Part shown: piece by piece, positions 1 to 64,000 of the stretch
Layout of the letters: every line of letters starts with the position of its first letter
How positions within the stretch are numbered: the first letter of the stretch is position 1
Source: an uncultured Chloroflexia bacterium
GTDB lineage: Bacteria > Chloroflexota > Limnocylindria > Limnocylindrales > CSP1-4
Direction: 5' to 3'
DNA: 64,000 bases
Assembly (NCBI GenBank): GCA_963778805.1
Contig: CAVZVT010000005.1
Location: 293,838-357,837 of the forward strand
Notes under the pieces: generated by a model
Database searches by the model: none
What the model was told of the DNA's origin: nothing
What the model saw: the letters and a program-made list of their open reading frames with translations, nothing else
Translations under genes and position numbers: made by a program

Positions 1-1869
1 GTGATGGTCGGCATCGTGGTCGTCTTCCTCATCGGGATGGCGTTGATCACCCTGGCCTTCCTCCCGTATGTCCCGGACGTGGTCGCTGCGGTCAAGGCCG
101 GAGAACAGGCGCTCCAGGATCAGCTGGCCGCCGCCGGGACGCCGCCCGAAGCGTCTGGCTCCGTGCACGTCCTCTCGAACGCCGTGACCGACACCTTGCA
201 GGGCATCGCGGGCGGGATCGCCGAGTCGATCGGCACCATGGTCACGATCGTGGTCCTGTCGGGCTTCCTCGCCTTCTACTTCCTCCAGGACGGCGACAAG
301 GCGTGGGTGTGGGTCTTCCGTGCCGTGCACGAGCAGCAGCGGGATCGGATCACCGGGGCCGGTGACGACGCGCTGCAGCGGGTCGGTGGGTACCTTCGCG
401 GGACCTCGGTGCTGGCCGCCATCAACGCCGTGTCCGACTTCGTCTTCCTGGTCGTGCTCGGGGTGCCCCTCGCGGCGCCACTCGCCGTGCTGGTGTTCTT
501 CGGCGGGTTCATCCCCTACATCGGCGGCCTGCTGACGACGGTCGTGATCCTCCTCGTCGCCTACGCCACCAGCGGTCCCCAGGTCACGATCGTCCTCTTC
601 ATCCTGCTGTCGATCCGGAACGTGATCCTCGCGGACTTCGTTCGGCCCCTCGTGTATGGCCGGACCGTCAACATCCACCCGGCCCTCGTGCTGGTCGCCT
701 TGCCCGCTGGGGCGGCGATCGCCGGCATCGTCGGCCTCTTCGTCGCCATCCCCGTGACGGCCATGATCCTGGCGGTCGCCGGCGCGGCCGCGGCCATCCT
801 CGACACCGGTGTGCCGCCGGACGACCCGCTGGTACCGCCGTGGCTCGATCGCCTCGCCTCGTGGAGCTGGCGTCTCCTGGTCGCGATCGCGGTCGGACTC
901 CTCGGGATCGGCATCCTCGACGTCATGCCGCTCGTCGCGCTGCCATTGGCGCTCGCGACGATCCTCGCGGCGACGTTCGCGCCACCGGTCGCCGCGATGG
1001 TCGCTCGAGGGTACCCCCGCGGACGCGCCGCGCTGATCGCGACCTTTGGCAGCTTCGTGCTCGTGATCCTCGTGGTGACGCTGACCGTCCTGAACCTCGC
1101 GGGCCAGGCCTCCGCGGCGATCGCCTCCTCCGCGTCCATCGGTGCCGGGTCCATCAACGATGCCGCCGGCGGGACGGTCGGCGGGCTGGCCGAAACGGTC
1201 GGTGCGTACGGCGGGCGTCTGGTCGAGAGCGGCGCAGCACTGGCGTCCGGCATCGCGGACTTCGCCATCGTGGTCGTGCTCGGATGCCTCCTCTGCTTCT
1301 ACTTCCTCCGCGATGGCGGGCGGTTCTGGGCCAATTTCATGTCGCGCCTCCCGGCCGGCCGGAGCGACGAGGTCGACGACGCCGGGACCAAGGCGTTCGG
1401 CGTCCTCGGCGGGTACATGGTCGCGATGGGCGGCGTCTCCGCCTTCGGGGCCGCCACCCAGTTCCTGCTCATGGTCCTGTTGGGACTTCCGCTGGCGCTG
1501 CCACTCGCGGTGCTCTCGTTCATCGGCGGTTTTGTCCCGTACGTCGGCAGCCTCGTGACGACCGGTGCCGCCCTGCTCGTGACCATCGCGGTCGGGTCGC
1601 CGACGGACGTCGCGGTGATGGTCGTCTTCACGATCGTCTTCAACGTCATCCAGGGCAGCGTCGTGGCTCCGATCGTCTATAGCCGCGCCGTCGGTCTCCA
1701 CCCCGCCGTGGTGCTGATGACCATCCCCGCCGGCTACGAGATCGCCGGGATCGTCGGGATGTTCCTCGCGGTACCGGTCATCGCCGTGGTCGCCGTGACC
1801 TGGCGGCAGGTCCTGCGAGTCTTCGGGACGACCATGCCGCCGTCGTCCCAGGCTGACCATCCGACATAG
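1..1869 (+). CDS. AI-2E family transporter (PerM/UPF0118), unusual two-domain tandem-duplicated form; 5' end at window edge
   Basis: A 622-aa ORF whose two halves (~aa 1-280 and ~aa 290-622) each carry the AI-2E signature block (…F(F/I)GGF(I/V)PY(I/V)G…, multi-TM, P/G-rich C-terminal helices); the sequence opens with GTGATG so the true start may lie upstream. Confidence 0.75.
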   Translation: MMVGIVVVFLIGMALITLAFLPYVPDVVAAVKAGEQALQDQLAAAGTPPEASGSVHVLSNAVTDTLQGIAGGIAESIGTMVTIVVLSGFLAFYFLQDGDKAWVWVFRAVHEQQRDRITGAGDDALQRVGGYLRGTSVLAAINAVSDFVFLVVLGVPLAAPLAVLVFFGGFIPYIGGLLTTVVILLVAYATSGPQVTIVLFILLSIRNVILADFVRPLVYGRTVNIHPALVLVALPAGAAIAGIVGLFVAIPVTAMILAVAGAAAAILDTGVPPDDPLVPPWLDRLASWSWRLLVAIAVGLLGIGILDVMPLVALPLALATILAATFAPPVAAMVARGYPRGRAALIATFGSFVLVILVVTLTVLNLAGQASAAIASSASIGAGSINDAAGGTVGGLAETVGAYGGRLVESGAALASGIADFAIVVVLGCLLCFYFLRDGGRFWANFMSRLPAGRSDEVDDAGTKAFGVLGGYMVAMGGVSAFGAATQFLLMVLLGLPLALPLAVLSFIGGFVPYVGSLVTTGAALLVTIAVGSPTDVAVMVVFTIVFNVIQGSVVAPIVYSRAVGLHPAVVLMTIPAGYEIAGIVGMFLAVPVIAVVAVTWRQVLRVFGTTMPPSSQADHPT

Positions 1870-1964
1870 GCCCGGCGCCTGGGACCGAACTGATGGTGCG
1901 CGGACGCGCCGGAATCTCGCCCTGCGATGGTGAGGTTCGGGGCGGTTCGGACTAGATTGGTCGG

Positions 1965-2276
1965 GTGCTCCTGCGGCTCGTGACCCTCCTCGCGGCGCAG
2001 CTCTTCGACCTCGCTACGTTCGGGGTCATGGTCGGCCGCCACGGGGTCGCCGCGGAGGCCAATCCCACGGTCGGCAACCTGTTCGTCGAGCTGGGCATGC
2101 CCGCCGTCGCGCTCCTCAAGATCCTGCTGATCGTGGCCGTCGGCGCGCTCGCCGTCGCGGCCTGGGCACGCGGCGGTCGGGGAGCGTGGATGCTCGTCGG
2201 GGTGGCGCCGATCGCCATCGCGATCATCGCCGGCGTCTTCGGCGGCTACACGAACGCGGTCGCCTACCTCGGCTGA
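1965..2276 (+). CDS. small hypothetical membrane protein (3 predicted TM helices)
   Basis: A 103-aa ORF from GTG with hydrophobic helices, in the uvrA upstream intergenic region; no recognised domain. Confidence 0.35.
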   Translation: MLLRLVTLLAAQLFDLATFGVMVGRHGVAAEANPTVGNLFVELGMPAVALLKILLIVAVGALAVAAWARGGRGAWMLVGVAPIAIAIIAGVFGGYTNAVAYLG

Positions 2277-2307
2277 GGGTCTTGGCGGACCGCGCTGACG
2301 GGCGTAC

Positions 2308-2319
2308 GAACGGGTGTTC
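2308..2319. promoter_or_regulatory. putative LexA/SOS box (Cheo-type GAAC-N4-GTTC) immediately upstream of uvrA
   Basis: Sequence tacGAACgggtGTTCtat lies 13 nt before the ATG at 2332; the ORF-track start (GTG 2314) sits inside the box, so 2332 is the more likely start. Confidence 0.5.
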
Positions 2320-2331
2320 TATTCGGTCGCG

Positions 2332-5300
2332 ATGCCGTACAATCGGGACGTGCCCCAGGATCAGCTCGTCGTGCGCGGCGCGCGCGAACACAACCTCAAG
2401 AACGTCGATGTCGCGTTCCCGCGCGACCGGCTCGTGGTCATCACGGGCCTCTCGGGTTCGGGCAAGAGCAGCCTCGCCTTCGACACCATCTACGCCGAAG
2501 GCCAGCGTCGCTACGTCGAGAGCCTGAGCGCCTACGCCCGCCAGTTCCTCGGGCAGATGGAAAAGCCGGATGTCGACCAGATCGACGGACTGTCGCCGGC
2601 GATCTCCATCGACCAGAAGGGCGCCTCGCGGAACCCGCGGTCCACCGTCGGGACCGTCACCGAGATCTACGACCACCTGCGGCTGCTGTTCGCCCGGATC
2701 GGGATCCCGCACTGTCCCAACGGCCACGCGATCGAGCGGCAGAGCGTCCAGCAGATCGTGGACCAGGTCCTCGCCCTGCCGGAAGGGACCCGGCTGCTCG
2801 TGCTCGGCCCGCTCATCAAGGACCGCAAGACCGAGGGCGACCGCGTCTTCGATTCCGCGAGGCGGCAGGGCTTCGTCCGTGTCCGCGTCGACGGGGAGAT
2901 GGTCGACATCGCCGATGCGCCCAAGCTCGACAAGTACAAGCGCCATTCGATCGAGGTCGTGGTCGACCGCTACATCGTTCGCCATGCCGAGGCGCCTGAG
3001 GATTCGAAGCGGGCACCGGACGGCCGACCGATCGACCCCGAGACCGGCGAACCGATCCCGGATCCCGATGCCGGCCGGCTCGCGGACTCCGTGGAGACCG
3101 CCCTCCGACTCGGCGAGGGCGTGGTCCTCATCGCCCCCGCGCCGCGCGATGACGAGGCGCCGGCGTTCGAGGAGCAGCAATACAGCGAAAAGTACAGCTG
3201 CCCGTACGACGGGTTCACCGTCGAGGAACTCGAGCCGCGGACGTTCTCCTTCAACTCGCCGCACGGGGCATGCCCGTCGTGCGCCGGTCTCGGGACCCGG
3301 CTGGAGATCGACGAGGATCTCGTGGTCCCGGATCGATCGAAGAGCCTCCAGACCGGGGCGCTGGTGCCGTGGTCACGCCTCGCCACGGACGCATCGTGGC
3401 GGCTGAAGATCATCGAGGCGATCTGTAACGCCCACGGCTGGGATTTCAAGGCGCCGTTCCGCGACCTCCCCGAGGAGGCCGTCGAGTACATGCTCCGGGC
3501 CGCCAAGAGCGAGAAGGTGGTCGTCCGCTATCGCCACGAGCGAGGCGAGAACACGTACAACGCGACGTTCGAGGGCATCATCACCAACCTCGAGCGGCGG
3601 TACAAGGAAACGGACTCCGAGTTCATCAAGAACGAGCTCGAGCGGTACATGGTCAGCCGCCCATGCCCCACCTGCGGTGGCAAGCGGCTCCGCCCGGAGA
3701 TCCTGGCCGTCACGATCGGCGACCAGAACGTCTGGGACGTGTCGACCCTCTCGATCAAGGAGGCGCTTCGCTGGGCGAGCGGGCTCGGCGAGACGCTCAC
3801 CGAGCGGGAACGGACGATCGCGGTCCAGCTCCTCAAGGAGATCGTGGCGCGGCTCGGGTTCCTGGTGGATGTCGGGCTCGACTATCTGACGATGGATCGG
3901 ACGAGCGTGACGTTGTCCGGCGGGGAGGCCCAGCGGATCCGTCTCGCGACGCAGATCGGGACGACGCTGATGGGCGTCCTGTACATCCTCGACGAGCCCT
4001 CGATCGGTCTGCACCAGCGCGACAACGCGAAGCTCATCGCGACGCTCACGCGCCTGCGGGACCTGGGGAACACGGTCCTCGTCGTCGAGCACGATGAGGA
4101 GACCATCCGGACGGCGGACTGGGTCGTCGATATCGGGCCGGGGGCCGGCGAGCACGGTGGCGAGATCATCGCGAACGGGCCACTCGACGCGGTCCTCGCC
4201 GAGCCGCGTTCGATCACCGGGGCATTCCTGCGAGGGGAGCGGGCCGTGCCGATCCCGGCCAGGCGCCGGCATGGCAACGGCAAGGCACTCGTCGTCCGGG
4301 GGGCCCGCGAGCACAACCTCCAGAACGTGGACCTGCGGGTGCCGCTCGGGACGTTCGTCGCGGTGACGGGCGTGTCGGGGAGCGGCAAGAGCACGCTCGT
4401 GACCGAGGTGCTCTATCGAGCGCTGGCGCGAGAGCTCAACGGATCGCGTGAACCCGTGGGCGCGCACGATTCGCTCGACGGGGCGCAGCACATCGACAAG
4501 ATCATCGAGATCGACCAGAGCCCGATCGGCCGAACGCCGCGCTCCAACCCGGCGACCTACGTGGGGCTGTTCACCCCGATCCGCGAGTTGTTCGCGGGTG
4601 TCCCGGAGTCGCGCGTCCGTGGCTACACGCCGGGTCGGTTCAGCTTCAACGTCAAGGGCGGCCGCTGCGAGCACTGCAAGGGCGACGGGATCCTCAAGAT
4701 CGAGATGCAGTTCCTGCCGGACGTCTACGTCCCGTGCGAGGTCTGCAAGGGCAAGCGCTACAACCGCGAGGCGCTCGAGATCCACTACAAGGGCAAGTCG
4801 ATCGCGGACGTGCTCGAGCTGACCATCGCCGAGGCCCTCGAGTTCTTCGCGGCGGTGCCCAACGTGCGCGCCAAGCTCCAGACGCTCAACGACGTGGGGC
4901 TGGGGTACGTCCACCTCGGCCAGCCGGCGACGACCTTGTCCGGCGGCGAGGCCCAGCGGGTCAAGCTCTCGACCGAGCTGTCGCGGCGCGCGACGGGACG
5001 GACGCTGTACGTGCTCGACGAGCCCACGACCGGGCTCCACTTCGCCGACGTCGAGAAGCTGCTCGAAGTGCTCCACCGGCTCGTCGATGGCGGGAATACC
5101 GTCCTGGTCATCGAGCACAACCTCGATGTCATCAAGACGGCCGACTGGATCGTGGACCTCGGACCGGAAGGTGGCGACCGCGGTGGCCGGATCATCGCGG
5201 AGGGCACGCCGGAGACGGTGGCGGCCACCAAGGGGTCGGCCACGGCGGACTATCTCGACCGCGTCTTGCGCGGCGAGCCGCTCGTGCCGTTGTCCGACGT

Positions 5301-5412
5301 GACGTTCGCCGACGAGGCGGGCCGCGGCGTGCACACGAACGGCCACCAAAAGCCGGTCGCCCGGATCACGCCATCTCGCAAACGAGCCGCCGCCACGACC
5401 AAGGCCGGCTGA
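2332..5412 (+). CDS. uvrA: excinuclease ABC subunit A
   Basis: Two ABC ATPase modules with Walker [11 protein letters not shown] / [10 protein letters not shown], signature LSGGEAQR twice, and zinc-finger cysteines (CPYDG…[12 protein letters not shown]…CEVCKG); ~1030 aa. Confidence 0.95.
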
Positions 5413-5479
5413 CGGGGGGTCGGGCCCGGGCCGGCCCGCGGCCGCGGCCGAGCCCGGGTCCTCGGCCCGGCCCGCCGCA

Positions 5480-5822
5480 CCGCCCGTTCGAGTCTCTGGC
5501 GCCCAACCGCCCGTTCGAGTCACCCCACGACCGAACCGACCGCCGATCGCTGACCCGCCGTCGGCCCCGGCCGAGCCCGCCCGAGCCCGCCCCGACCGCC
5601 CGTTCGGTCACCCCACGACTCGAACCGACGCGAGCCGGAACGTCCTCGATCGGCACCCCGGTCCGGCCTGGACCGCCGCCAGCCCGCCCAGCCGCCCGTT
5701 CGGTCACCCCACGACCGAACCGACCAGTCCCGGACGGCCCCGATCTGCCCGCACTCGCCCCGGCCGGACACGCCGCCAAGCCCCGCCGCCCGTTCGGTCA
5801 GCCTCGGCACGACCGAACCGAC
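5480..5822. repeat. array of 4.5 copies of a ~34-bp palindromic repeat (CCGCCCGTTCGGTCACCCCACGACCGAACCGAC; stem GTTCGGTC / GACCGAAC), period 89-96 bp
   Basis: Copies at 5480-5494 (partial), 5507-5540, 5596-5629, 5692-5724 and 5786-5822; copies are imperfect and the 55-62-bp inter-repeat segments are GC-rich and partly similar to each other. Confidence 0.7.
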
Positions 5823-5834
5823 GCGAACCGAGCC

Positions 5835-6618
5835 TCATGACTGGCGGCACCTCACAGCACGACGATGCCGGATCCACCCGGGTGGCGCCCTGCGCCAAGG
5901 TCGCGCAGGCATCACGCGAGCTTGGATCGGAAAGACATCGCTCGAGCAACGACGCGGCGGATCGGAGGGCGTCTGCGATTTCGACGTGTGTCTGAGACAA
6001 GCAGCAGGACGTGCTCCGCTCCCTCCGTCGCGGGCCTTGAGCGTGATCCGTCGGACTTGCGCCTGAAGGTCGATGAGTCTCGTCTCGGCCTCCACCGGAA
6101 GCCCGTCCATGATCGGCCTCGCTATCGCACCAGCCCGCCGATGCAGGCGTCCCATGCTCGTTGATCGCCGGGGATCCCGTAGTGGGACCTCCATCCGGAA
6201 GGTCAGCTCCGGCATGCGAGCCGCTGCCGGAGTCGATCCAGCAGGGCGATCTGCGCGGCGTCCCGGATCGGGTCCGGACCGGGATATGCTCGGACCCGAA
6301 CATCGAGGCCGACCGCTGAACCGAGCCTCGCGAGCTGGTCGACGCTCGCCGTCGCGAAGGCGGCCCGCTCGATCCGACCTGCCTGCGATCGGCGACAGCC
6401 CGGCCGTCGCCGCCAACGTGGACCTGGGAGCGACCAAGGATCATTCGAGCACCGCGGATCTCGTCCGCCGACTCGTAGCAGATCCGCCCGCGCGAGTCGC
6501 CGACCACGGTCGATCGGTCGCTCTCGGGTCGCCCATCCGTGCAGTGTCGCTCGACCTCACGTATCTGCGGCCAAACCGCGGCTTCGCGCCCAGCGGGACC
6601 CGAGGCCAGGTCGAGCAA
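5835..6618 (-). pseudogene. decayed or frameshifted ORF of unknown function on the minus strand
   Basis: Protein-like reading (high GC3) switches between three minus-strand frames (6618→~6400, ~6400→6230, 6437→5835); no recognisable domain; local GC is lower than surrounding genes. Confidence 0.3.
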
Positions 6619-6704
6619 GTGCGGCCAGGTCGGGTAAGGCGGCTCGGCGACATCGATCCCGACCGTACCCGCGGGCGGCCTCGGCCAGGGGCTAGCATAG
6701 GAAT

Positions 6705-7523
6705 GTGCCGGATATCGACTTCGCCTTTCTCGCGGACGCCGCCGAGACGATCCCGGGGCAGAAGTTCCATGTGCTTGGCGGCGGGATCGCGCGGATCGGC
6801 GGGAAGCGGTTCCCGCTGCGACATCCGCATCTCGCGCTGGTGATCGGCCTCCAGGTCACGGCCCCCGAGACCGAGCGGGAACACGAGGTCCGCTTCGTCC
6901 TGCTCGACCCTGATGGCGCCGAAGTGGCCGGTGCCACGGGGAGCCTCGTCGCGCGGAGCCAGCGCGATGGTCGCGACGCGACGCTGACCTTCTCGATCGA
7001 CCTGTGGAACCTGACCTTCCCGTCGCCAGGCGACTACTCGTTCCGGATCCTCGTCAACGGGTCGGAGCGCAAGCGACTCCCGCTCCTGCTGCTCGCCCCG
7101 CCTGACGATGCGACGGCGCAGGGGGGCAAGTCGGTCACGCGCCCAGCCGATGACTGAGATCACGGGACGATCGACGTCGGCGCGTCGGGGTCGTCGACAT
7201 CGGCATCTCCGGCCGGGCGCACGACCGCGCGTCACGAGCGACCCGTCATCGATGCGCTCGGGCTCGAGGCAGCTCGGCACGGCGACCGACTGCTCGCGGA
7301 AGCGCACGCGATCGGTGCCACCCGGTGGGCGACCTACCTCGAACCGCTGCCGGATCGCCTTCGCGACGACGAGCCCGCCGCTCTTCGCCGAACGGCGATG
7401 CGGGCACGATCCGCCTACGGCCCGAAGGACTCCGTCCGGGATGCGCTGCCGGAGTCGCTCACGGAACCGTTCCTGGACTCGATCGACCGACTGCTGCGGG
7501 AGCTCAATCGAACCAGGGCATGA
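6705..7523 (+). CDS. hypothetical protein; a 150-aa ORF (6705-7157) ends at TGA 7155-7157 and the same frame continues coding-like to 7523
   Basis: A TAGCAT -10-like hexamer lies 15 nt upstream; GC3 stays high in frame after the TGA (…VIDALGLEAARHGDRLLAEAHAIGATRWATYLEPLPDRL…) with no alternative start codon downstream. Confidence 0.4.
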
Positions 7524-7663
7524 GGGCCGGTCGCTAGGCCTTGAAGGCCAGTCGCGGGCCAGAGCGACCCCGAAGGCCGGTCGCTGGCCACAGGGCGACC
7601 CCGAAGGCCGGTCGCTGGCCACAGGGCGACCCCAGAAAGCCACTCGCTGGCCAGCCCGAATCC
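7524..7663. repeat. 31-bp tandem repeat block (4 units, 2 perfect: CCGAAGGCCGGTCGCTGGCCACAGGGCGACC) between convergent gene ends; each unit holds a short inverted repeat
   Basis: Perfect units at 7570-7600 and 7601-7631, degenerate units at 7539-7569 and 7632-7663, and a partial unit at 7524-7538. Confidence 0.7.
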
Positions 7664-7664
7664 T

Positions 7665-9173
7665 CTAGGACGTCGGCGGGGTGGGGCTCGGTGGCGTGAA
7701 CGTCGATGCCTGGGCCATCAGATCGGCGACCTGGGTGCTCGCGGCGTAGGCCGCCTCACCGGCGGTGCCACTGGTCTGGATGGTCATCGTCCCGCCGGCG
7801 CCGTAGTCGATGATGTACGAGTAGAGCGTCGTCCCGACGGGCGTGCCGCTGTCGGCCGTGGTCGATGTCGCCTCGACGAGCGTCGCCTGCAGGCCTGACA
7901 CGGTCGCCTCGGCCGACTGGATCACGTTCCAGTTCGCGGGGTCCGTCGCCGCTGCGACGGCGTCGTCATACGAGGCCACATCCGGCTTCACGGTGATCGC
8001 CGCGTCCGGTGCGCTGCCGTCGGACGGCACGCTGATGGGGTTCGGATCGAAGTACTGGCAGGCGGCGGCGGGCGGCTCGGAGAGCGTGTGCCAGGCCGCC
8101 GGGTAGGCGATGGACGCCAACGGCACGCCACTCGGGCTCTCGATCGCGCAGCTGGACTGCGGCGGAACCGAAGGAAGCGGCGGCAGGGTCGGGGCGGGTG
8201 TCGGCTTGGGCGTGGGTGACGGTGTCGGCTTGGATGTGGGTGCCGGCGTGTCCGAGGGCTTCGGCGTCTCCGACGGCTTCGCGGATTCCCCGGCCGAGGG
8301 CTTCGGCGTCGCGGTCGGCTTGGGCGTGGGTGACGGGGTCGGCTTGGGCGTCGGCGTGGCGCTCGGGATCGGCGGCACGGAAGCCTCGGCCTCCGCCTCG
8401 TCTGCGGCTCGCGGCTTCGTCATCGCCACGATCACCTCGGAGTTCCGGTCACGCAGGACCACGGCGAGCCCACGGCGCTCGATGAAGGCCGCTCCCTGGA
8501 GCGCATCGAGGAACTCGGACTCCTGGGTCATCACATCGTCGGCGCACGTCTGTCGCGTGGTCGCGAGCCGGCTGATCTTCACGATCGTGCCGTTGGTCCC
8601 GTAGACACCGTCGTAGGTGTTGCAGCCGCTCGAGCCGCCGACGTTGGTGATGCCGAAGACGGCGGTCAGCTCGGTGCCGCTGATGGGGATGGTCTGTGAT
8701 CCGGGCGAGGTCGCGAAGGAGTCGACGTTCCATGCACCCAGGAGGGGGTTCGCGGGGGCCGCGTCGAAGACCAGGAGCACCTGTCCGCCGGCTCCGAAGA
8801 TCGTGAGCGTATCGGCTCGGACCCCGAAGAACCGGCTGTCGTGCAGGACGGAGAGGTAGGTCGATTCGAAGGTCATCTCGGCGTCGGCGCAGGCCTTCTG
8901 CGTGGCATGGACCTGGGAGATCAGCAGCGTCCGGCCGCTCGCCCGGGCGATCGCGCCGTAGTCGTTGCAGCCGGCGAACCCGTCGACGCGGTTGCCCGTG
9001 AACTTGGCGTCCGCGTACAGCGCCTCGGGGACGATCTCAAGCGTCCCGCCATTGGCGTACGAACGGAGTACCCAGTTCGTGCCCTCGATCTCGCCGCCGG
9101 ATCCGCCACCGGGCGAACAGGCGACGACGCCGAGGACGAGGCCGATCAGGACCGCGAGTCGCCGGATACGCAT
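7665..9173 (-). CDS. secreted lipoprotein with two tandem META (HslJ-like/DUF306) domains, a Pro/Thr-rich linker and a C-terminal domain
   Basis: Lipobox LVLGVVAC; the motif GCNxY/GxY…T(M/Q)xAC appears twice; the linker [19 protein letters not shown] is encoded by repetitive DNA at 8190-8400. Confidence 0.7.
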
Positions 9174-9174
9174 G

Positions 9175-9438
9175 TCAGGCGGACTTGCTGCCGACGTACA
9201 GGGCGAACAATCGAAGGGCGTAACCGAAGCCGGCGACCACGAACGAGAGGAAGATCGGCACGCCGATCGCGCTCGCGGAGATGGCCAACGCTTCGAACAG
9301 GTTGAACGCCGGGCGCTGGGCCAGATCGATCCACCAGATGACGCCCGCGATCAGCGAGTAGATCACGAAGATCCATCCGACGATCACGAAGAACGTCCCG
9401 ATGGACGCCAGTCGGCGAACATCGTTCGTGAGATCCAT
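9175..9438 (-). CDS. small membrane protein (88 aa, 2-3 TM helices)
   Basis: ATG preceded by an AGGAGG RBS (9446-9451, minus strand); the stop lies 1 nt before the lipoprotein start, suggesting an operon. Confidence 0.45.
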
Positions 9439-11179
9439 GTGGTTCCTCCTACGGGTCTGCACCCAGATCGAATCCTGGTGTCGTCGCTGACCCCGCCTCG
9501 GCGGTGCCCCGACATCGTACGTGATGGGCTAGCGTGCGCGCCCGAGCCCGAGCCGAGCCCGAGCCCGAGCTCCGCCGTCGAGAACGCCTCGAGCAGGAAC
9601 GGGGACGGGGTCGCCGGGTCGTAGAGGATCGTCAGCGATCGGCGCGCCCGGGTCCACGCGACGTAGGCCAGTCGGCGCTCCTCTTCGTAGGCTCGCGCGG
9701 GGTCTGCGGCGCCCTCCACGGCCTTGGCGCTCGGGAACCTCGCCGATTCCATCCCGAGGATGATCACGTGGTCGAATTCGAGGCCCTTGGTCGCGTGGGC
9801 GGTCGACAGGGTCAGCGGCGCATCGTCACGTCGAAGCTCCGCGAGTCGCGCTCGAGCCGCCACAACGGCCGCGGTGAACGTGGCGAGGTCGGGGTAGGGA
9901 GGTGCCCACGCAAGCAGGGCCGCCGCGGCAGCGGCTTCTGCCGGATCCGTGGCGTCGCCGCGCAAGCGCCCGAGCGTGACGAGCAACGGCTCCCCGGCGG
10001 CGGCGAGCGCGGCCAGCTCGGCGGCCCGTGCCAGCAGGCCATCCAGATGCGGATCCTCCAGCGGCAGCTCGATCCTGGCGGCACGAAAGGGCAGCCCCTC
10101 GGCCAACGCCACGACCACGGCCGGGATCAGTTCACGGTTCGTCCTGGCCAGGACGGCCCGGGTGGAGTCGTCGGTCGGCCAGGTCCGCATCGCGCGCTCG
10201 AGCCGGACCGGATCGTCGGCCGCATCCGGCGCCAGGGTGAGCGAGCCGGGCGCCTCATCGCGCGCCCGGATCCGCTTCGCGAAGCGTTCCCCGTTGTGCT
10301 CGACCAGTCGGACCGCGCGTTCGACGACCGCCCGCGGACATCGGTAGTTGACCTCCAGGTCGATCCGGCGGAGACCCGGCAATGACGCATCGAGACGCAG
10401 GACCCGTCGGACGTCGGCCAGCCGCCAGCCATAGATCGACTGGTCGTCGTCACCGACCAGCAGGATCCGGTTCGCCGGTGCCGCGAGCAGCAGCGCCAAC
10501 CGAAGTTGCGCGCGATCGACGTCCTGGACTTCGTCCACCAGCAGATGCGCGCACCGATCGCGCCATCGAGCGAGCAGATCCGGCCGGTCCTGGAGCAACC
10601 GCGATCGCGCGAAGGATGAGGTCATCGAAGTCGACGCCACCCGCCTCCTCGACGGCCGCCTGATAGGCCACGAACATCCGCGCGATCGGACCCGGCCTCC
10701 GGATCGGCGGCGACCTGTGCCGCGGTCACACCCAGCTCGACCTTCAGGCGGGAGATCGCCCCGTCGAACTCGAGGCGGGCGGCGTCATCGGCGTCGGGCC
10801 GGATCCGGCGAAGGATGGCGTCCCGGTCCACGAGATCCACGGCGTCGCCCGCGTCGCGCAGGATCTCGAGCCCGAGCGCGTGGAAGGTCCGGACCCGCGC
10901 GGCGCCGGCTTCGATGCCGAGCGGCGCAAGAGCCGCGTCCAGCCGTTCCGCGAGCTCCACGGCCGCCCGTCGATTGAACGTGATCGCCGCGATCGAGTCG
11001 GCCGCCACGCCGCCCGCGCCGCCCGCCACCAGCCACGCGATCCGGGCGACGAGGGTCGTGGTCTTGCCGCTCCCCGCCGGCGCCACGACCAGCACCGGCC
11101 CCGGCTCAGCAGTCGCCGCCGCACGCTGATCCGGCGCAAGGCGCGCGAGCCGCTCGACGACCGACGGGTGAAGGTCCAC
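9384..11179 (-). CDS. UvrD/Rep-family (SF1) DNA helicase, frameshifted copy
   Basis: Walker A VVAPAGSGKTTTL, UvrD motifs (DFDDL, LLVDEVQD, VGDDDQSIYGWR, YRCPRAV, TAHATKGLEFDHVII, YVAWTRAR) spread over at least 3 frames (frameshifts near 10620-10680); the 3' end overlaps the small membrane protein gene so the true stop is uncertain; it contains a (GAGCCC)n tract at 9541-9570. Confidence 0.6.
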
Positions 11180-11203
11180 CGACGCAGCATGCCGACCGCC
11201 ACG

Positions 11204-11270
11204 TACCTGCGGATCACCGCCTACCTGCCGATCACCAAATACCTGCCGATCACCCCGACCGCACTAGACT
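11204..11270. promoter_or_regulatory. three exact-period 18-bp direct repeats (TACCTGC[C/G]GATCACC) followed by a TAGACT -10-like hexamer, in the divergent helicase/uvrC promoter region
   Basis: Repeats at 11204-11218, 11222-11236 and 11240-11254; TAGACT at 11265-11270, 8 nt before the uvrC ATG (near-leaderless). Confidence 0.5.
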
Positions 11271-11278
11271 GGAGATGC

Positions 11279-13129
11279 ATGACCCCGGACCTCGAAGCCA
11301 CGCTCAAACGACTCCCGGATCGGCCGGGCGTCTACCTCATGAAGGACGAGCGCGGCGACGTCGTCTATGTCGGCAAGGCGCAGAGCCTGCGCAGCCGCGT
11401 CCGGTCGTACTGGCAGAAGGCGACGCCCGCCGGCGAGATCCACCGGATCCGCAGCGTCATCGATCGCGTGGCCGAAGTCGAGTACACGATCACCGATTCC
11501 GTCTCCGAGGCACTCCTCCTCGAGGCCAACCTCGTCAAGCGCTACAAGCCGCGGTTCAACGTCCGACTCAAGGACGACAAGAGCTACCCGTACATCAAGA
11601 TCACGCTCGGCGACGACTTCCCCCGCGTCGAACGGACCCGCAAGCTCCCGACCGACGGGAGCCGCTACTTCGGTCCGTACGCGTCGGCGGTGAGCGTCGA
11701 CGAATCGATGAACCTGGTCCGTCGCCTGTTCCCGTTCCGGACCTGCACCATCGATATCAAGGACGGCGAGCGCGCCCTCCAGCGGCCCTGTCTCCTGTAT
11801 CACATCAAGAAGTGCCAGGGCCCCTGCATCGAGGCGATCTCCAAGGACGCGTATCGCGAGGACATCGCGCAGGTGGAGCTCTTCCTCGAGGGTCGGCAGG
11901 AGACCCTGGTCAAGGCCCTCCACCGCGAGATGGCGATCGCCGCCGAACGGGAGGAGTACGAGCGAGCCGCCGGTCTCCGCGACAAGATCCGCGCCATCGA
12001 GCGGACCATGGAGAGCCAGAAGATGGCCGCGTTCGCGAAGCGCGAGCTCGACATGATCGGTCTGGCGCGGCAGGACAACCAGGCGGCCGTCCAGCTCTTC
12101 GCGATCCGCGACGGGAAGATGGTCGGCCGCGACGTGTTCCTCCTCGATGCCGCGCGCGACGCCTCCGACGAGGAGGTCCTCGCGAGCTTCCTCGAGCAGT
12201 ACTACGCCCGGGCCACGTCGATCCCGCGCGAGGTCTATCTCCCGCGCGTCGCCGAGGACGTCGCGGACATCGAGGCATTCCTCGCGGATCGTCGAGGCGG
12301 CCCGGTCCATCTCAAGACGGCGCAACGCGGCGAGAAGCGCGGATTGCTGGAGTTGGCGACCCGCAACGCCACCGAAACGCTCGCGCGCGAGCAGGCCCGC
12401 TGGCTCGTCGACCAGGGCAAGACGCTCGCGGCGCTCGAGGAGCTCGCCGCCGCCCTCGGCCTGCCCGGCCCGCCGTCCCGCATCGAGTGCTACGACATCA
12501 GCAACTTCCAGGGCAGCGAATCGGTCGGGAGCATGGTCGTCTTCGAGGACGGCAAGCCGAGGAGCGGGGAGTACCGGCGGTTCCGCATCAAGACCGTCGA
12601 GGGCCCCAACGACTTCGCGAGTCACCAGGAGGTGCTCCGCCGTCGGTTCCGCACGACCAAGCCCGGACAGGAGGGGAGCGAGGAGGAGCGCCGCTGGGCG
12701 ATGCCGGACCTCGTGATCATCGATGGTGGCAAGGGCCAGGTCAGCGCCGCCAAGGAGGTCCTCGACGAACTCGGTCTTCACGACCTCCCGATGGCCGGTC
12801 TCGCCAAGGAACGCGAGGAGTTGTTCCTGCCCGGTCAGCTGGAGCCGGTCGTCCTGCCCGCCACGTCACCGGCGCTCTACCTCGTCCAGCGCCTCCGCGA
12901 CGAGGCGCATCGGTTCGCCATCACGTACCACCGCGACCTGCGCGCCAAGCGCCAGGTCCGCTCGCAGTTCGACGACCTCCCGGGCGTCGGCCCGAAGCGC
13001 AAGCGCGAGCTGCTCAAGGTCTTCGGCTCGATCAAGCGCGTCCGTGACGCGCCCGTCGAACAGATCGCCGCGGTCCCCGGCATCGGCCGAGCCCTGGCCG
13101 AACGCATCAAGGCCACCCTCGAGGCATAG
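11279..13129 (+). CDS. uvrC: excinuclease ABC subunit C
   Basis: GIY-YIG N-terminus (PGVYLMKDERGDVVYVGKA), UvrBC-interaction region, and a C-terminal RNase H-like domain with HhH. Confidence 0.92.
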   Translation: MTPDLEATLKRLPDRPGVYLMKDERGDVVYVGKAQSLRSRVRSYWQKATPAGEIHRIRSVIDRVAEVEYTITDSVSEALLLEANLVKRYKPRFNVRLKDDKSYPYIKITLGDDFPRVERTRKLPTDGSRYFGPYASAVSVDESMNLVRRLFPFRTCTIDIKDGERALQRPCLLYHIKKCQGPCIEAISKDAYREDIAQVELFLEGRQETLVKALHREMAIAAEREEYERAAGLRDKIRAIERTMESQKMAAFAKRELDMIGLARQDNQAAVQLFAIRDGKMVGRDVFLLDAARDASDEEVLASFLEQYYARATSIPREVYLPRVAEDVADIEAFLADRRGGPVHLKTAQRGEKRGLLELATRNATETLAREQARWLVDQGKTLAALEELAAALGLPGPPSRIECYDISNFQGSESVGSMVVFEDGKPRSGEYRRFRIKTVEGPNDFASHQEVLRRRFRTTKPGQEGSEEERRWAMPDLVIIDGGKGQVSAAKEVLDELGLHDLPMAGLAKEREELFLPGQLEPVVLPATSPALYLVQRLRDEAHRFAITYHRDLRAKRQVRSQFDDLPGVGPKRKRELLKVFGSIKRVRDAPVEQIAAVPGIGRALAERIKATLEA

Positions 13130-13180
13130 GCCGGCCGACTGGCGGCGTCCCGGGGTGGTTCCGTGTAACATCCCGCCTCG

Positions 13181-14536
13181 ATGCGCAGAGCCGGTCCGAT
13201 CCTCATCGTCCTCATCGGCGTCGCCGCCCTCATCGTCAACTTCTTCCCGGGTCTCAAGGTGCCTGACAGCACGAGCGCCACGGGAAGTCGTCCGATCGAA
13301 ACGAAGCTGGGCCTCGACCTGTCCGGTGGTCTGCGCGTCGAATACCAGGCGCAGCCCGTCGAAGGCAAGTCGCCGTCGCCCGCGGACATGGCGATCATCA
13401 AGGAGATCATCGAGCGCCGCGTGAACGGGACCGGCGTGTCCGAGCCGGTCGTCACGACGCAGGGTTCCGACCGCGTGGTCGTCGAGCTCCCCGGGGTCAC
13501 CGATCCGGACAGCGTCCGCCAGCTGGTCGGCCAGACCGGTCGCCTGGACTTCGTGCCGCTGGGTTCGACCCAGGTGCAGGAGGGCCAGGTCCTCGACCTC
13601 AAGGCCTTCCCACCGCTCTTCAGTGGCGACCAGGTCCAGTCGGCCTCCCTCGGGCAAGGCCAGCAGGGTGGCCTGACGGTCGATTTCGTCCTCAAGGGCG
13701 ACGGCTCGAACCTCTTCGCCGACTACACCGCCAAGCACATCGGCGAGTTCTTCGCGATCACCCTCGACGGCTCGGTCATCTCGGCGCCCGTCATCAAGAG
13801 CTCCATCCCCAACGGCCAGGTCCAGATCGAGTCGGGCGGGCTCGGCGGCTTCCCGACCAAGGAGGCCAACAACCTCGTCACGATCCTGAAGTTCGGTTCG
13901 CTGCCGTTCCCGATCAAGGAGATCTCGAGCGAGCAGATCAGCGCGACCCTCGGCGACAAGTTCCTCAACCAGAGCCTCCTGGCTGGTGCGCTGGGGATCC
14001 TGCTCGTCATCGCGTTCATGCTGCTGTACTACCGGGCGATCGGGCTGATCGCGAGCTTCGCGCTCGTCTACTACACCCTCGTGGTGTTCGCGATCTTCCG
14101 GCTCATCCCGGTGACGTTGACGCTGGCCGGCATCGCGGGCTTCGTGCTCTCGGTGGGCATGGCGGTCGACGCCAACATCCTGATCTTCGAGCGGATGAAG
14201 GAGGAGCTGCGGCTCGGCAAGACCCTGCCGGCGGCGGTCGAGGCGGGCTTCAACCGGGCCTGGAACTCCATCCTCGACTCCAACGTGTCGAGCCTGATCA
14301 CGGCCACGATCCTGTATACGTTCGGCTCGTCGACGATCCGTGGGTTCGCCCTCGTGCTCATCATCGGCGTGCTCGTCTCGATGTTCAGCGCGATCGTCGT
14401 CACCCGCTCGATCATGCGCGTCATGGTCCGGCAGAGCTGGGCGCGGAAGCCCGCGCTGTACGGCCTCCGCGAGGACGAGTTCCAGGCACGCAACCCCGTC
14501 CGCCCGACGCGCCGCGAGGTCGTCGAGCGTGTTTGA
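13181..14536 (+). CDS. secD: protein translocase subunit SecD
   Basis: An N-terminal TM helix, a periplasmic domain, and a 6-TM C-terminal block conserved in SecD. Confidence 0.9.
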   Translation: MRRAGPILIVLIGVAALIVNFFPGLKVPDSTSATGSRPIETKLGLDLSGGLRVEYQAQPVEGKSPSPADMAIIKEIIERRVNGTGVSEPVVTTQGSDRVVVELPGVTDPDSVRQLVGQTGRLDFVPLGSTQVQEGQVLDLKAFPPLFSGDQVQSASLGQGQQGGLTVDFVLKGDGSNLFADYTAKHIGEFFAITLDGSVISAPVIKSSIPNGQVQIESGGLGGFPTKEANNLVTILKFGSLPFPIKEISSEQISATLGDKFLNQSLLAGALGILLVIAFMLLYYRAIGLIASFALVYYTLVVFAIFRLIPVTLTLAGIAGFVLSVGMAVDANILIFERMKEELRLGKTLPAAVEAGFNRAWNSILDSNVSSLITATILYTFGSSTIRGFALVLIIGVLVSMFSAIVVTRSIMRVMVRQSWARKPALYGLREDEFQARNPVRPTRREVVERV

Positions 14537-15677
14537 CATCATCGGGAAGCGGAAGTGGTTCTATCTCGTCTCGCTGATCATCACGATCCCCGGCCTCTTC
14601 TTCATCCTGCTGACGCCGTTCACCCAGTACGGCCTCCAGTTCACGATCGACTACACGGGTGGCACGAAGTGGGAGGTCCGCTTCGAGGACCCCAACGTGA
14701 CGCCCGAGCAGGTCGAGGCGGTCTTCGCCGCGCAGGGCCTGGCGGCGTCCGCGGTATCCACCGGCTCTGGGTTCATCGAGATCAAGACCGTCCCGATCGG
14801 ACTCGTCGAGCAGGAGGCCACGCCGACCCCGGTCGCGACGCTGGCACCTGACGCATCGGCGGGTGCGTCGGCGGGGCGCGTCTCGGCTTCGGCTGGGGCG
14901 TCGGCAGCCCCGTCGGCGGCACCGAGCGCGAGTCCCAGCGCCGAACCAAGCGGCTCACCCTCGCCCTCCGGATCACCGGCCCCGGCGGCCGGGACCGGCG
15001 AGCTGCCGACGACCGGCAAGCTCGGCGAGGTCCGTGTCGCCCTCGAGGCGGAACTCGGCAAGATCGTGGCGCAGAACAGCCTCACGACCATCGGCCCGGT
15101 GGTCAGCGCCGATCTCATCGGTCAGGCACTCATCCTGATCCTGGTCGGGTCCATCGGGATCCTGATGTGGATCACGTACCGGTTCCGCGACGTGAAGATG
15201 GGCGTGACGGCGCTCGTGTCCCTGTTCCATGACGTCATCGTCGTCGTCGGTGTCTTCGCGATCCTCGGGACGTTCTTCGGGGTGGAGATCGACGCGCTGT
15301 TCGTGACCGCGATGCTCACCGTCATCGGTTTCAGCGTGCACGACACCATCGTGGTCTTCGACCGCGTCCGGGAGAACAAGGCACGACATGCCGGCGAGCC
15401 GTTCCCCGACATCGTCAACCATTCCATCCTGCAGACGTTCGGTCGCTCGATCACCACGAGCCTGACCGTCGTGCTGACGCTGCTCGCGCTGCTCCTGTTC
15501 GGTGGCTCGGCGATCAGCGAGTTCATCCTGACGCTGCTCATCGGCATCATCTCGGGGACGTACTCGTCGATCTTCGTCGCCAGCCTGCTGCTCGTGGACT
15601 GGCAGATGCGCGAGGACCGACGCCGTGGCCGCGTGGCCGCCACGCGTGCGCCCCGGGCCCGCCGGTCGGCTTCCTGA
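14529..15677 (+). CDS. secF: protein translocase subunit SecF (with an Ala/Ser/Pro-rich insert)
   Basis: GTG start overlapping the secD stop; SecF 6-TM core (…ILGTFFGVEIDALFVTAMLTVIGFSVHDTIVVFDRVREN…). Confidence 0.85.
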   Translation: MFDIIGKRKWFYLVSLIITIPGLFFILLTPFTQYGLQFTIDYTGGTKWEVRFEDPNVTPEQVEAVFAAQGLAASAVSTGSGFIEIKTVPIGLVEQEATPTPVATLAPDASAGASAGRVSASAGASAAPSAAPSASPSAEPSGSPSPSGSPAPAAGTGELPTTGKLGEVRVALEAELGKIVAQNSLTTIGPVVSADLIGQALILILVGSIGILMWITYRFRDVKMGVTALVSLFHDVIVVVGVFAILGTFFGVEIDALFVTAMLTVIGFSVHDTIVVFDRVRENKARHAGEPFPDIVNHSILQTFGRSITTSLTVVLTLLALLLFGGSAISEFILTLLIGIISGTYSSIFVASLLLVDWQMREDRRRGRVAATRAPRARRSAS

Positions 15678-15732
15678 TCCCCGGCCGGCAAGGGGCCGAA
15701 CAACCCGCGGTGCAGCCCGTCGTGGCATCCTG

Positions 15733-17515
15733 ATGGACGTGATCGAGCCGCGCTTCCGCTGGGTGTTTCCGGCACCGGTGGACGTCCCGGCCGACCTCCT
15801 GGCCGCCGCCAGCCACGCGCGGGCTCTCCGAGCGGTTCACGCGGGTGCTCGTCGCTCGCGGCGTTTCCGATGTCGCGTCGCTCGACGCCTGGTTCGCGGA
15901 CCCGCTGGACGCGCTCCACGACCCGATGCTGCTGCCCGACATCGACCGTCTGCTGGCCCGACTGACGTCGGCGCGCGATCTCGGCGAGCGCGTGATGGTG
16001 TTCGGCGACTTCGATGCGGACGGGCTGACCGGGCTGTCGATCCTGGTGCTGGCGCTGCGTCGGTTCGGGTCGCTGGTGGATCCGTACGTGCCGAGTCGAC
16101 TCGATGAGGGGCACGGTCTCTCGATGGCGGCCATCGAAGCCGCCGTTGCGTCCGGCACGAAGGTGATCGTGACCGTGGACTGCGGGACGACGAGCCACGT
16201 CGAGATCGCGGCGGCCGCCGAGCGAGGCATCGACGTCATCGTCACCGACCACCATCGCGTCCCGCCGACGCTGCCGCCCGCCATCGCGGTCGTCAATCCG
16301 CATCGAGCCGACTCGCGCTACCCGGACCCGCGTCTCGCGGGGAGTGGCGTGGCCTTCAAGGTCGCACAGGCCCTGCTCGCGGATCTTCCCGGCGGACCGG
16401 CCGCGGCGCTCGGTCTGGCCGACCTGGCGACGATCGGGACCGTCGCGGATGTCGCACCGGTCATCGGCGAGAACCGGGCGATCGCGCGGATCGGGCTCGA
16501 GCGGCTCCGTCGCGGCCCACGGCCGGGGATCGCCGCCCTGTTGACCCGGGCTCGTGTCGACCCAGCGGTCGCGGACCTCGAGACCGTGTCCTTCGCCATC
16601 GCGCCGCGGCTGAATGCGGCCGGGCGGATGGGCGAGGCGATCGAGGCGGCGAGACTCCTGCTGGCCGAGACGGCCGAGGAGGCCGATCGCCACGCCGATG
16701 CCCTCGAGACGGCCAATCTCGAACGTCGTGACCTGATGAAGCGCAGCGTCACCGAGGCCCGCGCGTTGTTCGATGCCACGGAGACCGCCTCGGCGACCAT
16801 CGTCAAGGGGCCGTGGAGTGTCGGGATCGTCGGTCTGATCGCCGCGCGTCTGGCGGAAGACTTCAGTCGGCCGGCCGTGGTCGGCGCGGAGATCGGCGAC
16901 ACCGTGCGCGCCTCGTGCCGGAGCGACGGATCGCTGGACCTGGGCGCCACCCTCGAGCAGTGCGGCGACCTGTTCACGCGGTTCGGCGGTCACGCCGGCG
17001 CGGCCGGGTTCGAGCTGCCAGCGACCAGCTGGGACGCCTTTCGCGACCGGTTCCTGGGGCTCGCCGAGCACGCGGCACCGCGGGACCCTCGGGCCCCGCT
17101 CGCCATCGACCTTGCCGTCCCGGCGCTCGGTGTCGACTACGCGCTCCTGCGCGAGCTCGGCGGTCTCGCCCCGTGCGGACCGGGCAATCCGGAACCGATG
17201 GTCGCGGTCCTCGGGCTGACCGTGACCCGGGTTCGCGCCGCGAACGGTGGCCACAGCCAACTCACGCTTCGTCGCGATCGCGACGTCCTCGATGGCATCG
17301 CGTTCGGGCGGGCCGATCTCGCCGAGACGGTCCACGAGGGCGATCGCGTCGATGTGGTCGCGCGGCTCGTCAGCCGGACGTTCGGCGGCTTCGAGACGCT
17401 CCAGCTCGAGATCCGCGATGTCGCGAGCGCCGGTCTCCACGAGGAGCGCGCACGCGCCGCCGCCGACCCGGCCCCGGCCGTCGCATCCGACGCGCTTGTC
17501 GGGGCGGTCGCATGA
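15733..17515 (+). CDS. recJ: single-stranded-DNA-specific exonuclease RecJ (one frameshift near 15815)
   Basis: DHH/DHHA1 motifs (GDFDADGLTG, DHH: VTDHHRV, GGHAGAAG); the N-terminal ~27 aa lie in another frame. Confidence 0.85.
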
Positions 17516-18768
17516 CCCGATCGACCGCCCGTCCGCCGCGCGCCTCGGATCCGTACGGCGTCGGCCCGGTTCGTGGGTACGTCGCGCCGGTCCTGGCCAT
17601 CGTCGGCCTGCTCGTCATCGCGTTCTTCACGATCAGCCTGCTCAACGGCGACGTGCCGTTCGTCGGCGGCCCCAAGGCGTCGAGCGGACCCGGCGGCGAC
17701 AACGGCGGCGGGCTCATCGATTCGGGAGCCACGCCCGCGCCATCGAACGTCGTGATCGTCGAACCCGATGCCGCGTTCAAGGGTTCGATCGTCTACGCGA
17801 AGGCCGGGAACATCTGGATCCAGTCGGGCAAGGACGTCCATCAGTTGACCGCGAGCGGCGGCGACTCGATGCCGTCCTGGTCGCCCGACGGCCAGTACGT
17901 CTACTACATCCGGACCAAGGAAGACCAGAAGGGGTTCTGGCCGACCCGTGGCGGACCGACCCACTACCTCCTCGAGATCCCGGACCTCATGCGGGTCAAG
18001 GCCGACGGCAGCGCCGATCCGGAGCGCCTCGCCACCGGCAAGATCAAGAAGGGTCGCTACACGTGGTCGTACTGGATGCGCCAACCGGTCATGTCGCCTG
18101 ACGACAAGACGATCGCGCTCATCACCGATGCTCCCAACCCCGACGACAGCAACGTCGTGCTCCAGTTCTTTGATCCAGCGACGGGCAAGATCAAGCCGGC
18201 TGGCGTCGGCGCCACGGGGTTGCTCGGTCATCAGGACCCGGAGTGGCGTCCGGATGGCAAGTACCTGCTGTACGTCAAGAACGGTCGCGACGGCGCCAAC
18301 GGCAAGCCGATCATCGCGCGCCTCGATCCGGCCACCGGGAAGACGAAGGCGCTGACGTCATCCGGGTACGTCGGGCCGTCCTACTCACCCGACGGCAGGT
18401 ACATCGCCGCCACGCGGACCTCGAACCTCGGGACCGACGTGGTGATCCTCGACGCGTCGACCGGGCAGGAGCTGATGCGGATCACGAACGACGGCTCGTC
18501 GTTCTCGCCCTCCTGGTCGCCGCTCGGTGATGGCATCGCGTACCTGCACCTGGACGGCCAGACGGTCGACCTCCGACTCGCCCAGCTCGATGGAGCGGCG
18601 CCGGACTGGACGGTCAAGGACACGACCGCCCTGACCGAGGTCTCCGGTCTCGACGCCAACTCCCGACCCGACTGGTTCATCCCGGCTTCGGACCTGCCGA
18701 CGCCCACCCCTGCGCCGACGCCCGAACCGACACCGTCGGCGGCACCGAGCGCCAGCACCGCTCCCTGA
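17512..18768 (+). CDS. membrane-anchored TolB-like beta-propeller (PD40 repeat) protein with a C-terminal Pro/Thr tail
   Basis: An N-terminal TM helix and repeated WSPDG / YSPDG PD40 motifs; the ATG overlaps the recJ stop. Confidence 0.6.
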   Translation: MTRSTARPPRASDPYGVGPVRGYVAPVLAIVGLLVIAFFTISLLNGDVPFVGGPKASSGPGGDNGGGLIDSGATPAPSNVVIVEPDAAFKGSIVYAKAGNIWIQSGKDVHQLTASGGDSMPSWSPDGQYVYYIRTKEDQKGFWPTRGGPTHYLLEIPDLMRVKADGSADPERLATGKIKKGRYTWSYWMRQPVMSPDDKTIALITDAPNPDDSNVVLQFFDPATGKIKPAGVGATGLLGHQDPEWRPDGKYLLYVKNGRDGANGKPIIARLDPATGKTKALTSSGYVGPSYSPDGRYIAATRTSNLGTDVVILDASTGQELMRITNDGSSFSPSWSPLGDGIAYLHLDGQTVDLRLAQLDGAAPDWTVKDTTALTEVSGLDANSRPDWFIPASDLPTPTPAPTPEPTPSAAPSASTAP

Positions 18769-18776
18769 GCGACCTG

Positions 18777-19651
18777 GTGGGCGACACCTACCTCGAACGG
18801 CTGGCGGCACGGTCCGCCGCGACCGGCACCGTCCTGTGCCTGGGCATCGACCCGGACCCGACGGCCCTGCCCGCGGGCTTCTCGGCGGACCTGCGCGGCG
18901 TCGAGCGGTTCGCGACGCTCCTGGTGGAGGCGGCCGCGCCCTTTGCCGCGGCCGTCAAACCGAACCTCGCGTTCTTCGAGGCGTACGGGTCGGCCGGGAT
19001 GGCCGCCCTTGAGCGGATCCGGGCGACCCTGCCGGGTGATGTGCCGCTGGTCGCGGATGCGAAGCGGGGCGATATCGGGTCGACCGCCGCCCGACAGGCC
19101 GTCGCGCTGTTCGATGTCCTGGGTGCGGACGCCGTGACCGTCAGCCCATATCTGGGCGCCGAGGCGATCGCCCCCCTCCTGGAGCGGGCGGACCGCTTCG
19201 CCTACGTCCTGTGCCGAACCTCGAACCCGGGGGCCGGCGAGTTGCAGGACCTGATCGTGCCTGCGGACCCGGTCCTTCCGGCGCCCGCCGAGGCGCTCCA
19301 TCTGCGCGTGGCCCGTCTCGCCGGCGGCTGGGGGCCGGGGGCACCGTCGGGTTGGTGGTCGGGGCGACGGCGCCGGCCGAGCTCGCCGGCATCCGGGCCG
19401 TGGCCCCGGGACTGGCGTTCCTGGTCCCCGGTGTCGGCGCGCAGGGTGGGGAAGCCGGGCCGGTGCTGGAGCACGGCCGCGCCACGGTCGCACCCAACGG
19501 GCAACGGGCGGGTGGGGGACTCCTGGTCAACGTCTCGCGGGGGATCTCCGGGGCCGCCGGAAGTGCCGCCGAGGCAGGTCCGCGCGACCCCTTCGAGCGG
19601 GTTGCCGCCGCTGCCGCCGACTGGGCCAAACGACTCCCTGTGCTACCCTAA
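18777..19651 (+). CDS. pyrF: orotidine-5'-phosphate decarboxylase, type 2 (one frameshift near 19330)
   Basis: N-terminal LCLGIDP…VKPNLAFFE…DAKRGDIGST and C-terminal …LVPGVGAQGG… lie in two frames. Confidence 0.8.
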
Positions 19652-19732
19652 CCGCCGCGCTGGACGGTCCGGATCCCCTCGTTCGCGAGCTCGGACCCGG
19701 CGACCCAGACATCGACAGGAGCACCGACGACG

Positions 19733-20108
19733 ATGCCGAACATCGGACCCCTCGAGCTCATCGTGATCCTGGTGATCGCCCTGCTGATCCTCGGCCCCGG
19801 CAAGCTGCCGGAGGTCGGTGCGTCGATCGGCAAGGGTCTCCGCGAATTCCGCAAGGCATCGTCCGATGTCCAGGACTCCATGCAGGTGAACGTCGACACG
19901 TCACCGTTGCCGGCGGCTCCCGTCGCCGCCCGCGGCCGTCGCTGCCGCCCCGGCTGTCGCTGCTGCTCCCGCGGCGGTCGTCGCTGCTGAGCCTGCGGCC
20001 GAGGTGGCTCCAGTCGCGGCCCCAGTGGCCGAAGCGGTCGTCCCGGTCGAAGCTCCGGCCCCCGCCGACGCGCCAGCCGCCAGCGAAACGACGACCGGCA
20101 CCAACTAA
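19733..20108 (+). CDS. tatA: twin-arginine translocase subunit TatA (frameshift near 19920)
   Basis: MPNIGPLELIVILVIALLILGPGKLPE…GKGLREFRKA, with the Ala/Pro/Val/Glu-rich tail readable in the +1 frame through to TAA 20106-20108. Confidence 0.75.
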
Positions 20109-20249
20109 CCCGTTGCGGCCCGACCCGACCTGATGGCCGACGCGGACGCCATCCTCGACCCGAGCGTGACCGGCGTTCCAACGACCCCGGACCGGCAACG
20201 CCCTGGATCGGCAACGCCACCGGCCGCCGCGCCTGGCGACCAGTCCGTG

Positions 20250-20946
20250 ATGTCCCTCGTGGATCATCTCGGCGAGCTCAGGTCCCGACTGTTCCGCTGC
20301 ATCATCGCGGTCGCCGTCGGATCCGTGATCGGATACTTCGTCGCGACGCCGATCCGGAACTTCCTCATCCAGCCGCTGAGCGTCGGCTGGCGCCCAGCCG
20401 CATGTCCAGGTGCTCGGCCTTGGCGACGCGTTCGTCATCCAGATCAAGATCGCGATCGTCGTGGGCATCATCCTGGCCATGCCAGTCCTGCTCTACCAGC
20501 TGTGGGCATTCATCGCCCCGGGTCTCACGCCAACGGAGCGCCGCACGGTCCGGCCGTGGATCCCGCTGGCGCTGCTGTTCTTCGCGATCGGCGTGACGGT
20601 CGCCTACGTCATCCTGCCGTTCGCCGTCGGGTTCCTCCTGAGCTACACGGACGACGTGCTCGTCCAGGGCATCGCCGCCGGGCCGTACTTCGACTTCGTG
20701 ACGACGATGTTCCTCGCGTTCGGTCTCGTGATGGAATTCCCGATCCTGATGGTCGGTCTGTCGAAGGTCGGGATCCTCACGTCCCAGCGACTCAAGGAGT
20801 CGCGTCGCATGGTCATCCTGGGTATCGCGGTCTTCGCCGCGGTCGTGACGCCCGGTGGCGACCCATTCAGCCCCATCGTCCTCGGCGGCACGATGTACAT
20901 CCTCTTCGAGCTGACGACGCTCTTCATCAAGCGATCCGGCCGTTGA
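20250..20946 (+). CDS. tatC: twin-arginine translocase subunit TatC (frameshift near 20390-20410)
   Basis: The N-terminal block (MSLVDHLGELRSRLF…) and the 5-TM C-terminal block lie in different frames. Confidence 0.8.
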
Positions 20947-20978
20947 TCGGTCGGGGCACCTCGGATGCGACCCCCGGG

Positions 20979-21852
20979 GTGGAGGCGGATCCGTCGGTCG
21001 TCATCGTCAGTGGGCTGAGCGGTGGCGGGAAGACCGCCGCGGCCAAGTTGTTCGAGGACCTCGGCTACACCGTGGTCGACAACCTGCCCGGCGAGCTGCT
21101 CCCGGACCTCGCGGAACTCGTGTCGTCGGACCGTCAACGCTTTGCGCGCGTCGCCATCGTGCTCGATATCCGAGCCCGGGAGCCCGGTCTCGCCCTCGCC
21201 GCGATGCGCGGCGCCCTGGAGGGTCGCGGGATCCGGCCGCGGGTCGTCTTCCTCGAGGCGAGCGACGACGTCCTGATCCGGCGGTTCAGCGAGACTTCGA
21301 CACCGCCATCCCCTCGATGACGACCAGGGCATCGCGAGCGCGATCGCCCAGGAACGCGAGATCCTCGAGCCGCTCCGCGCGGAAGCCGACATCGTCCTCG
21401 ATACCTCGGCGCTGTCGTTGCGCGAGCTCCGCGAGCGACTGTTCGGGCAGCTCGCGACGGCGGCCCGCTCGGACCAGCTCGCCATCCAGCTCATCAGTTT
21501 CGGGTTCAAGTACGGCCTGCCGCTCGAGTCGGACCTCGTGTTCGACGTGCGGTTCATGGAGAACCCGTTCTACATCGCGGACCTGCGGCCGCTCTCCGGG
21601 CTGACCGACGAGGTCAAGGCCTTCGTCCTCGACCAGCCGGTCGCGACCCAGTTCCTCGATTTCCTCTTCGGTTTCCTCGACTTCGCCATCCCGGCCTACA
21701 TCGCCGAGGGCAAGACCCGTCTGGCGATCGCGATCGGCTGCACGGGCGGGTATCACCGTTCGATCGTGGTGACCGAGGAACTGGCCGCCTGGCTCCGCGG
21801 TCGCGATGTCGGTCCCGTCGCGGTCTTCCATCGAGAGCTCGAACGACGATGA
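20979..21852 (+). CDS. rapZ: RNase adapter protein RapZ (frameshift near 21295)
   Basis: P-loop VIVSGLSGGGKT, the conserved core, and C-terminal GCTGGYHRS across two frames. Confidence 0.8.
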
Positions 21853-23190
21853 ACCTGCGGCGCTGGCTGTCGCCCGGTATCGGCGTCAAGCGCTGGCTCC
21901 TCGTGGTCTTCGTCGGGATGTTGCTGCTGGCCCTTGCCGTCGCGCACACGCTTCGACAGGTCAGCCAGGATCTCGACCCGGGTGGGTTCGCCGGATCGGT
22001 GATCGATCTGCTGACCCTCCAGTTCCTGCCGTACCCGCTTCGTGGCCTGATCGTCGGGGGTGTCGGGATCGGGCTCCTGGCCTACGGATCGTTCCGCGTC
22101 ATCCGGGCGTTCATGGACCCGTTCCGGACGACCGAGGGCGACCAGCCACTCGTCGAGCTGATCTACCAGAAGCGGTTCCTGGCGCGTGGTCCGCGGATCG
22201 TGACCATCGGTGGCGGGACCGGGCTGTCGGCCCTGCTGCGCGGTCTCAAGGAGCACACGAGCAATCTGACGGCGGTCGTCACGGTCGCCGACGACGGCGG
22301 GTCGTCGGGTGTGCTTCGGCACGAGCTCGGGATCCCGCCCGTCGGGGACATCCGCAACTGCATCGCGGCCCTCGCCGATGCCGAGCCGCTCATGAACCAG
22401 CTCCTCCAGTACCGGTTTCCGGATGCGGACGCCGATGCCGATGCCGATGCCGGCGTGCCCGGACTCGGTGGTCATGCCGTGGGCAATCTGCTGATCGCGG
22501 CGATGACCGCGGTGGAAGGCGGCGACTTCGAGGAGGGGGTCCGGCAGATGAACCGGATCCTCGCGGTCCGGGGTCAGGTGCTGCCGGTCTCGGCCACGCC
22601 ACTGACGCTGCACGCCCGGCTTCGAGACGGGACCGTGGTGGACGGACAGTCGCGGATCATGCGGACCAGCGGGATCGACCGCGTGTGGCTGACGCCGGCC
22701 GACGTCGAACCGTCGGAGGATGCGCTGGCCGCGATCGCCGAGGCCGACCTGATCGTCCTTGGCCCGGGGAGTCTCTTCACGAGCCTGCTCCCGAGTCTGC
22801 TCATCCCGGGGATCCGCGACGCGGTCATGACGTCCGGGCGCGACCCGGGCGTTCGTCTGCAACGTCGCGACCCAGGAAGGCGAGACCGACGCCATGGATC
22901 TCGCCGCCCATGTCGAGGCGCTCGTGGCCCACACGGCGCCGGGGATCGTGGACTTCGTCGTCGCGAACAACCAATTCGATGCGCGAGTCCCGGCTGACTG
23001 GACCGCGCAGCCCGTCCGTCTGCGTTGGCCGCCCGCGGTCAGCCCGACGCCGCGGCTGGTCCTGGACGCCGTCGTGGATGCGGACAATGCCCATCACCAT
23101 GACCCGGCCCGATTGGCCGAGACGCTGCTGCGCGCCTTCGAACGCGAGGGCGGGGTCCATCGACACCGCGCCGTCGCCCGGTCGGCTTGA
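21849..23190 (+). CDS. yvcK: gluconeogenesis factor / UPF0052 (YvcK, CofD-like); frameshift near 22840
   Basis: RIVTIGGGTGLS…VVTVADDGGSSG motif; the ATGA overlaps rapZ; the C-terminal ~100 aa lie in another frame. Confidence 0.8.
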
Positions 23191-23214
23191 GCCGCTTGGC
23201 ATGACCCGCTCCCG

Positions 23215-23980
23215 ATGACGCGCTCCGAGCGCGACCTCGTCACGGCGCTGCGAGCCGAGCTGGCCGCCATCGATCCCGCCCGGCCCTGCGACCGAGCCGC
23301 CGAGTCGATCGGGCTTGGGGCGGACGGCGTCGGATCCGGCGGTTCGCGATGGCCCGGTGGCTCGTCTCGCGGTCCGTCTCCGTCGCGGCGCCGACGATGC
23401 CGCGACACCCTTCGATTGGGCGACCGCGCCCGACCATTGCCGGACCGCGTGGCTCCGTGGGCGGTTCCTCGGCCGCGGCTCGCTCAGCCTCGCCGGTGGA
23501 CGGACCCACCTCGAATTCGTCGTCGCTCCCGATGAGGCACCGGTGCTCGCGGCCCACCTGGGCGACATCGAGCTGCCCGCCTCCTGGCGGCTGCGCCGAG
23601 GCCGTGGGGTCGTCACGTGGAAGAGCGGCGAGACCGTCGGGACGTTCCTGCGACGCATCGGGGCGGGTGGCGCGCTGCTCGAACTCGAGGCCCGGCAGGT
23701 GTCGCGGGCGCTTCGCGGCGACCTCAATCGAGTCCTCAACGCCGACTCCGCGAACCTGCAGCGGGCGGTGAGCGCCGCGGGTCGACAGCTCGACGCCATC
23801 GCGATCCTCGATGCGGATGGGCGACTGGCCAGGCAGCCCGAAGTCGTGCGTCTCGTGGTCGCGGCCCGGACGGAGACCCCGGAGGCGACGCTGTCCGAAC
23901 TGGCGGAACGACTGTCGATCCATCGCTCGCAGGTCCAGCGAGCCCTCGAGCGGGTCGAGCACCTCGCCACTCTGTCATGA
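23215..23980 (+). CDS. whiA: sporulation/cell-division regulator WhiA (at least 1 frameshift near 23300-23350)
   Basis: N-terminal MTRSERDLVTALRAELAAIDPARPCDRAAE, a LAGLIDADG-like middle, and a C-terminal HTH (…LSELAERLSIHRSQVQRALERVEHLA). Confidence 0.8.
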
Positions 23981-24779
23981 TTCCGGCGATGCGTGACGTG
24001 ATCGTGGCCGCGAACTGGAAGATGCACACGACGCCGGCCGATGCGGGCGAGCTCGCCCGAACCATCGCCAGCCGCACCCGGGAGTCCGGCGTGATCCGGG
24101 TCATCTGTCCGCCCTTCGTGTGCCTGGCCGCGGTGCGGGACGCGCTGTCGAGGCGACGATCCCGACGTGGGGGTCGGGGCCCAGAACGTCCATCACGAGC
24201 TTGCCGGTGCGTTCACGGGCGAGACGTCGGCCCCGATGCTCGCCGGTCTCGCGACGTGGGTCATCGTGGGTCACTCGGAGCGACGCCGCGACGCGGGCGA
24301 GACGGACGAGCTGATCGGTCGCAAGCTCGGCCGGGCCGTGGACGCGGGGCTGCGACCGATCCTGTGCGTCGGTGAACAGCTCGACGAACGCGAGGCCGGC
24401 GACCAGACCGCGGTCGTCGCGCGGCAGCTCACCACCTGCCTCGCCGGCCAGGAGCCCGCCGCGCTCGAGGCGGCGGGTCTGGTCATCGCCTACGAGCCGG
24501 TCTGGGCGATCGGCACGGGCAAGAACGCGAGTGGCCGCGACGCCGCCGACATGGCCGAAGCGATCCGGGCCGCGCTGCGCGGTCTGGGCTGGGGCGAGGC
24601 CGCGGACCGGACGCCGATCCTGTACGGGGGGAGCGTGACCTCCGCGAACATCGGGGAGTTCCTGAACGAGCCGTCCGATCGACGGGGCCCTCGTCGGTGG
24701 TGCCTCGCTCAAGCCCGATGAGATGGCCGGGATCGTGGCCCGTGCGGGTCTGACGGCGCGCGCTCGCGCCAGCGCGTGA
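23977..24779 (+). CDS. tpiA: triosephosphate isomerase (2 frameshifts)
   Basis: AANWKMH…, VIVGHSERR, AYEPVWAIGTG, GGSV across three frames. Confidence 0.8.
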
Positions 24780-26364
24780 CGACCGCCCGCCGCGACCGAC
24801 CTCGGCCCATCGTCCTCGTCGTCCTCGACGGGTTCGGCATCGGTCACGACCCGGCCGCGGATGCCATCGCCGCCGCGCCGATGCCGACCTGGCGATCCTT
24901 GCTGGCCCGCTGGCCGCATGCCACGCTCGGGGCGTCGGAAGGCGATGTCGGTCTGCCACCGGGTCAGATGGGCAACTCCGAGGTGGGCCACCTCAACCTC
25001 GGCGCCGGACGCCCGGTCCTCCAGGACCTGCCGCGGATCGATGCCGCCATCGCGGATGGTTCGTTCTTCGAGCGACCCGCGTTCCTGGCCGCGTGCGATC
25101 GGGTCGTGGCCACGGGCGGGACGCTCCATCTCGATCAGCCTCATCGGTCCGGGTGGCGTCCACGCCAACGACCGACACCTCGTCGCCCTCGCGGAGCTCG
25201 CCGCCCGTCGTGGCGTCGCCCGTGTGCGCGTCCACGCGCTGCTCGACGGTCGGGACACGGCGCCGCGGTCAGGGCGCGCCTACGTGGCGGACCTGGAGGC
25301 GCGACTCACGCCGGCCCACCCGGACGTCCGGATCGCGACGGTCGGCGGCCGATACTTCGGGATGGATCGCGACGGTCGCTGGGACCGGGTGGAACGCGCC
25401 TACGACGCGATCGTCCATGCCGAATCCGACAACCACTGGCCGGATGCCGACGACGCCGATCCGCAACGCCTACGCGAGCGACGAAGGCGACGAATTCGTG
25501 CGCCCGACCATCATCGAAACGGGCGCGTCGCCCATGGTCGACGGTGACGCCGTCATCCACGCCAACTTCCGTGCGGACCGGGCACGCCAGCTCACGCACG
25601 CCCTCGCCGATGGGCCGTCGTTCGCCGAGTTCGACCGGACCTCACCGTCCGGCCGTCCCGCGCCGACGGACCTGCTCGTCGTCACCATGACCGAGTACGA
25701 GGAAGGGCTCCCGGTGCAGGTGGCCTTCCCGCCCGAGATCGTCCGGTCGCTCGCCGATGCGGTCGCGGAAGCGGGTTGGCGTCAGTTCCACGTGGCGGAG
25801 ACCGAGAAGTACGCCCACGTGACCTACTTCTTCAACGGCGGTCGGGAGGCCCCACATCCCGGGGAGGACCGACGCCTCATCCCGAGCCAGAAGGTCGCGA
25901 CCTACGATCTCGCACCGGCGATGAGCGCCGACGGCGTCACGGACGCCCTGGTCGAGGCGATCGCGAGCGGCACGTACGACGTCATCGTCGCGAACTTCGC
26001 CAACCCGGACATGGTCGGGCACACCGGGGTCTGGGACGCGACGCTCGACGCCCTCGCGACCATCGATGCCTGTCTGACCCGTGTCGTGGCCGCGATCGAA
26101 GCCGTCGACGCCGACGAGCCCGGCGCCCCGGGAGCGCTCCTCGCGATCACCGCCGATCACGGCAACGCGGACCACCTGCGTGACGCCGCGGGCGACCCGG
26201 TCACGGCCCACTCACTCAACCCGGTGCCGTTCGTCCTCGTGGGTCGCGCGGCGCTGGGTCTCGAGCTCCGCGATGGGGTGCTCGCCGATGTCGCACCGAC
26301 GTTGCTCGAACTCGCGGACCTGCCGCCGTGGGAAGGGATGACCGGCCGAAGCCTCATCCTGTGA
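24776..26364 (+). CDS. gpmI: 2,3-bisphosphoglycerate-independent phosphoglycerate mutase (at least 2 frameshifts)
   Basis: VVLDGFGIG…GNSEVGHLNLGAGR…ADHGNAD… across three frames. Confidence 0.8.
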
Positions 26365-26402
26365 TAGCATCCGTCGCCGTTGCCGCAAGAGGTCGTCGAC
26401 CC

Positions 26403-26633
26403 GTGAATCCGCTCCTGGCCTTCGGCCAGATCATCGTCAGCATCGCGCTCATCATCGCCATCCTGCTTCAGGCGCGTGGGACCGGACTCTCCGGCACGTT
26501 CGGTGGCGATTCGGCCGTCTACCGCAGTCGGCGGGGCGTCGAGCGACGGCTCTGGCAGTTCACGGTGATCCTGCTCGTCCTCTTCGTGGCGTTCTCGCTC
26601 GCGTCGTTCATCTTCGCTCCGGCCACCGCGTAA
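26403..26633 (+). CDS. secG: preprotein translocase subunit SecG
   Basis: A 76-aa protein with two TM helices and the Gly-rich loop LLQARGTGLSGTFGG. Confidence 0.7.
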   Translation: MNPLLAFGQIIVSIALIIAILLQARGTGLSGTFGGDSAVYRSRRGVERRLWQFTVILLVLFVAFSLASFIFAPATA

Positions 26634-26681
26634 CGCGATGAGCCGGCCGCGACGAGCGGCGTTCCACACGCTCGGAGCCCG

Positions 26682-28418
26682 ATGACCCGGACCGACACCG
26701 CCGTGGTCGGGGCGCTCGTCGTATCGCTCGCGGTCATCGCGGGCCTCGTCGGGATCCCCGCTCTTCAGGCAAGATCCGCCAGCCCCGAACCAACGAGTCC
26801 GTCGTCCGGCTATGCCGAGACCCGGGCGTATCGCGAGGGCATCGTCGGTCATCCGACATCGGTCAGCCCCTTGACCGCCAGGACGCAGGCCGACCGCGAT
26901 CTGGTGGCCCTGATCTTCTCGGGTCTCGTCCGCAACGGTCCTGACGGGACGATCGTGCCCGATCTCGCCGAGCGTTGGTCGGTCGATGCCGACGGCCTCG
27001 TCTGGACGTTCGACCTTCGCCCGGATGCCCGATGGCACGACGGCGAGCCGGTGACCGCTGACGACGTCGTCTACACGATCCAGACGCTCCAGGACAGTGC
27101 CTACACCGGCCCCGGCGCGACGTCGTGGTCGGAGGTCGAGGTCCACGCGGTGTCGCCGACCCGTGTGACCTTCACGCTCACGCATCCGCTGGGGGGCTTC
27201 CTCCAGGCGGCGACGCAACCGATCGCCCCGTCGCACCTCCTCGGCGAGGTCCCGGTGAGCCTGCTGCCGGACCACCCGTTCGGTCAGCAACCGGTCGGGT
27301 CGGGTCCGTTCGCGCTCGAGAGCATGGACGCGGACCATGCACGACTCGTGCCGGCCGTCACCCTGGACGACACCGGCGAAGACGTCGCCGACCCCTCCGC
27401 GGCACCCACCGACTCACTCACGACCGCGAGCCCGACGCTCCGCCCGCAACGACCGATCCCGTATCTGTCGGCCATCGAGTTCGAGTTCTTCGACGATGCC
27501 GACGCGCTCGCGGCGGCCTACCGCGATGGCGACCTGGACGCGGCGTCGGGGCTGTCCCCGGCGATGGCCGCCGAACTTGCCTCGACCGCGGGGAGTCGTC
27601 TGCTGCGCTACCCGGGCTCCACGCTGACGTCGGTCATCCTCAACCTGCGCCCGGATCACCCCGAATTCCGCGACCCGATGGTCCGCACGGCGCTGCTCGA
27701 GGCGATCGACCGGTCCGGGCTGATCGACACGGTCTATGCGTCGGGCGCCGTGGTGGCGCCGGGCCCGATCCCGCCATCTTCGCCACTGTTCGATCCCGCG
27801 GCGGCTCCGGCGGTGGACTACTCGATCGCGGACGCGATCAAGGCCCTCAAGAAGGCCGACTGGACCAAGAAGGACGACGGCTGGTATCTCCCCGGAGCCA
27901 AGGATCCGTTGACCATCGAGGTCCTGAGCCCGGAGGAGGACGCCAACGCCGCGGCCTTCGGTGTGGCCGAGAAGGTCGTCGCCGCCTGGCGAGGGATCGG
28001 GCTTGGTGCGACCCATGTCGCGCTCCCGCCGTCGGAGTTCGTCACCGACCGACTGGCTGCGGCGAAGTTCTCGGCCGCGGTCACCGATGTGGCGATCGGT
28101 CTTGACCCGGATCTCTATCCGCTCCTGGCATCGAGCCAGACGAGGACCGGCGGTTCCAACATCGCCGGCGTGCAGGATCCGGCGCTCGATACGTTGCTGG
28201 AGGCGGCCCGGGCGCCAGGCACGCCAGCGGATCGGTACAACGCCTACTCGGCCCTCCAGAAGCAGCTCGGCAAGGGTCGATACCTGCTCCCGATCGCCTT
28301 CCAGGACGAGGTTGCGGTGGTCCGCGACAGCGTCACCGGACCCGTCGCAAGACAGGTTTCGGGGCCGGAGGACCGATTTTGGGATGTGCTAACATGGCGC
28401 CTCGCTGCCGACCGGTGA
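26682..28418 (+). CDS. ABC transporter substrate-binding protein, family 5 (peptide/nickel type), orphan
   Basis: Signal/TM N-terminus and family-5 SBP architecture (~578 aa); no permease or ATPase genes adjacent. Confidence 0.75.
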   Translation: MTRTDTAVVGALVVSLAVIAGLVGIPALQARSASPEPTSPSSGYAETRAYREGIVGHPTSVSPLTARTQADRDLVALIFSGLVRNGPDGTIVPDLAERWSVDADGLVWTFDLRPDARWHDGEPVTADDVVYTIQTLQDSAYTGPGATSWSEVEVHAVSPTRVTFTLTHPLGGFLQAATQPIAPSHLLGEVPVSLLPDHPFGQQPVGSGPFALESMDADHARLVPAVTLDDTGEDVADPSAAPTDSLTTASPTLRPQRPIPYLSAIEFEFFDDADALAAAYRDGDLDAASGLSPAMAAELASTAGSRLLRYPGSTLTSVILNLRPDHPEFRDPMVRTALLEAIDRSGLIDTVYASGAVVAPGPIPPSSPLFDPAAAPAVDYSIADAIKALKKADWTKKDDGWYLPGAKDPLTIEVLSPEEDANAAAFGVAEKVVAAWRGIGLGATHVALPPSEFVTDRLAAAKFSAAVTDVAIGLDPDLYPLLASSQTRTGGSNIAGVQDPALDTLLEAARAPGTPADRYNAYSALQKQLGKGRYLLPIAFQDEVAVVRDSVTGPVARQVSGPEDRFWDVLTWRLAADR

Positions 28419-28438
28419 CCCGGTCGCACGGGGTCCAC

Positions 28439-28525
28439 GCCGAGGTGGCGGAATAGGCAGACGCGCTGGTTTCAGGTACCAGTGGCCGCAAGGTCGTGTG
28501 GGTTCAAGTCCCTCCCTCGGTACCA
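28439..28525 (+). tRNA. tRNA-Leu (anticodon CAG)
   Basis: Cloverleaf with acceptor GCCGAGG/CCTCGGT, anticodon loop TTCAGGT, a long variable arm and an encoded CCA. Confidence 0.85.
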
Positions 28526-28557
28526 CTCTCCCTCCGGACCCGACAAAGGCGACACCT

Positions 28558-28642
28558 GCCCAGGTGGCGGAATTGGTATACGCGTACGTTTGAGGGGCGT
28601 ATGAGGCAACTCATCCGGGTTCAAGTCCCGGCCTGGGCACCA
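28558..28642 (+). tRNA. tRNA-Leu (anticodon GAG)
   Basis: Acceptor GCCCAGG/CCTGGGC, anticodon loop TTGAGGG, a long variable arm and an encoded CCA. Confidence 0.8.
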
Positions 28643-28695
28643 ATCCATCGATCGATCTGACGACCGTCCGACAGGGCGGTCGTCATACTGTCCGT

Positions 28696-28772
<77 letters not shown>

Positions 28773-28780
28773 CCCATCGC

Positions 28781-30073
28781 GTGCGCGGAGGGACACGAGT
28801 GACCCACGAAGCCGATCTCGAGCGCGCATCGCGCTTCGTCATCCGCGACGTCGCGATCCTCGATGGGACCGGTCGGGATCCGGTCGGTCGATCGGACGTG
28901 GAAGTCGGTCCCGACGGCATCCGCAAGATCGCGCGCAGCGGGTCGATCCGGACACGGGCTCGCTCGATCGACGGGTCTGGCTGCACGCTGATGCCCGGGC
29001 TCACGGACGCCCATGTCCACCTCGCCGTGCTCGGGCCACATGGCGACTTCGACGACGAGGCACCGATCGCCCACGTGCTCAACGTGGCCAGGATGATCGA
29101 CGGCGTCCTCGATGAAGGGTTCACGACCGTCCGGGACGCGGGCGGGCTGGAGCCGACGTGGGCGAAGCTCGTGGCGAGCGGCACGATCCGGGGTCCGCGC
29201 ATCCTCCCATCCGGGTCCGTGCTGTCGCAGACGGGTGGCCACGGTGATGTGCGCGCGCAGCACGAGGCGGTCCACCGACATTCGGCCATCCCGGGCCTCA
29301 TCGCCCGGTCCGAGGTCGTGGACGGTCCCGACGAGGTCCGGCGCGCCGCGCGCGAGCAACTCCGCCGAGGGGCGACGCAGATCAAGGTCCTCGCATCGGG
29401 TGGCGTCGTCTCCCCGACGGACCCATTCGACAGCATCCAGTTCAGTCCGGCCGAGCTGGAGGCCGCCGTCGAGGTGGCCGCGAACTGGAATACCTACGTG
29501 ATGGCGCATTGCCACACGTCGCCGGCGATCCGGGTCGCGATCGAGGCCGGAGTGCGGTCCATCGAGCACGGGTCCCTGCTGGACCGCGAGACAGCCCGCG
29601 AGATGCAGGCTCGTGGCGTGTTCCTGGTGCCGACCCTGCAAGCCATCAGCTTCATCAGCAGGTATCCGGAACGGTTCTCCCTGTCCGCCGCGAAGATCGC
29701 GCGCGTGGCCGAGGTCGCGACCCAGGTCGCCGACAGCCTTCGGATCGCCGACGAGGCCGGGATCGAGATCGGGTCCGGATCGGACGTCGTCGGGCCCTGG
29801 CAGGGTCGCCGTGGCGAGGAACTGGTCCTCAAGGCGAAGATCCTCGGCGCGCACAAGGCGATCGTGGCTGCCACGCGAACGAACGCTCGGCTCTTCGGCC
29901 TCGAGGACCGGATCGGGACCGTGGAGGTGGGCAAGGTCGCCGACCTCATCCTGGTCGCCGGCGAGCCACTCGACCGGATCGAACTGTTGGCAGAACCGAC
30001 GTCGATCCCGTGGGTCATGCACGACGGCATCGTCGTGAAGGACGCCGACGCTCGAACGGCGTCCATCGACTGA
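28781..30073 (+). CDS. metal-dependent amidohydrolase family protein
   Basis: Conserved GLTDAHVHL and …VMAHCHT…IEHG… His residues typical of the amidohydrolase superfamily; the start may instead be GTG 28799. Confidence 0.75.
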   Translation: MRGGTRVTHEADLERASRFVIRDVAILDGTGRDPVGRSDVEVGPDGIRKIARSGSIRTRARSIDGSGCTLMPGLTDAHVHLAVLGPHGDFDDEAPIAHVLNVARMIDGVLDEGFTTVRDAGGLEPTWAKLVASGTIRGPRILPSGSVLSQTGGHGDVRAQHEAVHRHSAIPGLIARSEVVDGPDEVRRAAREQLRRGATQIKVLASGGVVSPTDPFDSIQFSPAELEAAVEVAANWNTYVMAHCHTSPAIRVAIEAGVRSIEHGSLLDRETAREMQARGVFLVPTLQAISFISRYPERFSLSAAKIARVAEVATQVADSLRIADEAGIEIGSGSDVVGPWQGRRGEELVLKAKILGAHKAIVAATRTNARLFGLEDRIGTVEVGKVADLILVAGEPLDRIELLAEPTSIPWVMHDGIVVKDADARTASID

Positions 30074-30083
30074 CGAGCCTCGG

Positions 30084-30427
30084 TCAGCCCTCGGTCGGCG
30101 TCCCCTGGTGGAATCGGAGTCGCCAGCGACCGTCGCGGCGGACCCAGACCGATGAACGGTTCGCGTCCGTCGTCCGGTACGTGACGAGGACGACGTCCGG
30201 ACCAAGCTCGGCGACCTGGAAGTCGCGGATCGGCGACCGGTGGCCGTCGGCGATCCCTCGAGCAGCTCCCGGATCGTCTCGCGTGTCCAGCGTCGCCCGC
30301 TGCGACCGAACTCGATGAAGTCGTCGGCGATGAGCGCCATCAGGCCGCCATCGATGCCCTGAGGGTCACGGGCGGCGAGCGCCGTCTCGTATCGAAGCAG
30401 CTCGTCGCGTCGGGTCGTGTCCATCAC
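30084..30427 (-). CDS. SnoaL-like/DUF4440 small protein (frameshift near 30250)
   Basis: N-terminal MDTTRRDELLRYETALAARDPQGIDGGLMALIADDFIEFGRSGRRW… and C-terminal …FQVAELGPDVVLVTYRTTD…VWVRRDGRWRLRFHQGTP in adjacent frames. Confidence 0.45.
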
Positions 30428-30532
30428 GCGATTCTAGGTCCCGGTTCTCCGAGTTCGCGGGTGAGCGTGCACGCAGGCTGTAGACTGAGACGGACGGGCG
30501 GTCCCAGGGCTGCCCCACTGGAGGAGGGGCAC

Positions 30533-31099
30533 GTGCTGCCGCTGATCATCATCATCGCGATCGTCGTCGTCCTCGTGGTCGTCGTGATCGGGATCTACAA
30601 CGGTCTGGTCCAGCGCCGCCTGCGGGTCGACGAGGCGTTCGCCCAGATCGAGGTCCAGCTCAAGCGTCGTCACGACCTGATCCCGAACCTCGTGAACGCG
30701 GTCAAGGGCTACATGGGCTTCGAGCAGAAGGTCCTGACCGACGTCACCAACGCTCGCGCATCGGCGGTGGCCGCCGGAGCCCAGGGGCCGGCCCAGCAGG
30801 CAGCCGCGGAGAACGCCCTGACCGGGACGCTGCGCTCGCTGTTCGCCGTCGTGGAGAACTACCCGGAGCTGAAGGCCAGCGTCAACGTGCTGGAGCTCCA
30901 GGAACAGCTGACGACGACCGAGAACCAGATCTCGTTCTCGCGCCAGCACTACAACGCGACGGTCCTCGACTACAACACCTCGATCGCCACGTTCCCGAAC
31001 GTGATCATCGCCGGGCCGTTCGGCTTCAGCAAGCGTGAGTTCTTCGACGCCGAGCCCGAAGCCGCCAACGTCCCCAACGTCGATCTCAGCCTGAGCTGA
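30533..31099 (+). CDS. lemA: LemA family protein
   Basis: N-terminal TM helix, then LVQRRLRVDEAFAQIEVQLKRRHDLIPNLV…NYPELKAS; GGAGGAGGGG RBS. Confidence 0.8.
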   Translation: MLPLIIIIAIVVVLVVVVIGIYNGLVQRRLRVDEAFAQIEVQLKRRHDLIPNLVNAVKGYMGFEQKVLTDVTNARASAVAAGAQGPAQQAAAENALTGTLRSLFAVVENYPELKASVNVLELQEQLTTTENQISFSRQHYNATVLDYNTSIATFPNVIIAGPFGFSKREFFDAEPEAANVPNVDLSLS

Positions 31100-31121
31100 C
31101 CGGCGGTCCTCAGGAGGGGCC

Positions 31122-32105
31122 TTGGCCGCCGAAACGTTTTACGGCCAGATCGCCGCCAATAAGCGGAATTCGTTCCTGATGGCGTTGCTCGTCGTCGCCC
31201 TGCTGGCGGCGCTGGGCTTCTCGATCGGGTACGTCATCTTCGGGACGCCGGCGGGCGGTCTCGCTGTGACGCTGTTCGCGATCGCGCTCGGCGGTCTCTC
31301 GGGCGTCTTCACCTACTTCCAGGGTGACAAGCTCGTCCTGGCGGTCAGCGGTGCCCGCGCGGTGGACGAGACGAGCGCCCCGCAGTTGCTCAACGTGGTG
31401 CGCGAGATGGCCGTGGCCGCCAACGTGCCCATGCCGGCGGTCTACATCATCGATGACACCGCGCCCAATGCCTTTGCCACCGGTCGCGACCCGGCCCACG
31501 CATCGGTCGCCATCACGTCTGGCCTCCTCCAGAAGCTGGATCGGGAGGAGCTCCAGGGCGTCATCGGTCACGAGCTTTCGCACGTGCGCAACCTCGACAT
31601 CCGGTTCTCGCTCGTGGTCGGGGTCATGGTCGGGGCCATCGCGATCCTGGCCGACTTCTTCCTCCGGTTCACGTTCTGGGGCGGCGCCAGCGGGAGGTCA
31701 CGCGACCGTGACAGCAGCGGTGGGAACGGAGCCCAGGCGATCGTGATGGTCATCGCGATCACGCTGGCGATCCTTGCGCCGCTCATCAGCCGGTTCATCC
31801 AGCTCGCGGTCAGCCGACAACGCGAGTACCTCGCCGATGCCTCGTCCGTGGAGCTGACGCGGAACCCGTACGGGCTCGAGCGAGCGCTTGCCAAGATCGG
31901 CGGCGACAAGGAGGTGCTCGAGGTCGCGAACCGGGGCACCCAGCACATGTACTTCACGAACCCGATCAAGAAGTTCGAAGCCCGCTCGTCCAACCTGATG
32001 TCGACGCATCCGCCGATCCTCGATCGGATCAATCGCCTGCGTGAACTGACCGGCGACCCGCCGCTGGCAGCCCCCGAGGCCGCCAGTCTGACCGGCCTGG
32101 AGTAG
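31122..32105 (+). CDS. htpX: HtpX-like M48 family zinc metalloprotease
   Basis: 4 TM helices and the HEXXH motif (GHELSHVRN); TTG start preceded by a CAGGAGGGG RBS. Confidence 0.8.
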   Translation: MAAETFYGQIAANKRNSFLMALLVVALLAALGFSIGYVIFGTPAGGLAVTLFAIALGGLSGVFTYFQGDKLVLAVSGARAVDETSAPQLLNVVREMAVAANVPMPAVYIIDDTAPNAFATGRDPAHASVAITSGLLQKLDREELQGVIGHELSHVRNLDIRFSLVVGVMVGAIAILADFFLRFTFWGGASGRSRDRDSSGGNGAQAIVMVIAITLAILAPLISRFIQLAVSRQREYLADASSVELTRNPYGLERALAKIGGDKEVLEVANRGTQHMYFTNPIKKFEARSSNLMSTHPPILDRINRLRELTGDPPLAAPEAASLTGLE

Positions 32106-32135
32106 GGGAGTGACCGGCTCTGACGAGGCCCGCCG

Positions 32136-32166
32136 TTGACCCGCGCCGGACCGCTCGTGGTATCCT
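32136..32166 (+). promoter_or_regulatory. putative promoter of the tRNA cluster (-35 TTGACC, 19-nt spacer, extended -10 TGGTATCCT)
   Basis: Hexamers positioned ~40 nt upstream of tRNA-Phe. Confidence 0.4.
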
Positions 32167-32207
32167 CCGCTGCGCCGACGGACAGTCGCAGGCTGGTTGG
32201 CCATCGG

Positions 32208-32283
32208 GCCGAGATAGCTCAGTTGGTAGAGCACGCGACTGAAAATCGCGGTGTCGCCAGTTCGAATCTGGCTCTCGGCACCA
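32208..32283 (+). tRNA. tRNA-Phe (anticodon GAA)
   Basis: Acceptor GCCGAGA/TCTCGGC, anticodon loop CTGAAAA, and CCA. Confidence 0.85.
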
Positions 32284-32309
32284 TCACTTCGGTGATCGGG
32301 CACACACGG

Positions 32310-32385
32310 GCGGAAGTGGCTCAGTTGGTAGAGCATCACCTTGCCAAGGTGAGGGTCGCGGGTTCGAGTCCCGTCTTCCGCTCCA
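32310..32385 (+). tRNA. tRNA-Gly (anticodon GCC)
   Basis: Acceptor GCGGAAG/CTTCCGC, anticodon stem TCACC/GGTGA with loop TTGCCAA, and CCA. Confidence 0.85.
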
Positions 32386-32405
32386 TTCCCTTTCCTATGG
32401 ACCGC

Positions 32406-32479
32406 TGCCCCTTCGTCTAGTGGTAGGACAGCGGACTTTGAATCCGTGAACCGAGGTTCGAACCCTCGAGGGGCAGCCA
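32406..32479 (+). tRNA. tRNA-Gln (anticodon TTG)
   Basis: Acceptor TGCCCCT/AGGGGCA, anticodon loop CTTTGAA, and CCA. Confidence 0.75.
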
Positions 32480-32487
32480 ACAACATC

Positions 32488-32564
32488 GGCGACGTGGTGA
32501 AGTGGTTCAACACGGAGGTCTGCAAAACCTCTATTCACCGGTTCGAATCCGGTCGTCGCCTCCA
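32488..32564 (+). tRNA. tRNA-Cys (anticodon GCA)
   Basis: Acceptor GGCGACG/CGTCGCC, anticodon loop CTGCAAA, and CCA. Confidence 0.75.
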
Positions 32565-32583
32565 CCTTCCGAACACAACACGG

Positions 32584-32614
32584 CCCGCTGGGATACCAGC
32601 GGGTCGTTCGTTGT
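32584..32614 (+). terminator. putative intrinsic terminator after the tRNA cluster (8-bp stem CCCGCTGG/CCAGCGGG, then tcgttcgttgt)
   Basis: Perfect hairpin 20 nt after tRNA-Cys; a second hairpin at ~32630-32655 faces the convergent DoxX gene. Confidence 0.45.
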
Positions 32615-32709
32615 GGGCCTCGCATCCACGCCGAACGAGCGGGCCTCGGTAGACCCGCTCGTCTGGATCCGGGTTCGCATCCTGACCCGGAAGGTGGCCT
32701 GGGTGGTTA

Positions 32710-33222
32710 CCCGAGGAGGTAGTGGAGCGCCGGTCGATGACTGACGACTTCGGTCTGCTCGAGCATCGCGTCGACCCCGTAGGACAGCCCGGCCTGGGCG
32801 TAGGCGAGGTACAGGGCGACCGTCACGTACATGACCGTTTCGTTGATCGGCCCGAAGCCGAAGTCCCACGCGGCGAGGGTGATGAGGCCCATCAGGATCG
32901 CGCCCATCACCGCGGAGAACCGCGTGGCGAACCCGATGATCAGCGCCACACCGATCGCCAGCTCACCGGCGACGACCAGGAAGTTCATGACCTCGATCGC
33001 CTGGGCGTTGCCCGCGAGGGCGACCCAGAAGTCGTGGGTCGGATTGACGATGGCCTTGGCAGCCGAGCCGGGCATCGTGCCCGCCGTGCCGAACTGCAGG
33101 AAGCCGGCCGACGTGAATGGCTTGCCCGAGGCGGTGAAGTCGAAGACCTTTTCGAGTCCGGCATACAGGAAGCCGGCGCCAAGGACGATCCGAAGTGCTG
33201 CGAGCCCCTTGTCCTTCTTCAT
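32710..33222 (-). CDS. DoxX family membrane protein
   Basis: A ~170-aa 4-TM protein with the DoxX-like LRIVLGAGFLYAGLEK motif. Confidence 0.7.
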
Positions 33223-33605
33223 GGGACGTTCCTTCCGCTTGAGTTCGGTGCGCCGCCGGGAGAGTGCCGGTGCGGTCGTCGATCTCATCTCGGATGCTGG
33301 CGATCCGAGGGCGTCAGGGACAGGTGCCGAGTGGCCCATTCGAGGCACCACGTGGCCCGGTCCGGATGGGCCGTCCGCGGCCTAGGAACGGGACGGCGGC
33401 CATGGAACGTCAGCGGGCCCGGGGGCGGACCCGCTGACGCCAGGGACGCGAGCCGATCAGCCGTTCGGCCGCGAGTCGAGGACCGTCGAGCGAGAGGACA
33501 TCGCACGCGGGTCTCGCTCTATTGACGCTTCGAGGGACCCGAAACGTTCAATCTGGATCGGCGCACGCCCGGCCTCGCACGCTGGGAGCCGCTACGCTGA
33601 GGCTC

Positions 33606-33691
33606 GCCGGAGTGGCGGAACGGCAGACGCAGCGGACTTAAACTCCGCGGCCCGCAAGGGCGTCCGAGTTCGAATCTCGGCTCCGGCACCA
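33606..33691 (+). tRNA. tRNA-Leu (anticodon TAA)
   Basis: Acceptor GCCGGAG/CTCCGGC, anticodon stem GCGGA/TCCGC with loop CTTAAAC, a long variable arm and CCA. Confidence 0.85.
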
Positions 33692-33717
33692 CGAACCGAC
33701 CGGCGCGCGCGGGGCGG

Positions 33718-34140
33718 TCAGCCCGTCTTGCGGCGGATCATGAAGCGCCCGGGTTCGGGCAGGGGCGTGAACCCGAAACGGGCGTACAGGCTGTGCGAGT
33801 GCGTCGTTCCAAGCATCCACCGCTGGATGTCCCGGAGATCGGGGTGCTCGATCACGACGGAGACCAGCCACTGGCCGAGGCCCTTCCCGCGGTGGTCGGC
33901 ATCGATGTAGACGTCGCACAGCCACGCGAAGGTCGCCTGGTCAGACACGACGCGCGCCATCCCGACCTGCCGATCGTCGTGGAGGAGACTGAACGTCAGC
34001 GACGCGTCCAGCGAGCGGTCGATGACCTCGGTCGGTCGTTCGGCAGCCCAGTACGAGTCCGCGAGGAACCGGTAGACCGCCTCGTGATCGATGCGGTGGG
34101 GGTCGGTCGTGATCGTGTAGCCGTCGCGCGTCCAGTCCAT
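33718..34140 (-). CDS. GNAT family N-acetyltransferase
   Basis: Acetyl-CoA binding motif …DHRGKGLGQWLV…. Confidence 0.8.
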   Translation of the reverse strand: MDWTRDGYTITTDPHRIDHEAVYRFLADSYWAAERPTEVIDRSLDASLTFSLLHDDRQVGMARVVSDQATFAWLCDVYIDADHRGKGLGQWLVSVVIEHPDLRDIQRWMLGTTHSHSLYARFGFTPLPEPGRFMIRRKTG

Positions 34141-34249
34141 GGTCCGGCATTCTGCCGCGTTCCGGGCCGGTCGGTCAGGGACCATCGAGCTATCGCCATC
34201 GCCGCGCCTCGATGGGAGGCTACGACCCTCCAGCACGAGGGCTCACACG

Positions 34250-34597
34250 ATGTCGATCTCCACCTCCACCGCGCCCGCTCGATCGGCGGGGATCTCCTTC
34301 GGCGCCATCACGCCCGATCGCACGCGTCGCGGCCGGATCAAGGCCGCCGCGTTCGGTGCGCTCGTCTACTTCGGCCTCTCGTTCGCCCTGGCGCTCGTGC
34401 TCTCGGACTCGACCCTGCCGGTGGCGCAGCTGGCGGCGCTCATCCTCGGTTCGGTCATGGCCGGCCGGCTGGTCGGCGCGCGGGATGGGCGCGACTGGCT
34501 GGCGACCTCGGGCTCGGTGGTGGTATCGGTGGTCGCCGTGAGCCTGGTCCTGTGGGCGTTCGTCGCACTGCTGGTGTGGGGGCCGTTCGCTCCCTGA
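34250..34597 (+). CDS. hypothetical membrane protein (3 TM helices)
   Basis: A 115-aa ORF with hydrophobic helices, divergent from GNAT and convergent with the ATPase gene. Confidence 0.4.
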   Translation: MSISTSTAPARSAGISFGAITPDRTRRGRIKAAAFGALVYFGLSFALALVLSDSTLPVAQLAALILGSVMAGRLVGARDGRDWLATSGSVVVSVVAVSLVLWAFVALLVWGPFAP

Positions 34598-34629
34598 CCG
34601 GCAGTCGCTGACCGGCTGGCCGCCGGGCG

Positions 34630-35850
34630 TCAGCCTCGACGCAGTCCGAATCGACCCGGCTTCTTCGCCTCGGGCTGCTCCGGGACGACGAACCCTTCGT
34701 CGCCGAAGGCCAGGTGGCTCAGCTTGACGAGCCGCTCCGCGACCAGGGTCTTCGGGGCGGCCAGCACGACCGGATTCCCCTCGTTGACCGCCCGGAGATA
34801 GACGAACGCGTCATACGGCAGGTCGAGCTCGATCTTCGAACCCAGCGCGCTCTCGACATCGCGGCGTTTCAGGATGTCGTTCGCGAAGAGCTGATTGAGG
34901 ACGAAGATGGACTTGAGGCCGACGGTCCCGACATCGTTGAAGTAGTCGAGGAGCGCGTGCATGGCGCGCAGCGCGGCGATCTCGGGGTAGACCGGCAGCA
35001 CGACCGACTCGGCGGCCTGGAGCACCGTCATCGAGCGCTCATCCACGACGGAGCCGGCATCCACCACCACGAAGTCGTACGCCTCGAGGAGGTTCTTGAG
35101 GATCTTCTCCACGTGCGAGGCCTCGACCAGGGCCGCGCCCTCCGGCGTGCCGGGTGCCGCGAGGACGTGCAGGCCCGAGTCGTGACGGATCGCGAAGGTC
35201 CGCAGGATCTCCGGCTCGCGCATGGCCGTCTCGTCGCGGACCACATCGGCGAGGGTCGCCTTGGGGACCAGGTTGAGATGACTCGCGACCCCGCCGAACT
35301 GGAGGGCCAGGTCCACGAGGACGACGCGATCCGGACGTCCCTGGGCCTTGGCGATCGCGATGTTCGTCGCGATGGTCGTGGTCCCGACCCCGCCCTTCGG
35401 GCTGAAGACCGCGACGGTCCGTCGGGCCCGGGCGACCACGAGACCATCCGCCGAGATGACCGGCGTCATGTCGCGTGATCGCTGGAAGCGAAGGAACAGG
35501 GCCTCGACCCGCGCTTCGAGCTCGCGATCGTCGAAGGGCTTCGCCATCACGTCGTCGGCGCCGGCCTCGAGGAAGGCGATGCGCTCCTCGACGTCATCGG
35601 TGGGGCTGACACACAGGACGGGGATCCCGACCATGGATGGGGTCGCCCGGACCTCGCGACAGAGGTCCGTCGCGCTCCTGGGGCCGCTGACGCCCGCGAT
35701 GATGATGAGCTGGTGACCGACGGCCTCCGCAAAGGCCTTGTCGGGGTCCGTGGCCGTCGTGACGGTGTACCCGACACTGGTCAGGACGGAGGCGATCGAG
35801 TCCGCCGAGGTCGCGTCGGCGTCGATGAGCAAGATGGAGCTGGCGGGCAC
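34630..35850 (-). CDS. CpaE/TadZ-like ParA/MinD-family ATPase with an N-terminal pseudo-receiver (REC-like) domain, orphan
   Basis: N-terminal LLIDADA…LIIIAG…FLEAGADDVMAKPFD (REC fold, with Ala where the phospho-acceptor Asp belongs); deviant Walker A VFSPKGGVGTTT; GTG start with a GGGGGAGG RBS. Confidence 0.75.
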   Translation of the reverse strand: MPASSILLIDADATSADSIASVLTSVGYTVTTATDPDKAFAEAVGHQLIIIAGVSGPRSATDLCREVRATPSMVGIPVLCVSPTDDVEERIAFLEAGADDVMAKPFDDRELEARVEALFLRFQRSRDMTPVISADGLVVARARRTVAVFSPKGGVGTTTIATNIAIAKAQGRPDRVVLVDLALQFGGVASHLNLVPKATLADVVRDETAMREPEILRTFAIRHDSGLHVLAAPGTPEGAALVEASHVEKILKNLLEAYDFVVVDAGSVVDERSMTVLQAAESVVLPVYPEIAALRAMHALLDYFNDVGTVGLKSIFVLNQLFANDILKRRDVESALGSKIELDLPYDAFVYLRAVNEGNPVVLAAPKTLVAERLVKLSHLAFGDEGFVVPEQPEAKKPGRFGLRRG

Positions 35851-36049
35851 GAGGCCTCCCCCTGGAGTCGGCGATGTGTGGCGAGAGCAGCCTCGCGCAG
35901 GTCGGACGGGGCTGAGGATACAACGGCGGGCCGCTTGACCGATGTCCGGCCGATGACAGGGGCCGTGCTAGACTACGGCCTCGTTTCCTTTCCGCTCCGT
36001 GCCGGCCTTGCCGTCAACGGGGCTTCCCCTTTGGAAGGAGTGCTTGCGC

Positions 36050-36486
36050 GTATGCGCCGATACGAACTCATGCTCGTGATCCGTCCCGATGTCGCGGACG
36101 ACAAGAGCCAGGCCGTCGTCGACCGGACGACTCGCCAGATCGTGGCCGCGGGTGGCCAGATCGTGAAGGTCGCACCGTGGGGCCGCCGCCGCCTCGCGTA
36201 CCCCATCGACCGCCATCGCGAGGGGTCGTACCAGATCATCCTCTTCGAGGCGCCGCCTGAGGCCATCAGCGAGCTCGAGCGGACCCTGCTCATCACCGAG
36301 GAGGTCCTGCGCCACCTCGTGACCCGGGCCGAGCGACCCACCAAGTCCCGCGGCGGTTCGGAACTCGATGACGACGATGACGACGTGACCGTGCCCCCGT
36401 CCGACGAGGACGAGGAGGACGATGACGACGGCACCGAACGGATCGACGAATCCGAGAGCGAGGCGGCCCCGGCCGCCATCGATTGA
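36050..36486 (+). CDS. rpsF: 30S ribosomal protein S6 with an acidic C-terminal tail
   Basis: MRRYELMLVIRPD…; GGAAGGAG RBS; structured ~60-nt leader upstream. Confidence 0.9.
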
Positions 36487-36498
36487 CGGAGGGCTGTC

Positions 36499-36945
36499 AT
36501 GGCGTTCTGCAAGATCATGCTCATCGGCAACCTGGGTCGTGACCCGGAGATGCGCTACACGCCCACGGGTCGTGCCGTCACGCAGTTCAGCGTGGCCGTC
36601 AGCAACAGCAAGCCCGACGGCCAGGGCGGCTGGGTCGACGAAGGCACGGACTGGTATCGGGTCAGCCTCTTCGGCGAGCGAGCCGAGCGGATCGCCGAGC
36701 AGCTCCGCAAGGGCAATCGAGTCTTCGTCGAGGGTCGCTTCAAGACCCGCGAGTTCGACGGCAACGATGGCCAGAAGCGGACGTCCCTCGACGTGACCGC
36801 GGACAACGTCATCAGCCTCGACCGCAAGGGTCGGGATGACGACGGAGCCTTCTCGGGCGCACCGGTCGGCGCGTCAAGCGGGGGAGGCGCACCATCGCGG
36901 GCCCCCTCCGACGACACCGACGGCCTCGACGACCTTCCCTTCTGA
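36499..36945 (+). CDS. ssb: single-stranded DNA-binding protein
   Basis: OB fold (NLGRDPEMRYTP…RVSLFGERAE) and an acidic C-terminal DDLPF tip. Confidence 0.9.
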   Translation: MAFCKIMLIGNLGRDPEMRYTPTGRAVTQFSVAVSNSKPDGQGGWVDEGTDWYRVSLFGERAERIAEQLRKGNRVFVEGRFKTREFDGNDGQKRTSLDVTADNVISLDRKGRDDDGAFSGAPVGASSGGGAPSRAPSDDTDGLDDLPF

Positions 36946-36963
36946 TCAGGAGAGCCACCACTC

Positions 36964-37233
36964 ATGCCTCCCCCTCGTTCATCCAAGAAGCGCGATGACA
37001 TGTATCGCGACCGTCGACGTCGCAAGGTCTGTGCGTTCTGCGCGGACAAGACCGTGCAGATCGACTACAAGGAGGTCAACCGCCTCCGTCGCTACCTGTC
37101 CGAGCGAGCCAAGATCGAGCCGCGTCGCAAGACCGGCACGTGTGCCGGCCACCAGCGCGAGCTTGCCGTGGCGCTCAAGCGCGCCCGACACGTCGCGCTC
37201 CTGCCGTACGCGCCGCAGCACCTTCGACCGTAG
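36964..37233 (+). CDS. rpsR: 30S ribosomal protein S18
   Basis: …[45 protein letters not shown]…. Confidence 0.9.
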
Positions 37234-37288
37234 GGCGCGTCCTTGACCGGCGGACCGGCGACGCTCGGCTCGTCTCGCGGCGGCTAGG

Positions 37289-38059
37289 GTGTTCGTCGGC
37301 CTGCTGATGGTCGCGGGCGGCGCGGGTGCCGGCCTGTTCGGCTCCCTGCTCGGCCTGGGCGGCGGCGTCCTGATCGTCCCGTTGCTGACGCTCGGGTTCG
37401 GGTTGCCGCTGCGCGAGGCCGTCGGTGTCTCGCTCGTGTCGGTGATCATGACGAGCAGCGCCGCGGCGGGCGTCTATCTCGAGCGGCACGTCGCGAACCT
37501 TCGGCTGGGGATGTCGCTCGAGCTCTTCACGGCCACCGGCGCCCTGGTCGGCGGCAGCATCGCGTTCCTGCTCGACGAGCAGGTCCTCGAGCTCCTCTTC
37601 GCGATCCTGCTCATCTACGTCGCCGCCTCGATGGTCTGGCGTCGAGGGTCGGCGGCGGACGCCTCGACCGACACGGCGCCCGGGAGTTACGCCGTCAGGA
37701 ACATGGGTCTCGGGATCGTCGGTTCGGCGTTCGCGGGCGTCGTGTCCGCGTTGCTCGGCATCGGTGGCGGCATCGTCAAGGTCCCGCTCATGAACCTTGG
37801 GATGGGCGTCCCGCTGCGCGTGGCCACGGCGACGAGCAACCTGATGATCGGGATCACGGCCACGGCCAGCGCGATCATCTACCTGCTCCGCGGCGGCATC
37901 GACCCGTATGTCGCCGGACCGACCGCGATCGGCGTCTTCCTCGGGGCCTCCCTCGGGTCGCGGGTCGCCCATCGGATCGACACCCGCTACCTTCGGGTGC
38001 TCTTCGTCGTGGTCCTGGTCGTCACGGCCTTCCAGATGCTCCAGAAGGCGCTCGGATGA
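37289..38059 (+). CDS. TauE/SafE family sulfite/anion exporter
   Basis: An 8-TM protein with two GxGGG repeats (LGLGGGVLIVPLL / LGIGGGIVKVPLM). Confidence 0.7.
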   Translation: MFVGLLMVAGGAGAGLFGSLLGLGGGVLIVPLLTLGFGLPLREAVGVSLVSVIMTSSAAAGVYLERHVANLRLGMSLELFTATGALVGGSIAFLLDEQVLELLFAILLIYVAASMVWRRGSAADASTDTAPGSYAVRNMGLGIVGSAFAGVVSALLGIGGGIVKVPLMNLGMGVPLRVATATSNLMIGITATASAIIYLLRGGIDPYVAGPTAIGVFLGASLGSRVAHRIDTRYLRVLFVVVLVVTAFQMLQKALG

Positions 38060-38418
38060 CGGGCATGTCTCGCCCGGAACGGGAGCGTCGGATCGGTCGC
38101 CTGCTGATCTCGATGACCTACGTCGCGGTGGCCCTTCTCGTCATCGGTGTCATCCTGATGCTCGTCAACGGCATCTCGCCGCTCGACACGGCGCCGACCC
38201 TGGATCCGTCGATGATCGGCACCGACATCCTGTCGCTGCAGCCCGTCGGCTTCCTGTGGCTCGGGCTCATCGTGGTCCTGGCGACCCCGATCGTCCGCGT
38301 CGCGGTGGCGGGCATCGGGTACGCCGTCGATCGGGACTGGGTGATGGTGCTCGTGGCGGTGGGCATCCTCTGCGTGATCGCGATCGGCGTCGCGACCGCA
38401 CTCATCACGGAGGTGTAG
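38056..38418 (+). CDS. DUF1634 family membrane protein (commonly paired with TauE)
   Basis: A 120-aa 3-TM protein; the ATGA overlaps the TauE stop. Confidence 0.55.
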   Translation: MTGMSRPERERRIGRLLISMTYVAVALLVIGVILMLVNGISPLDTAPTLDPSMIGTDILSLQPVGFLWLGLIVVLATPIVRVAVAGIGYAVDRDWVMVLVAVGILCVIAIGVATALITEV

Positions 38419-39481
38419 GTGGATCTGGTCGTCCTCGCGCTCGCGTTCGTCGTGATCCTCATCGGCGCGGAACTGTTCACCAACAGCATCGAGTGGTTCG
38501 GCCGCAAGCTCGAGCTCGCGGAGGGGGTGGTCGGGTCCGTCCTGGCCGCCGTCGGCACGGCGTTGCCCGAGACCATGATCCCGCTCATCGCGATCCTGTT
38601 CGGGACGAGCGCCGCGGCCGACGAGGTCGGGGTCGGGGCCATCCTGGGGGCGCCGTTCATGCTGGCGACCCTCGCGATGTTCGTCACGGGGATCGCGGTC
38701 CTGCACTCCGCCCGCCGACGTCCGACGGGTGACGTGATGCTCGTCGACACGCACGTGCTGGCCCACGACATGCGCTACTTCGCGATCGCCTACGCCATCG
38801 CGATCGGTGCGGCGTTCCTCCCGCTGGAACCCGTCTGGCTGAAGTGGATCGTGGCGCTCGTCCTCCTCGGGATCTACGCGTGGTACGTGAAGGGCCACTT
38901 CGAGGCCGACCCGGACGTCGATGCCAGCGATCTCTCGCCGTTGCGCTTCCACCGGTTCGATCGGGGAGCGCACCGGGCCGATCCGGTCGTGCCGCGGCTG
39001 CGGATCGTCAACATCCAGGTGCTCGCCGCGCTGGCCCTGATCATCCTGGGTGCCGTCCTGTTCGTGGAGGCCGTCGACCACATCGCGAACGTCCTCGGGG
39101 TCGACGAGTTGCTGCTGGCCCTGGTCATCGCCCCGATCGCGACGGAGCTGCCCGAGAAGGCCAACTCGGTCGATCTGGGTCCGGGCGAAGAAGGACACGC
39201 TCGCCATGGGCAACATCACCGGGGCCATGGTCTTCCAGTCGACGATCCCGACGGTCGTGGCGCTGCTCTTCGCCTCGCACGCGTGGGTGGTGACCGAAGG
39301 GACCTACCTGGCCTTCGCGTCGGCCGGGATCGCCTTCCTCTCGTCGGCGGTGATCTTCATCCCGATGGCGAGGTCCGGTCGTCTGCGCGGCAAGGGGCTC
39401 CTCGTCGGTGGCCTCTTCTATCTCCTCTACGTCGCGCTCGTGATCGCCGTCATCACCGGGGCCTTCGGCGGGGCCGCGTAA
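38419..39481 (+). CDS. CaCA-family Na+/Ca2+ exchanger (YrbG-like); frameshift near 39170
   Basis: Two alpha-repeat regions (GTALPE… and ATELPEKANS…) in two frames. Confidence 0.7.
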
Positions 39482-39563
39482 GGCCGCTGCTATACTCGGG
39501 CGACCGCTTCGGACCGTCGCGCGGCGTCAGCGCCGTGCTCACATTGCAGGAGCCCGACCACCG

Positions 39564-40544
39564 ATGCTGACCGAGAAGTCCGCCGACACCCCCGCGCCGA
39601 ACGTGCACCACGCCCCGCAGGCCGCGGCGCTCGACGACCTGATCTGCTACTTCGAGGGCGCCTTCGTCCCGATGCGCGACGCGAAGGTCAGCGTCATGAC
39701 CCATGCGTTCATGTACGGCACGGCGACGTTCGAGGGGATCCGCGCCTACTGGAACGAGGAGCAGGGTCGCCTCTACGGCCTGAAGCTCCGCGAGCATGTC
39801 GAGCGGATCCGCCAGTCCTGCCGGATCCTGATGATCGACGACGTGCCGTCCGTCGATGAGCTGACCGGGCTCATCGTCGATACCGTCCGTCGCAACGGCT
39901 TCCGCGAGGATGCCTACATCCGGCCGTCGTTCTACAAGTCGAACCGGGCGATCGGCGTCCGATTGCATGACCTCGAGAGCGAGCTGTACATCATCGCGCT
40001 GCCGTTCGGGAACTATGTCGACACGGAGCGTGGTGTCCGGCTCATGACGTCGTCCTGGCGACGGAACGCGGACGAGGCGATCCCGGCGCGCGGCAAGATC
40101 GTCGGTGGCTACGTGAACATGGCCTTCCAGAAGACCGAAGCCGAACTCAACGGCTTCGACGAGGCCCTGGTCCTCACCGGTGACGGCCACGTCAACGAGG
40201 CCTCGGCCGCCAACCTGTTCGTCGTCCGCGACGGCGTGGCGATGACGCCGCCCGTCAGCGATGACCTCCTTGAAGGCGTGACCCGCAAGGCGATCCTCGA
40301 GATCCTCAAGAACGAGGGCATCCCGATCGAGATCCGCTCCATCGACCGGTCCGAGCTGTACGTCGCCGACGAGGCGATCCTGTGCGGCACGGGCGTCCAG
40401 ATCTCGCCGGTCATCGAAGTCGACCATCGCAAGGTGGGTTCCGGCTCGGTCGGTCCGATCGGGGGGATCATCCGCGAGCGCTACTTCGATGCGGTCCGGG
40501 GCAAGCTGCCCGAGTACGCGCACTGGTTGACGCCGATCGAGTGA
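39564..40544 (+). CDS. ilvE: branched-chain amino acid aminotransferase
   Basis: Class IV PLP aminotransferase fold, ~326 aa; extended -10 TGCTATACT at 39488-39496. Confidence 0.9.
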   Translation: MLTEKSADTPAPNVHHAPQAAALDDLICYFEGAFVPMRDAKVSVMTHAFMYGTATFEGIRAYWNEEQGRLYGLKLREHVERIRQSCRILMIDDVPSVDELTGLIVDTVRRNGFREDAYIRPSFYKSNRAIGVRLHDLESELYIIALPFGNYVDTERGVRLMTSSWRRNADEAIPARGKIVGGYVNMAFQKTEAELNGFDEALVLTGDGHVNEASAANLFVVRDGVAMTPPVSDDLLEGVTRKAILEILKNEGIPIEIRSIDRSELYVADEAILCGTGVQISPVIEVDHRKVGSGSVGPIGGIIRERYFDAVRGKLPEYAHWLTPIE

Positions 40545-40589
40545 CCGGGCCCAAGGGGACCGCGGCCCGGCGACACGTCCGGTCGCGCG

Positions 40590-42444
40590 TCAGGAGAGCG
40601 GCGGCGCTTCCAGACTTGGGGTGTTGCCGCCGATCGTGACGATGACGTCCGTTCGGATGGCCGGGTCGGTCACGAGTTCCACCTTCGTCTTGAAGGTCTT
40701 CTCGAGGAACGCGATCGTCGCGTCGAGACGGGCTTCCGCGCCGTTGTAGACCACGATCTTCGTGGCTGGCGGGATGGCGCCATCGGGCTTCTGTCGCGGT
40801 GACGAGGCCGCGAGACCCTTGTACTCGAGGTAGGCGGCGAGGGCCGGTCCGCGGCTCCGGTCGGCGAGCGGGTTGAGCACCCAGACCGAGGCACCCTCAT
40901 CGGCGAGCGACTCCGCCTGGGCCTCGTCGAGCGGGTTGCGCTTGAACGCCTGCTTGACCGCGCTTCGGATCCGGCTGACATTCGGGAACATCTTGTAGAT
41001 CGGCGCCCCGGGGGCCGTTTCGCTGCCGTACAACGGTGGCTGGAAGACGTACGAGCTGATGTTCGCGGTATCGATCTGGGAGGCGAGACCCAGGAGTTCG
41101 TCGAGCTGGTCGACCGGGATATCGGTCTTGATGGATTTCTTGAGCGCCTTCACGAGATCGGGCAGCACGGGGATCAGCTTCTGCGGGTCGGCCTGCTCGC
41201 GCATCGAGAGCAGCAGGCGCTGCTGCCGCGCGGCCCGGTCGAAGTCGTTGGTCGTGTGGCGGGATCGGGCGTAGCGGAGGGCTTCGGTGCCGTCCATGTG
41301 CTGGAGACCGCTCGCCACGTAGAGGCGGCGATCCTGGCCATCCGAGGCTGGGTAGTTGTCGTCGACGATCGGGACCTGGACGTTGACCGTCACGCCGCCG
41401 ATCTCGTTGAGGACCTGCTTGAACCCCTCGAAGTTGACCTCGACGAAGTAGTTGATGTCGAGGCCGTAGAGCTCGCCCAGCGTCGCCTTGAGCGCGTTGT
41501 AGCCGCGCGTCTTCTGCGTGCCCGACCACAGGTCCGATCGATTGCGGTTCTCGGAGAACAGCGAGTTGATCTTCTGGCCGTAGGTCGATCCCCAGAAGCT
41601 TCGCGCCGGGCCGGGCGGCAGCGGCACGTTGGTCATGTCGCGCGGGAGGCTGAACATCGCGACCTGCTTGGTGACCGGGTCGATCGAGACCGTGATCAGC
41701 GTGTCGGTGTTGTGACCCACCGTGCTCGACATCGGCGCCGATGAGCAGGATGTTCAGTCGTCCCTTGCCGTCCCACGGCGCGATCGAGACGAGCGGCAGG
41801 GGCGTGCCGATCGGGGTCGCTTCCGCCGTCGGTGCGGCGGTCGGTGTCAGCGATCCGGTCCCGTCATCGGTTTCGGTGGGTCCGGGCGTCGTCGGCGCCG
41901 CTGAGGCATCCCCGGTGTCGCCCGTGTCGCTGTCATCCGCGCAGACACTGGTCTGGTCGTCGCCGACGAAGATGCAGCCGCTCGTGAGGGCATCGATCGC
42001 GAGGACGTCGTAGCGGGCGACGACCACATGCGCGCCGAGCATGACGACGATGATCGCGAGGAGTCCGGCGATCGAGAGCGGGCGACGCGAGATCCTGGCC
42101 GGACCGAGATGGCCGGGGCCACCCGCGTCGTGCGCATTGAGGAATTCGGCGACCCGATACGCGTCGACGATCGCGACGATCCGGTAGATGACGACGATCA
42201 GGTTCACGACGAAGACCGACTGGAGGAAGAAGACGTCGAAGACGAGTCCGATCATCGACGCGCGGTCCATCCGCAGCAGCAGACCGGAGCCGAGGGCGAT
42301 GAACAGGATCGGCGCCGCCGCGAACGCGAGCGCCCGCATGGGCGCGCCGGCATACAGCTGACCCAGTCCCGGGAAGATCAGGGAGAGGAAGGCGGCCCCG
42401 AATGGCGAGCGGTGCCGCGGTCGCGGCTCCTGCGTTGGCTGCAT
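40590..42444 (-). CDS. LCP (LytR-Cps2A-Psr) family cell-envelope phosphotransferase with a multi-TM N-terminus (frameshift near 41735)
   Basis: LCP core (…SLPRDM…NYFVEVNFEGFKQVLNEIGGVTVNV…RYARSRH…) in one frame and the N-terminal TM plus Thr/Pro linker in another. Confidence 0.75.
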
Positions 42445-42527
42445 CGCGGGTAGGATACTCGGACCGCCCGATTCGACGCGCCCGTCGCCCTCCGAGCGTC
42501 GTCGACCACCTCCTCACCCGGAGTCGA

Positions 42528-45500
42528 ATGTTCCACGCCGTCAGCCCCAAGCCCGATCTCGTCGCCCAGGAGCACGACATCCTGGCCCGATGGCAGGAGC
42601 GGCGCACGTTCGCGCGATTGCGAGCCCAGAACGCCGGCGGCCCGAGATGGAGCTTCCTCGACGGCCCCATCACCGCGAACAATCCGATGGGCGTGCATCA
42701 CGCCTGGGGCCGCGCCTACAAGGACCTCTACCAGCGGTTCCACGCCATGCTCGGCGAGGACCAGCGGTACCAGAACGGCTTCGATTGCCAGGGGTTGTGG
42801 GTCGAGGTCAACGTCGAACGCGACCTCGGGTTCACCTCGAAACACGACATCGAGGCGTACGGCATCGACCGGTTCGTCACGTTGTGCAAGCAGCGCGTGT
42901 TGACGTACGCGGCGCGCCAGACCGAGCAATCGATCCGACTCGGGATGTGGATGGACTGGAACGATCCGGACGAGCTGCGTCGGCTCCACGACCTGCTGGG
43001 CGAGGATCCGGCCCAGACCACCACGATCCAGGGTCCCGAGGGACCGGTCACCGACACCGTCGAGATGCTCGTCGGGCGACTCGGGATGCCGGACACCGGG
43101 GGCTCCTACTTCACGTTCAGCAACGAGAACAACGACCTGATCTGGGGGTTCCTCGCCGAGTGTCATCAGCGCGGCTGGCTGTACAAGGGCCACGACACCA
43201 TGCCGTGGTGCGCTCGTTGCGGCACCGGGTTGTCGCAGACCGAGATGAACGAGGGGTACCAGGACAAGGAGGATCCCGGGCTGACGGTCCGGTTCCCGCT
43301 CACCGATCGACCGGGTGAGGCCCTGCTCGTCTGGACCACGACGCCGTGGACGCTCACGTCGAACGTGGCGGCTGCGGTGGGCGCGAACCTGCGGTACGTC
43401 CGCGTCCGCCAGGGCGAGGACCAGTTCTGGGTGGGCAAGGGCACGCTCAAGACCGCGCTCGAGGGACCGTTCGAGGTCCTCGACGAGGTGGCCGGCGCCG
43501 ATCTCGTCGGCTGGCGCTATGCGGGGCCGTTCGATGATCTTCCGGCCGTCAGGACGGCCTTCGCCGAGGGCACCCGGGACCAGCCCGACGTCCCATATGA
43601 GCACCGCGTCGTCGCCTGGACCGAGGTCGGCGAGGACGAAGGCACCGGGATCGTCCACATCGCCCCCGGCTGCGGCTCGGAGGACTTCCAGCTCGGGAAG
43701 TCGCTTGGCCTGCCGATCGTCGCGCCGCTCGATGAGTCGGGGCATGTGCTCGATGGGTTCGGGGCGCTGTCGGGGCGCGATGTCCGCGATGTCGCGGAAC
43801 CCATCTACGAACACCTCAAGCGCGAAGGCCGGTTCTATCGGCTTGAGACCATCACCCACCGCTACCCGCATTGCTGGCGTTGCAACACGCCGCTCGTGTT
43901 CCGACTCGTCGACGAGTGGTTCATCGACATGGGTCCGCTGTACGACCAGCCGCGCGAGACGCTGACCAAGGAACAGGTCGACGCGAGTCTTCGATACCAG
44001 ATCATGGAGACCGTCGACCGGATCCGCTGGTTCCCGGACTTCGGCTATGAGCGCGAGCTCGACTGGCTCCGCAACATGCACGACTGGATGATCAGCAAGA
44101 AGCGCTACTGGGGATTGGCGCTGCCCATCTACGACTGCGCCGCGTGCGGGACGGTCGAGGTCATCGGGGGACGTGCGGAACTCGAAGCGCGCGCCGTGGA
44201 GGGCTGGGAGGCGTTCGAGGGCCACACGCCGCACCGACCGCACGTCGACGCGGTCAGGATCGCCTGTCCAGGGTGCGGCGCTCCGGTCGAGCGCATCAAG
44301 GACGTCGGCAACCCCTGGCTCGATGCCGGGATCGTGCCGTTCTCCACATTGCACTTCCGCGAGGACCCCGACTACTGGGCCAAGTGGTTCCCCGCGGACT
44401 TCATCACCGAAAGCTTCCCGGGCCAGTTCCGGAACTGGTTCTACTCGATGCTGGCGATGTCCACCGTGCTCCGGCGCGAACCGCCCTTCACGTCCATCTT
44501 CGGCTACGCCCTCGTGTTCGCCGAGGACGGCCGGCCGATGCACAAGAGCTGGGGCAACGCGATCGAGTTCGATGAGGCCGCCGATCGCATGGGCGTGGAT
44601 GTCATGCGCTGGATGTTCGCGAGGGCACGGCCCGAGGAGAACATCATGTTCGGCTGGCACGCGGCCGACGAGGCACGCCGCGAGCTGCTGATCCTGTGGA
44701 ACGTCTATTCGTTCTTCGTGCGCTACGCGACGCTGGCCGCCTGGACGCCCGCCGAGTCGGCACCACCCGTCGCCGAGCGCGGCGCGCTCGACCGCTGGAT
44801 CCTGTCGCGCGCCGCCGGCACGGCCGCGACCGTCGAGGAGCATCTGCGCGAGGTGGATGCGGTCGGTGCGACGCGCGCCCTGTCGTCGTTCATGGACGGG
44901 CTGTCGACGTGGTATCTCCGCTCGTCGCGCGAACGGATGCGTCGCAATGACGACGTCCAGGACCGATCCGCGGCGTTCGCGACCCTCCATGCGGCGCTCG
45001 TCGCGACCACGCGGATGCTGGCGCCGATCCTGCCGTTCCTGTCCGATGCCGTGTACGAGAACCTCGTGACCGACGTCGCGGGCTCGCCGGACAGCGTGCA
45101 CCTCACGGCCTGGCCGTCCGGGGACCTGGCGCCGCACCGGGACGAGCGTCTGGAGGCGGCCATGGCGGTCGCGCAGGACGCGGTGGATCTGGCACGGACG
45201 CTGCGGGCATCGGCGCGGATCCGGACCCGCCAGCCCCTGGCCCAGGCCTGGCTGGCGCTGCCCGACCGCGGGCTCGATGTCGGTCCGGAACTCCTCGCGA
45301 TCATCGCCGACGAGATCAACGTCAAGACGGTCACGGTCATCGACGATGACTCGGCGTTGGTCGAGCGACGCGTCAAGCCGCTCCTGCCCAAGATCGGCAA
45401 ACGCCTCGGTTCGGCGATCCCGGCGGTCATGGCGGCCGCGCGAGAGGGGGCCGTGACGTTCGGGGCGGACGGCTCGGTGACGCTGGCCGGAGTGACCCTG

Positions 45501-45876
45501 GCGGCGGACGAAGTCGAGATCCAGGCCTCGCCCCGACCCGGCACGGCCGTCGCCGATCGCGACGGGCTGGTCATGGTCATCGACACCGAGCTGACGCCGG
45601 CCCTTCGTACCGAAGGCGACGCCCGCGAGCTCCAGCGCGCCATCCAGGACCTTCGCAAGGAGGTCGGCCTGGAACTCGACGACCGCATCGAACTCTGGCT
45701 CGGTGGCATCGCGGCCGGGATCGAAGCCCATCTCGGCCCGGTGCTCGACGAGACGCTGGCCACGCGCATGGATGGAGCGGTCCCGGCTGGGCACCGGATC
45801 GGCCTCGATCGAGCTCGATGGCGGTCCAGTGCGCATCGCCATCCGCCGAGACGAGCGGGGGAGTGGCCCGACGTGA
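42528..45876 (+). CDS. ileS: isoleucine--tRNA ligase (frameshift near 45780 fuses the tail to the lspA frame)
   Basis: HMGH (PITANNPMGVHH), KMSKS-like KSWGN, and a zinc-binding C-terminus; the native stop TGA 45874-45876 is reached in the alternate frame. Confidence 0.9.
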
Positions 45877-46460
45877 CGACCGACATCGACGAAACCACGG
45901 ACGTCGAAGCCGCGGACCAGGGCACCGACGGCGACGTGACGGCTGAGGCCGCGACCAAGACGACGGCGAGTGGCCGTCCGCGATGGTTCGTGTTCTTCTC
46001 GATCGTCATCGCGGTCATCGTGCTCGATCAGGCCAGCAAGGCCTGGCTGGTCGCGACCGTCGCGCCCGGCGAGGTCCTCCACGTCATCGGCGACCTGCTG
46101 CGTCTGATCCAGAGCCAGAACTCGGGAGCGCTCTTCGGGATGTTCCGGGACCAGGCGCTCCTGTTCGGGCTCGTCTCGCTGGCGGTCGTCGCCTTGATCG
46201 TCGCGTATCACGCGAAGTCCGGCCGCAACATCTACATGTCCGTCGCCCTGGGCCTGCTGCTCGGTGGCGCGATCGGCAACCTGCTCGACCGGTTCCGGCT
46301 CAACCACGTCGTGGACTGGGTGGACATGGGCATCGGCGACATCCGGTTCTGGACCTTCAATCTGGCCGACGCCGCCATCACGACGGCGATCCTGATGCTC
46401 ATCGGTCTGGCGCTGTTCCCGAGCGTCGCGGCACGGCTGGGAGCGCCCATCGATGGCTGA
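45873..46460 (+). CDS. lspA: lipoprotein signal peptidase II
   Basis: 4 TM helices with the …NSGALFGMF… and …DWVDM…NLAD motifs; the GTG overlaps the ileS stop. Confidence 0.8.
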   Translation: MTTDIDETTDVEAADQGTDGDVTAEAATKTTASGRPRWFVFFSIVIAVIVLDQASKAWLVATVAPGEVLHVIGDLLRLIQSQNSGALFGMFRDQALLFGLVSLAVVALIVAYHAKSGRNIYMSVALGLLLGGAIGNLLDRFRLNHVVDWVDMGIGDIRFWTFNLADAAITTAILMLIGLALFPSVAARLGAPIDG

Positions 46461-47412
46461 GGCCGCGGTGGTCCCCGGTACCAGGACGCTGCTCGTCCCC
46501 GACGGGTCGCCCGGCCGGGTGGATCGATTTGTCGCGGACGCGACCGGGATGTCTCGAAGCTACGTCCAGAAACTCATCTCCGATGGGCGCCTGACCTCCC
46601 ATGGCCATGCCCTCCGGGCCAACTCGATCGTCGTGCCCGGGGTGGAACTGCAGCTCGACGTCCCGCCACCCGAACCGCTCGACATCCCGCCGGCCCCCGA
46701 CATCCCGGTCGTCGTCGTCTACGAGGACGACGACATCCTGATCATCGACAAGCCATCGGGCCTCGTGGTCCATCCCGGTCCGGGCCACTCGTCGGACACG
46801 CTCGTGAACGCGTTGCTGGCCCGCGCGGGTGGCTCCGAGTACGGCGGGATCGCCGGCGTCTCGCGCCCCGGTATCGTCCACCGGCTGGACCGCGACACCA
46901 GCGGTCTCCTGATGGTCGCCAAGCACGACGGCGCCCAGGCGTCGCTGATGGCGCAGCTCAAGGCCCGTCGGGTCAAGAAGACGTATCTCGCGCTCGTGCA
47001 GGGGAACGTGTCGGCGACCGCTGGCCGCATCGAAGCCCCGATCGGACGCGACCCGAAGCATCGGACACGGATGGCCGTGGTGCCCGATGGACGAGCGTCG
47101 GTGACGGGCTACCGGGTCCGCGAACGGTTCGCGGCGTGGACCGAACTGGAACTGGATCTTGTCACCGGTCGGACGCACCAGATCCGCGTCCATCTCGATG
47201 CGATCGGCCATCCCATCGCGGGCGACCCGGTCTACGGCGGCGCCACCGCCCGACGCGGCCCCGAGGGTCTGGAACGACTCTTCCTCCACGCCTGGCGACT
47301 CGAGCTCAACGCACCGTCCGACGGTCACCTGATCCGCGCGACCGCGCCACTCCCGGAATCACTCGAGGCGGTCCTGGAAGGGCTGCGCTTCGTGGAAGGT
47401 TCGGAGCGTTGA
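46453..47412 (+). CDS. rluD: 23S rRNA pseudouridine synthase, RluA/RluD family
   Basis: S4 domain and catalytic motif HRLDRDTSGLL. Confidence 0.85.
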   Translation: MAEAAVVPGTRTLLVPDGSPGRVDRFVADATGMSRSYVQKLISDGRLTSHGHALRANSIVVPGVELQLDVPPPEPLDIPPAPDIPVVVVYEDDDILIIDKPSGLVVHPGPGHSSDTLVNALLARAGGSEYGGIAGVSRPGIVHRLDRDTSGLLMVAKHDGAQASLMAQLKARRVKKTYLALVQGNVSATAGRIEAPIGRDPKHRTRMAVVPDGRASVTGYRVRERFAAWTELELDLVTGRTHQIRVHLDAIGHPIAGDPVYGGATARRGPEGLERLFLHAWRLELNAPSDGHLIRATAPLPESLEAVLEGLRFVEGSER

Positions 47413-48056
47413 GCGACGCGCCCGCCGCGTTCCCGCAAGGCGAGCCGGCCGAAGGGGCGCCTGGCGCCCAGCTCGTGATCATCTCCGGCCCCAGCGGCGT
47501 GGGGAAGGACACCATCATCGACGCCCTCCGGGAACGCCCTCGCCAGCCCGATCACCACTTCGTCGTCACCTGCACGACGCGGCCACCGCGACCCGGCGAG
47601 ATCGACGGCGTCAGCTACCACTTCCTCGACCGCGAGCGATTCCTCGCGCTCCGCGATGGCGGTGGACTCCTCGAGGCCAACGAGGTCCACGGCAACTGGT
47701 ACGGCACGCCGCGCGCGGAGGTCCGCGATGCGCTGACCGCCGGTCATGACGTCATCCTCAAGATCGATGTCCAGGGCGCCCAGCACGTCAAGGAGCGGGT
47801 CGAGGAAGCCTTGCTGATCTTCATCGTGCCGCCGTCGATGGAGACGCTCTTCGCCCGTCTGAAGGCGCGTGCCACCGAGACCGCCGACGAACTCGAACTT
47901 CGCCAGAGGAACGCGGCGATCGAGCTCGCTCGCCAGCAGGACTACGACCACGTCGTCGTCAATGAGACCGGGCAGGTCGAGCGCACCGCCGAGACGATCG
48001 ACGCGATCATCGAGGAGACCCACCGGCTTCATCCGACGCGACGGGTCCGCGTGTAG
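47409..48056 (+). CDS. gmk: guanylate kinase
   Basis: P-loop ISGPSGVGKD; the start codon is uncertain (TTG 47409 or downstream). Confidence 0.75.
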   Translation: MSDAPAAFPQGEPAEGAPGAQLVIISGPSGVGKDTIIDALRERPRQPDHHFVVTCTTRPPRPGEIDGVSYHFLDRERFLALRDGGGLLEANEVHGNWYGTPRAEVRDALTAGHDVILKIDVQGAQHVKERVEEALLIFIVPPSMETLFARLKARATETADELELRQRNAAIELARQQDYDHVVVNETGQVERTAETIDAIIEETHRLHPTRRVRV

Positions 48057-48131
48057 CGTCGCCCGTGACCCTGGGTCTGGACGCCGATCCGGTCGCGACC
48101 CGTCGATGACGCCCGGCTCGTCGAGGTCGCC

Positions 48132-50579
48132 GTGGATGCGGCCGGGGCGGCGGGAGCCCGGACATACACCTACCTCGTCCCGGCGTCCCTCGCGGACCTG
48201 ATCTCGGGCGAGGCCGTGCTGGTCGAGTACGGCCGCCGCCAGGCACTCGGCGTCGTGCTTGGCGACGCGGTCGGGGTGCCGGCCGGCGTGACCCCCAAGC
48301 CCGTCGTCGACCGGGTCCGCGCCGACGGTCCGCTGCTCCCGCCGCTCGGCCTGGACCTGGCGCGCTGGATCGCGAACCACTACCTCGCCCCGGCCGCCAT
48401 GGTCCTCCGCGCGATGCTGCCGCCGGGGATGCTCGAGCGGCTGGAACTCGTCGCGGAGTTGACACCAGCCGGGGCCAGTGCTGCCGCGGACGCGATGGCC
48501 CCGGATGGCACCGGGCTCGATATCGTCGACCAGGACCTGGTCGCCCAGCTCGACCGCGGACCACGCCCCGCACGGGATCTCGCAGCGCCGGAAGGGCGGG
48601 CGGGTCTGGCTCGGCGTTTGAAGTCGCTCGAGGGTCGCGGGATCGTCACGCTGGACTGGACGTTGCTCGCGGCGTCGGGCGGGCCACGGTACGAGCGCTG
48701 GGCACAGCTCACCGACGACGGGGTGGCCGCGGCCCGAACCATCGCGGCGGGCGGGCGGATCGATGGTCGGCCGCTCGGGCCACGTCAGGTGGCGGCCCTG
48801 GCCGAGCTCGCGACACCCGAGACCGCGGCCGACGGGACGGCGACGGCCGGCATCGCCGAGCGGCACGGCTCGTCCGCCCTGGTCGGTCTGGTCCGCCGCG
48901 GTCTCGTGGCGACGACCGTCCGGGAACGCCCGCGGCGGCCCCTCGCCGGTCGCGCGGTCGGTCGACGCGGTGCCCGGCCGACGGCCTCGACGCTGCTGCC
49001 CGAGCAGGCGGAGGCCGTCGGGCTCGTGGCGGACGCGATGACGTCCCGGGACGCGACGCCGCTCCTCCTCGAAGGCGTGACCGGCGGCGGCAAGACCGCG
49101 GTCTACGTCGAGGCCATCGTCGCGGCGCTCGAAGCCGGCCGGCCGGCCCTCGTCCTCGTGCCGGAGATCTCCCTGGCGCTCCCGCTCGTCGATCGGTTGC
49201 GCGCGGACCTCGACGCCCGGATCGCCATCGTGCACTCCGGGCTCGGCGACGGCGAGCGAGCCGATGAGTGGCGGCGGATCCGCGCGGGTGACGTCGACGT
49301 GGTGGTCGGGACGCGGCTCGCGGTGCTGGCGCCGCTGGCGGACGTCGGGCTCATCGTGGTCGACGAGGAACATGACGCGGCGTACAAGAGCGACCGGACC
49401 CCGCGGTTCCAGGCCCGCGACGCCGCGATCGAGCTGGGACGCCTGGCGGGCGCGGCGGTGATCCTCGGGTCGGCGACCCCCGCGGTCGAGAGCCTCGGTC
49501 ATGCCCGGGAGGGTCGCTATCGCCATGTCGTCCTGCCCGGGCGACCCGTCGGACAGCTGCCATCCATCGAGGTCGTGGACCTCCGAGCCGAGCTGGCGGC
49601 CGGCGAACGTGGCTTGCTGTCGCGACCGCTCGTCGCCGCATTGACCGCACTGGATATCGCCGGTGGCGACCAGGCGATCCTCGTCCTCAACCGGCGGGGG
49701 AGTGCCTCGGTCGTGCTGTGTCGGGACTGCGGGTACGTCCAGGCGTGCCCGGATTGCGAACGGCCGCTCGTCTATCACCAGGCGGGCACGACGCTGCGCT
49801 GCCATCACTGCGGCCGGGCCACGCCACTCGCGACGCGCTGTCCGAACTGCACCTCGCCACGGATCCGCTATCTCGGCGGCGGCACGGAACGCGTCGAACG
49901 CGAGGTCCGCGAACGATTCCCGAACCTGCGCGTCGGCCGGCTCGACCGCGATGTCGTCGACCGCCGGGGCGCGGCGGAGAAGGTCATCGACGCGTTCAGC
50001 GAGGGGCGCCTGGACATCCTCGTCGGGACCAGCCTGGTCGCCAAGGGGCTCGACATCCCCGCGGTCACGGTCGTGGGTGTGGTGTCGAGCGACATCGCGT
50101 TGAACCTGCCCGACGAGCGCGCCGCCGAGCGGACCTACCAGCTGCTCAGCCAGGCCGTCGGTCGGGCGGGTCGAGGCGATCGCCCAGGCCGGGCGTTCCT
50201 GCAGACCTACCAGCCCGACCACCCGGCCATCGTTGCGGTCGCGACCGGGGATGCCACCGCCTTCTACGACGCGGAGCTGGCCATGCGCCAGCGGTTCGGG
50301 TCGCCGCCCTTCGGTCGACTGGTCAAGCTCACCATCGGGCTGACCGATCGCGCAGCGGCCGAGCGGGACGCCACGACGATGGTCGAGCGACTGCGTGCCC
50401 GATCCCAGGCCGTCGGCAGTGGCGTGACGGTCGTCGGTCCGGCACCGGCCTACATCGCGCGGCGGGCCGACCGGTGGCGGTTCAACGTCGTGCTTCGCGG
50501 CCACGATCCGGTCGCCCTGCTCGACGGCGGCCTCGATGCGCCGTGGTCCATCGACGTGGACCCTGAATCGCTGTTGTAG
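48132..50579 (+). CDS. priA: primosomal protein N' (replication restart helicase PriA)
   Basis: Walker A GVTGGGKT, DEAH-like box, and the Cys-rich zinc region CRDCGYVQACPDCERPLVYH…CHHCG…CPNC. Confidence 0.9.
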   Translation: MDAAGAAGARTYTYLVPASLADLISGEAVLVEYGRRQALGVVLGDAVGVPAGVTPKPVVDRVRADGPLLPPLGLDLARWIANHYLAPAAMVLRAMLPPGMLERLELVAELTPAGASAAADAMAPDGTGLDIVDQDLVAQLDRGPRPARDLAAPEGRAGLARRLKSLEGRGIVTLDWTLLAASGGPRYERWAQLTDDGVAAARTIAAGGRIDGRPLGPRQVAALAELATPETAADGTATAGIAERHGSSALVGLVRRGLVATTVRERPRRPLAGRAVGRRGARPTASTLLPEQAEAVGLVADAMTSRDATPLLLEGVTGGGKTAVYVEAIVAALEAGRPALVLVPEISLALPLVDRLRADLDARIAIVHSGLGDGERADEWRRIRAGDVDVVVGTRLAVLAPLADVGLIVVDEEHDAAYKSDRTPRFQARDAAIELGRLAGAAVILGSATPAVESLGHAREGRYRHVVLPGRPVGQLPSIEVVDLRAELAAGERGLLSRPLVAALTALDIAGGDQAILVLNRRGSASVVLCRDCGYVQACPDCERPLVYHQAGTTLRCHHCGRATPLATRCPNCTSPRIRYLGGGTERVEREVRERFPNLRVGRLDRDVVDRRGAAEKVIDAFSEGRLDILVGTSLVAKGLDIPAVTVVGVVSSDIALNLPDERAAERTYQLLSQAVGRAGRGDRPGRAFLQTYQPDHPAIVAVATGDATAFYDAELAMRQRFGSPPFGRLVKLTIGLTDRAAAERDATTMVERLRARSQAVGSGVTVVGPAPAYIARRADRWRFNVVLRGHDPVALLDGGLDAPWSIDVDPESLL

Positions 50580-50647
50580 GGCCTCGTCGGCGACCTGCCC
50601 AAGCCGTTCGTGCGACGATGTAGCGGCATCAACACAAGGAGCGGGAC

Positions 50648-51098
50648 ATGACCGAGAACCACGAAACCCACGACACGTCGTCCAGCGGCACGCCCAAGGC
50701 GAGCGGCGCGACCGCGATCCTCGAGTCGCTCCGCGAGGCGTTCGACGACCTGACCGAGCGCGCCACGCCGGCCGTCCGCGAAGTCTCCGCGCGGGCCGCC
50801 GAGCTCACCGCGATGGCCGCGACCAAGGCGGCCCCGTACGCCCGAAAGGCCGGCGACGTGACGGCCGACGCCAGTGGCAAACTCGCCGACCGGTCGCGTA
50901 CCTGGGCGGCCGAGCTGCGATCGACGATCGATGGCGCGACCACCGATGCGACGGATGCCAGCCGAGGCCACCGCCGACGCGGCCGCCGATGCCGGCGACG
51001 CCGCCTCCGATGCCGCTGACGCGGTCTCCGACGCGGCGGAGCACGTGACCCGGCCCGTCGTCGATCCGTCGCCCGCGCCGGACGCGCCGGCCTCCTGA
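50648..51098 (+). CDS. hypothetical Ala/Asp-rich protein (frameshift near 50950)
   Basis: A 150-aa ORF with an AAGGAG RBS; helical, low-complexity C-terminal ADAAADAGDAASDAADAVSDAAE in the +1 frame. Confidence 0.4.
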
Positions 51099-51141
51099 GC
51101 CAGTCCGGCCGGACGCTCGCGTCTCGCTATACTTCGCGGCC

Positions 51142-51657
51142 ATGAGCGTCCGTCCGATCGTCCTGCTGGGCGACCCCCGTCTCCGCCTCAAAGGCCTCCC
51201 TGTCGAGAGCTTCGGCAAGTACCTGCACGAGCTGCTCGGCGATCTCGCGCACACGATGCGTGACGCCCCTGGCGTCGGACTGGCGGCACCGCAGCTGGGC
51301 GAGCCGCTCCAGGCCTGCGTGATCGAGGTCGAGAACCACCTCTACGAGCTCGTCAATCCGCAGATCGTGCGCTCGAGCGGCGACGACCGGGACCTCGAAG
51401 GGTGCCTGTCCATCCCGGGCTACGTGGCGTACGTCACGCGTCGCGAGAAGGTGTGGGTGGTCGCCCAGGACCGTCATGGTCAGAAGATCAAGGTCGCCGG
51501 TTCCGGCCTGCTCGGTCGGGCGCTCCAGCACGAACTCGACCACCTCGACGGGAAGCTCTACATCGACTACCTGGACTCGATGGATGAATTGATGGCGGTC
51601 GGGCAGGGCGACGAGGACGACGCCGAGGTCCGCGAGGCGACGAGCGCCCTGGCGTGA
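51142..51657 (+). CDS. def: peptide deformylase
   Basis: Motifs GVGLAAPQ, EGCLS, and HELDH; TATACT lies 9 nt upstream of the ATG. Confidence 0.9.
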   Translation: MSVRPIVLLGDPRLRLKGLPVESFGKYLHELLGDLAHTMRDAPGVGLAAPQLGEPLQACVIEVENHLYELVNPQIVRSSGDDRDLEGCLSIPGYVAYVTRREKVWVVAQDRHGQKIKVAGSGLLGRALQHELDHLDGKLYIDYLDSMDELMAVGQGDEDDAEVREATSALA

Positions 51658-52608
51658 CACGGACCGGTCCGGTCCGGACGGTCTTCATCGGCAGCGGCGG
51701 GTTCGGCCGCGAAAGTCTGCGGCGGCTCGTCGACCATCCGGCGATCGATCTGGTCGGCGTGGTGACCGCGCCCCCTCGACCATCGGGCCGCAAGGCGACC
51801 ACGACCCCCACGGTCATCGGCACGCTGGCGAACGAGCTGCGATGTGCCCGCCGTCCTGACACCGGAGCGTCTCCGCTCGCCGGACTCGATCGATGCGGTC
51901 CTTGCCCTCGCGCCGAGCCTGCTCGTCCTCGCCGACTACGGCCGGATGGTGCCGATGGCGCTCCTGGACCTGCCCCACCGGGCGCTCAACCTCCATCCGT
52001 CGTTGCTGCCCAGGCATCGCGGTGCCACCCCGATCCCGGCGACCATCCTCGCGGGCGATCGCGAGACCGGCGTGACCCTCATGTGCATGGACGACGGCCT
52101 GGACACCGGACCGATCGTCGCGCAGGTGCGGGTCGCCCTCGACGGCACGGAGACGACGCCGGTCCTCGAGGATCGATTGGAGGTGATGGCGGCGGATCTG
52201 CTGGCATCACGACTCGGGCCGTGGGTCCGTGGCGAGCTACCGGCCGAGCCGCAACCGGCCGTCGGCGCGACGATGACCCGGCCGCTTCGACGCGAGGACG
52301 GTCGGCTGGATCCACGCGCGTCCACCACCGAACTCGCGCGACAGGTCCGGGCCTACCAGCCCTGGCCCGGTTCGTTCATCGATACGGCTGTCGGCAGGAT
52401 CATCGTGTGGGCGGCCGACGACTCGGGTGCCCCGAACGACGGGGAGGACCCCACGCCGGGTCGCATCGGTGCCCTCGGGATGTCCGCAGCGGATGGTGCC
52501 TGCCTCGCGTTCCGTGAGGTCCAGCCGGCCGGCGGCCAACGGATGTCATGGGACGCGTATGTGCGCGGTCATCCGGCCGTCGTCGGGAGTCAGGTCGTCG
52601 TCGAGTGA
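51654..52608 (+). CDS. fmt: methionyl-tRNA formyltransferase (frameshift near 51840)
   Basis: N-terminal VFIGSGGFG and the formyl-transferase core (…NLHPSLLPRHRGATPI…) in two frames; the GTG overlaps the def stop. Confidence 0.85.
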
Positions 52609-52632
52609 GCGCGCTGCGGTAGCATCGCCAAC

Positions 52633-53829
52633 GTGACCACCGCAGACGTGACCATCGACGACCGCCCGGGTATCTCGGGTCTGCCACCCGAGGACGTCGC
52701 GGCCTGGGTCGCCTCGCAGGGACAGCCCGCCTACCGCGCGCGGCAGGTCCAGCAGGCCGTCTGGGACGGTGGGGGCTCGACCGATCCAGCGACGATCGCG
52801 ACGCTCCCGATCGCCCTCCGGACGGCCCTGGGCGACGCGTTCCGCTTCGATACCGTCGCGGATTCGGAGGTGCGGGTCACCGACGGCGGGCTCACCGAGA
52901 AGGCTCTGCATCGGCTGGCCGATGGCGCGCTGGTCGAATCCGTGCTCATGCACTATCCGGCACGATCGGGTCAGCGGGAACGCCACACGCTGTGCATCTC
53001 CAGCCAGGCCGGTTGCGCGGTGGGTTGTCCGTTCTGTGCGACCGGCGAGCTCGGCTACACCCGCGACCTCTCCACGGCCGAGATCGTCGATCAGGTCCGA
53101 CATGCCGCACGTCGACTCGCGGCGGACGGCAAGCGGCTGACGAACATCGTGTACATGGGGATGGGCGAGCCATTGCTCAACCTCGACCGGGTCCTGGCGT
53201 CGGTGGAGGCCCTCAACGACCCGGACCGGTTCGGTCTTGGGGCGCGGCACATCACGGTCTCCACGTCGGGGGTCGTGCCCGGCATCCGACGGCTCACCGC
53301 GCTGGGACCGCAGTTCACCCTGGCGATCTCGCTCCACGCCGCCCGCGATGCGTTGCGCGACGTCCTCGTCCCGTTGAACCGCCGCTGGCCGGTCGCGGAG
53401 GTGGTGGATGCCGCCCGCGCCCACGGTCGATCGACCGGACGTCGGATCAGCTACGAGGTGACCATGATCGGCGGCGTGAATGACACGGCCCTCGATGCCG
53501 AGGCGATGGCGTCCCTGCTCCGGGGCGATCACGCGCATGTGAACCTCATCCCGATGAACCCCGTCGCCCACACCCCATGGACGGCCAGCCCGATGCCCGT
53601 GATCGAGGCGTTCGCCGCGACGCTCCGTGAGGCCGGCATCGGCACGACGATCCGACGCAACCGCGGCCAGGAGATCGGTGCGGCGTGTGGTCAGCTGGCG
53701 GCCGAACGAAGTGGTGAGCCGACCGCGCCCGCGGTCGCCCGCCGGCGCGAGCTGCTGGTCGTGGCGAGCACGGCGGCGCTCCGCGGCGAGCGAAGCCACG
53801 AGCCGGCACCGGCCGGGGTGGGGGAGTAG
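52633..53829 (+). CDS. rlmN: 23S rRNA/tRNA m2A methyltransferase (radical SAM)
   Basis: CxxxCxxC-like cluster SSQAGCAVGCPFCATG. Confidence 0.9.
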   Translation: MTTADVTIDDRPGISGLPPEDVAAWVASQGQPAYRARQVQQAVWDGGGSTDPATIATLPIALRTALGDAFRFDTVADSEVRVTDGGLTEKALHRLADGALVESVLMHYPARSGQRERHTLCISSQAGCAVGCPFCATGELGYTRDLSTAEIVDQVRHAARRLAADGKRLTNIVYMGMGEPLLNLDRVLASVEALNDPDRFGLGARHITVSTSGVVPGIRRLTALGPQFTLAISLHAARDALRDVLVPLNRRWPVAEVVDAARAHGRSTGRRISYEVTMIGGVNDTALDAEAMASLLRGDHAHVNLIPMNPVAHTPWTASPMPVIEAFAATLREAGIGTTIRRNRGQEIGAACGQLAAERSGEPTAPAVARRRELLVVASTAALRGERSHEPAPAGVGE

Positions 53830-53831
53830 CC

Positions 53832-54827
53832 GTGGGGACCGGCCGGGCCCGCGTCGCCGCGAGCATCCTTGACGCCGACCTCTCGAACCTGGCGCACGCG
53901 ATCCGACGCGTCCAGAACGCGGGCACGGACCGGGTCCATCTCGATGTCATGGACGGCCACTTCGTCCCGAACCTCACGTTCGGCGCCAGGACGATCAAGC
54001 ACCTCCGCCGACGGACGACGCTCCCGTTCGATGCCCATCTGATGATCAGCGAGCCCGGTCGCTATCTCGAGGAGTACCTCGACGCGGGCTGCGACTCCAT
54101 CACGATCCACGTCGAGATCGACGAGCCGATCGAGCCGACGCTCCGCGCGATCCGCGCGGCTGGTCGAGCCGCGGGCCTGTGTCTCAAGCCCGGGACACCG
54201 CTCTCGGCCCTCGAGCCCTACGAGGACCTGATCGACATCGTGATGATCATGACCGTGGAGCCCGGGTTCGGCGGCCAGTCCTTCATGAAGGAGGTCGCCC
54301 GCGACAAGATCCTCGCCGCGCGTCACTACCTGCGCCACAAGGTCCATGGCGGCGAGGTCCATGTCGATGGCGGGATCAACCGCGAGACGGCCGAATTCGC
54401 CGGTGGTCTCGGCGTCGATGTCCTGGTGGTCGGCTCGGCCTTGTTCATCAAGGGCCACGACATGGGTCGGGAGATCCGGCTGATCCGTGCGCTGGCCGAC
54501 GAGGGCTACCAGTTCACGTTGAACGGAGGCGAGCCGCCGATCCCTCGCGACCGGATGGTCCGCTTCACCTCGCTGCCGAAGCATCTCGCCCGGCCTCTGA
54601 TGGACGAGATCGAGGCGGGCGGTGTCCCGGTGATCATGCTTCGCGGCAACGGGGTCATGAACCCGGATGGGGTTCGCGACTACGACCTGCTGGTCCCGGC
54701 GACCGTCGAAGGCATCGTCGAAGCGCGACACGCCGCGGCCCGCGACCAGGCGCTGGTCGAGGCGGAGACCTGGCGCGTCGCGTTCATCGCCGAACATGGG
54801 GTGATCCCGCCGCCCACGATCGGATGA
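53832..54827 (+). CDS. rpe: ribulose-phosphate 3-epimerase with a ~105-aa C-terminal extension of unknown function
   Basis: The Rpe core (…[16 protein letters not shown]…HLM…) ends near aa ~225 (…VLVVGSALF); the frame continues for 105 aa ([49 protein letters not shown]…) with no stop. Confidence 0.8.
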
Positions 54828-55270
54828 GAGCCCTCCTCCAGCGCGTGTCGAGCGGATCCGTCCGGATCGACGGCGAGGTGGTCGGCACCATCGACGCCGG
54901 CCTGGTGATCCTGCTCGGCGTCGGCCCGGACGATGACGAGCAGGTCGCCGACGAGCTCGCCCAGAAGGCCGTCGGTCTGCGGATCTTCCGCGACGAGGAC
55001 GGCCGGACCAACCGGTCGTTGCTGGAGACAGGGGGCGCGGCCCTGGTCGTCTCGCAGTTCACGCTGTACGCCGACACGCGGCGAGGCCGACGGCCAGGGT
55101 TCACGGGTGCGGCCGCGCCGGAGCTGGCGGATCGGCTCTACGAGCGGTTCGTCTCTACGATCCGGTCTGCGGGCGTGACCGTGGCGACCGGACGGTTCGG
55201 AGCGGAGATGTCGGTCGAGCTCGTCAACGACGGCCCGTTCACGATCTGGCTCGACAGCGCCGAGCGGTGA
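54823..55270 (+). CDS. dtd: D-aminoacyl-tRNA deacylase
   Basis: [13 protein letters not shown]…SQFTLYAD… (Dtd fold). Confidence 0.85.
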
Positions 55271-55272
55271 CG

Positions 55273-55293
55273 CCGCGACCCGCGGCGTCGCGG
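55273..55293. terminator. hairpin (7-bp stem CCGCGAC/GTCGCGG) between convergent dtd and rpmB
   Basis: GC-rich stem-loop in the 25-nt gap between the two stops. Confidence 0.35.
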
Positions 55294-55295
55294 TC

Positions 55296-55493
55296 CTACT
55301 TGGAGGACTTGTTCTGGGTCCGCCGGCAGCGCGTGCAGACGAGCGCCTTCGTGGGGACGCCCTTCTGATCGATGACGAGGGTCTGGAGGTTGGGCTGCAT
55401 GCGGCGATGCGCACGGACGCGGTTCATCCCGACCGACTGGGGGTTGAAACCGGCCATCGACGTCTTGCCGCAGATCGCGCAGGAGCGGGCCAT
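55296..55493 (-). CDS. rpmB: 50S ribosomal protein L28
   Basis: MARSCAICGK…RVRAHRRMQPNLQ…. Confidence 0.9.
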   Translation of the reverse strand: MARSCAICGKTSMAGFNPQSVGMNRVRAHRRMQPNLQTLVIDQKGVPTKALVCTRCRRTQNKSSK

Positions 55494-55627
55494 GCGAGGT
55501 CCTCAGGTAGGTGATCAGGGGGACTCGAGCCGGGACCGGCCCGAACGGAAGCGGTAGGATACCACAAGGCCTCCGACGCTCTGCTCGGACACCGCCCGAC
55601 CCGCCCTGCGAGGAGGACGACGCCCGC

Positions 55628-56051
55628 GTGTCATCCGAGAAGACCCCCGGCCGTTCGCTCGTGACCCGGCGCGCCATCGTCGACGTCGTGCGAGCGGCGA
55701 CCCTTGGGTCCTACGGCGTCGCCGGCGTCGCTGGCGGTCCGGTCGGACGGCTGCTGGCCCGGTTCGATCTCGCTCACCCAGGGATCACGGTCCGCATCGC
55801 CGGTGGCGTCGACATCGACCTGGACCTGGTGGTCGCGCTCGGCGTCCCCGTCGCTGAAGTGGCCCGCCAGGTGGACTCGGCCGTTCGGTATGCGCTTCGA
55901 CACACGCTCGGCGTGGACGTCCGCGAGCTCCACATCCACATCGATGGCGTGCGGGTCCAACCCGGCGGCGCCCCACCGATCGTCGTGGAGACCGATCCTG
56001 GCGCAGATCCGGCTTCGCGACCTCGCCGAGAGCGGGACGGACGTGGCCTGA
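55628..56051 (+). CDS. Asp23/Gls24 family envelope stress protein (3' end probably frameshifted; reads in-frame into the next gene)
   Basis: GTG start with a GAGGAGG RBS; Asp23 fold (…IVDVVRAATLGSYGVAGV…); a TGATG overlap motif at 56049-56053 suggests the native stop lies in the -1 frame. Confidence 0.6.
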
Positions 56052-57737
56052 TGCCCCGCCGATCGTGCGACGGCCCCGGTCTGCTGGAGGCGTTCCGTGC
56101 GGCGACGGCCAATCTCGAGGCCCACGTCGACGAGATCAACAACCTCAATGTCTATCCGGTCCCTGACGGCGACACCGGTTCGAACATGGCCGCGACCGTC
56201 CGAGCGGCGCTCGAGGAGGCGGAAGGCGTCGCCGGTGGATCCGTCGAGCGGGTGGCGGCCGCGATCAGTTTCGGAGCGCTCATGGGGGCCCGCGGCAACT
56301 CGGGCGTGATCACGAGCCAGATCTTTCGCGGGATGGCCGATGGACTTGCCGGCAAGCGTCGCTTCAACGGGCTGGACCTCGCGCACGCGCTCGCCGAGGG
56401 CGCACGGACGGCCTACGCGGCGGTCGCCAAGCCCGTCGAAGGCACGATCCTGACCGTCATCCGCGAGTCAGCCGATGCCGCCGTCGCGGCCGCTGCCCAC
56501 AGCGAGGACATCGAGACCGTCCTGGCCGCGACCGTGGATGCGGCCGAGAAGTCCGTGGCACGGACCCCGACCCTGCTGGCGATCCTGCGCGAGGCGGGTG
56601 TCGTGGACTCGGGTGGCCAGGGTCTGTATCGCCTCTTCCAGGGGGCGCTGCTGCATCTCGTCGGGCAGACGCTCCCGACCGAGGCCCACGACCGGACCCC
56701 CAGCGGACCCAAGCCGTCCACGCTGGTCGCCCATGCCGACGAAGGGTTCGGCTACGAGACGATGTTCCTGTTGCAGGCCACCGGTGCGACCCCGCTCGAT
56801 GTCGATGCCATCCGCCGGCATCTCGAGATCATCGGCGAGTCGGTCCTCGTGGCGGGTGACGGTCGCGCCCTCAAGATCCACGTGCACAACGAGCAGCCCG
56901 ACCTCGTGATCGGGTATGGCCTCACGCAGGGCACGTTGTCGCGGATCAGCGTCGAGAACCTGGACAACCAGGCGCGCGACGTCCGGGAGGCCAAGGCGGC
57001 CGAGTTCACGACGGAGTCGGGAGGGCATGGCGCCAGTGCGCACGCGAAGGCCAGCGCGGCCGGGGGCGTTGGCATCACGCTCCCGCTCGGCGTCGTGGCG
57101 GTCGTCTCCGGCGACGGTCTGGCCGCGATCTTCCACGACTTCGGTGTCGCGGCGGTCGTCCAGGGCGGTCAGACGGCCAACCCGAGCACGGGCGAGCTCC
57201 TCGATGCCATCGGGCGGGTCGATGCCCGCGAGATCCTCATCCTCCCCAACAACCCGAATGTGATCCTTGCGGCCCGTCAGGTCGCTTCGATGACCGACCG
57301 TCCGGTCGTCGTCGTCCCGACGCGCAATGCCGCCGAAGGCTTCGCGGCCCTCCTGGCCCTCGACCCGACCCTCGATGCGTCCGCGAACGCCGAGCCGATG
57401 ACCGATGCGGCGCCGGGCGGTCCAGACGATCGTGGTCACCGAGGCGGTGCGCGATGCGACGATCGGTGGCCACAAGGTCAGACGCGGTCAGACGATCGCG
57501 CTGGACCCCGACGATGGGCTGGTGGCGGTCGACGCGGATCGCGAGACCGCGGTGGTGGCCGCGGTCAAGACCCTCAAGCCCGGCTTCGAGTTGATCACCG
57601 TGTTCTATGGCGATGGAGCGGACCTGGTGGAGGCAGAGGGGATGGTCCGTCGGATCGGCGCGATGCATCCGGGGATGGACGTCGAGGTTCGGCATGGTGG
57701 CCAGCCCTACTACCGATATCTGATCGCCGCGGAATAG
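56051..57737 (+). CDS. DAK2 domain protein (YloV/FakA-like fatty acid kinase subunit); frameshift near 57400
   Basis: INNLNVYPVPDGDTGSNM DAK2 motif; the C-terminal 110 aa lie in another frame. Confidence 0.75.
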
Positions 57738-57738
57738 C

Positions 57739-59962
57739 GTGCCCAGCACCACCGGGACGCCCAACAAGGCCGGTGCGGCGCGCAAGGCGGCCGCGGTCCC
57801 GCCGCCGCCCACGGACCCCGTGGAACTCCTCTCGACGCCGCTGGCGAGATCCGGTCTGACCGCCGCGGCCCAGCTTCGTCGAACGGGCATGCGCCTCGGC
57901 ATCTACGACGTCCGCGACCTGTTGTTCCATCTGCCGCGTCGATACGACGACTTGCGCGAGATGCTCCGACTGGGCGACCTGATCCACGCCGAGCTCGGGA
58001 CCGTGGTGTCCGCTCGCGCGGTGGTCGGGGACGTCCGGGTCGAGCCGACGTTCCGTCGCCGCGTCCAGCGGACCATCGCCACGTTCGAGGATGACAGCGG
58101 GTCCATCCAGGCGACCTGGTTCGGGCGCCGCTTCATCGAGCGCCGACTCCACGTCGGGAGCGAGGTCGTCGTCTCGGGTCGCCTGAAGCGGTTCGGGCGC
58201 GAGCTCACCCTCGACAACCCGGAGTTCCAGACGATCGAGGACGGCGATCCCGAGGTGTTGCACGCGGGTCGCATCGTCCCGGTCTACCGGCTCACCGGCG
58301 GGTTGACGGCGGCTCGCCTGCGGCTGGCGATCCGCGAGGCGCTCGACCGAGCCGGGTCCGGCTACCCGGAGTACCTGCCTGGCTCGATCATCGGCGACGA
58401 AGGTCTGACGGGCATCGTGCCGGCGCTCGAAGAGGCGCACTACCCGGCGAGCTTCGACGGTCGCGACGCGGCGCTCCGGCGGCTGGCCTTCGACGAACTG
58501 CTCGCGCTCCAGCTCGGCATGGTCGCCCGGCGTCGGCAACGAGCCCGGATGGCCGCACCGCAGATCGAGGTCCCGGACGCCGCCGACGCCCGGATCCGAG
58601 CGACCCTGACCGCCGCGCTGTCGGTCCGTGTCGGCCGGCCGGTGACGCTCACCGAAGACCAGGGGATCGCCGTGGAGCGGATCCGCGGCGACCTCGCGCG
58701 AACGTCGCCGATGCTGCGGCTCCTCCAGGGTGATGTCGGTTCGGGCAAGACCGCGGTCGCCGCGTACGCCCTCGCCGCGGTGGCCGGGCAGGGCCTCCAG
58801 GGCGCGCTGCTCGCCCCGACGGACCTCCTGGCGCGACAACATGTCGAGACCGTCGGGGCGCTCCTGGCGGACCTCGGGGTCGGCGGTCACGCTCCTCACG
58901 GGATCGCTGAAGGCCGAGGGCCGGGCGAAGGCGCTGGGTGACATCGCCACGGGTCAGGCGACCGTCGTGGTGGGAACGCACGCGCTGATCCAGGAGTCCG
59001 TCGTCTTTCGCGACCTCGGCCTGGTCGTGATCGACGAGCAGCACCGGTTCGGGGTCGGGCAGCGGGACGCCCTCGAGGCGAAGGCCGGTGGTCGTCCGCC
59101 GCATGTCCTGCTGATGACCGCGACACCCATCCCGCGCACGCTCGGCCAGGTCCTCTATGCCGACCTCGACGTCACCGATCTCCGGACGCCACCGGCGGGA
59201 CGCGTGCCGATCCGGACGGGGATCCGTCGACCGGATGAACTGGCCGGGACGTGGCAGAAGGTCCGCGACGAGGCGGCCGAAGGCCATCCGACGTTCGTCG
59301 TGGTGCCGCTCATCGACGATTCGGGCGAGGAGGGGACCGGTGCCGTCGCCGCGGAGAGCGAGGCGGTCCGCCTGCGGGCCTTGCTGGCACCACTCCGCGT
59401 CGGTCTGGTCCACGGCCGGATGAAGGCGACCGATCGCGACGCCGAGATGACGCGGTTCCGCGACGGCGAGCTCGATGTGCTCGTCGGGACGACCGTCGTG
59501 GAGGTGGGGGTCGACGTCCCGGCGGCCACGATGATGATCATCGAGGGCGCGGATCGATTCGGTCTGGCGCAGCTCCACCAGTTGCGCGGCCGTGTGGGTC
59601 GCGGGACGGTCGAGTCCTACTGCGTGCTCGTGTCGGACTCGATCGACGAGGTGGCCCAGGCGCGACTCAAGGCCGTGGCGGAGCTGCGGGATGGGTTCGA
59701 CCTTGCCGAACGCGACTTCGAGCTGCGACGCGAAGGCGACGTCCTCGGGCTCGTCCAGAGCGGGCTGCCCCAACTCCGGGTCGCATCGCTCGCCCGCGAG
59801 GATCACCGAGCGCTGGCCGTCCGGGCGCGTGGCCATGCCGAGGCGCTGCTGGACGAACGGGGTCGGTGGCACGATGGCGGATCGGCGCTCGTCGCCGAAC
59901 TGGCCCATGGCTGGCTTCGACGGGTCGCGAGCGGTGATGCGGACGCCGATGTCGACGATTGA
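57739..59962 (+). CDS. recG: ATP-dependent DNA helicase RecG (frameshift near 58880)
   Basis: Wedge domain, Walker A GDVGSGKT, DEQH box (VIDEQHRFG), and the C-terminal helicase domain across two frames. Confidence 0.9.
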
Positions 59963-60515
59963 TGCCGGCCGGGTCATCGCGGGGCGGGCTCGCGGGATCC
60001 GGCTGATCGGACCCGGACCGATGACCCGACCGATGGGGGACCGCCTCAAGCAGACCCTCTTCGCGATCCTCGAGCCAGACCTGCCGGGGGCGGCGGTCCT
60101 CGACCTGTTCGCCGGGAGCGGCGCCGGGGGCATCGAGGCACTGTCGCGCGGGGCCGCCAGTGCCACCTTCGTCGAGCGCGACCCGGGCGCCTGCCGGGTC
60201 ATCCAGGCCAATCTCGAGCGGACGCGACTGGCCGGCCCGACCGTGCGCGTCGAAGGCACCGACGTGCTGCGCTGGCTGGCCCGCACCAGCGATGCCGGGT
60301 TCGATGTCGTCATCGTCGACCCGCCCTACGATCACCCCGACGTCCTGATCGCGTCCCTCGAGCAGCTGGGTCCGCATCTGACATCGGGCGCGCGCGTCAT
60401 CGCCAAGCACGCGTCGACGACGTCCCCGCCGCCCGTGGTCGGGCTGCTAGCATCGGAGCGCGAACGTCGCTTCGGTGAGACGACGCTCACCTTCTATCGG
60501 CGCCAGGAGGACTGA
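59949..60515 (+). CDS. rsmD: 16S rRNA (guanine966-N2)-methyltransferase RsmD
   Basis: LDLFAGSGAGGIEALSRGA…VDPPY. Confidence 0.8.
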   Translation: MSTIDAGRVIAGRARGIRLIGPGPMTRPMGDRLKQTLFAILEPDLPGAAVLDLFAGSGAGGIEALSRGAASATFVERDPGACRVIQANLERTRLAGPTVRVEGTDVLRWLARTSDAGFDVVIVDPPYDHPDVLIASLEQLGPHLTSGARVIAKHASTTSPPPVVGLLASERERRFGETTLTFYRRQED

Positions 60516-61009
60516 TGCGCATCGCGGTCTACCCGGGCTCGTTCGATCCCGTGACGAACGGTCATCTCGATATCGTCGAGCGCGCCGTCGCCGTGTTCGA
60601 CCGGGTCATCGTCGGGGTCCTCGCCAATCCGCGAAAGACGCCGCTCCTTCCGGTCGAGACACGGATGCAGGTCCTCGCGACATCGATCGCGGCCGCCGGG
60701 CTGGGCGAGGACCGGGTGACCGTCGCGTCCTTCGACGGGCTGACCGTGGACTTCTGCCGCACGGCCGGGGCCTCGGCGATCGTGCGCGGTCTGCGGGCCA
60801 TCAGCGACTTCGAGACCGAGATGCAGCTCGCCCACAACAACCGCGTCCTCGCCCCGGCGGTCGACACGGTGTTCTTCATGACCTCGGTCGCCAACGGCTA
60901 CGTCAGCAGCAGCCTGGTCAAGGAGATCGCGGGCTTCGGTGGTGACATCACGACGATGGTGCCACCGGCGGCGCGGGCGGCCACCGTCGAGGCTCTGACG
61001 CGACGCTGA
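60515..61009 (+). CDS. coaD: phosphopantetheine adenylyltransferase
   Basis: MRIAVYPGSFDPVTNGHLDI…. Confidence 0.9.
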   Translation: MRIAVYPGSFDPVTNGHLDIVERAVAVFDRVIVGVLANPRKTPLLPVETRMQVLATSIAAAGLGEDRVTVASFDGLTVDFCRTAGASAIVRGLRAISDFETEMQLAHNNRVLAPAVDTVFFMTSVANGYVSSSLVKEIAGFGGDITTMVPPAARAATVEALTRR

Positions 61010-61158
61010 ACCCATGGTCCGCGTGCCATACTTGATGTGACGCGTGCCGGGACCCGACCGCCGAGCTGGAGGGCACTCCCATCGACATCATCTTCCTCGT
61101 CGAGCGCCTCGAGTCGCTCATCGCCAACGGGAAGAGACTGCCGCTCACGACGAACGTC

Positions 61159-61620
61159 GTGGTCGACCAGAACGCCGCACTCGGTCTCATCGACGAGTTG
61201 CGCGTCGCGGTCCCCGAAGAGGTTCGCGCGGCCAAGCGGATCAACGCCGAAGGCGAGCGGATCATCGAGAAGGCCCAGGATGAGGCCGAGCGGATCGTCG
61301 CCAAGGCCCAGGAGCAGGCGGCGTTCCTGATCGACGAACGAGGCCTCACCGAAGCGGCGCAGGGACAGAGCCAGCGGATCATCGATGACGCGCACCTCGA
61401 TGCCGACGAGATCCGGCGCGGCGCCGACGAATACGCGGTCGGTGTGCTGGTCGGTCTTGAGGGCGACGTCGTCAAGACACTCCAAAGCATCAAGAAGGGG
61501 ATCGCGATGCTCGACGAGCGTCGTGCGGAGGTCATCGCCGAACCGGTGGCGGACGACCCCGATGCGGATCCGATGTGGGCGGACGAGGAAGAGGACGCGT
61601 CCCAGCCCCTCCGGTCATGA
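61159..61620 (+). CDS. hypothetical coiled-coil protein (ATP synthase b/H-like helical region); the frame is open and coding-like from 61036 with no canonical start
   Basis: The ORF listed from GTG 61159; upstream in frame …TPIDIIFLVERLESLIANGKRLPLTTNVVVDQNAAL… also looks coding; it ends with an ATGA overlap into yceD. Confidence 0.45.
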   Translation: MVDQNAALGLIDELRVAVPEEVRAAKRINAEGERIIEKAQDEAERIVAKAQEQAAFLIDERGLTEAAQGQSQRIIDDAHLDADEIRRGADEYAVGVLVGLEGDVVKTLQSIKKGIAMLDERRAEVIAEPVADDPDADPMWADEEEDASQPLRS

Positions 61621-62168
61621 CGGTCCGCCCGCCGGACGGGCCGCTCAGCTGGAATGTCGCGGGGCTGCTGACCGACGTCATCGGGGCGACCCGGGTCCTC
61701 GACGTCACCGATGTCCGTCCATCGACCGAGGAATTCGATCTTGCCGAGCCGATCGCCGGCCGGATCCGGCTCACCAGGACGAACCGAGGGATCCTCGTCG
61801 CGGCCGATCTGACGGTCACGCTCGCCGTCGAGTGCAGCCGATGTCTCCGACCGACCACGCTGCCCCTCGCCCTGACGATCAAGGAGGAGGTCCTGCCCGC
61901 GCTCGATCTCGCGAGTGGCGTACCGCTCGACACCGAGGCCGAGCCCGACGCGCTTCGGCTCACCGATCATCACGAGCTGGATCTCGAGACGACCGTGCTC
62001 GAGGCCATCGTCATGGCCGAGCCGATCGCCCCACTGTGTCGGCCGGACTGCCCCGGTCTGTGTCCCACCTGCGGGGGTCGACTCGACGAGGGTTCGCACG
62101 TGCATCCGGACGACGACATCGACCCTCGGCTGGCTGCGCTCCAGGGGTTCGCGGTCGACGACGAATGA
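61617..62168 (+). CDS. yceD: YceD/DUF177 family protein (large-subunit rRNA maturation factor)
   Basis: A Cys cluster (CSRCL…CRPDCPGLCPTCG) typical of DUF177, immediately upstream of rpmF. Confidence 0.8.
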   Translation: MTVRPPDGPLSWNVAGLLTDVIGATRVLDVTDVRPSTEEFDLAEPIAGRIRLTRTNRGILVAADLTVTLAVECSRCLRPTTLPLALTIKEEVLPALDLASGVPLDTEAEPDALRLTDHHELDLETTVLEAIVMAEPIAPLCRPDCPGLCPTCGGRLDEGSHVHPDDDIDPRLAALQGFAVDDE

Positions 62169-62278
62169 CGTCGGGCGCCTGCTTGCGGTAGACTCCGCCG
62201 TCGGCGCTGCGCCGTGTCTCGCATGGCACGATGGCCGCCACGCCGCACCATCGCCACTGACAAGGAGCCCACGATCCC

Positions 62279-62479
62279 ATGGGTGTACCCAAGCGACGCG
62301 TCTCGCATGCCCGCCAGGGCGAGCGCCGTGCGCATCAAGCCATCGCCCTGCCGAACCTCGAGGAGTGCCCGCACTGCCACGAGATGAAGCAGCAGCATCA
62401 CGTCTGCCCGAACTGCGGCTACTACCACGGCCGCCTGGCGATCGACCTCAAGCCAGCTCGCGACGACGCCGCGCGCTGA
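62279..62479 (+). CDS. rpmF: 50S ribosomal protein L32
   Basis: MGVPKRRVSHARQGERRAH…CPHCHEMKQQHHVCPNCGYY; -35 TGACGT, 17-nt spacer, -10 TAGACT at 62166-62194. Confidence 0.9.
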   Translation: MGVPKRRVSHARQGERRAHQAIALPNLEECPHCHEMKQQHHVCPNCGYYHGRLAIDLKPARDDAAR

Positions 62480-62483
62480 TCCC

Positions 62484-63581
62484 GTGACGGCGCCTCGGTC
62501 CACCCCGTCCGAGGCCGCCACCGGCGGCGTCCGCGTCGCCGTCGATGCGATGGGTGGCGACCATGGCCCGACCGAGGTCGTGCCGGGGGCCCTGGCATTC
62601 GCGAAGGCCCATCCGGCTGACGCCCTGATCCTCGTCGGGGATGAGGCAATCCTTGGTCCCTTGATCGGGCCGCTGCCCTCGAACGTCTCGATCGCCCATG
62701 CCTCGCAGGTCATCGGCATGGACGAGCATCCGGCGTTGGCCCTTCGCGAGAAGAAGGATTCGTCGATCCTCGTCGCCACCGACCTGGTCCGCCGCGGCGA
62801 GGCGGATGCCGTCGTGACGGCGGGTCACACCGGGGCCGGGATGGCCGCCGCGGTCCTCCGACTTGGTCGACTGCCCGGCGTGGATCGGCCAGCCCTCGCG
62901 GTCCAGATGATCACGGACTCGGGTCCGATGGTCCTGCTCGACATCGGGGCGAACCCTGACTCGACACCGGAGAACCTCGCCCAGTTCGCCCGGATGGGGG
63001 CGATCTTCGCCGAGCAGGTGATGGGCGTGGCATCGCCGCGAGTCGCACTGCTCTCGATCGGCGAGGAGAAGGGCAAGGGCGACGCCCGGATCCAGCGGGC
63101 CACGGAACTGCTGGACGCCTCCGGACTCCGTTTCGAGGGCAACGTCGAAGGCAAGGACCTCACGAAGCACATGGCCGACGTGGTCGTCTGCGACGCGGTC
63201 CTCGGCAATGTGGTGATCAAGTTCTTCGAAGGGCTTTCGAGCTTCATCTTCGACCTGTGGCGGACCGAGTTCAGCCGTGGCGTCCGGGGCAAGGTCGCCT
63301 ACGGGCTGATGCGCCCCGGCGTCGACCGCATCCGCGAGATCTTCGACTACGAGCGGGTCGGCGGGTCGCCGCTCCTGGGCGTGCGCGGCACGGTGATCAT
63401 CACCCACGGTCGCGCGAGTCGGCGGATGGTCGAGTTCGCCTGCGAAGTCGGCGCCACGACGGCTCGAACCCGTGTCCCGCAACGGATCGCCGAAGCCCTC
63501 GCGGCCGTTGCCTCGGGCGGGGCGGCCGTCCCAACCACCACCGAGCCCCCGGCCCCGCCAGCCGACGCGGTCGCGTCGTGA
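62484..63581 (+). CDS. plsX: phosphate acyltransferase PlsX
   Basis: RVAVDAMGGDHGP…. Confidence 0.9.
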   Translation: MTAPRSTPSEAATGGVRVAVDAMGGDHGPTEVVPGALAFAKAHPADALILVGDEAILGPLIGPLPSNVSIAHASQVIGMDEHPALALREKKDSSILVATDLVRRGEADAVVTAGHTGAGMAAAVLRLGRLPGVDRPALAVQMITDSGPMVLLDIGANPDSTPENLAQFARMGAIFAEQVMGVASPRVALLSIGEEKGKGDARIQRATELLDASGLRFEGNVEGKDLTKHMADVVVCDAVLGNVVIKFFEGLSSFIFDLWRTEFSRGVRGKVAYGLMRPGVDRIREIFDYERVGGSPLLGVRGTVIITHGRASRRMVEFACEVGATTARTRVPQRIAEALAAVASGGAAVPTTTEPPAPPADAVAS

Positions 63582-63892
63582 GCGAGCGTGGCCTGACGGT
63601 CGGGACGTCGGTCATCGGCGAACTCGTCCGGCTGGCCGCCTTCGAGGTCCCGGGCGTGGCGCGGGTCGGTCGCGGTGGATCGATCTGGCGACGGGCGCTG
63701 GGTGGCCGCGCCGTCGAGGTCCATCTCGATGGCGAGCGCGTCGACGTTCGGTTGCGGATCGTCGCCCGACCCGGTCAGGCCCTGGGTCCACTCGCGGCCC
63801 AGGTGCGCACGATGGTGTCGGCGACCATCGAGCGACTGCTCGGTCTCGAACTCGGTGAGATCACGGTGGTGGTGGACGGTGTCGGGGGCTGA
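63578..63892 (+). CDS. Asp23/Gls24 family protein
   Basis: The GTG overlaps the plsX stop; …VIGELVRLAAFEVPGVARVG…ITVVVDGV. Confidence 0.7.
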   Translation: MSERGLTVGTSVIGELVRLAAFEVPGVARVGRGGSIWRRALGGRAVEVHLDGERVDVRLRIVARPGQALGPLAAQVRTMVSATIERLLGLELGEITVVVDGVGG

Positions 63893-64000
63893 CCGCGTCC
63901 GGGGACGGCGGACCGGACGACGACTCGCCCTCGCGTCGGTGTTCGAGGCGGACTTCGGACAACGGACCGCGGAGGCGGTGCTGGAGCGCCACCTGGCCGA
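63893..64000 (+). CDS. nusB: transcription antitermination factor NusB, 5' part (start codon unclear)
   Basis: RRLALASVFEADFGQRTAEAVLERHLA matches the NusB N-terminus; it runs off the window end. Confidence 0.45.

Follow-up and report, generated by a model that had tools for sequence, protein, structure and literature searches.

The uvrA–uvrC interval of a soil Chloroflexota genome, a probably lineage-variable neighbourhood with two extra segments and local repeats

In flexible genomic islets, conserved flanking genes enclose a gene content that varies among genus- and family-level relatives. REP/BIME elements, found in Enterobacteria and Pseudomonas, are short imperfect palindromes of ~30 nt, which are extragenic and occur in small clusters with linkers of variable length. 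XRE-family HTH regulators are proteins of ~220 aa with a Pfam HTH_31/HTH_3 N-terminus, while the META domain is known from lipoproteins and from E. coli HslJ, whose NCBIfam model spans 140 positions. Gene-fragmenting indel errors in long-read assemblies have also been described (PMC12007338, PMC9262707); in Nanopore/PacBio assemblies and MAGs, single 1-nt indels, frequently in short homopolymers, split genes that are conserved or even essential. In natural bacterial pseudogenes, insertions and deletions occur at a ratio of ~0.76, with a broad range of sizes (PMC6054270).

The window analyzed here is a 64-kb stretch of DNA from a soil, Limnocylindria-type Chloroflexota genome, and the interval in question lies between uvrA (2314-5412, + strand, 1032 aa) and uvrC (11279-13129, + strand, 616 aa). 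Both anchors are intact. uvrA is defined by its ORF, the GC3 frame plot and 88-93% amino-acid identity to the relatives L003 and L081, and a TAGACT −10-like box lies 9 nt 5′ of the uvrC ATG. The relatives that share the core have 85-91% UvrC identity, L081 being the closest (91%) and L003 the next (85%). The core order common to the relatives is uvrA, DUF6941, orf111, a UvrD-like helicase gene on the minus strand, and uvrC, and intact orthologues of the three middle genes are found in this order in L003, L081, L086 and L087. Relative to L003 and L081, two stretches are specific to the window, namely ~5400-6688 (segment A) and ~7530-9560 (segment B), with identical breakpoints in both comparisons. 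Segment A contains a C-rich hairpin-repeat array and an XRE-family regulator gene; in L003 and L081, merely 30-62 nt separate uvrA from DUF6941. Segment B contains a 31-nt tandem array and a cassette for a small membrane protein and a META lipoprotein, at the place where in relatives a PEMT-like methyltransferase gene follows the helicase. In more distant relatives, the uvrA–uvrC gap holds other genes (L002, L014) or almost nothing (L016).

The original prediction had read the whole interval as an old insertion or accessory patch, to be questioned if gene order and intact orthologues proved conserved in relatives. The alignments bear this reading out for the two window-specific segments, and uvrA and DUF6941 do lie closer together in L003 and L081. 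They do not bear it out for the interval as a whole, where DUF6941, orf111 and the helicase have kept their order and have intact orthologues. Like flexible genomic islets, therefore, the locus has conserved flanks around a content that varies among genus- and family-level relatives, and the META cassette also occurs elsewhere, in different surroundings; it differs in that an integrase, a transposase, a tRNA or flanking direct repeats were not found at the interval. We consider it likely that this is an ordinary lineage-variable neighbourhood with two extra segments and local repeats, a judgement that takes in the reading of its frameshifts as artefacts. Segment A would have been acquired by insertion directly before the −10 box of DUF6941, and segment B would have been acquired in place of the PEMT gene that follows the helicase; comparison of the sequences suggests gain in this genome rather than loss in the relatives.

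DUF6941 (6705-7157, + strand) encodes an intact protein of 150 aa, belongs to the conserved core (Pfam PF22091, E = 3.7e-23) and is 86-93% identical to its counterparts in L003 and L081. A TAGCAT −10-like box lies 7-9 nt 5′ of its GTG start. The 6705-7523 translation, for which a profile search had been proposed and which gave this Pfam match, was originally taken as one ORF with an in-frame TGA; it comprises two genes instead, DUF6941 and orf111. The latter (7150-7523, + strand) encodes a conserved small helical protein of a family of 111-123 aa with no Pfam entry; its AlphaFold model has a pLDDT of 81, and comparison of this model with the PDB gave no fold match. The conserved body of orf111 (7209-7523) is in the same frame as DUF6941, and the first in-frame ATG, GTG or TTG is not before 7398. 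Translation starts either at the ATG of 7150, provided that the frame shifts by a net −1 or +2, or at the ATC of 7170, the codon aligned to Met1 of the protein P0121.

The XRE-family gene of segment A (5852-6536, − strand) had been noted as a multiply frameshifted, unknown ORF. It is indeed frame-broken, but it is not unknown: its stitched translation matches 1219 proteins (best E = 3.5e-65), and a frameshift-aware alignment to the intact homologue P0001 is full-length and colinear, with 75% identity, although the Pfam HTH_3 match is weak (E = 6e-4). The gene has 223 codons, and unlike other members of the family its frame as given is interrupted 12 times, each time by a single base, inserted in 11 cases and deleted in 1. 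Start and stop are kept, the ATG if a GGG run is shortened by one G, and there is neither an unavoidable stop codon nor a codon gap. The lower GC content claimed for 5830-6700 was not found (0.689, versus a window mean of 0.695); only the codon-position periodicity of GC is lost. After frame correction, GC3 is 0.74, compared with ~0.9 in native genes, which fits either a foreign origin or drift after inactivation.

Frameshifts are not peculiar to the interval, which had been contrasted with a background of clean housekeeping genes. At least nine housekeeping genes outside it carry a +1 single-base frameshift, namely tatC, rapZ, yvcK, tpiA, gpmI, fmt, recG, an LCP gene and a DAK2 gene. For tatC, rapZ and yvcK this is shown by homology. 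Pfam domains are split in tpiA (TIM, 51/54), gpmI (iPGM_N, 132/142) and recG (DEAD, 71/86); the second piece of fmt begins at Formyl_trans_N position 61, and in the LCP gene the whole LytR_cpsA_psr domain is on the second piece. Because the same +1 shifts break essential genes window-wide, the earlier view that the interval is undergoing decay is doubtful. At the background rate of 9 in 58 kb, two or more events in the interval, the XRE gene excepted, are expected by chance with P = 0.19. All 11 shifts in the background genes and the helicase are of the "one extra base" type (p = 0.001). As in long-read assemblies, the indels are isolated and many fall in short homopolymers (GG to GGG, T to TT). 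Related assemblies show similar defects: uvrA of L081 is in four pieces and three frames, and an 8-kb comparison of L084 with L086 has 106 gap openings; sister assemblies of one population differ mainly by 1-nt gaps. We infer that most, if not all, frameshifts in the interval are errors of the assembly in which a single base was inserted, which would give it its decayed look. The sequencing platform is here inferred from relatives only, i.e., from MFD isolates of the L002/L003 type, which are Nanopore-only assemblies with one Medaka polishing round (PMC12313526). A uniform error model, however, explains neither the strict insertion bias nor the XRE gene, in which 12 indels in 0.685 kb amount to ~100 times the window background (P = 4e-21). 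The artefact reading therefore needs a special local cause, e.g., low or strain-mixed coverage. Also against it, segment B, though as window-specific as segment A, has no frameshifts.

The UvrD-like SF1 helicase gene (about 9530-11179, − strand; ~540 aa; Pfam UvrD-helicase and UvrD_C) belongs to the conserved core and is frameshifted, as originally predicted; it is split over three frames. Compared with the intact L081 orthologue (78.5% identity), there are exactly two frame changes, both single-base insertions, one near 10693 in GCCGGGT and the other near 10596-10602 in GCGG. Taken alone, the helicase is mildly enriched in frameshifts (2 in 1.65 kb, P = 0.028). They are probably assembly noise, since the same +1 shift recurs in the housekeeping genes listed above. 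A run of GCCCGA hexamers with one 5-nt unit lies at 9540-9570, in the window-specific C-terminal tail of the helicase.

The three top-scoring non-coding tandem arrays of the whole window are all inside the interval. The hairpin-repeat array at the left edge of segment A (5413-5834, + strand) is non-coding and separates the convergent genes uvrA and XRE; it is 79% GC, without a codon-phase GC signal, and its + strand is 49% C and 30% G. The palindromic repeats predicted here are present as a tandem array within 5502-5822 (period ~96 nt, TRF score 274). Their core, GTTCGGTC-N7-GACCGAAC, occurs in two exact and two near copies, versus none expected in shuffled sequences; as CCGCCCGTTCGGTCACCCCACGACCGAAC, with an 8-bp stem and a 7-nt loop, it gives four copies and one half copy at ~96-nt spacing. 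The array is not found in L003 or L081, and the core forms a single cluster within the 64 kb, whereas the 1.66 Mb of related loci contain none. The 30-nt core is, however, 100% identical in the panB-panC spacer of three metagenome contigs, L088, L089 and L090. Because of this recurrence, the core is, as judged from sequence, a member of a small REP-like repeat family. Like REP/BIME elements it is a short imperfect palindrome outside genes, clustered in small numbers with variable linkers, at a gene end here and in an operon spacer in L088, where the unit has inverted ends (GCCCGTTCGG / CCGGACGGGC) flanking the hairpin. Unlike them, it shows no high copy number, all its copies are in direct orientation, and neither a GTAG-type 5′ motif nor a RAYT gene was seen.

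The array at the left edge of segment B is the predicted 31-nt tandem repeat (GAAGGCCGGTCGCTGGCCACAGGGCGACCCC), with 3.6 copies at 7543-7653 between the convergent orf111 and META genes; it is absent from the 1.66 Mb of related loci and from viral contigs. That in the divergent helicase/uvrC spacer is an 18-nt direct repeat (TACCTGCCGATCACC+3) with 2.8 copies at 11204-11254, the repeat expected near the helicase promoter. It is a local triplication, the sequence being present as a single copy in L081 and L003; the unit was not found elsewhere in the 1.66 Mb. A 19-nt direct repeat (6604-6643, 2.2 copies, TRF score 57) that lies between the divergent XRE and DUF6941 genes may be an operator. Each of the six features listed in the original prediction is thus found where it had been placed, with a changed reading for several of them.

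Whether the repeats function as cis elements is a separate question from their origin. The arrays, which separate convergent genes or border acquired DNA, would most simply have arisen from small hairpin elements by slippage or duplication. That they are instead working elements, i.e., hairpins of REP/BIME type at transcript ends, a C-rich tract for Rho loading downstream of uvrA, or operators for the XRE regulator or for a uvrC/helicase regulator, is possible but doubtful. The perfect conservation of the core between unrelated loci, the stability of the single hairpin relative to shuffles (z = −3.5), the strand composition after uvrA, and the position of the arrays, which lie where genes end or between divergent promoters, all favor such a role. 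As wholes, however, the arrays fold no better than shuffled sequence (z = −0.3 and −1.2, the latter for the 31-nt array), an Rfam search gave zero family matches, and a consensus-site search of the arrays gave 0 terminator-like and 0 promoter-like sites. The 31-nt and 18-nt units, in addition, recur nowhere in the 1.66 Mb of related loci, and all three arrays are missing at the same genes in close relatives. The suggestion of unrecognized RNA or DNA elements retains a modest basis, because one hairpin core recurs at an unrelated locus; the role of the arrays, if any, is probably that of transcript-end hairpins. A further proposal, that the helicase, HTH and DUF genes form a Gabija-like or other anti-phage system, is extremely improbable. 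The helicase does match PADLOC GajB models (E = 4.7e-61), but PcrA/UvrD/Rep models match it equally well, DUF6941, orf111, the META protein and the small membrane protein have no PADLOC match, and synteny of the helicase with uvrA and uvrC holds across relatives. Neither GajA nor any other partner is present, and the missing GajA effectively refutes a Gabija-like system.

Two other explanations concern the broken genes. If the decay were real, the XRE regulator would be a true pseudogene in an eroding accessory patch, and so might the helicase and orf111. The indel density and low GC3 of the XRE gene are in line with this, as are the lack of a canonical in-frame start in orf111, the L002 helicase orthologue, which is also frame-split, at a different site, and the absence of segment A from close relatives, which makes it dispensable. 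We nevertheless regard real decay as unlikely. The XRE lesions are indels only, without unavoidable stops or gaps of codon size or larger, in a gene still 75% identical to an intact homologue; 11 of the 12 are 1-nt insertions, as in the essential genes, opposite to the bias of natural pseudogenes (P = 7e-4; PMC6054270). This pattern suggests a badly polished stretch rather than natural decay. The helicase, for its part, has just two 1-nt insertions, both at G runs. Alternatively, segment A (5400-6688) could be foreign to the chromosome, having entered the contig through a handful of reads from a different strain or organism. The confinement of the error density to segment A, its atypical GC3 and the short uvrA–DUF6941 gap in L003 and L081 point this way. 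Such a chimera is quite improbable, however, as the junctions are clean, leaving the stop codon of uvrA and the −10 box of DUF6941 intact, the hairpin core is error-free against the independent contigs L088-L090, and homologues of the XRE gene are present in Limnocylindrales genomes.

The META lipoprotein and micro-membrane protein predicted in segment B were both confirmed. The former (7665-9173, − strand) is an intact, HslJ-like protein of 502 aa that matches Pfam META in two stretches (E = 1.8e-35); a signal peptide with lipobox is followed by two META domains, a Pro/Thr-rich linker and a C-terminal domain. Its homologues number 370, with P0241 100% identical, and carry the JGI label "heat shock protein HslJ". 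The window protein is nevertheless far longer than E. coli HslJ, scores 16.9 against the NCBIfam cut-off of 168, and differs from it in the linker, in the extra C-terminal domain and in its constant pairing with an 87-aa membrane protein. The gene for the latter (9175-9438, − strand) stops 1 nt ahead of the META start; its homologues, with 85% amino-acid identity in L083 and 84-94% in L082, are always directly upstream of a META homologue. Nucleotide homology with L082 and L083 extends exactly from 9454 to 7673, at 78-80% identity and in unrelated contexts. Thus, the two genes are a conserved, portable cassette.

We mapped the interval between uvrA (2314-5412, plus strand) and uvrC (11279-13129, plus strand) using a codon-position GC plot, ORF lists and Pfam. 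A non-coding, very C-rich repeat tract (5413-5834) adjoins a stretch that lacks codon periodicity in the GC plot (5835-6700), after which come a DUF6941 gene (6705-7157, plus strand; PF22091, E=3.7e-23) and a further coding stretch, here called orf111, that extends to 7523. Beyond a 31-nt tandem array (7543-7653) lie three minus-strand genes, encoding a META-domain lipoprotein (7665-9173), an 87-aa membrane protein (9175-9438) and a UvrD-like helicase spread over three frames (~9570-11179), and finally an 18-nt repeat in 2.8 copies (11204-11254). The original prediction had read this interval as an old insertion or accessory patch undergoing decay. ORF lists, Pfam and repeat searches recovered every feature it had named, each in its predicted place. 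The observation is largely real, and the interpretation is right in part. The lower GC ascribed to 5830-6700 was not borne out (0.689 versus 0.695, in a window of ~69.5% GC), and in an atypical-composition test for an acquired island the bulk GC values of 0.689 and 0.688, against 0.695, are normal. The GC3 values are mixed, namely 0.74 for the regulator gene of 5835-6618 after frame correction, and a native-like ~0.9 for the META gene.

Relatives were placed by a UvrC scan of a genome collection, in which the window sits among uncultured Chloroflexota, and one more contig (L081) was found through its orf111 homologue. L081 is the closest (UvrC 91% and UvrA 93% identical), followed by two MAGs of the MFD set, L003 (UvrC 85%) and L002 (UvrC 70%). 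In both L003 and L081, uvrA is followed 30-62 nt on by DUF6941, then by an ORF of 111-118 aa, a PEMT-like gene and an intact minus-strand helicase of ~540 aa, and then by uvrC; L081 additionally has a HAD hydrolase, and two further contigs (L086, L087) show the same order. Elsewhere the filling differs: the L002 gap holds SRPBCC, thioredoxin-like and other genes plus the helicase, uvrC in L014 has no adjacent helicase, and in Ca. Limnocylindrus (L016) the orf111 homologue is the sole gene between uvrA and uvrC. Alignment with these relatives thus shows a variable gap, and the nucleotide homology breakpoints coincide whether L003 or L081 is the reference. Two segments alone are window-specific, ~5400-6688 and ~7530-9560 (hereafter segments A and B), neither of which has a counterpart at this site in L003 or L081. 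Because the core order is shared and the filling is not, we conclude that the interval is a conserved core with variable filling, and not one old insertion. Accessory DNA is indeed present, as segments A and B, but it lies inside a conserved gene neighbourhood, with the DUF6941, orf111 and helicase core retained in L003, L081, L086 and L087. The uvrA-uvrC gap in these Chloroflexota tolerates gene exchange, and two uncharacterised small proteins, DUF6941 and the orf111 family, are kept within it together with a UvrD-like helicase.

The stretch 6705-7523, previously taken for a single unknown ORF with an in-frame TGA, is two genes. The first matches DUF6941 at 82.7 bits, against a Pfam gathering threshold of 27, over profile positions 2-122 of 125, and the TGA at 7155-7157 is its stop codon. 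The second, orf111 (7150-7523), is 67-80% identical to its counterparts in L003 (7506-7841) and L081 (10001-10357) and to 2046 database proteins, all lacking a Pfam domain; the family, which Pfam does not model, thus numbers over 2000 proteins of 111-123 aa. In several Chloroflexota, including L016 (2636-2926), the gene stands directly 3' of uvrA, whether DUF6941 is present or not. The conserved part of orf111 is in frame with DUF6941, a frame in which no canonical start precedes 7398. The L081 gene starts at the ATG within GATGACTGA, which overlaps the DUF6941 stop; the window contains GATGACTGA too, at 7149-7157, although there it is in the +1 frame, and ATC at 7170 aligns with Met1 of the homologue P0121 with zero shifts. 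Judged from these alignments, translation might begin either at the ATG of GATGACTGA, which would need a frame shift, or at ATC 7170, which would need none. An AlphaFold model of orf111 (pLDDT 81) is a helical bundle, and PDB sequence and fold searches with DUF6941 and orf111 returned no significant match.

Segment B carries the small membrane protein and the META lipoprotein, both intact in the window. The META protein has 370 homologues, one of them (P0241) identical. In two other contigs, L082 and L083, a META homologue of 75-78% identity again has the 87-aa membrane protein directly upstream (85% identical in L083), in surroundings that include a FUR/ZnuA or an ion-channel gene. Nucleotide homology covers exactly 9454-7673, that is, from the Shine-Dalgarno region to the META stop codon. 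Since the homology has this exact span in other contexts, we conclude that the two genes form a portable cassette, which sits here downstream of the helicase, at the position where relatives have PEMT. Neither an integrase nor a transposase was found among the interval's ORFs and Pfam matches, and no flanking repeat pair was reported.

Set against intact orthologues, the helicase frame is disrupted by 2 shifts and that of the regulator gene of segment A by 12, and no canonical start is in frame with orf111. We assessed frame breaks in the flanks by comparison with L003 and L002, and then by frame-aware Viterbi segmentation of the whole window, with Pfam run on the pieces. The comparison revealed +1 frameshifts in tatC (~20403), rapZ (~21297, ACT[T]CGA) and yvcK (~22836). 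Further +1 frameshifts lie in tpiA (~24154, TIM profile split 51/54), gpmI (~25460, iPGM_N split 132/142), an LCP gene (~41721, with the whole LytR_cpsA_psr domain on the second piece), fmt (~51840, where the second piece begins at Formyl_trans_N position 61) and recG (~58882, DEAD split 71/86), and in a DAK2/YloV-like gene (~57406) that was read from translations rather than Pfam. The housekeeping genes thus give a background of 9 frameshifts in 58 kb, or about 1 per 6 kb, in a set of genes that a cell cannot lose entire. These nine and the two of the helicase are without exception of the 'one extra base' type (11 of 11, p=0.001). The same kind of single-base insertion occurs in essential genes, so a frameshift in this window is not evidence of gene decay. 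The frames of the interval are broken, as had been predicted, but the apparent decay is probably for the most part, and perhaps entirely, sequence noise. At 14854-14995 and 39174-39467 (140-290 nt) the codon-phase GC signal departs from the open frame and then resumes, for which either a linker of odd composition or a pair of compensating indels could be the cause.

The regulator gene of segment A departs most from this background, and here an assembly artefact has to be weighed against real decay. The minus strand of 5835-6618, described in the original prediction as an unknown, multiply frameshifted ORF, consists of blocks of a helix-turn-helix (HTH) protein that switch between frames. It is disrupted 12 times, but it is not unknown: its stitched translation has 1219 homologues, mostly named as XRE-family regulators of ~220 aa (best E=3.5e-65). 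A frameshift-aware alignment to an intact homologue (P0001) covers all 223 codons at 75% identity with zero codon gaps, and requires eleven frame corrections, ten of the 'one extra base' type and one of the 'one missing base' type. By our own reading of the sequence, a twelfth event is an extra G right after the ATG (ATG-GGG-CG for ATG-GCG), whose removal restores the start, and the lone apparent stop codon disappears if one shift is placed a few codons further upstream. With 12 events in 0.685 kb, the gene has ~100 times the background rate (P=4e-21). Eleven of them are 1-nt insertions and one is a deletion; nothing larger and no unavoidable stop is found, and both start and stop codons are kept. 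Natural pseudogenes have an insertion-to-deletion ratio of ~0.76 and a power-law range of sizes with a long tail (PMC6054270). The insertion bias observed here is improbable under that ratio (P=7e-4), and the gene fails the spectrum of mixed sizes, nonsense codons and lost ends expected of a natural pseudogene. Since this spectrum is that of noise, unlike that of natural pseudogenes, we consider a locally unpolished stretch more probable than real decay. Low or mixed coverage of a strain-variable segment would account for the local concentration of indels. The corrected GC3 of 0.74 and the confinement of the lesions to segment A are compatible with both readings. A methylation-linked base-calling error would place the indels at GATC, and was rejected, as the sites lie no nearer to GATC than random positions do, at a density of 12 GATC per kb everywhere. 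A plasmid tblastn search with the stitched protein gave zero matches. The GATC count of the window (765, or 12 per kb) is roughly 4 times the ~3 per kb that we estimate from base composition, an excess that is probably a codon-usage effect, from ATC codons following G-ending codons.

The sister assemblies are as noisy as the window. L002 and L003 are MFD MAGs, which are Nanopore-only assemblies given one Medaka polishing round (PMC12313526). In L081, uvrA (6383-9391) is in four pieces and three frames, and in L082 the gene of the small membrane protein (7720-7996) is split. Two contigs with an identical orf111 protein, L084 and L086, nevertheless align at 95% identity with 106 gap openings in 8 kb, and the helicase is intact in L086 and fragmented in L084. 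The locus matters mainly as a caution, and leaves current understanding unchanged: in this MAG and in its sister assemblies, pseudogenes should be called only with support from the reads.

The two shifts of the window helicase, near 10693 (GCCGGGT) and near 10596-10602 (GCGG), are both 'one extra base' events. With the XRE gene set aside, the interval shows no excess of frameshifts (P=0.19); therefore, the helicase is most likely intact in the organism. For its intact L003 orthologue, the NCBIfam equivalog models of PcrA and UvrD give 226 and 216 bits, below their cut-offs of 911 and 1144, respectively. On these scores the protein is a short (~540 aa) UvrD-like SF1 helicase, and not a PcrA/UvrD/Rep orthologue. 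It matches the PADLOC models of GajB, the helicase of Gabija systems, but the models of PcrA, UvrD and Rep match equally well and no GajA (OLD-family ATPase/TOPRIM) is present, so this is not a Gabija system; the neighbouring genes have no PADLOC matches. The L002 orthologue is also frame-split (8507-8516 region), at a different place, residues ~127-139. At 9540-9570, in the window-specific C-terminal tail of the helicase, there is a run of GCCCGA hexamers with one 5-nt unit. As given, the ORF continues to 9384 and overlaps the start of the next gene; with one base restored in the run, it would end at the TAG at 9530-9532. A PEMT/ICMT-like membrane methyltransferase follows the helicase in relatives (L003 7915-8299 and 8295-9929; L081 11422-13557; L087 7317-9203); the two genes overlap by stop and start in L003 and are called as one fused product in L081 and L087. 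Such a helicase/methyltransferase pairing beside uvrC is odd.

The interval also holds the three strongest non-coding tandem arrays of the 64-kb window, and these repeats are real and non-random. The array with a 96-nt period, in the C-rich tract, consists of four cores and one half core of CCGCCCGTTCGGTCACCCCACGACCGAAC with C-rich filler between them. A single core folds as an intergenic hairpin with an 8-bp stem and a 7-nt loop (dG -12.4 kcal/mol, z=-3.5 versus shuffles); the 96-nt and 31-nt arrays as wholes fold no better than shuffled sequence. A metagenome scan located the 30-nt core (CCGCCCGTTCGGTCACCCCACGACCGAACC), 100% identical, in the panB-panC spacer of three JGI contigs (L088-L090) that share nothing else with the window. 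There it is in tandem with a 61-nt period, and the L088 unit of ~58 nt has inverted ends around the hairpin. Scans of the rest of the window, of 1.66 Mb of related loci and of viral contigs turned up no other copy. As a conserved, imperfect palindrome of short length outside genes, the core is consistent with a small REP/BIME-like family, known so far from two contexts, after uvrA and in the panB-panC spacer. This small hairpin repeat, common to unrelated intergenic sites, is the one mildly new item of the locus. We think it rather unlikely that the core and its ~58-nt inverted-end unit represent an undescribed REP/BIME- or MITE-like family of Limnocylindria-type Chloroflexota that moves from one intergenic site to another, forms tandem arrays whose period varies (61, ~96 nt) and labels or promotes the places at which conserved gene neighbourhoods take up accessory genes.

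The 31-nt array is confined to the window; neither viral contigs nor the 1.66 Mb of related loci contain it. Each of the two larger arrays separates a pair of convergent genes at an edge of an acquired segment. They may putatively act as transcript-end hairpins, and the C-rich tract as a Rho-loading site; Rfam (nothing at E<=1 over 5000-11600), scans for sigma-70 and intrinsic-terminator consensus sequences (nothing) and the folds lend these roles no support. PHROGs gave zero hits. The core array is not a CRISPR: the stretches between cores are 58-66 nt, C-rich, of low complexity and alike (78% over the 96-nt period), and no cas-like Pfam match occurs in the interval. Nor does it encode a proline-rich peptide in the ORF that is open through it, given that not every spacing (94-96 nt) is divisible by 3, that the units do not share one frame and that the GC plot shows no codon phasing. 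The 18-nt repeats, called iteron-like in the original prediction, do exist, but they have no replication initiator or origin context; they lie between a chromosomal helicase and uvrC, and are a local, window-only triplication of a sequence that L081 and L003 each have once.

An AI-2E-family transporter sequence lies upstream of uvrA (1-1869; two matched stretches, one ORF), where L081 has uvrB; thus, the left flank is also rearranged between close relatives. An ORF of ~103 aa just 5' of uvrA (1965-2276) is common to the window and L081. Lastly, a -10-like box, TAGCAT or TAGACT, stands 7-9 nt 5' of the DUF6941 and uvrC starts in all relatives (window 6690-6704 and 11262-11278; L003 7041-7049 and 9990-10000; L002 9976-9990; L014 1232-1247; L081 9541-9552 and 13594-13604), a position that suggests leaderless or very short-leader transcripts.

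What the first reader, a model, noticed from the sequence alone, without database searches (positions are those of the whole stretch)
5480..5822. Array of 4.5 hairpin-forming ~34-bp repeats with ~90-96-bp period downstream of uvrA
The unit CCGCCCGTTCGGTCACCCCACGACCGAACCGAC contains a perfect 8-bp inverted repeat (GTTCGGTC-N7-GACCGAAC). It recurs at 5507, 5596, 5692 and 5786, with a half copy at 5480. Repeat length and spacing fall within CRISPR ranges. However the copies are imperfect, the inter-repeat segments share the tails ...GCCGCCA(A)GCCCGCC, and there are no cas genes. It therefore behaves more like a degenerate ~93-bp tandem repeat carrying a palindrome. Possible roles are REP-like intergenic hairpins, a repeated operator for a dimeric DNA-binding protein, or the processed-repeat region of a small RNA locus.
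Basis: seen in the sequence. Interest (0 to 1): 0.55.

Follow-up and report, generated by a model that had tools for sequence, protein, structure and literature searches.

The report
Dispersed hairpin repeats beside dead nuclease gene
The repeat array after uvrA is one copy of a family of small hairpin-forming repeats scattered between genes in uncultured Limnocylindria-type Chloroflexota, and it lies next to a decayed gene for a previously undescribed DNA-binding nuclease that in relatives is flanked by the same repeats, a pairing that recalls REP elements and their transposase but uses a different enzyme.

Summary
There are four full copies and one half copy of CCGCCC-GTTCGGTC-ACCCCAC-GACCGAAC-CGAC at 5480-5822, with a period of 88-98 bp.

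It is not a CRISPR array and it is not a local oddity. The same 23-nt hairpin core occurs in tandem arrays with periods of 51-100 bp in at least seven other intergenic contexts in related genomes and metagenomes: TypA, PanB|PanC, PurA|PurD, AldDH|LeuD, SecD, DUF885 and uvrA. Copy number varies between near-identical contigs. Between relatives the hairpin cores stay 91% identical, while the spacers fall to 48%.

Most relatives have uvrA directly followed by a DUF6941 gene. The window, L120 and L128 carry a roughly 1.3-kb insertion there, made of array(s) plus a minus-strand gene for a 220-aa protein. That protein has an XRE-type HTH domain and a PD-(D/E)XK nuclease fold and matches no curated family. 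In the window this gene is a pseudogene. Intact homologues sit in a different genomic context in each genome, and in three of four independently fetched cases they are flanked by family hairpins.

Best reading: a REP/BIME-like extragenic palindrome family partnered with a non-HUH nuclease. The copy in this window is a decaying relic. The partnership and its mechanism are inferred, not shown.

The parts
5480..5822 (.). Whole tandem array of hairpin units: 4 full copies plus 1 left-arm-only copy
   Evidence: The covariance model R1 hits at 5509, 5598, 5694 and 5788 with 34-50 bits. The next best hit in the window scores 16 bits.
5480..5506 (+). Half copy: the left flank and left arm (CCGCCCGTTCGAGTC) followed by unrelated bases
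   Evidence: It does not form the family hairpin.
5507..5540 (+). Copy 1, with a bulged A in the left arm
   Evidence: R1 scores it 44.4 bits.
5596..5629 (+). Copy 2, with a bulged T in the right arm, complementary to the extra A of copy 1
   Evidence: (I8/I9). R1 scores it 44.5 bits.
5692..5724 (+). Copy 3, the perfect consensus unit: GTTCGGTC-ACCCCAC-GACCGAAC
   Evidence: R1 scores it 50.4 bits.
5786..5822 (+). Copy 4, with the loop expanded to 11 nt
   Evidence: R1 scores it 34.4 bits.
5855..6535 (-). Pseudogene of the HTH (XRE-type) + PD-(D/E)XK nuclease-fold protein. Its 3' end lies 33 bp from copy 4.
   Evidence: tblastn with the L120 protein parts gives E 1e-41 (N-terminal part) and 2e-15 (C-terminal part), spread over frames -2, -1 and -2 with an in-frame stop. 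There is no GC3 coding signal. The two longest minus-strand ORFs that overlap it have no Pfam hit.
5413..6704 (.). Insertion (array plus pseudogene) relative to relatives in which uvrA is followed within ~30 bp by the DUF6941 gene
   Evidence: L121, L130 and L132 have the uvrA stop followed by the DUF6941 start after 28-30 bp. L120 and L128/L127 carry the insertion.
2332..5412 (+). uvrA, the left boundary gene
   Evidence: Pfam and homologues.
6705..7157 (+). DUF6941 gene, the right boundary gene
   Evidence: Pfam PF22091, E 3.7e-23.

Best explanation
**What it is.** The array is one locus of a lineage-specific family of dispersed extragenic palindromic repeats in uncultured Limnocylindria-type Chloroflexota. 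It works like the REP/BIME elements of proteobacteria.

**The unit.** Each unit holds a 23-nt core, GTTCGGTC-ACCCCAC-GACCGAAC. A 3-bp outer stem extends it. The whole unit pairs best on the strand opposite to the one the finding quotes, which is the window minus strand. There it reads GUUCGGUCG-UGGGG-UGACCGAAC.

**How it behaves.** Units sit in intergenic DNA as short direct tandem arrays. Their period is specific to each array, and they gain and lose units by slippage or unequal recombination.

**What is in this window.** The array belongs to a ~1.3-kb insertion between uvrA and a DUF6941 gene. The insertion also carries a gene for a ~220-aa protein made of an XRE-type HTH domain and a PD-(D/E)XK nuclease domain.

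**Inferred mechanism.** This protein recognises the folded or extruded palindrome and cuts at or near it. Cutting and repair then spread the repeats, the gene, or both. That is the same logic as the REP-RAYT partnership, but with a restriction-endonuclease-fold enzyme instead of an HUH tyrosine transposase.

**State of this copy.** The nuclease gene in the window is dead and the four copies are imperfect. This array is most likely a decaying relic. Its only remaining effect, if any, would be as a hairpin block between the convergent 3' ends of uvrA and the pseudogene.

**Shown:** the family exists, it is dispersed, copy number varies, cores are conserved over spacers, the locus is an insertion, the protein has this fold, and the gene and repeats are adjacent.

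**Inferred:** that the protein acts on the repeats, that the substrate is single-stranded DNA or a cruciform, and that the local copy is functionless.
For: **The family is dispersed.**
- An exact 23-nt core search found 8 metagenome contigs.
- The closest UvrA relative, L120, has 3 copies in the same place after uvrA, a second array upstream of secD, and a single copy at 6612.
- Flanking genes were identified by Pfam as TypA/BipA, PanB|PanC, AldDH|LeuD-like, PurA|PurD and DUF885.
- R1 scores family copies at 28-50 bits. The best score is 24.7 bits in 721 kb of control loci that were themselves chosen to match the flanks. There is nothing in L121, L130-L132 or L144.

**Copy number varies.** There are 2, 3 and 4 units at the same PanB|PanC locus in three metagenomes. 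After uvrA there are 4.5 units in the window, 3 in L120 and 2 in L128.

**Cores are conserved over spacers.** Between the window and L120, cores are 64/70 identical and spacers 68/142.

**The locus is an insertion.** See (uvrA next to DUF6941) against (insertion present).

**The protein.**
- Pfam finds HTH_31.
- The AlphaFold model has pLDDT 90.
- E120, D133, Q161 and K170 are invariant, and E152 and E154 nearly so.

**The gene and the repeats are adjacent.**
- In L128 the gene has arrays on both sides.
- In L133-L142 related hairpin repeats lie on both sides.
- In L145 ~150-bp direct repeats carrying a hairpin lie on both sides.
- In L143 two inverted hairpins follow the stop codon and carry the compensated change GGTC/GACC to GATC/GATC.
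- The gene sits in a different genomic context in each genome.

**Strand asymmetry.** 92.7% of stem cells pair on the minus-type strand against 79.9% on the other. There are 42 G.U cells against 5. The outer pair switches between GC (10 copies) and CG (8 copies). RNA folding energy is -18.7 against -12.4 kcal/mol.

**The gene is a pseudogene.**
Against: - No whole genome of this lineage could be scanned, so copies per genome are unknown. The 64-kb window holds only this one array.
- The gene-repeat association rests on about four independent contexts. One of them (L144) shows no hairpins, and one (P0186) returned no DNA.
- Covariation in the inner stem is almost absent: one pair, in two sequences from one locus. 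The structure is therefore supported mainly by conservation and by the strand asymmetry, and the asymmetry is dominated by a few inherited positions.
- XRE-type HTH domains normally bind duplex DNA as regulators.
- The nuclease activity rests on fold similarity and conserved residues alone.
- Solitary arrays inside co-directional gene pairs have their better-pairing strand antisense to the genes. No simple model accounts for this.
Confidence: 0.6

Rival explanations
1. The repeats are an independent REP- or MIRU-like family that spreads by some other means. The HTH-nuclease gene is a separate selfish, homing-type gene that uses the repeats as its landing or cleavage site. On this reading the repeats are its target, not its product.
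For: Solitary arrays without the gene outnumber arrays with it. Where both flanks carry repeats they are in direct orientation, as if the gene had dropped into an existing array (L128; L133; L145). PD-(D/E)XK homing endonucleases are an established class; I state this from my own knowledge and did not test it here.
Against: The available data cannot separate this from the main explanation. No empty array was seen at a site that is gene-occupied in a close relative. Relatives without the gene at the uvrA locus also lack the array.
Confidence: 0.2
2. The palindromes are duplex operators for the XRE-type protein, or for another dimeric regulator. The arrays would then mark its regulon and its autoregulation.
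For: An HTH_31 protein is encoded beside the arrays. The 8-N7-8 inverted repeat looks like a two-half-site operator. The compensated GGTC/GACC to GATC/GATC change fits a palindromic operator as well as it fits a hairpin.
Against: Arrays lie mostly at 3' ends and between convergent genes, where there is no promoter (uvrA|HTH gene, AldDH|LeuD, after TypA). The loop sequence is as conserved as the arms. One-sided stem changes are strongly biased toward G.U on one strand, which a duplex site does not predict. The protein carries a conserved nuclease-fold domain. The 2-5 tandem units with variable periods are unlike operators.
Confidence: 0.08
3. The units act only as RNA: as 3'-end stabilisers or insulators of flanking mRNAs, or as a repeated small-RNA locus.
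For: The hairpins are stable as RNA (-12 to -19 kcal/mol). Many arrays follow a gene's stop codon. REP elements are reported to affect mRNA turnover (abstract of PMC3479197).
Against: There is no Rfam family and no T-run terminator or promoter consensus. In the PanB>PanC and PurA>PurD contexts the better-pairing strand is antisense to the genes. An RNA role does not explain dispersal, the variable periods or the link with the nuclease gene.
Confidence: 0.08
4. It is an orphan or degenerate CRISPR array.
For: Repeat length (~33 nt) and period (61-98 bp) fall within CRISPR ranges, and the repeat is palindromic.
Against: Spacers within an array are homologous to each other: nearly identical in L124-L128 and alignable in the window. 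Arrays hold 2-5 units and are scattered between housekeeping genes. None of the roughly 25 largest genes of the window is a cas gene. The repeats carry indels.
Confidence: 0.01

Closest known systems
REP / BIME / REPIN elements with their RAYT transposase (Enterobacteria, Pseudomonas)
   Same: Both are short imperfect palindromes confined to extragenic DNA and dispersed over many loci, often just after stop codons and sometimes in ordered tandem clusters. A small associated gene is flanked by the repeats, and each gene variant goes with its own repeat variant. These features of REP/RAYT are as described in PMC3337134. L133 and L143 also show inverted doublets like REPINs.
   Different: The flanked gene encodes an HTH + PD-(D/E)XK fold protein, not an HUH/Y1 transposase. 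There is no conserved GTAG-type 5' tetranucleotide; the flank here is GCCC or CCCC. Most arrays are direct tandem repeats with array-specific spacers rather than inverted pairs. The host is Chloroflexota. Whether the gene is single-copy per genome is unknown.
MIRU-type intergenic minisatellites (VNTR) of mycobacteria
   Same: Both have tandem units of 50-100 bp in intergenic regions of housekeeping operons, at several loci, with copy number differing between close relatives.
   Different: The periods (51, 61, 71, 88, 96, 98) are mostly not multiples of 3 and carry no small ORFs. The conserved part is a hairpin core rather than the whole unit. There is a link with a nuclease gene. The MIRU features used for comparison come from my own knowledge.
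Integron attC sites / CALIN clusters
   Same: Both are imperfect palindromes that are thought to fold on one strand only, and genes can be bracketed by them.
   Different: The arms do not fit the RYYYAAC / GTTRRRY boxes; position 4 is C/G instead of R/Y. Units are 7-nt-loop hairpins rather than 57-141-bp sites. Most units have no cassette ORF between them. No integrase is among the genes examined. The attC consensus comes from my own knowledge.
XisH-like, NucS, Hjc and Cas4-type PD-(D/E)XK nucleases (for the neighbouring protein)
   Different: There is no sequence-level family match in Pfam, NCBIfam, PADLOC, PHROGs or PDB. The protein is fused to an XRE-type HTH domain, and activity is untested.

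Membership tests
CRISPR array | Unique, unrelated spacers between near-identical repeats | tested here: not met
   Spacers within arrays are homologous to each other. The repeats carry indels.
CRISPR array | cas genes nearby, or the same repeat next to a cas locus | tested here: not met
   The roughly 25 largest genes of the 64-kb window are housekeeping genes. The neighbours of 8 other arrays are housekeeping genes. Small ORFs were not scanned.
REP/BIME (REPIN-RAYT) | Short (20-40 nt) imperfect palindrome able to form a stem-loop | tested here: met
   The unit has an 8-9 bp stem plus a 3-bp outer stem.
REP/BIME (REPIN-RAYT) | Extragenic and dispersed at many loci | tested here: met
   At least 8 distinct intergenic contexts across related genomes, and 3 sites within 23 kb of L120. 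The count within a single genome could not be measured, and the window holds only one array.
REP/BIME (REPIN-RAYT) | Associated HUH/Y1 (IS200-like) RAYT gene flanked by the repeats | tested here: not met
   The gene flanked by the repeats is HTH_31 + PD-(D/E)XK fold. No Y1_Tnp domain was found in any protein examined.
REP/BIME (REPIN-RAYT) | Inverted REP doublets (REPINs) | tested here: inconclusive
   Inverted pairs occur in L133 and L143. The window and most other arrays are direct tandem repeats.
MIRU/VNTR minisatellite | Tandem intergenic units with copy-number polymorphism between close relatives | tested here: met
   2, 3 and 4 units at PanB|PanC, and 4.5, 3 and 2 units after uvrA.
MIRU/VNTR minisatellite | Units carrying in-frame small ORFs coupled to the flanking genes | tested here: not met
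   The periods 88, 96, 98, 61 and 71 do not preserve the reading frame. There is no coding signal.
Intrinsic terminator | G+C-rich stem followed by a T-run | tested here: not met
   No terminator-like sites were found in 5200-6900.
Any Rfam RNA family | Match to a covariance model at or near its gathering score | tested here: not met
   No hit in the region even at E <= 10, apart from a chance 13-bit match elsewhere.
Integron attC / CALIN | R''/R' boxes RYYYAAC...GTTRRRY, 57-141 bp sites, an IntI integrase | tested here: not met
   The arms read GTTCGGT and ACCGAAC, which misfit at box position 4. There is no integrase among the examined genes. No dedicated attC model was run.
PD-(D/E)XK nuclease superfamily (neighbouring protein) | Restriction-endonuclease-like alpha/beta fold with conserved acidic and Lys residues | tested here: met

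The most novel reading that the evidence does not exclude
The ~220-aa HTH + PD-(D/E)XK proteins form a family of at least 425 clusters at 50% identity, known only from metagenomes and annotated merely as 'XRE-family regulator'. On the most novel reading they are a new class of repeat-associated nucleases. They would create, maintain or move a family of hairpin repeats by acting on one folded DNA strand or on an extruded cruciform. That would be a second, mechanistically independent invention of the REP-RAYT relationship.
Probability: 0.35. Interest if true: 0.8.

Novelty: new variant of a known kind. Interest (0 to 1): 0.6.

Why it matters
Extragenic palindrome families are well understood only in proteobacteria, where one enzyme type (the HUH RAYT transposase) explains them.

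This family is comparable in behaviour but occurs in an uncultured soil and freshwater Chloroflexota lineage. It is tied to a nuclease of a different fold that no curated family covers.

If the link is functional, it shows that genomes can acquire self-propagating hairpin repeats by more than one enzymatic route. It would also assign a role to several hundred protein clusters now labelled 'transcriptional regulator'.

There is a practical side too. The repeats vary in copy number between strains, so they could serve as strain markers, and they probably break short-read assemblies of these organisms.

Tried and rejected
1. **Genome-contig scan with a loose pattern.** I used CCGCCCGTTCG-N8-24-CGAACCGAC. 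All were chance matches except L056.
2. **Exact look-up of the window's UvrA**, with two alternative start codons: not on record. The source contig is therefore unidentified. The lineage is inferred from UvrA and HTH-protein homologues named Candidatus Limnocylindrales or Chloroflexota.
3. **Rfam**, at gathering threshold and at E <= 10: nothing.
4. **Viral contigs.** No hit for the core or for the protein family. The plasmid and phage collections gave no hit for the protein.
5. **A coding reading of the repeat** (PPVRSPHDRTD...). Rejected because the periods do not preserve the frame and there is no GC3 signal.
6. **Global folding of the 500-nt region** is no better than shuffles. Only the unit hairpins are significant.
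7. **Inner-stem covariation** is too weak to prove structure.
8. **GC skew** gave no replication direction.
9. **P0186 context** returned no DNA.
10. **The short-contig pattern.** Most contigs carrying the gene are only 1-2.5 kb long. I do not use this as evidence of repetitiveness, because the median contig in the collection is itself about 1 kb.

Full report
**1. The observation.**
The sequence at 5480-5822 is as described. CCGCCCGTTCG begins at 5480, 5507, 5596, 5692 and 5786. Tandem Repeats Finder reports one array, 5502-5822, with period 96, 3.4 copies, 78% matches and score 274. The repeat finder reports four 44-nt copies spaced 88, 96 and 98 bp apart. A degenerate hairpin pattern matches four times in 64 kb, all inside the array, against 0.02 expected.

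Only copy 3 is the perfect GTTCGGTC-N7-GACCGAAC. Copy 1 has an extra A in the left arm, copy 2 has the complementary extra T in the right arm, copy 4 has an 11-nt loop, and the piece at 5480 is a left arm only. The segments between hairpins are only loosely alike. The 500-nt region as a whole does not fold better than shuffles, but the individual units do.

The ORF ending at 5412 is uvrA. There is no coding signal from 5413 to about 6650 and no Rfam match.

**2. Whose genome this is.**
The window's UvrA is not on record. Its best homologues are 91% identical and come from metagenome assemblies. The named homologues are Candidatus Limnocylindrales. The window has 69% G+C and is otherwise filled with housekeeping genes: UvrC, SecD, RecJ, TatC, RapZ, TIM, IleRS, PriA, Rpe and RecG. 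None of the genes examined is a cas gene, a transposase or an integrase.

**3. The unit is a dispersed family.**
- The closest relative, L120, has three copies of the identical core directly after its uvrA stop. It also has a second array of a longer-stem variant (GTTCGGTCAC-CGG-GTGGCTGAAC) in front of secD and a single copy at 6612.
- An exact search for the 23-nt core in metagenome contigs found eight contigs.
- With L056 from the genome scan, the arrays lie after TypA/BipA, between PanB and PanC, between an aldehyde dehydrogenase and a LeuD-like gene, between PurA and PurD, and near a DUF885 gene.
- The periods are specific to each array (51, 61, 71, about 85-100 bp), and units within an array are nearly identical including their 'spacers'. 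This rules out CRISPR.
- A covariance model built from 23 copies scores family members at 28-50 bits. Its best score is 24.7 bits in 721 kb of control loci that had been selected to match the flanks. It finds nothing in L121, L130-L132 or L144. In the window it finds only the four known copies; the next best hit is 16 bits.

**4. Dynamics and constraint.**
The PanB|PanC locus has 2, 3 or 4 units in three metagenomes with otherwise near-identical flanks. The uvrA locus has 4.5, 3 and 2 units in the window, L120 and L128. Between the window and L120, hairpin cores are 64/70 identical while the intervening spacers are 68/142 identical, about what alignment of unrelated G+C-rich DNA gives. The window lacks the secD array of L120; its uvrC and secD are 40 bp apart.

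**5. The array is part of an insertion that carries a gene.**
In L121, L130 and L132 the uvrA stop is followed within about 30 bp by a DUF6941 gene, and there are no hairpins anywhere in the 14-23 kb fetched for each of these loci. The window, L120 and L128/L127 instead carry about 1.3 kb between these genes, made of hairpin array(s) plus a minus-strand gene. In L128 the gene (2027-2716, 229 aa) is intact and has arrays on both sides.

In the window the homologous stretch (about 5855-6535, minus strand) matches at E 1e-41 and 2e-15. The match is spread over three reading-frame segments and contains an in-frame stop. The adjacent 3.1-kb uvrA is intact, so this is decay rather than assembly noise. 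L120's copy is also split, but that assembly has many split genes, so its state says nothing.

**6. The protein.**
- Pfam sees only HTH_31 at residues 27-87. NCBIfam, PADLOC, PHROGs and PDB sequence searches add nothing for the C-terminal half.
- An alignment of 30 homologues shows invariant E120, D133, Q161, R165, R166 and K170, and nearly invariant E152 and E154.
- The AlphaFold model is confident (pLDDT 90).
- The family is sizeable: 281 hits in the word-indexed search, and 425 clusters at 50% identity at E <= 1e-30. All come from metagenomes and are named only as XRE-family regulators. The family is absent from the plasmid, phage and IMG/VR collections.

**7. Gene-repeat association.**
Homologues fetched by protein alone sit in a different neighbourhood each time: ParA-like, transaldolase, amidohydrolase, ABC2/FtsH, and one other.
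- In L133-L142 the gene is flanked on both sides by a composite repeat. The repeat contains hairpins that R1 recognises at 29-33 bits.
- In L145 it is bracketed by ~150-bp direct repeats containing GTCAC-CGC-GTGAC-CGAAC.
- In L143 two family hairpins in inverted orientation follow the stop codon. Both carry the compensated change GGTC/GACC to GATC/GATC.
- L144 shows none.

Background density is roughly one site per 20-60 kb (window, L120, L143). Three of four independent contexts with a family hairpin within a few hundred bp is therefore far above chance. My estimate is P of about 1e-3. The sample is small.

**8. Structure and strand.**
Inner-stem covariation is minimal. When the model is extended by a 3-bp outer stem, the outermost pair switches between GC (10 copies) and CG (8 copies). 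92.7% of cells pair on the strand with the G-rich loop, which is the window minus strand and the sense strand of the nuclease gene. Only 79.9% pair on the other strand. There are 42 G.U cells against 5.

RNA energies agree: -18.7 against -12.4 kcal/mol for the perfect copy, and -20.0 against -9.6 for the secD variant. This points to one folded strand mattering. However, in the PanB>PanC and PurA>PurD contexts that strand is antisense to the genes, which speaks against a simple role in cis on the mRNA. A folded single DNA strand or an extruded cruciform fits better. That is inference, and the asymmetry is dominated by a few inherited positions.

**9. Interpretation.**
The array works like a REP/BIME element: a short palindrome family living in extragenic DNA, forming small tandem clusters, and partnered with a small gene that is itself flanked by the repeats and whose variants go with repeat variants. 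These are the features listed for REP/RAYT in PMC3337134.

It is not a member of that family. The partner is not an HUH/Y1 transposase, there is no GTAG-type flank, and most arrays are direct rather than inverted repeats.

I commit to the following model. The HTH domain positions the protein on the palindrome. The PD-(D/E)XK domain cuts the folded or extruded form. Repair or recombination then spreads or resizes the arrays.

My confidence differs by claim:
- about 0.9 that this is a dispersed extragenic palindrome family;
- about 0.55 that the nuclease gene is functionally tied to it;
- about 0.35 that the protein is the agent that propagates the repeats.

In this window the gene is dead and all but one copy are imperfect, so the local array is probably a relic.

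**10. Rivals.**
- *The gene targets pre-existing repeats (homing).* The present data cannot separate this from the main model.
- *Duplex operators.* Disfavoured by the position of arrays at 3' ends and in convergent gaps, by loop conservation, by the strand bias and by the nuclease domain.
- *An RNA-only role.* Lacks Rfam, promoter or terminator support and does not explain dispersal.
- *CRISPR.* Excluded.
- *Integron attC sites.* Do not fit the box consensus, and no integrase was seen.

**11. Limits.**
No complete genome was examined, so copies per genome, orientation relative to replication, and gene copy number remain unknown. All functional statements about the protein rest on fold and conservation.

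Noticed in passing
window 7543-7653: A second, unrelated tandem repeat. Its 31-bp unit GAAGGCCGGTCGCTGGCCACAGGGCGACCCC occurs 3.6 times, and each unit has its own 6-bp hairpin (GGTCGC-N10-GCGACC). It lies in the convergent gap before the META-domain gene (7665-9173, minus strand). It was not found in any fetched locus.
   Followed up: partly
window 5507-5629 (copies 1 and 2) and 5480-5506: The half copy and copy 1 carry an extra A in the left arm, and copy 2 carries the complementary extra T in the right arm. This looks like one compensated variant hairpin split by recombination inside the loop, or like pairing across units (I8/I9).
   Followed up: no
window 5421-5475: A G+C-rich imperfect palindrome lies directly after the uvrA stop, with arms 5427-5447 and 5454-5474 that are 81% complementary. 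It is separate from the repeat family and may be the real 3' end structure of uvrA.
   Followed up: no
L120 19953-20158 (minus orientation): Three copies of a longer-stem subfamily with a 10-bp stem and 3-nt loop sit between a 163-aa gene and secD. On one strand both variant positions are G.U pairs, and on the other they are A.C mismatches. The window has no array at this site.
   Followed up: partly
L056 3372-3560 (Chloroflexi bacterium CF_46, VBFG01000043): An array with a 51-bp period and a different loop (GTTCGG-GCGCCGGACGA-CCGAAC) lies between purA and purD. It has the same CCGCCC...CGAC flanks as the window. This is the shortest period seen.
   Followed up: partly
L133 1431-1876 and 2656-2840: A composite 229-bp repeat unit holds several hairpins in alternating orientation on both sides of the HTH-nuclease gene. 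A further G-rich 17-63-bp repeat lies downstream at 2823-2976.
   Followed up: partly
window 28439-28772, 32208-32564, 33606-33691: Eight tRNA genes lie in three groups: Leu, Leu, Val; Phe, Gly, Gln, Cys; and Leu.
   Followed up: no
window 8197-8366: Several overlapping 12-24-bp tandem repeats lie inside the META-domain protein gene, probably a repetitive low-complexity protein segment.
   Followed up: no
protein family P0121-P0415: Most contigs carrying the HTH-nuclease gene are only 1-2.5 kb long. This could mean that assemblies break at the flanking repeats. It could equally just reflect the short median contig length of the collection.
   Followed up: no

Follow-up and report, generated by a model that had tools for sequence, protein, structure and literature searches.

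In high-GC bacteria, leaderless genes are marked by hexamers of the form TAnnnT lying close to the start codon (PMC3160421, PMC3898074). In the leaderless promoters described from such bacteria (Zheng et al. 2011, PMC3160421; Cortes et al. 2013, PMC3898074; Deinococcus deserti, PMC4007540), the hexamer stands about 12 nt ahead of a start codon that may be GTG, and there is neither a Shine-Dalgarno sequence nor a recognisable -35 element. Short head-to-tail repeats between divergent genes are known from the clbR-clbB region of the Escherichia coli pks island, where a variable-number tandem repeat (VNTR) with an 8-bp unit is present in 2-20 copies in the clbR 5' UTR, and 5 versus 20 copies bring about a roughly 2-fold change for clbR (PMC7364221).

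Two further kinds of direct repeat invite comparison, plasmid iterons and the operators of OmpR/PhoB-, SARP- and AraC-type regulators, the latter being direct, non-palindromic repeats just 5' of a -10 hexamer, found at the promoters of a whole regulon and retained in front of orthologous genes. Successive sites of the OmpR/PhoB type are spaced by 10-11 or 21-22 bp, on the same side of the helix, and iterons repeat roughly every 22 bp.

In this study, we relate to these systems an array of three direct repeats in the genome of an uncultured soil bacterium, a Chloroflexota "Limnocylindrales" MAG. The window, meaning the whole stretch of DNA analysed, is 64 kb long. Start codons and hexamers of uvrC were counted in 80 related genomes, and uvrC upstream regions were compared in 85. 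A metagenome scan with full-length UvrC was dominated by generic UvrC peptides and yielded four close loci.

The divergent gap and its repeat array

The array lies in a 99-nt gap between a UvrD-like helicase, read leftward from a GTG, and uvrC, read rightward from an ATG (Table 1); its neighbours further include secD, a META-domain protein, DUF6941 and uvrA. The three 18-bp direct repeats named in the preliminary description are real. TACCTGC[G/C]GATCACC recurs with an exact 18-nt period, the copies standing head to tail and in register with no unique DNA between them, and the 3-nt spacers read GCC, AAA and CCG. Tandem Repeats Finder (TRF) describes the array by a period of 18, 2.8 copies, 0% indels and a score of 74; across the whole window it returned 20 rows of tandem arrays. 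For any given 15-mer, 0.006 matches with at most one mismatch are expected in the window on both strands, while three are present here in exact phase, and a chance origin of the three in-phase matches is excluded. The array is centred exactly in the intergenic region (24 + 51 + 24 nt), and the centres of copies 1 and 3 each lie 32 nt from a start codon. GC content across it is 0.62-0.66. The array is also bracketed by a degenerate direct repeat, which the preliminary description does not mention.

Table 1. Positions of the genes, repeats and candidate promoter elements in the window
Feature	Position	Strand	Remark
UvrD-like helicase	9579..11179	-	reading frame interrupted near 10692 and again near 10598
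CATGCT, candidate -10 hexamer of helicase	11186..11191	-	6 nt 5' of GTG 11179
30-codon in-frame extension (MPTATYLRITAYLPITKYLPITPTALDWRC)	11189..11278	+	in the source record, part of UvrC (P0001, 646 aa)
Left flanking direct repeat, CCGACCGCCAC	11192..11202	+	its CCGCCAC is common to relatives
Repeat copy 1, TACCTGCGGATCACC	11204..11218	+	orthologue of relatives' single-copy block (alignment A1)
Repeat copy 2, TACCTGCCGATCACC	11222..11236	+	within window-specific insertion
Repeat copy 3, TACCTGCCGATCACC	11240..11254	+	within window-specific insertion
Right flanking direct repeat, CCGACCGCAC	11255..11264	+	relatives have GCG only there
TAGACT, candidate -10 hexamer of uvrC	11265..11270	+	aligned with relatives' TAGCAT/TACGAT
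uvrC, 616 codons	11279..13129	+	ATG start aligned with GTG start of relatives

The array region folds no better than shuffled sequences (z = +1.16) and has no Rfam match even at E <= 1, and we rejected an RNA element or DNA hairpin on both grounds.

Candidate -10 hexamers facing both genes

The proposal that the gap is a divergent promoter region is supported, and candidate -10 hexamers face both genes. On the uvrC strand, TAGACT is the only hexamer of the form xAxxxT in the intergenic region, and 8 nt (GGAGATGC) separate it from the in-frame ATG. Its earlier interpretation as a near-leaderless -10 element is strengthened by comparison, as it is the homologue of a lineage-wide hexamer: TA[GC]NAT (TAGCAT, TACGAT or similar) stands 6-7 nt 5' of the start codon in 78 of the 80 relatives, and 79 of the 80 start uvrC with GTG. 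The leaderless calls of Cortes et al. tolerate 5 nt (PMC3898074), and the 8-nt gap of the window falls inside this tolerance. Against the leaderless type of its own lineage, the window is an outlier, with TAGACT instead of TAGCAT, a gap of 8 nt instead of 6 nt and ATG instead of GTG. A short GGAG is found 4 nt 5' of the uvrC ATG in the window.

On the helicase side, relatives carry TACCGT, TAGGGT, TACGGT, CAGACT or CAGAGT 6-7 nt before the start, and in close relatives each of the two facing hexamers is 6-7 nt from a GTG start. The likeness to the described TANNNT promoters thus extends to uvrC in 78 of 80 Limnocylindria relatives and to the helicase in close relatives, in which both genes look leaderless from their sequence.

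The helicase of the window begins VDLHPSV from its GTG and contains the Walker A motif AGSGKT. With the intact helicase of relative L001 as query, tblastn matched the window in three different frames, and Pfam recognised UvrD-helicase and UvrD_C in the two fragments. With these two interruptions, it is uncertain whether the window still has two working repair genes to be co-regulated. The idea that the clade bearing the motif is precisely the one in which the helicase has become a pseudogene was dropped: in L165 (99.5-99.9% identical to L083) the frame is intact over residues 1-496, and the break in the L083 helicase is a 49-nt indel. We also rejected the right half of the core (GCGGATCAyC) as an ancestral helicase start region (M-I-R, as called in L001); in most relatives the helicase starts at the conserved (V/M)(D/S)LHPSV codon, and further upstream there are stops or no start.

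One copy in relatives, three in the window

At the orthologous site, the nearest relatives (L082, L083/L165, L087 and L166; UvrC of the nearest is 92% identical) have a single copy, TATCkGCCGrTCAAC, at positions -30 to -16 and 3 nt from the -10 hexamer; a related single copy is found in L084, L149, L089, L001 and L167. Copy number at this site therefore differs between genomes; each of the 85 related uvrC upstream regions compared has at most one copy, and all of them lack copies 2 and 3. In alignment A1, copy 1 stands opposite the single copy of L082, L087 and L083, and copies 2 and 3 plus 7 nt form a 43-nt insertion present in the window only, the extra 7 nt arising because the right flanking repeat replaces the GCG of relatives. 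Copy 1 is the ancestral copy and has kept its ancestral distance from the helicase start; immediately 5' of it, 22 nt from that start, stands an ACGT which is likewise present in L083 and L084. All three cores of the window carry TAC and CACC against TAT and CAAC in every relative, and since these two derived substitutions are common to all three copies, the copying postdates the split from every sampled relative.

What was copied is not arbitrary DNA. A 23-nt ancestral block is identical at 20-22 of 23 positions between lineages in which identity at 4-fold sites is no more than 0.55-0.62 (p about 2e-4 to 2e-3). Judged by this conservation, the single-copy block is under purifying selection and the copied sequence is functional DNA, not junk. 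Such selection is explained by the position of the block between two overlapping divergent promoters: in five relatives the 15-nt core sits between back-to-back -10 hexamers only 30 nt apart, compared with 73 nt in the window.

Taken together, we consider that the array is probably a recent tandem expansion, in one genome, of an 18-nt stretch of a divergent core promoter, and not a dedicated multi-site operator. Replication slippage or unequal recombination would have produced the extra copies. These would act mainly on the architecture, moving the hexamers from 30 to 73 nt apart and so separating formerly overlapping promoters, while uvrC would still be transcribed from TAGACT into an mRNA that is leaderless or has a 1-2-nt leader. 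New promoters arising from copies 2 and 3 were considered and rejected: neither strand has a TAnnnT hexamer, as TACCTG and CAGGTA lack the final T, which makes a new promoter there improbable. The consequence of the extra copies would be neutral, or a mild change in expression. A local expansion also accords with the frequency of tandem arrays in these genomes, which is 0.21 per kb overall and 0.82 per kb in the 150 nt 5' of uvrC, and with arrays of unrelated sequence that occupy the same place in L002 (20 nt x4), L113 and L125.

Two features, the AAA spacer and the flanking CCGACCGC(C)AC repeat, are unexplained by simple 18-nt slippage. Further, a recent neutral duplication is expected to leave uniform similarity over the whole unit, which is not what we found, for the cores are alike (44 of 45 positions identical) and all three spacers differ. 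This contrast gives p = 7e-4 if point changes are independent and p = 0.016 if AAA is counted as one event, in a test that was post hoc. Conserved cores with divergent spacers are what selection on the cores would produce, and with an ancestral block under constraint and cores more alike than spacers, the extra copies may have a functional role.

Alone, the array matters little, as short tandem duplications in bacterial promoter regions are nothing unusual. More useful than the array is a by-product of the comparison, namely that the start of uvrC is nearly invariant across Limnocylindria (TAGCAT-N6-GTG) and appears to be of the leaderless type, and that one sub-clade has two such promoters back to back, only 30 nt apart and sharing a strongly conserved block. 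Should the extra copies be functional, the locus would represent a small natural experiment on the uncoupling of overlapping divergent promoters.

Alternative readings of the array

Among the alternatives, an operator array comes first, in which the 15-nt core would bind a putative transcription factor controlling the helicase/uvrC pair and the triplication would serve both promoters, copies 1 and 3 providing one site per promoter with the middle copy bridging them. We regard this as unlikely, although several observations speak for it. Conservation of the ancestral block greatly exceeds the neutral level, cores have been kept and spacers have not, copies 1 and 3 are each centred at the same distance from their own start codon, and the block spans the uvrC promoter spacer of relatives, a part that is usually unconstrained. 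Two overlapping promoters with 30 nt in common would, however, also account for this conservation, multiple copies occur in the window genome only, and the window cores deviate at two sites from positions that are invariant in relatives. Outside the orthologous site, the motif was found neither elsewhere in the 64-kb window nor in the 655 kb searched of related loci; when up to 3 mismatches are allowed, the only other window matches, at 33964 and 62708, do not exceed chance level and fall inside long ORFs. It had been proposed at the outset that a motif occurring nowhere else and absent from orthologous uvrC upstream regions would be a chance local duplication; within the window and the 655 kb searched, the first half of this describes what we found, and the second does not, given the conserved single copy.

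Geometry also speaks against an operator array. A period of 18 bp corresponds to 1.71 helical turns and sets neighbouring copies 257 degrees apart, placing successive sites on different faces of the helix. Compared with the OmpR/PhoB, SARP and AraC types, the array shares direct non-palindromic repeats just 5' of a -10 hexamer, but its period is not an integral number of turns and it occurs in one genome only. The core has no conserved dyad, and a palindromic operator was rejected, since ATCGGCCGAT is a perfect palindrome in L082 and L087 and not in L083, L166 or the window. Pfam identified no replication-initiator or regulator gene near the array and no regulator gene within about 10 kb upstream. 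With one copy in relatives and copies 2 and 3 specific to the window, the phased copies thus give no support to the iteron-like or response-regulator array envisaged in the preliminary description. The array resembles plasmid iterons in having a constant period and three direct repeats of 15-18 bp, but it lacks a rep gene, an AT-rich region and DnaA boxes, its period is not about 22 bp, it has no similarity to plasmid records and its context is one of chromosomal housekeeping genes. An iteron or mobile-element end was likewise rejected, the sole plasmid or phage similarity of the region being a 25-nt chance match to a Neorhizobium replicon, with none to phages. A methylation switch formed by the three GATC sites was rejected as well, GATC being lost in L083/L165 (CCGGTC) and in L084.

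More specifically, an undescribed regulator of the divergent, leaderless helicase/uvrC pair in one Limnocylindria sub-clade could have the conserved block as its operator. Triplication would then have given each promoter in the window its own site, centred 32 nt from either start codon, with selection holding the 15-nt cores identical and the spacers left to drift. We would give this little credence; if true, it would amount to a natural operator amplification rewiring two overlapping repair-gene promoters.

A contingency-type VNTR, in which frequent slippage within the population would tune expression of uvrC and/or the helicase through promoter spacing, seems improbable to us. As in the clbR-clbB repeat, short units stand head to tail between divergent genes and copy number varies between genomes (1 in relatives, 3 in the window); the units have no indels, and that repeat provides a precedent for a promoter-region VNTR shifting expression about 2-fold (PMC7364221). 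By analogy, the expected effect of the window array would be architectural and modest too. The arrays 5' of uvrC in L002, L113 and L125 also speak for this reading. In contrast to clbR-clbB, however, the window has a long 18-bp unit, three copies only and non-identical spacers, which make a poor substrate for slippage, and the array is upstream of both -10 hexamers, so that copy number leaves the -35/-10 spacing of uvrC unchanged. The variation in copy number seen here is between genomes whose UvrC is at most 92% identical to that of the window.

Still less probable, and in our view very remote, is that the repeats are coding, with uvrC starting at ATG 11189 (P0001) and the units encoding an N-terminal (YLxITx)x3. 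The frame is open from 10880, 18 nt is divisible by three, the variable spacers each coincide with a single codon when read in the uvrC frame, all third positions of the unit are G or C, and P0001 is annotated with the extension. The third-position pattern, however, has by our own arithmetic a probability of ~0.2 of turning up by chance in one or another of the three frames. Among the 120 best homologues, most have 616 aa and start at the position of ATG 11279, a start shared by 79 of the 80 relatives, and in 52 of 80 the -10 hexamer supplies an in-frame TAG stop four codons upstream of it; the window frame stays open solely through a hexamer-to-start gap of 8 nt instead of 6 nt. Moreover, ATG 11189, 10 nt away from the helicase start, lacks a Shine-Dalgarno sequence and its promoter would have to lie within the helicase gene, and the extension has no Pfam match. 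We judged the extension to be non-coding. The practical value of the array is as an annotation warning, as the duplication and the 2-nt change between hexamer and start open an upstream frame, with the result that a public record reads the repeats as 30 UvrC residues.

A mis-assembly or consensus error in a long-read MAG is scarcely credible as the source of the extra copies: many relatives are long-read MAGs, judged from contig names, the adjoining helicase has two frameshifts within 100 nt, and L083 and L165, the same organism, differ by the helicase indel, but the copies differ in spacers and at one core position, unlike consensus errors, the nearby uvrC, uvrA and secD are intact, and three short units are far below read length.

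For uvr genes, the expected co-regulator motif is the LexA SOS box (GAAC-N4-GTTC type), whose dyad symmetry the repeat core does not share. GAAC-N4-GTTC is absent from 11180-11278 and matches the window exactly at just two sites, 2308 and 32448. The former is a LexA-type box, GAACGGGTGTTC (2308-2319), located directly 5' of uvrA.

Tandem triplication of a promoter block ahead of uvrC

As shown by comparison with related loci, the array between the UvrD-like helicase and uvrC is, at the level of sequence, a real tandem triplication of a conserved promoter block, specific to one genome. The three exact-period 18-bp repeats of the preliminary description are present as reported, and Tandem Repeats Finder (TRF) returned period 18, 2.8 copies, 0 indels and a score of 74. 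The 15-nt cores are 44/45 identical, while the 3-nt spacers (GCC, AAA, CCG) have no position in common. From the window's base composition, 0.006 matches to a particular 15-mer would be expected on both strands when up to one mismatch is allowed, and three copies in exact phase are thus not due to chance. With up to three mismatches, two further window matches appeared, both inside long ORFs, against 1.8 expected from shuffles. The array lies dead centre in the 99-nt intergenic region (24 + 51 + 24 nt), and copies 1 and 3 both have their centre 32 nt away from a start codon. A repeat search found TGCCGACCGCC, directly left of the array, to be similar to the unit's end, and CCGACCGCCAC (11192-11202) recurs as CCGACCGCAC (11255-11264) directly right of it.

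Features of the helicase-uvrC region and of non-coding arrays at the same place in relatives (window positions; for L002, L113 and L125, loci carrying uvrC, positions in the locus)
Feature	Position	Strand	Description
Repeat copy 1	11204		TACCTGCGGATCACC
Repeat copies 2 and 3	11222, 11240		TACCTGCCGATCACC
TAGACT, candidate -10 of uvrC	11265-11270		followed by 8 nt and ATG 11279; opposite relatives' hexamer in alignment
uvrC	start ATG 11279	plus	616 codons, ORF in frame of that ATG
UvrD-like helicase	start GTG 11179; 9579-11179	minus	VDLHPSV..., Walker A
L002 array	2904-2982		20 nt x4, directly before TACGAT; non-coding
L113 arrays	3197-3281		11 nt x4.3 and 15 nt x2.2; non-coding, directly upstream of uvrC -10
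L125 array	203-270		30 nt x2.2; non-coding, directly upstream of uvrC -10

The closest relatives (loci L083, equal to L165, L082, L087 and L166; UvrC 90-92% identical) each carry one related 15-mer, TATCTGCCGGTCAAC, TATCGGCCGATCAAC or TATCTGCCGATCAAC, always at -30 to -16, with GCG between it and the -10 hexamer. More diverged single copies occur in L084 and L149 (ACGTATCCGCGGAT), in L089, and in L001 and L167. When the upstream regions were aligned, copy 1 stood opposite the relatives' single copy, and copies 2 and 3 plus CCGACCG fell opposite a gap in all other sequences. The distance from the 'ACGT' at the block's left edge to the helicase start is 22 nt in the window, L083 and L084 alike, so with respect to the helicase copy 1 sits where the ancestral copy did. 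The helicase of each of the five close relatives has its own TAnnnT (TACCGT, TAGGGT or TACGGT) 6-7 nt before GTG, and the two -10 hexamers are spaced by exactly 30 nt (12 + 15 + 3), compared with 73 nt in the window (12 + 51 + 10). The difference of 43 nt equals two units plus 7 nt, and these 7 extra nucleotides, on the right of the array, recreate the left flank, CCGACCGC(C)AC. The TAT and CAAC of every relative are replaced by TAC and CACC in all three window cores, indicating copying after the split from all sampled relatives, or later homogenisation. The copies would have been made by slippage or unequal exchange, widening the spacing of two overlapping leaderless promoters from 30 to 73 nt, and uvrC would presumably still be read from TAGACT.

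The preliminary description had held that a motif found nowhere else, and absent upstream of orthologous uvrC genes, would be a chance local duplication. The first part stands for the DNA scanned: no further copy of the core occurs in the 64-kb window, and off-site matches in 655 kb of related loci all have two mismatches and lie at scattered places that bear no fixed relation to uvrC. The second does not, as relatives carry the single copy.

Conservation of the block and the start of uvrC

Among three relative lineages, the 23-nt block (yCACG + core + GCG) is identical at 20-22 of 23 positions, while four-fold degenerate sites of uvrC are only 0.55-0.62 identical (binomial p ~2e-4 to 2e-3). 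On this comparative evidence the ancestral block is functional DNA. The intergenic part closer to the helicase -10 is not conserved, and window copy 1 matches relatives at only 17-18 of 23 positions. The block occupies all 30 nt between the back-to-back -10 hexamers and so spans the positions of the -35 and spacer in both promoters. This double promoter duty is enough to explain its conservation; a bound protein would also be compatible with it.

We compared 80 loci from species-representative genomes of the Chloroflexota class Limnocylindria, in which source names of homologues place the window; all are MAGs, and each uvrC start was located by tblastn and the upstream DNA listed. The start codon is GTG in 79, and 63 have TAnnnT at -12 to -7 (TAGCAT 47, TACGAT 10, TAGGAT 3, TAGAAT 2, TACCAT 1), with the same hexamer 1 nt further upstream in another 15. 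The arrangement is nearly invariant, with TAGCAT (or TACGAT), 6-7 nt (CGGGGC-like) and GTG, often with TTGCCC ahead; DNA further upstream is unrelated among the 80 genomes, and conservation of the hexamer goes far beyond the needs of a generic TAnnnT. In high-GC bacteria, leaderless genes are marked by a TANNNT signal roughly 12 nt ahead of their start codon (PMC3160421). Promoters of Mycobacterium tuberculosis depend chiefly on the -10 and have no -35 consensus, and leaderless mRNAs that begin with GTG are common there (PMC3898074). The proposal of a -10-like hexamer giving a near-leaderless mRNA is therefore supported by the alignment of TAGACT with the lineage hexamer. TAGACT itself, the gap of 8 nt and the ATG start codon make the window its lineage's outlier. 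A second leaderless-type start, TAGATT + 6 nt + GTG (1953-1967), precedes a small ORF (1965..2276).

Alternative readings of the array

Tandem arrays occur at 0.21 per kb over 706 kb of Limnocylindria loci and at 0.82 per kb over the 150 nt ahead of uvrC (10 arrays), several of the latter falling within the sequence that encodes the C-terminus of an upstream gene's product. Those of L002, L113 and L125 occupy the same place as the window array with unrelated unit sequences; repeat formation there is thus recurrent and sequence-independent, and slippage is a better fit than a specific binding site. The window array is closest to VNTRs in promoter regions, such as clbR-clbB (PMC7364221). That the array itself has a function is an improbable reading, kept alive by its exact centring, the recreated flank and the core-versus-spacer contrast (p = 7e-4 for independent point changes, 0.016 if AAA is one event; the test is post hoc). 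Clean slippage by 18 nt does not by itself yield the spacer divergence, the 7-nt flank copy or the centring, which a switch of template, or repair that adds filler nucleotides, could have produced.

The public record of UvrC (P0001, 646 aa) starts at ATG 11189 and translates the repeats as the N-terminal part of the protein, 30 codons more than the 616 aa of most homologues; most of the best 120 have that length and align from residue 1. A coding reading would fit the period, which is divisible by three, the variable spacers, each amounting to exactly one uvrC-frame codon, and the G or C at all third positions of the unit. However, ATG 11189 lies 10 nt from the helicase start without a Shine-Dalgarno sequence, the 30-aa peptide (11189-11278) has no family match, and the frame is open here solely through the 8-nt hexamer-to-start gap: in 52/80 relatives the frame is closed four codons ahead of the start by the TAG of TAGCAT. 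The 646-aa annotation is likely a start-codon error, brought about by the loss here of this stop, which the -10 hexamer supplies in relatives.

The array is not an iteron-like or phased response-regulator array, as had been suggested: a second copy is found in 0/85 related upstream regions, and no rep gene, regulator gene or AT-rich stretch lies near it. In OmpR/PhoB, SARP and AraC sites and in iterons, repeats lie on one helix face; 18 bp is 1.71 turns, placing neighbouring copies 257 degrees apart, and phase therefore counts against such an array. No dyad is conserved in its region, which also shows neither DNA nor RNA structure and has no counterpart among plasmids or phages. The expected SOS motif, a LexA-type box, precedes neither uvrC nor the helicase; GAACGGGTGTTC (2308-2319), with the LexA-box shape GAAC-N4-GTTC, stands directly before uvrA (ORF 2314..5412, probable ATG 2332).

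Flanking genes and other repeats

The neighbourhood comprises uvrA, DUF6941, a META-domain lipoprotein, the helicase, uvrC, secD/F and recJ. The helicase frame is broken twice, near 10692 and 10598, with an intact orthologue matching 11209-10691, 10692-10600 and 10595-9579 in three frames by tblastn and leaving the C-terminal part past residue 540 unmatched. It is a pseudogene or reflects an assembly with indel errors, and the frameshifts may be assembly errors; the nearby uvrC, uvrA and secD are intact. L083 and L165 are assemblies of what is in essence one organism (99.5-99.9% nucleotide identity); a 49-nt helicase indel distinguishes them and breaks the frame in L083 only. In L001 (3818-5953) the helicase has 711 aa, and its C-terminus matches PEMT/ICMT-type membrane methyltransferase families, an unusual fusion; in L083 this domain is called as a separate 145-aa gene.

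The window holds 20 TRF rows with a score of 50 or more. A 96-nt array (3.4 copies, 5502-5822, and 5429-5475) directly follows uvrA. Just downstream of the META-domain gene, a 31-nt array (7543-7653; 3.6 copies, 89% matches) has the inverted repeat GGTCGC...GCGACC in each unit and resembles a string of REP-like or terminator hairpins. Clusters of three and five tRNA genes lie at 28439-28769 and 32208-33688, respectively.

Follow-up and report, generated by a model that had tools for sequence, protein, structure and literature searches.

Split genes in the window

Between 19.3 and 25.5 kb of the 64,000-nucleotide stretch of DNA analyzed here (the window), eight conserved genes are split by 10 frameshifts: pyrF, tatA, tatC, rapZ, yvcK and whiA carry one each, and tpiA and gpmI two each. 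The frame changes in this cluster were located by three-frame translation combined with tblastn searches using intact open reading frames (ORFs) from nine short-read relatives; a simple Viterbi segmentation based on GC3 proved noisy and was used solely to nominate candidate frameshifts, not to count them. Frame changes in these eight genes had been claimed in a preliminary description of this DNA, and all eight were recovered by translation and tblastn. The clustering described there is also above chance, 10 of the 19 events in the window falling within 6.1 kb (scan statistic, p = 2e-4 to 5e-4), but the estimate of about 11 events in 7.7 kb has to be revised to 10 events within this shorter distance. 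Nine further frameshifts lie elsewhere in the window, one of which, in an A/D-rich ORF, is probable (Table 1).

Table 1. Genes of the window affected by frame changes, with the position of each event.
Gene	Coordinates	Strand	Frame change
UvrD-like helicase	9387..11263	-	two net +1, at 10690 and 10602
pyrF	18777..19648	+	one base missing at 19339 (CCGGG-GGC; relatives CCGGNGGC), net -1
tatA	19733..20108	+	net +1 at about 19931
tatC	20133..20946	+	net +1 within 20383-20410
rapZ	20994..21852	+	inserted T at 21296; its removal restores the invariant ETRHRHPL
yvcK	21849..23190	+	one extra base at about 22834
whiA	23215..23980	+	net +1 within 23316-23345
tpiA	23989..24779	+	inserted bases at 24151 and 24675; removal of the C at 24675 restores EPSIDGALVGG
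gpmI	24803..26364	+	inserted A at 25134, whose removal restores the invariant LHLVSLIGPGGVH; inserted base at about 25437
Na/Ca exchanger	38419..39478	+	net +1 at 39172 (ELPEKANSV|IWVRAKKDT)
LCP (LytR_cpsA_psr) protein	40593..42513	-	net +1 at 41715 (ILLIGADVEHGG|HNTDTLITV); junction read by eye
ileS	42303..46457	+	net +1 at about 45800, near the C-terminus
A/D-rich ORF	50648..51098	+	probable net +1 at about 50960, from composition only
fmt	51588..52605	+	net +1 at 51840; Formyl_trans_N profile 48-177 in the second fragment only
asp23 and DAK2/FakA-like gene	55511..57737	+	net +1 at 57413
recG	57724..59962	+	net +1 at about 58884; DEAD profile split 18-73 / 82-164

Over the whole window, 18 of the 19 frameshifts (10 in the cluster and nine elsewhere) are net +1. 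Apart from pyrF, which is the sole net -1 event, those that could be pinned each consist of one inserted base. Six events of the cluster, five of them insertions and the sixth a deletion, were pinned to the base, and at the remaining events, all of which are net +1, the conserved flanking peptides abut. In tatA, the TatA_B_E core is intact and in frame, while the Ala/Pro-rich tail, ending in ASETTTGTN*, is read in the next frame and matches the tails of the relatives. The base inserted in tatC could not be pinned because the event sits in a variable loop. The C-terminal fragment of gpmI, the full-length product of which has about 528 aa, figures among the entries of public databases as a "protein" of 306 aa (P0001).

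Outside the cluster, the UvrD-helicase profile matches in two parts, 2-99 and 197-268, the middle piece of the gene being in the third frame, and the FakA-like_C profile of the DAK2/FakA-like gene is divided into 1-109 and 111-216 over two frames. The asp23 domain is complete, and there is no stop codon between asp23 and DAK2. In ileS, the net +1 change causes the stop codon to be missed and the ORF therefore continues into lspA: the profile matches show DUF5915 ending early at 170/195 and Peptidase_A8 present in the same ORF. The frame changes previously listed for this part of the window were confirmed in the UvrD-like helicase, Na/Ca exchanger, LCP, ileS, fmt, DAK2 and recG genes, and that of the A/D-rich ORF is probable. 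That of recJ was not confirmed, as a single ORF contains its three domains and the relatives match it in one HSP; a DUF4440 gene mentioned in the same list was not located. The genes previously taken to be intact (uvrA, uvrC, secD, priA, ilvE, rlmN and plsX) do each consist of one uninterrupted ORF, and uvrC and secD are in addition covered by one HSP each in the comparison with the relatives.

The affected genes contain neither nonsense codons nor larger deletions, and every downstream frame is open and conserved. The downstream fragments have GC3 values of 0.82-0.91 and are 70-85% identical to the relatives, and the upstream parts are similar in these respects. These features bear on whether the organism has recently undergone genuine pseudogenization and truly carries frameshifted copies of pyrF, tatAC, rapZ, yvcK, whiA, tpiA, gpmI, ileS, recG and others. 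The lesions are indeed present in the deposited sequence, and their local cluster is not random. Bacterial pseudogenes are biased towards deletions, however, which is the opposite of the direction observed here, and neither the absence of nonsense codons and larger deletions nor the state of the downstream frames, which are open, undiminished in codon bias and normal in their identity to the relatives, fits the process of decay; in addition, single-copy essential functions (ileS, tpiA, gpmI and fmt) are struck. Recent pseudogenization is thus very unlikely, and the reductive decay suggested as an alternative in the preliminary description is contradicted by the almost exclusive +1 direction, the lack of nonsense codons and the conservation of the downstream frames.

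Related genomes and sequencing platforms

The window, which derives from a metagenome-assembled genome (MAG) of Candidatus Limnocylindria (Chloroflexota) and is absent from the GTDB species representatives scanned, was compared with 80 syntenic loci, all of which belong to Limnocylindria/Chloroflexota MAGs. In the short-read assemblies of the lineage, the affected genes are intact at the sites concerned: every junction of the cluster is bridged by one continuous ORF in three to eight of the nine short-read relatives (eight of the nine in the case of pyrF), these relatives being at most 85% identical, which does not amount to a same-species test. The closest protein relative shows about 85% amino-acid identity, this being the value of the best non-self match to gpmI among 5.8 billion proteins.

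Many of the syntenic loci come from the Microflora Danica (MFD) catalogue, which is based on Nanopore data only, with Flye assembly and one round of Medaka polishing, and the authors of which checked their own data for Nanopore-associated errors (PMC12313526). The 43 Nanopore-only MFD loci carry 148 frameshift junctions, counted after gene-boundary artefacts had been taken out, at positions which are not homologous to those of the window. These junctions are net +1 in 127 cases (86%), and their density ranges from 0 to 17 per 21 kb, whereas the non-MFD loci show about 10 junctions in 498 kb. Similar differences were observed at the nucleotide level in per-gene alignment blocks, where the private one-base indels amount to 81 insertions vs. 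10 deletions in 325 kb of MFD loci and to four insertions and three deletions in 223 kb of non-MFD loci, which is about 10-fold lower and shows no +1 bias. In one sister locus, as many as 25 single-base insertions fall within about 7.3 kb, and the density in the window is thus within the range of the sister assemblies. The fact that a similar signature occurs at unrelated positions in 43 Nanopore assemblies and is essentially absent from the short-read ones also argues against pseudogenization. It agrees, together with the intact state of the genes in the short-read relatives, with the default reading given previously, namely that the indels are errors of an assembly obtained from long reads or from a metagenome.

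That nearly all events are +1 would also suit a single compensating mechanism, in which transcriptional slippage or a programmed +1 shift of the ribosome would bypass the frameshifts and leave the genes functional. The six cluster indels pinned to the base are each in a column private to the window, however, and are shared with none of the 67-79 aligned relatives; the sites show no common slippery motif or long homopolymer, their contexts being heterogeneous (ACT[T]CGA, GT[C]CGA and TCG[A]TCA, for example), and the pattern is confined to assemblies from one platform. We therefore give recoding practically no credence.

As judged from these sequence comparisons, the frameshifts are very probably uncorrected long-read consensus errors, the genes being intact in the organism. 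The source assembly would be a long-read one, almost certainly Nanopore-only, obtained from a soil or sediment metagenome, and the errors left in the consensus would be overwhelmingly spurious one-base insertions. The gpmI fragment of the window is a singleton located on a metagenome contig of 996,134 bp, a size which is to be expected only from long reads. We infer that the contig itself is Nanopore-derived, and the window appears to be part of the MFD catalogue.

Sequence context and local clustering of the frameshifts

Textbook Nanopore errors lie in homopolymers, whereas those described here mostly do not. Only 27 of the 86 insertions examined extend a run, and homopolymer slippage was therefore rejected as the main cause; the homopolymer or GC-run context mentioned in the preliminary description accounts for part of the insertions, but most of them lie outside homopolymers. 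The errors in the MFD loci are likewise mostly located outside homopolymers. A methylation-type motif was also considered, as TCGA seemed to be enriched at the sites in the window, and was rejected because the enrichment was weak over the 86 insertions (TCGA was observed 14 times vs. 7 expected, and GCGC 18 times vs. 6.4).

In the MFD loci, 58 junctions were counted in the region homologous to pyrF-gpmI and 48 in the upstream flank, and an intrinsic proneness of this region to errors was rejected on these grounds. The cluster is peculiar to this contig, since the other Nanopore assemblies show no unusual excess of errors in the homologous region. GC content was also rejected as its cause, the 2-kb bins of the cluster having a GC content of 0.68-0.72, like the clean regions; the priA region, with 0.74, shows no events at all. 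Private substitutions at invariant columns number 15/2,318 in the cluster vs. 6/3,047 in the flanks, that is, an approximately 3-fold difference (p = 0.013). This excess is modest, and some of the substitutions are clearly real, such as the Ser-to-Ser change from TCN to AGC at 21018-21019.

The cluster is best read as a stretch with locally poor polishing or low coverage, the consensus at 19.3-25.5 kb being worse than in the rest of the contig. Its specific cause might be a dip in read coverage, an admixture of reads belonging to related strains that co-occur, or a segment left at draft quality by the polisher. The second of these, in which the artefact would result from a collapsed or chimeric segment mixing the reads of close co-occurring strains rather than from low coverage, is possible but rather doubtful. 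Many related Limnocylindria populations do co-occur, several bins of one sample being present among the loci, and private substitutions are in excess within the cluster; the flanking genes are equally conserved and yet clean, and the sequence alone does not allow this situation to be told apart from an unpolished segment or low coverage. A reading in which the frameshifts, or at any rate those of the 6-kb cluster, truly exist in the organism is highly improbable; they would then reflect a recent, localized burst of +1 insertions that struck a housekeeping segment in a free-living population of Limnocylindria. If so, an error-prone repair tract, for example, might be involved, and the lesions would be either tolerated via recoding or carried by a lineage nearing extinction.

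Consequences and comparison with known systems

Under the preferred reading, that of consensus errors, the frameshifts should be regarded as carrying no biological meaning and the genes treated as intact. The gene calls of the contig are truncated or fused and have already entered public protein collections, as in the case of the gpmI fragment P0001 and the artificial ileS-lspA fusion ORF. With MAGs of this kind, completeness estimates and metabolic reconstructions will under-call essential pathways. Insertion-biased, mostly non-homopolymer single-base errors, distributed very unevenly between and along contigs, provide a flag for high-GC Nanopore-only MAGs which does not require the reads.

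In Buchnera and Blochmannia, essential genes with a frameshift may still be expressed owing to transcriptional slippage. The rescue by slippage in these endosymbionts requires long poly(A) or homopolymer tracts at the site, whereas the sites in the window have no long homopolymer tract. Pseudogene-rich, host-restricted bacteria, such as Mycobacterium leprae and recent symbionts, resemble the window in that many conserved genes are frameshifted. Contrary to the M. leprae type, however, almost all the lesions here are insertions, nonsense mutations are lacking, the codon bias has been kept and essential genes are struck; the organism belongs moreover to a free-living soil lineage, in the relatives of which the genes are intact.

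The closest resemblance is with the Nanopore-only metagenome assemblies produced with Flye and Medaka (MFD, PMC12313526), in which conserved genes are split by single-base indels and the error rate is uneven between and along contigs. The paper on the MFD catalogue (PMC12313526) puts the emphasis on long homopolymers, low GC and low coverage, as does an earlier R10.4 paper (PMC9262707). In contrast with this emphasis, the present lineage has a GC content of 70% and most of the insertions lie outside homopolymers. The related MFD MAGs match the window in both their rate of errors and their +1 bias.

Frame changes and their placement

The frameshifts in the window are almost certainly errors of the assembly, without biological meaning. 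The window has a GC content of about 70% and a very strong third-position bias (GC3 approximately 0.85–0.9), and nearly all the genes from 11 to 32 kb are read in the + direction. When the N-terminal portion of its yvcK was used as a query, 80 syntenic loci were obtained, all from Chloroflexota/Candidatus Limnocylindria MAGs, the closest of which show 83–84% protein identity. The gene order is conserved in these relatives from uvrC to beyond 32 kb: uvrC, secD, secF, recJ, TolB-like, pyrF, tatA, tatC, rapZ, yvcK, whiA, tpiA, gpmI, secG, and onwards. In this lineage, whiA is directly followed by tpiA and gpmI (23215–26364 in the window), gap and pgk being absent between them from the window and all the related loci; these two genes are usually found after whiA in Actinomycetota and Bacillota.

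Every named gene between 18.7 and 26.4 kb was found by three-frame translation to carry on in another frame. Stop-to-stop ORFs from nine relatives, taken as short-read assemblies on the basis of their assembler-style contig names (k141_, NODE_), were used as tblastn queries against the window and all the loci, and a junction was called where one query ORF matched two frames in succession, with agreement among three or more query loci. The nine junctions identified in the window all lie between 19.34 and 25.44 kb, and none were detected at 11.7–19.3 kb or 25.5–32 kb. Per-gene nucleotide alignments (67–79 sequences) were used to place the indels to the base: six of the nine junctions were pinned, each of them private to the window. 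Removal of a single base brings back the invariant motifs ETRHRHPL in rapZ, EPSIDGALVGG in tpiA, and LHLVSLIGPGGVH in gpmI. A tenth event affects tatA, where the TatA_B_E core is in frame and the tail (...ASETTTGTN*) is in the +1 frame and matches the tails of relatives (...ASEPTTGTN* in the related locus L005, for example). The frame changes reported in the preliminary description in pyrF, tatA, tatC, rapZ, yvcK, whiA, tpiA (two), and gpmI are borne out by translation, tblastn, and alignments; the dense cluster that it described also stands, with ten events instead of "about 11."

Elsewhere, fragments were nominated by GC3 segmentation and then submitted to a Pfam test and to the locating of junction peptides. 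The frameshifts previously noted in the UvrD-like helicase, Na/Ca exchanger, LCP, ileS, fmt, DAK2, and recG genes were confirmed, and that in the A/D-rich ORF is probable. The frameshift attributed to recJ was not recovered, since the DHH, DHHA1, and RecJ_OB domains occur in one ORF, which relatives match via a single HSP; the DUF4440 gene was not located. In all, the window contains 19 events, 18 of which are net +1, and in-frame stop codons interrupt none of the genes.

Frame changes in the window, apart from that in tatA (window coordinates)
Gene	Position	Base change	Evidence
UvrD-like helicase	10690 and 10602		profile split 2–99/197–268, middle piece in third frame
pyrF	19342	one base missing at 19339	tblastn; pinned by alignment
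tatC	~20399		tblastn; variable loop, bracketed only
rapZ	21296	T inserted	tblastn; pinned by alignment
yvcK	~22840	C inserted at 22834	tblastn; pinned by alignment
whiA	~23319		tblastn; variable loop, bracketed only
tpiA, first	24151	A or G inserted	tblastn; pinned by alignment
tpiA, second	24677	C inserted at 24675	tblastn; pinned by alignment
gpmI, first	25123	A inserted at 25134	tblastn; pinned by alignment
gpmI, second	~25410		tblastn; variable loop, bracketed only
Na/Ca exchanger	39172		confirmed frame change
LCP	41715		junction read by eye
ileS	~45800		DUF5915 truncated; ORF misses stop, fuses to lspA
A/D-rich ORF	~50960		probable, composition only
fmt	51840		confirmed frame change
DAK2/FakA-like	57413		FakA-like_C profile split 1–109/111–216
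recG	~58884		DEAD profile split 18–73/82–164

The +1 event in ileS lies some 18 codons ahead of its stop and moves the reading into the lspA frame, giving one 1,385-aa ORF (42303–46457), an artificial fusion which would be called as a single protein by a gene caller. The Asp23 domain is complete, and its frame runs into the DAK2/FakA-like gene without a stop codon (55511–56160), the TGA overlapping the DAK2 ATG (TGATG) occurring in another frame. This missing stop is due either to a further +1 error in the tail of asp23 or to a real fusion.

Eight tRNA genes occur in three groups (28439–28769, 32208–32561, and 33606–33688), and as their scores are all well above the threshold, they show no obvious indel damage. 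An amidohydrolase gene adjoining the first group (28706–30073) has no match in the three relatives compared (L001, L004, and L050). About 1.3 kb located 3' of uvrA (5413–6700) lack codon periodicity or any credible ORF, which is unusual for so gene-dense a genome; this stretch includes an element that occurs four times at a period of about 96 nt (5497–5832), and it gave no match in an Rfam search. At 7539–7653, a unit of about 30 nt (CCCCGAAGGCCGGTCGCTGGCCA plus spacer) is repeated four times in tandem, flanked by the DUF6941 gene and by the 3' end of a minus-strand META-like lipoprotein gene.

Decay, recoding, and the error spectrum of Nanopore relatives

It is unlikely that these genes are truly decaying into pseudogenes, which in bacteria are biased toward deletions and combine nonsense, frameshift, and deletion lesions, unlike the almost purely +1 spectrum of the window, from which nonsense codons are missing. 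The downstream fragments retain their full codon bias (GC3 0.82–0.91) and are as similar to relatives as the upstream ones (82, 78, and 83% for the three gpmI segments versus the related locus L004), and the genes affected include ileS, tpiA, gpmI, fmt, and tatC. That the frameshifts might be recoded during expression is likewise unlikely: the base-pinned sites are private to the window and none of the sites has a slippery or homopolymeric context. Conserved programmed frameshifting is thereby ruled out, as is transcriptional slippage of the poly(A) type.

Of the 80 related loci, 43 come from the "MFD...bin" series of the Microflora Danica long-read catalogue, which is based on Nanopore reads only, Flye assembly, and one round of Medaka, and which its authors checked for Nanopore-associated errors (PMC12313526). 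These MFD loci contain 174 raw junctions in 893 kb (0–17 per 21-kb locus) versus 19 in 498 kb of the other, mostly short-read loci, or 148 versus about 10 when two recurrent gene-boundary artefacts are left out. Net +1 and net -1 changes number 127 and 21 in the MFD loci versus 2 and 8 in the others; private one-base insertions and deletions, 81 and 10 in 325 kb versus 4 and 3 in 223 kb. With 18 of its 19 events being net +1, the window shows the spectrum of the Nanopore set, which supports indel errors in a long-read or metagenome assembly, the default reading of the preliminary description.

Only 27 of 86 insertions extend a homopolymer, and the inserted bases (C 38, G 26, A 13, and T 9) follow the base composition. 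The context GT[C]CG recurs four times at independent sites in the MFD loci and the window, GAC[T]TCGAC is shared by the window (21296) and L036 (13470), and CTCG[A]TC by the window (25134) and L044 (14449). There is no strong motif, GCGC (18 observed versus 6.4 expected) and TCGA (14 versus 7) being weakly enriched, but these recurrences hint at context-specific errors of the basecaller or polisher.

Origin of the cluster

Ten of the 19 events fall within 6.1 kb (scan-statistic p = 2e-4 over 64 kb and 5e-4 over the 57 kb of coding sequence), that is, about 1.6 events per kb versus about 0.16 elsewhere. GC content does not account for this density. The counterparts of the cluster region in the 41 full-length MFD loci carry 58 junctions versus 48 in the upstream flank, which is no notable excess; the cluster therefore belongs to the contig and not to these genes. 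At otherwise invariant columns, the window shows private substitutions at 15 of 2,318 positions in the cluster versus 6 of 3,047 in the flanks (odds ratio 3.3, p = 0.013), a difference not seen in the MFD loci taken together (1.7 versus 1.9 per 1,000). Real changes, such as a serine switch from TCN to AGC, are clearly among these substitutions, and this excess therefore gives modest support for a poor local consensus. A 6–8 kb stretch of lower consensus quality is the most economical reading of the cluster; it may come from a local dip in coverage, a mixture of strains, or a polisher leaving a near-draft segment.

Sister assemblies and public databases

The density of the cluster falls inside the range of sister assemblies: in L002 (CAVPHR010000006.1, 7098–14325), these genes carry 25 single-base insertions over about 7.3 kb. 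Single-base insertions denser than those of the window also occur in L031, L044, L026, and L033; like L002, these are sister Nanopore MAG loci and GTDB species representatives. Examples of broken genes in sister loci are the TatA tail (L004) and the homologue of window 31095–32105 (L001 and L004).

The C-terminal gpmI fragment of the window is a public protein entry (P0001) of 306 aa, full-length relatives having about 528 aa; it is a singleton from one 996,134-bp contig (sources NCBI and ENA), a length which in a metagenome implies long reads. The next best match is 85% identical, there being no same-species genome for comparison, and the match list includes truncated products (331–464 aa) on long ENA contigs. 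The high-GC, Nanopore-only MAGs of the Microflora Danica catalogue carry insertion-biased, largely non-homopolymer frameshift errors, patchy along the contigs, and through these errors truncated and fused proteins have entered public databases.
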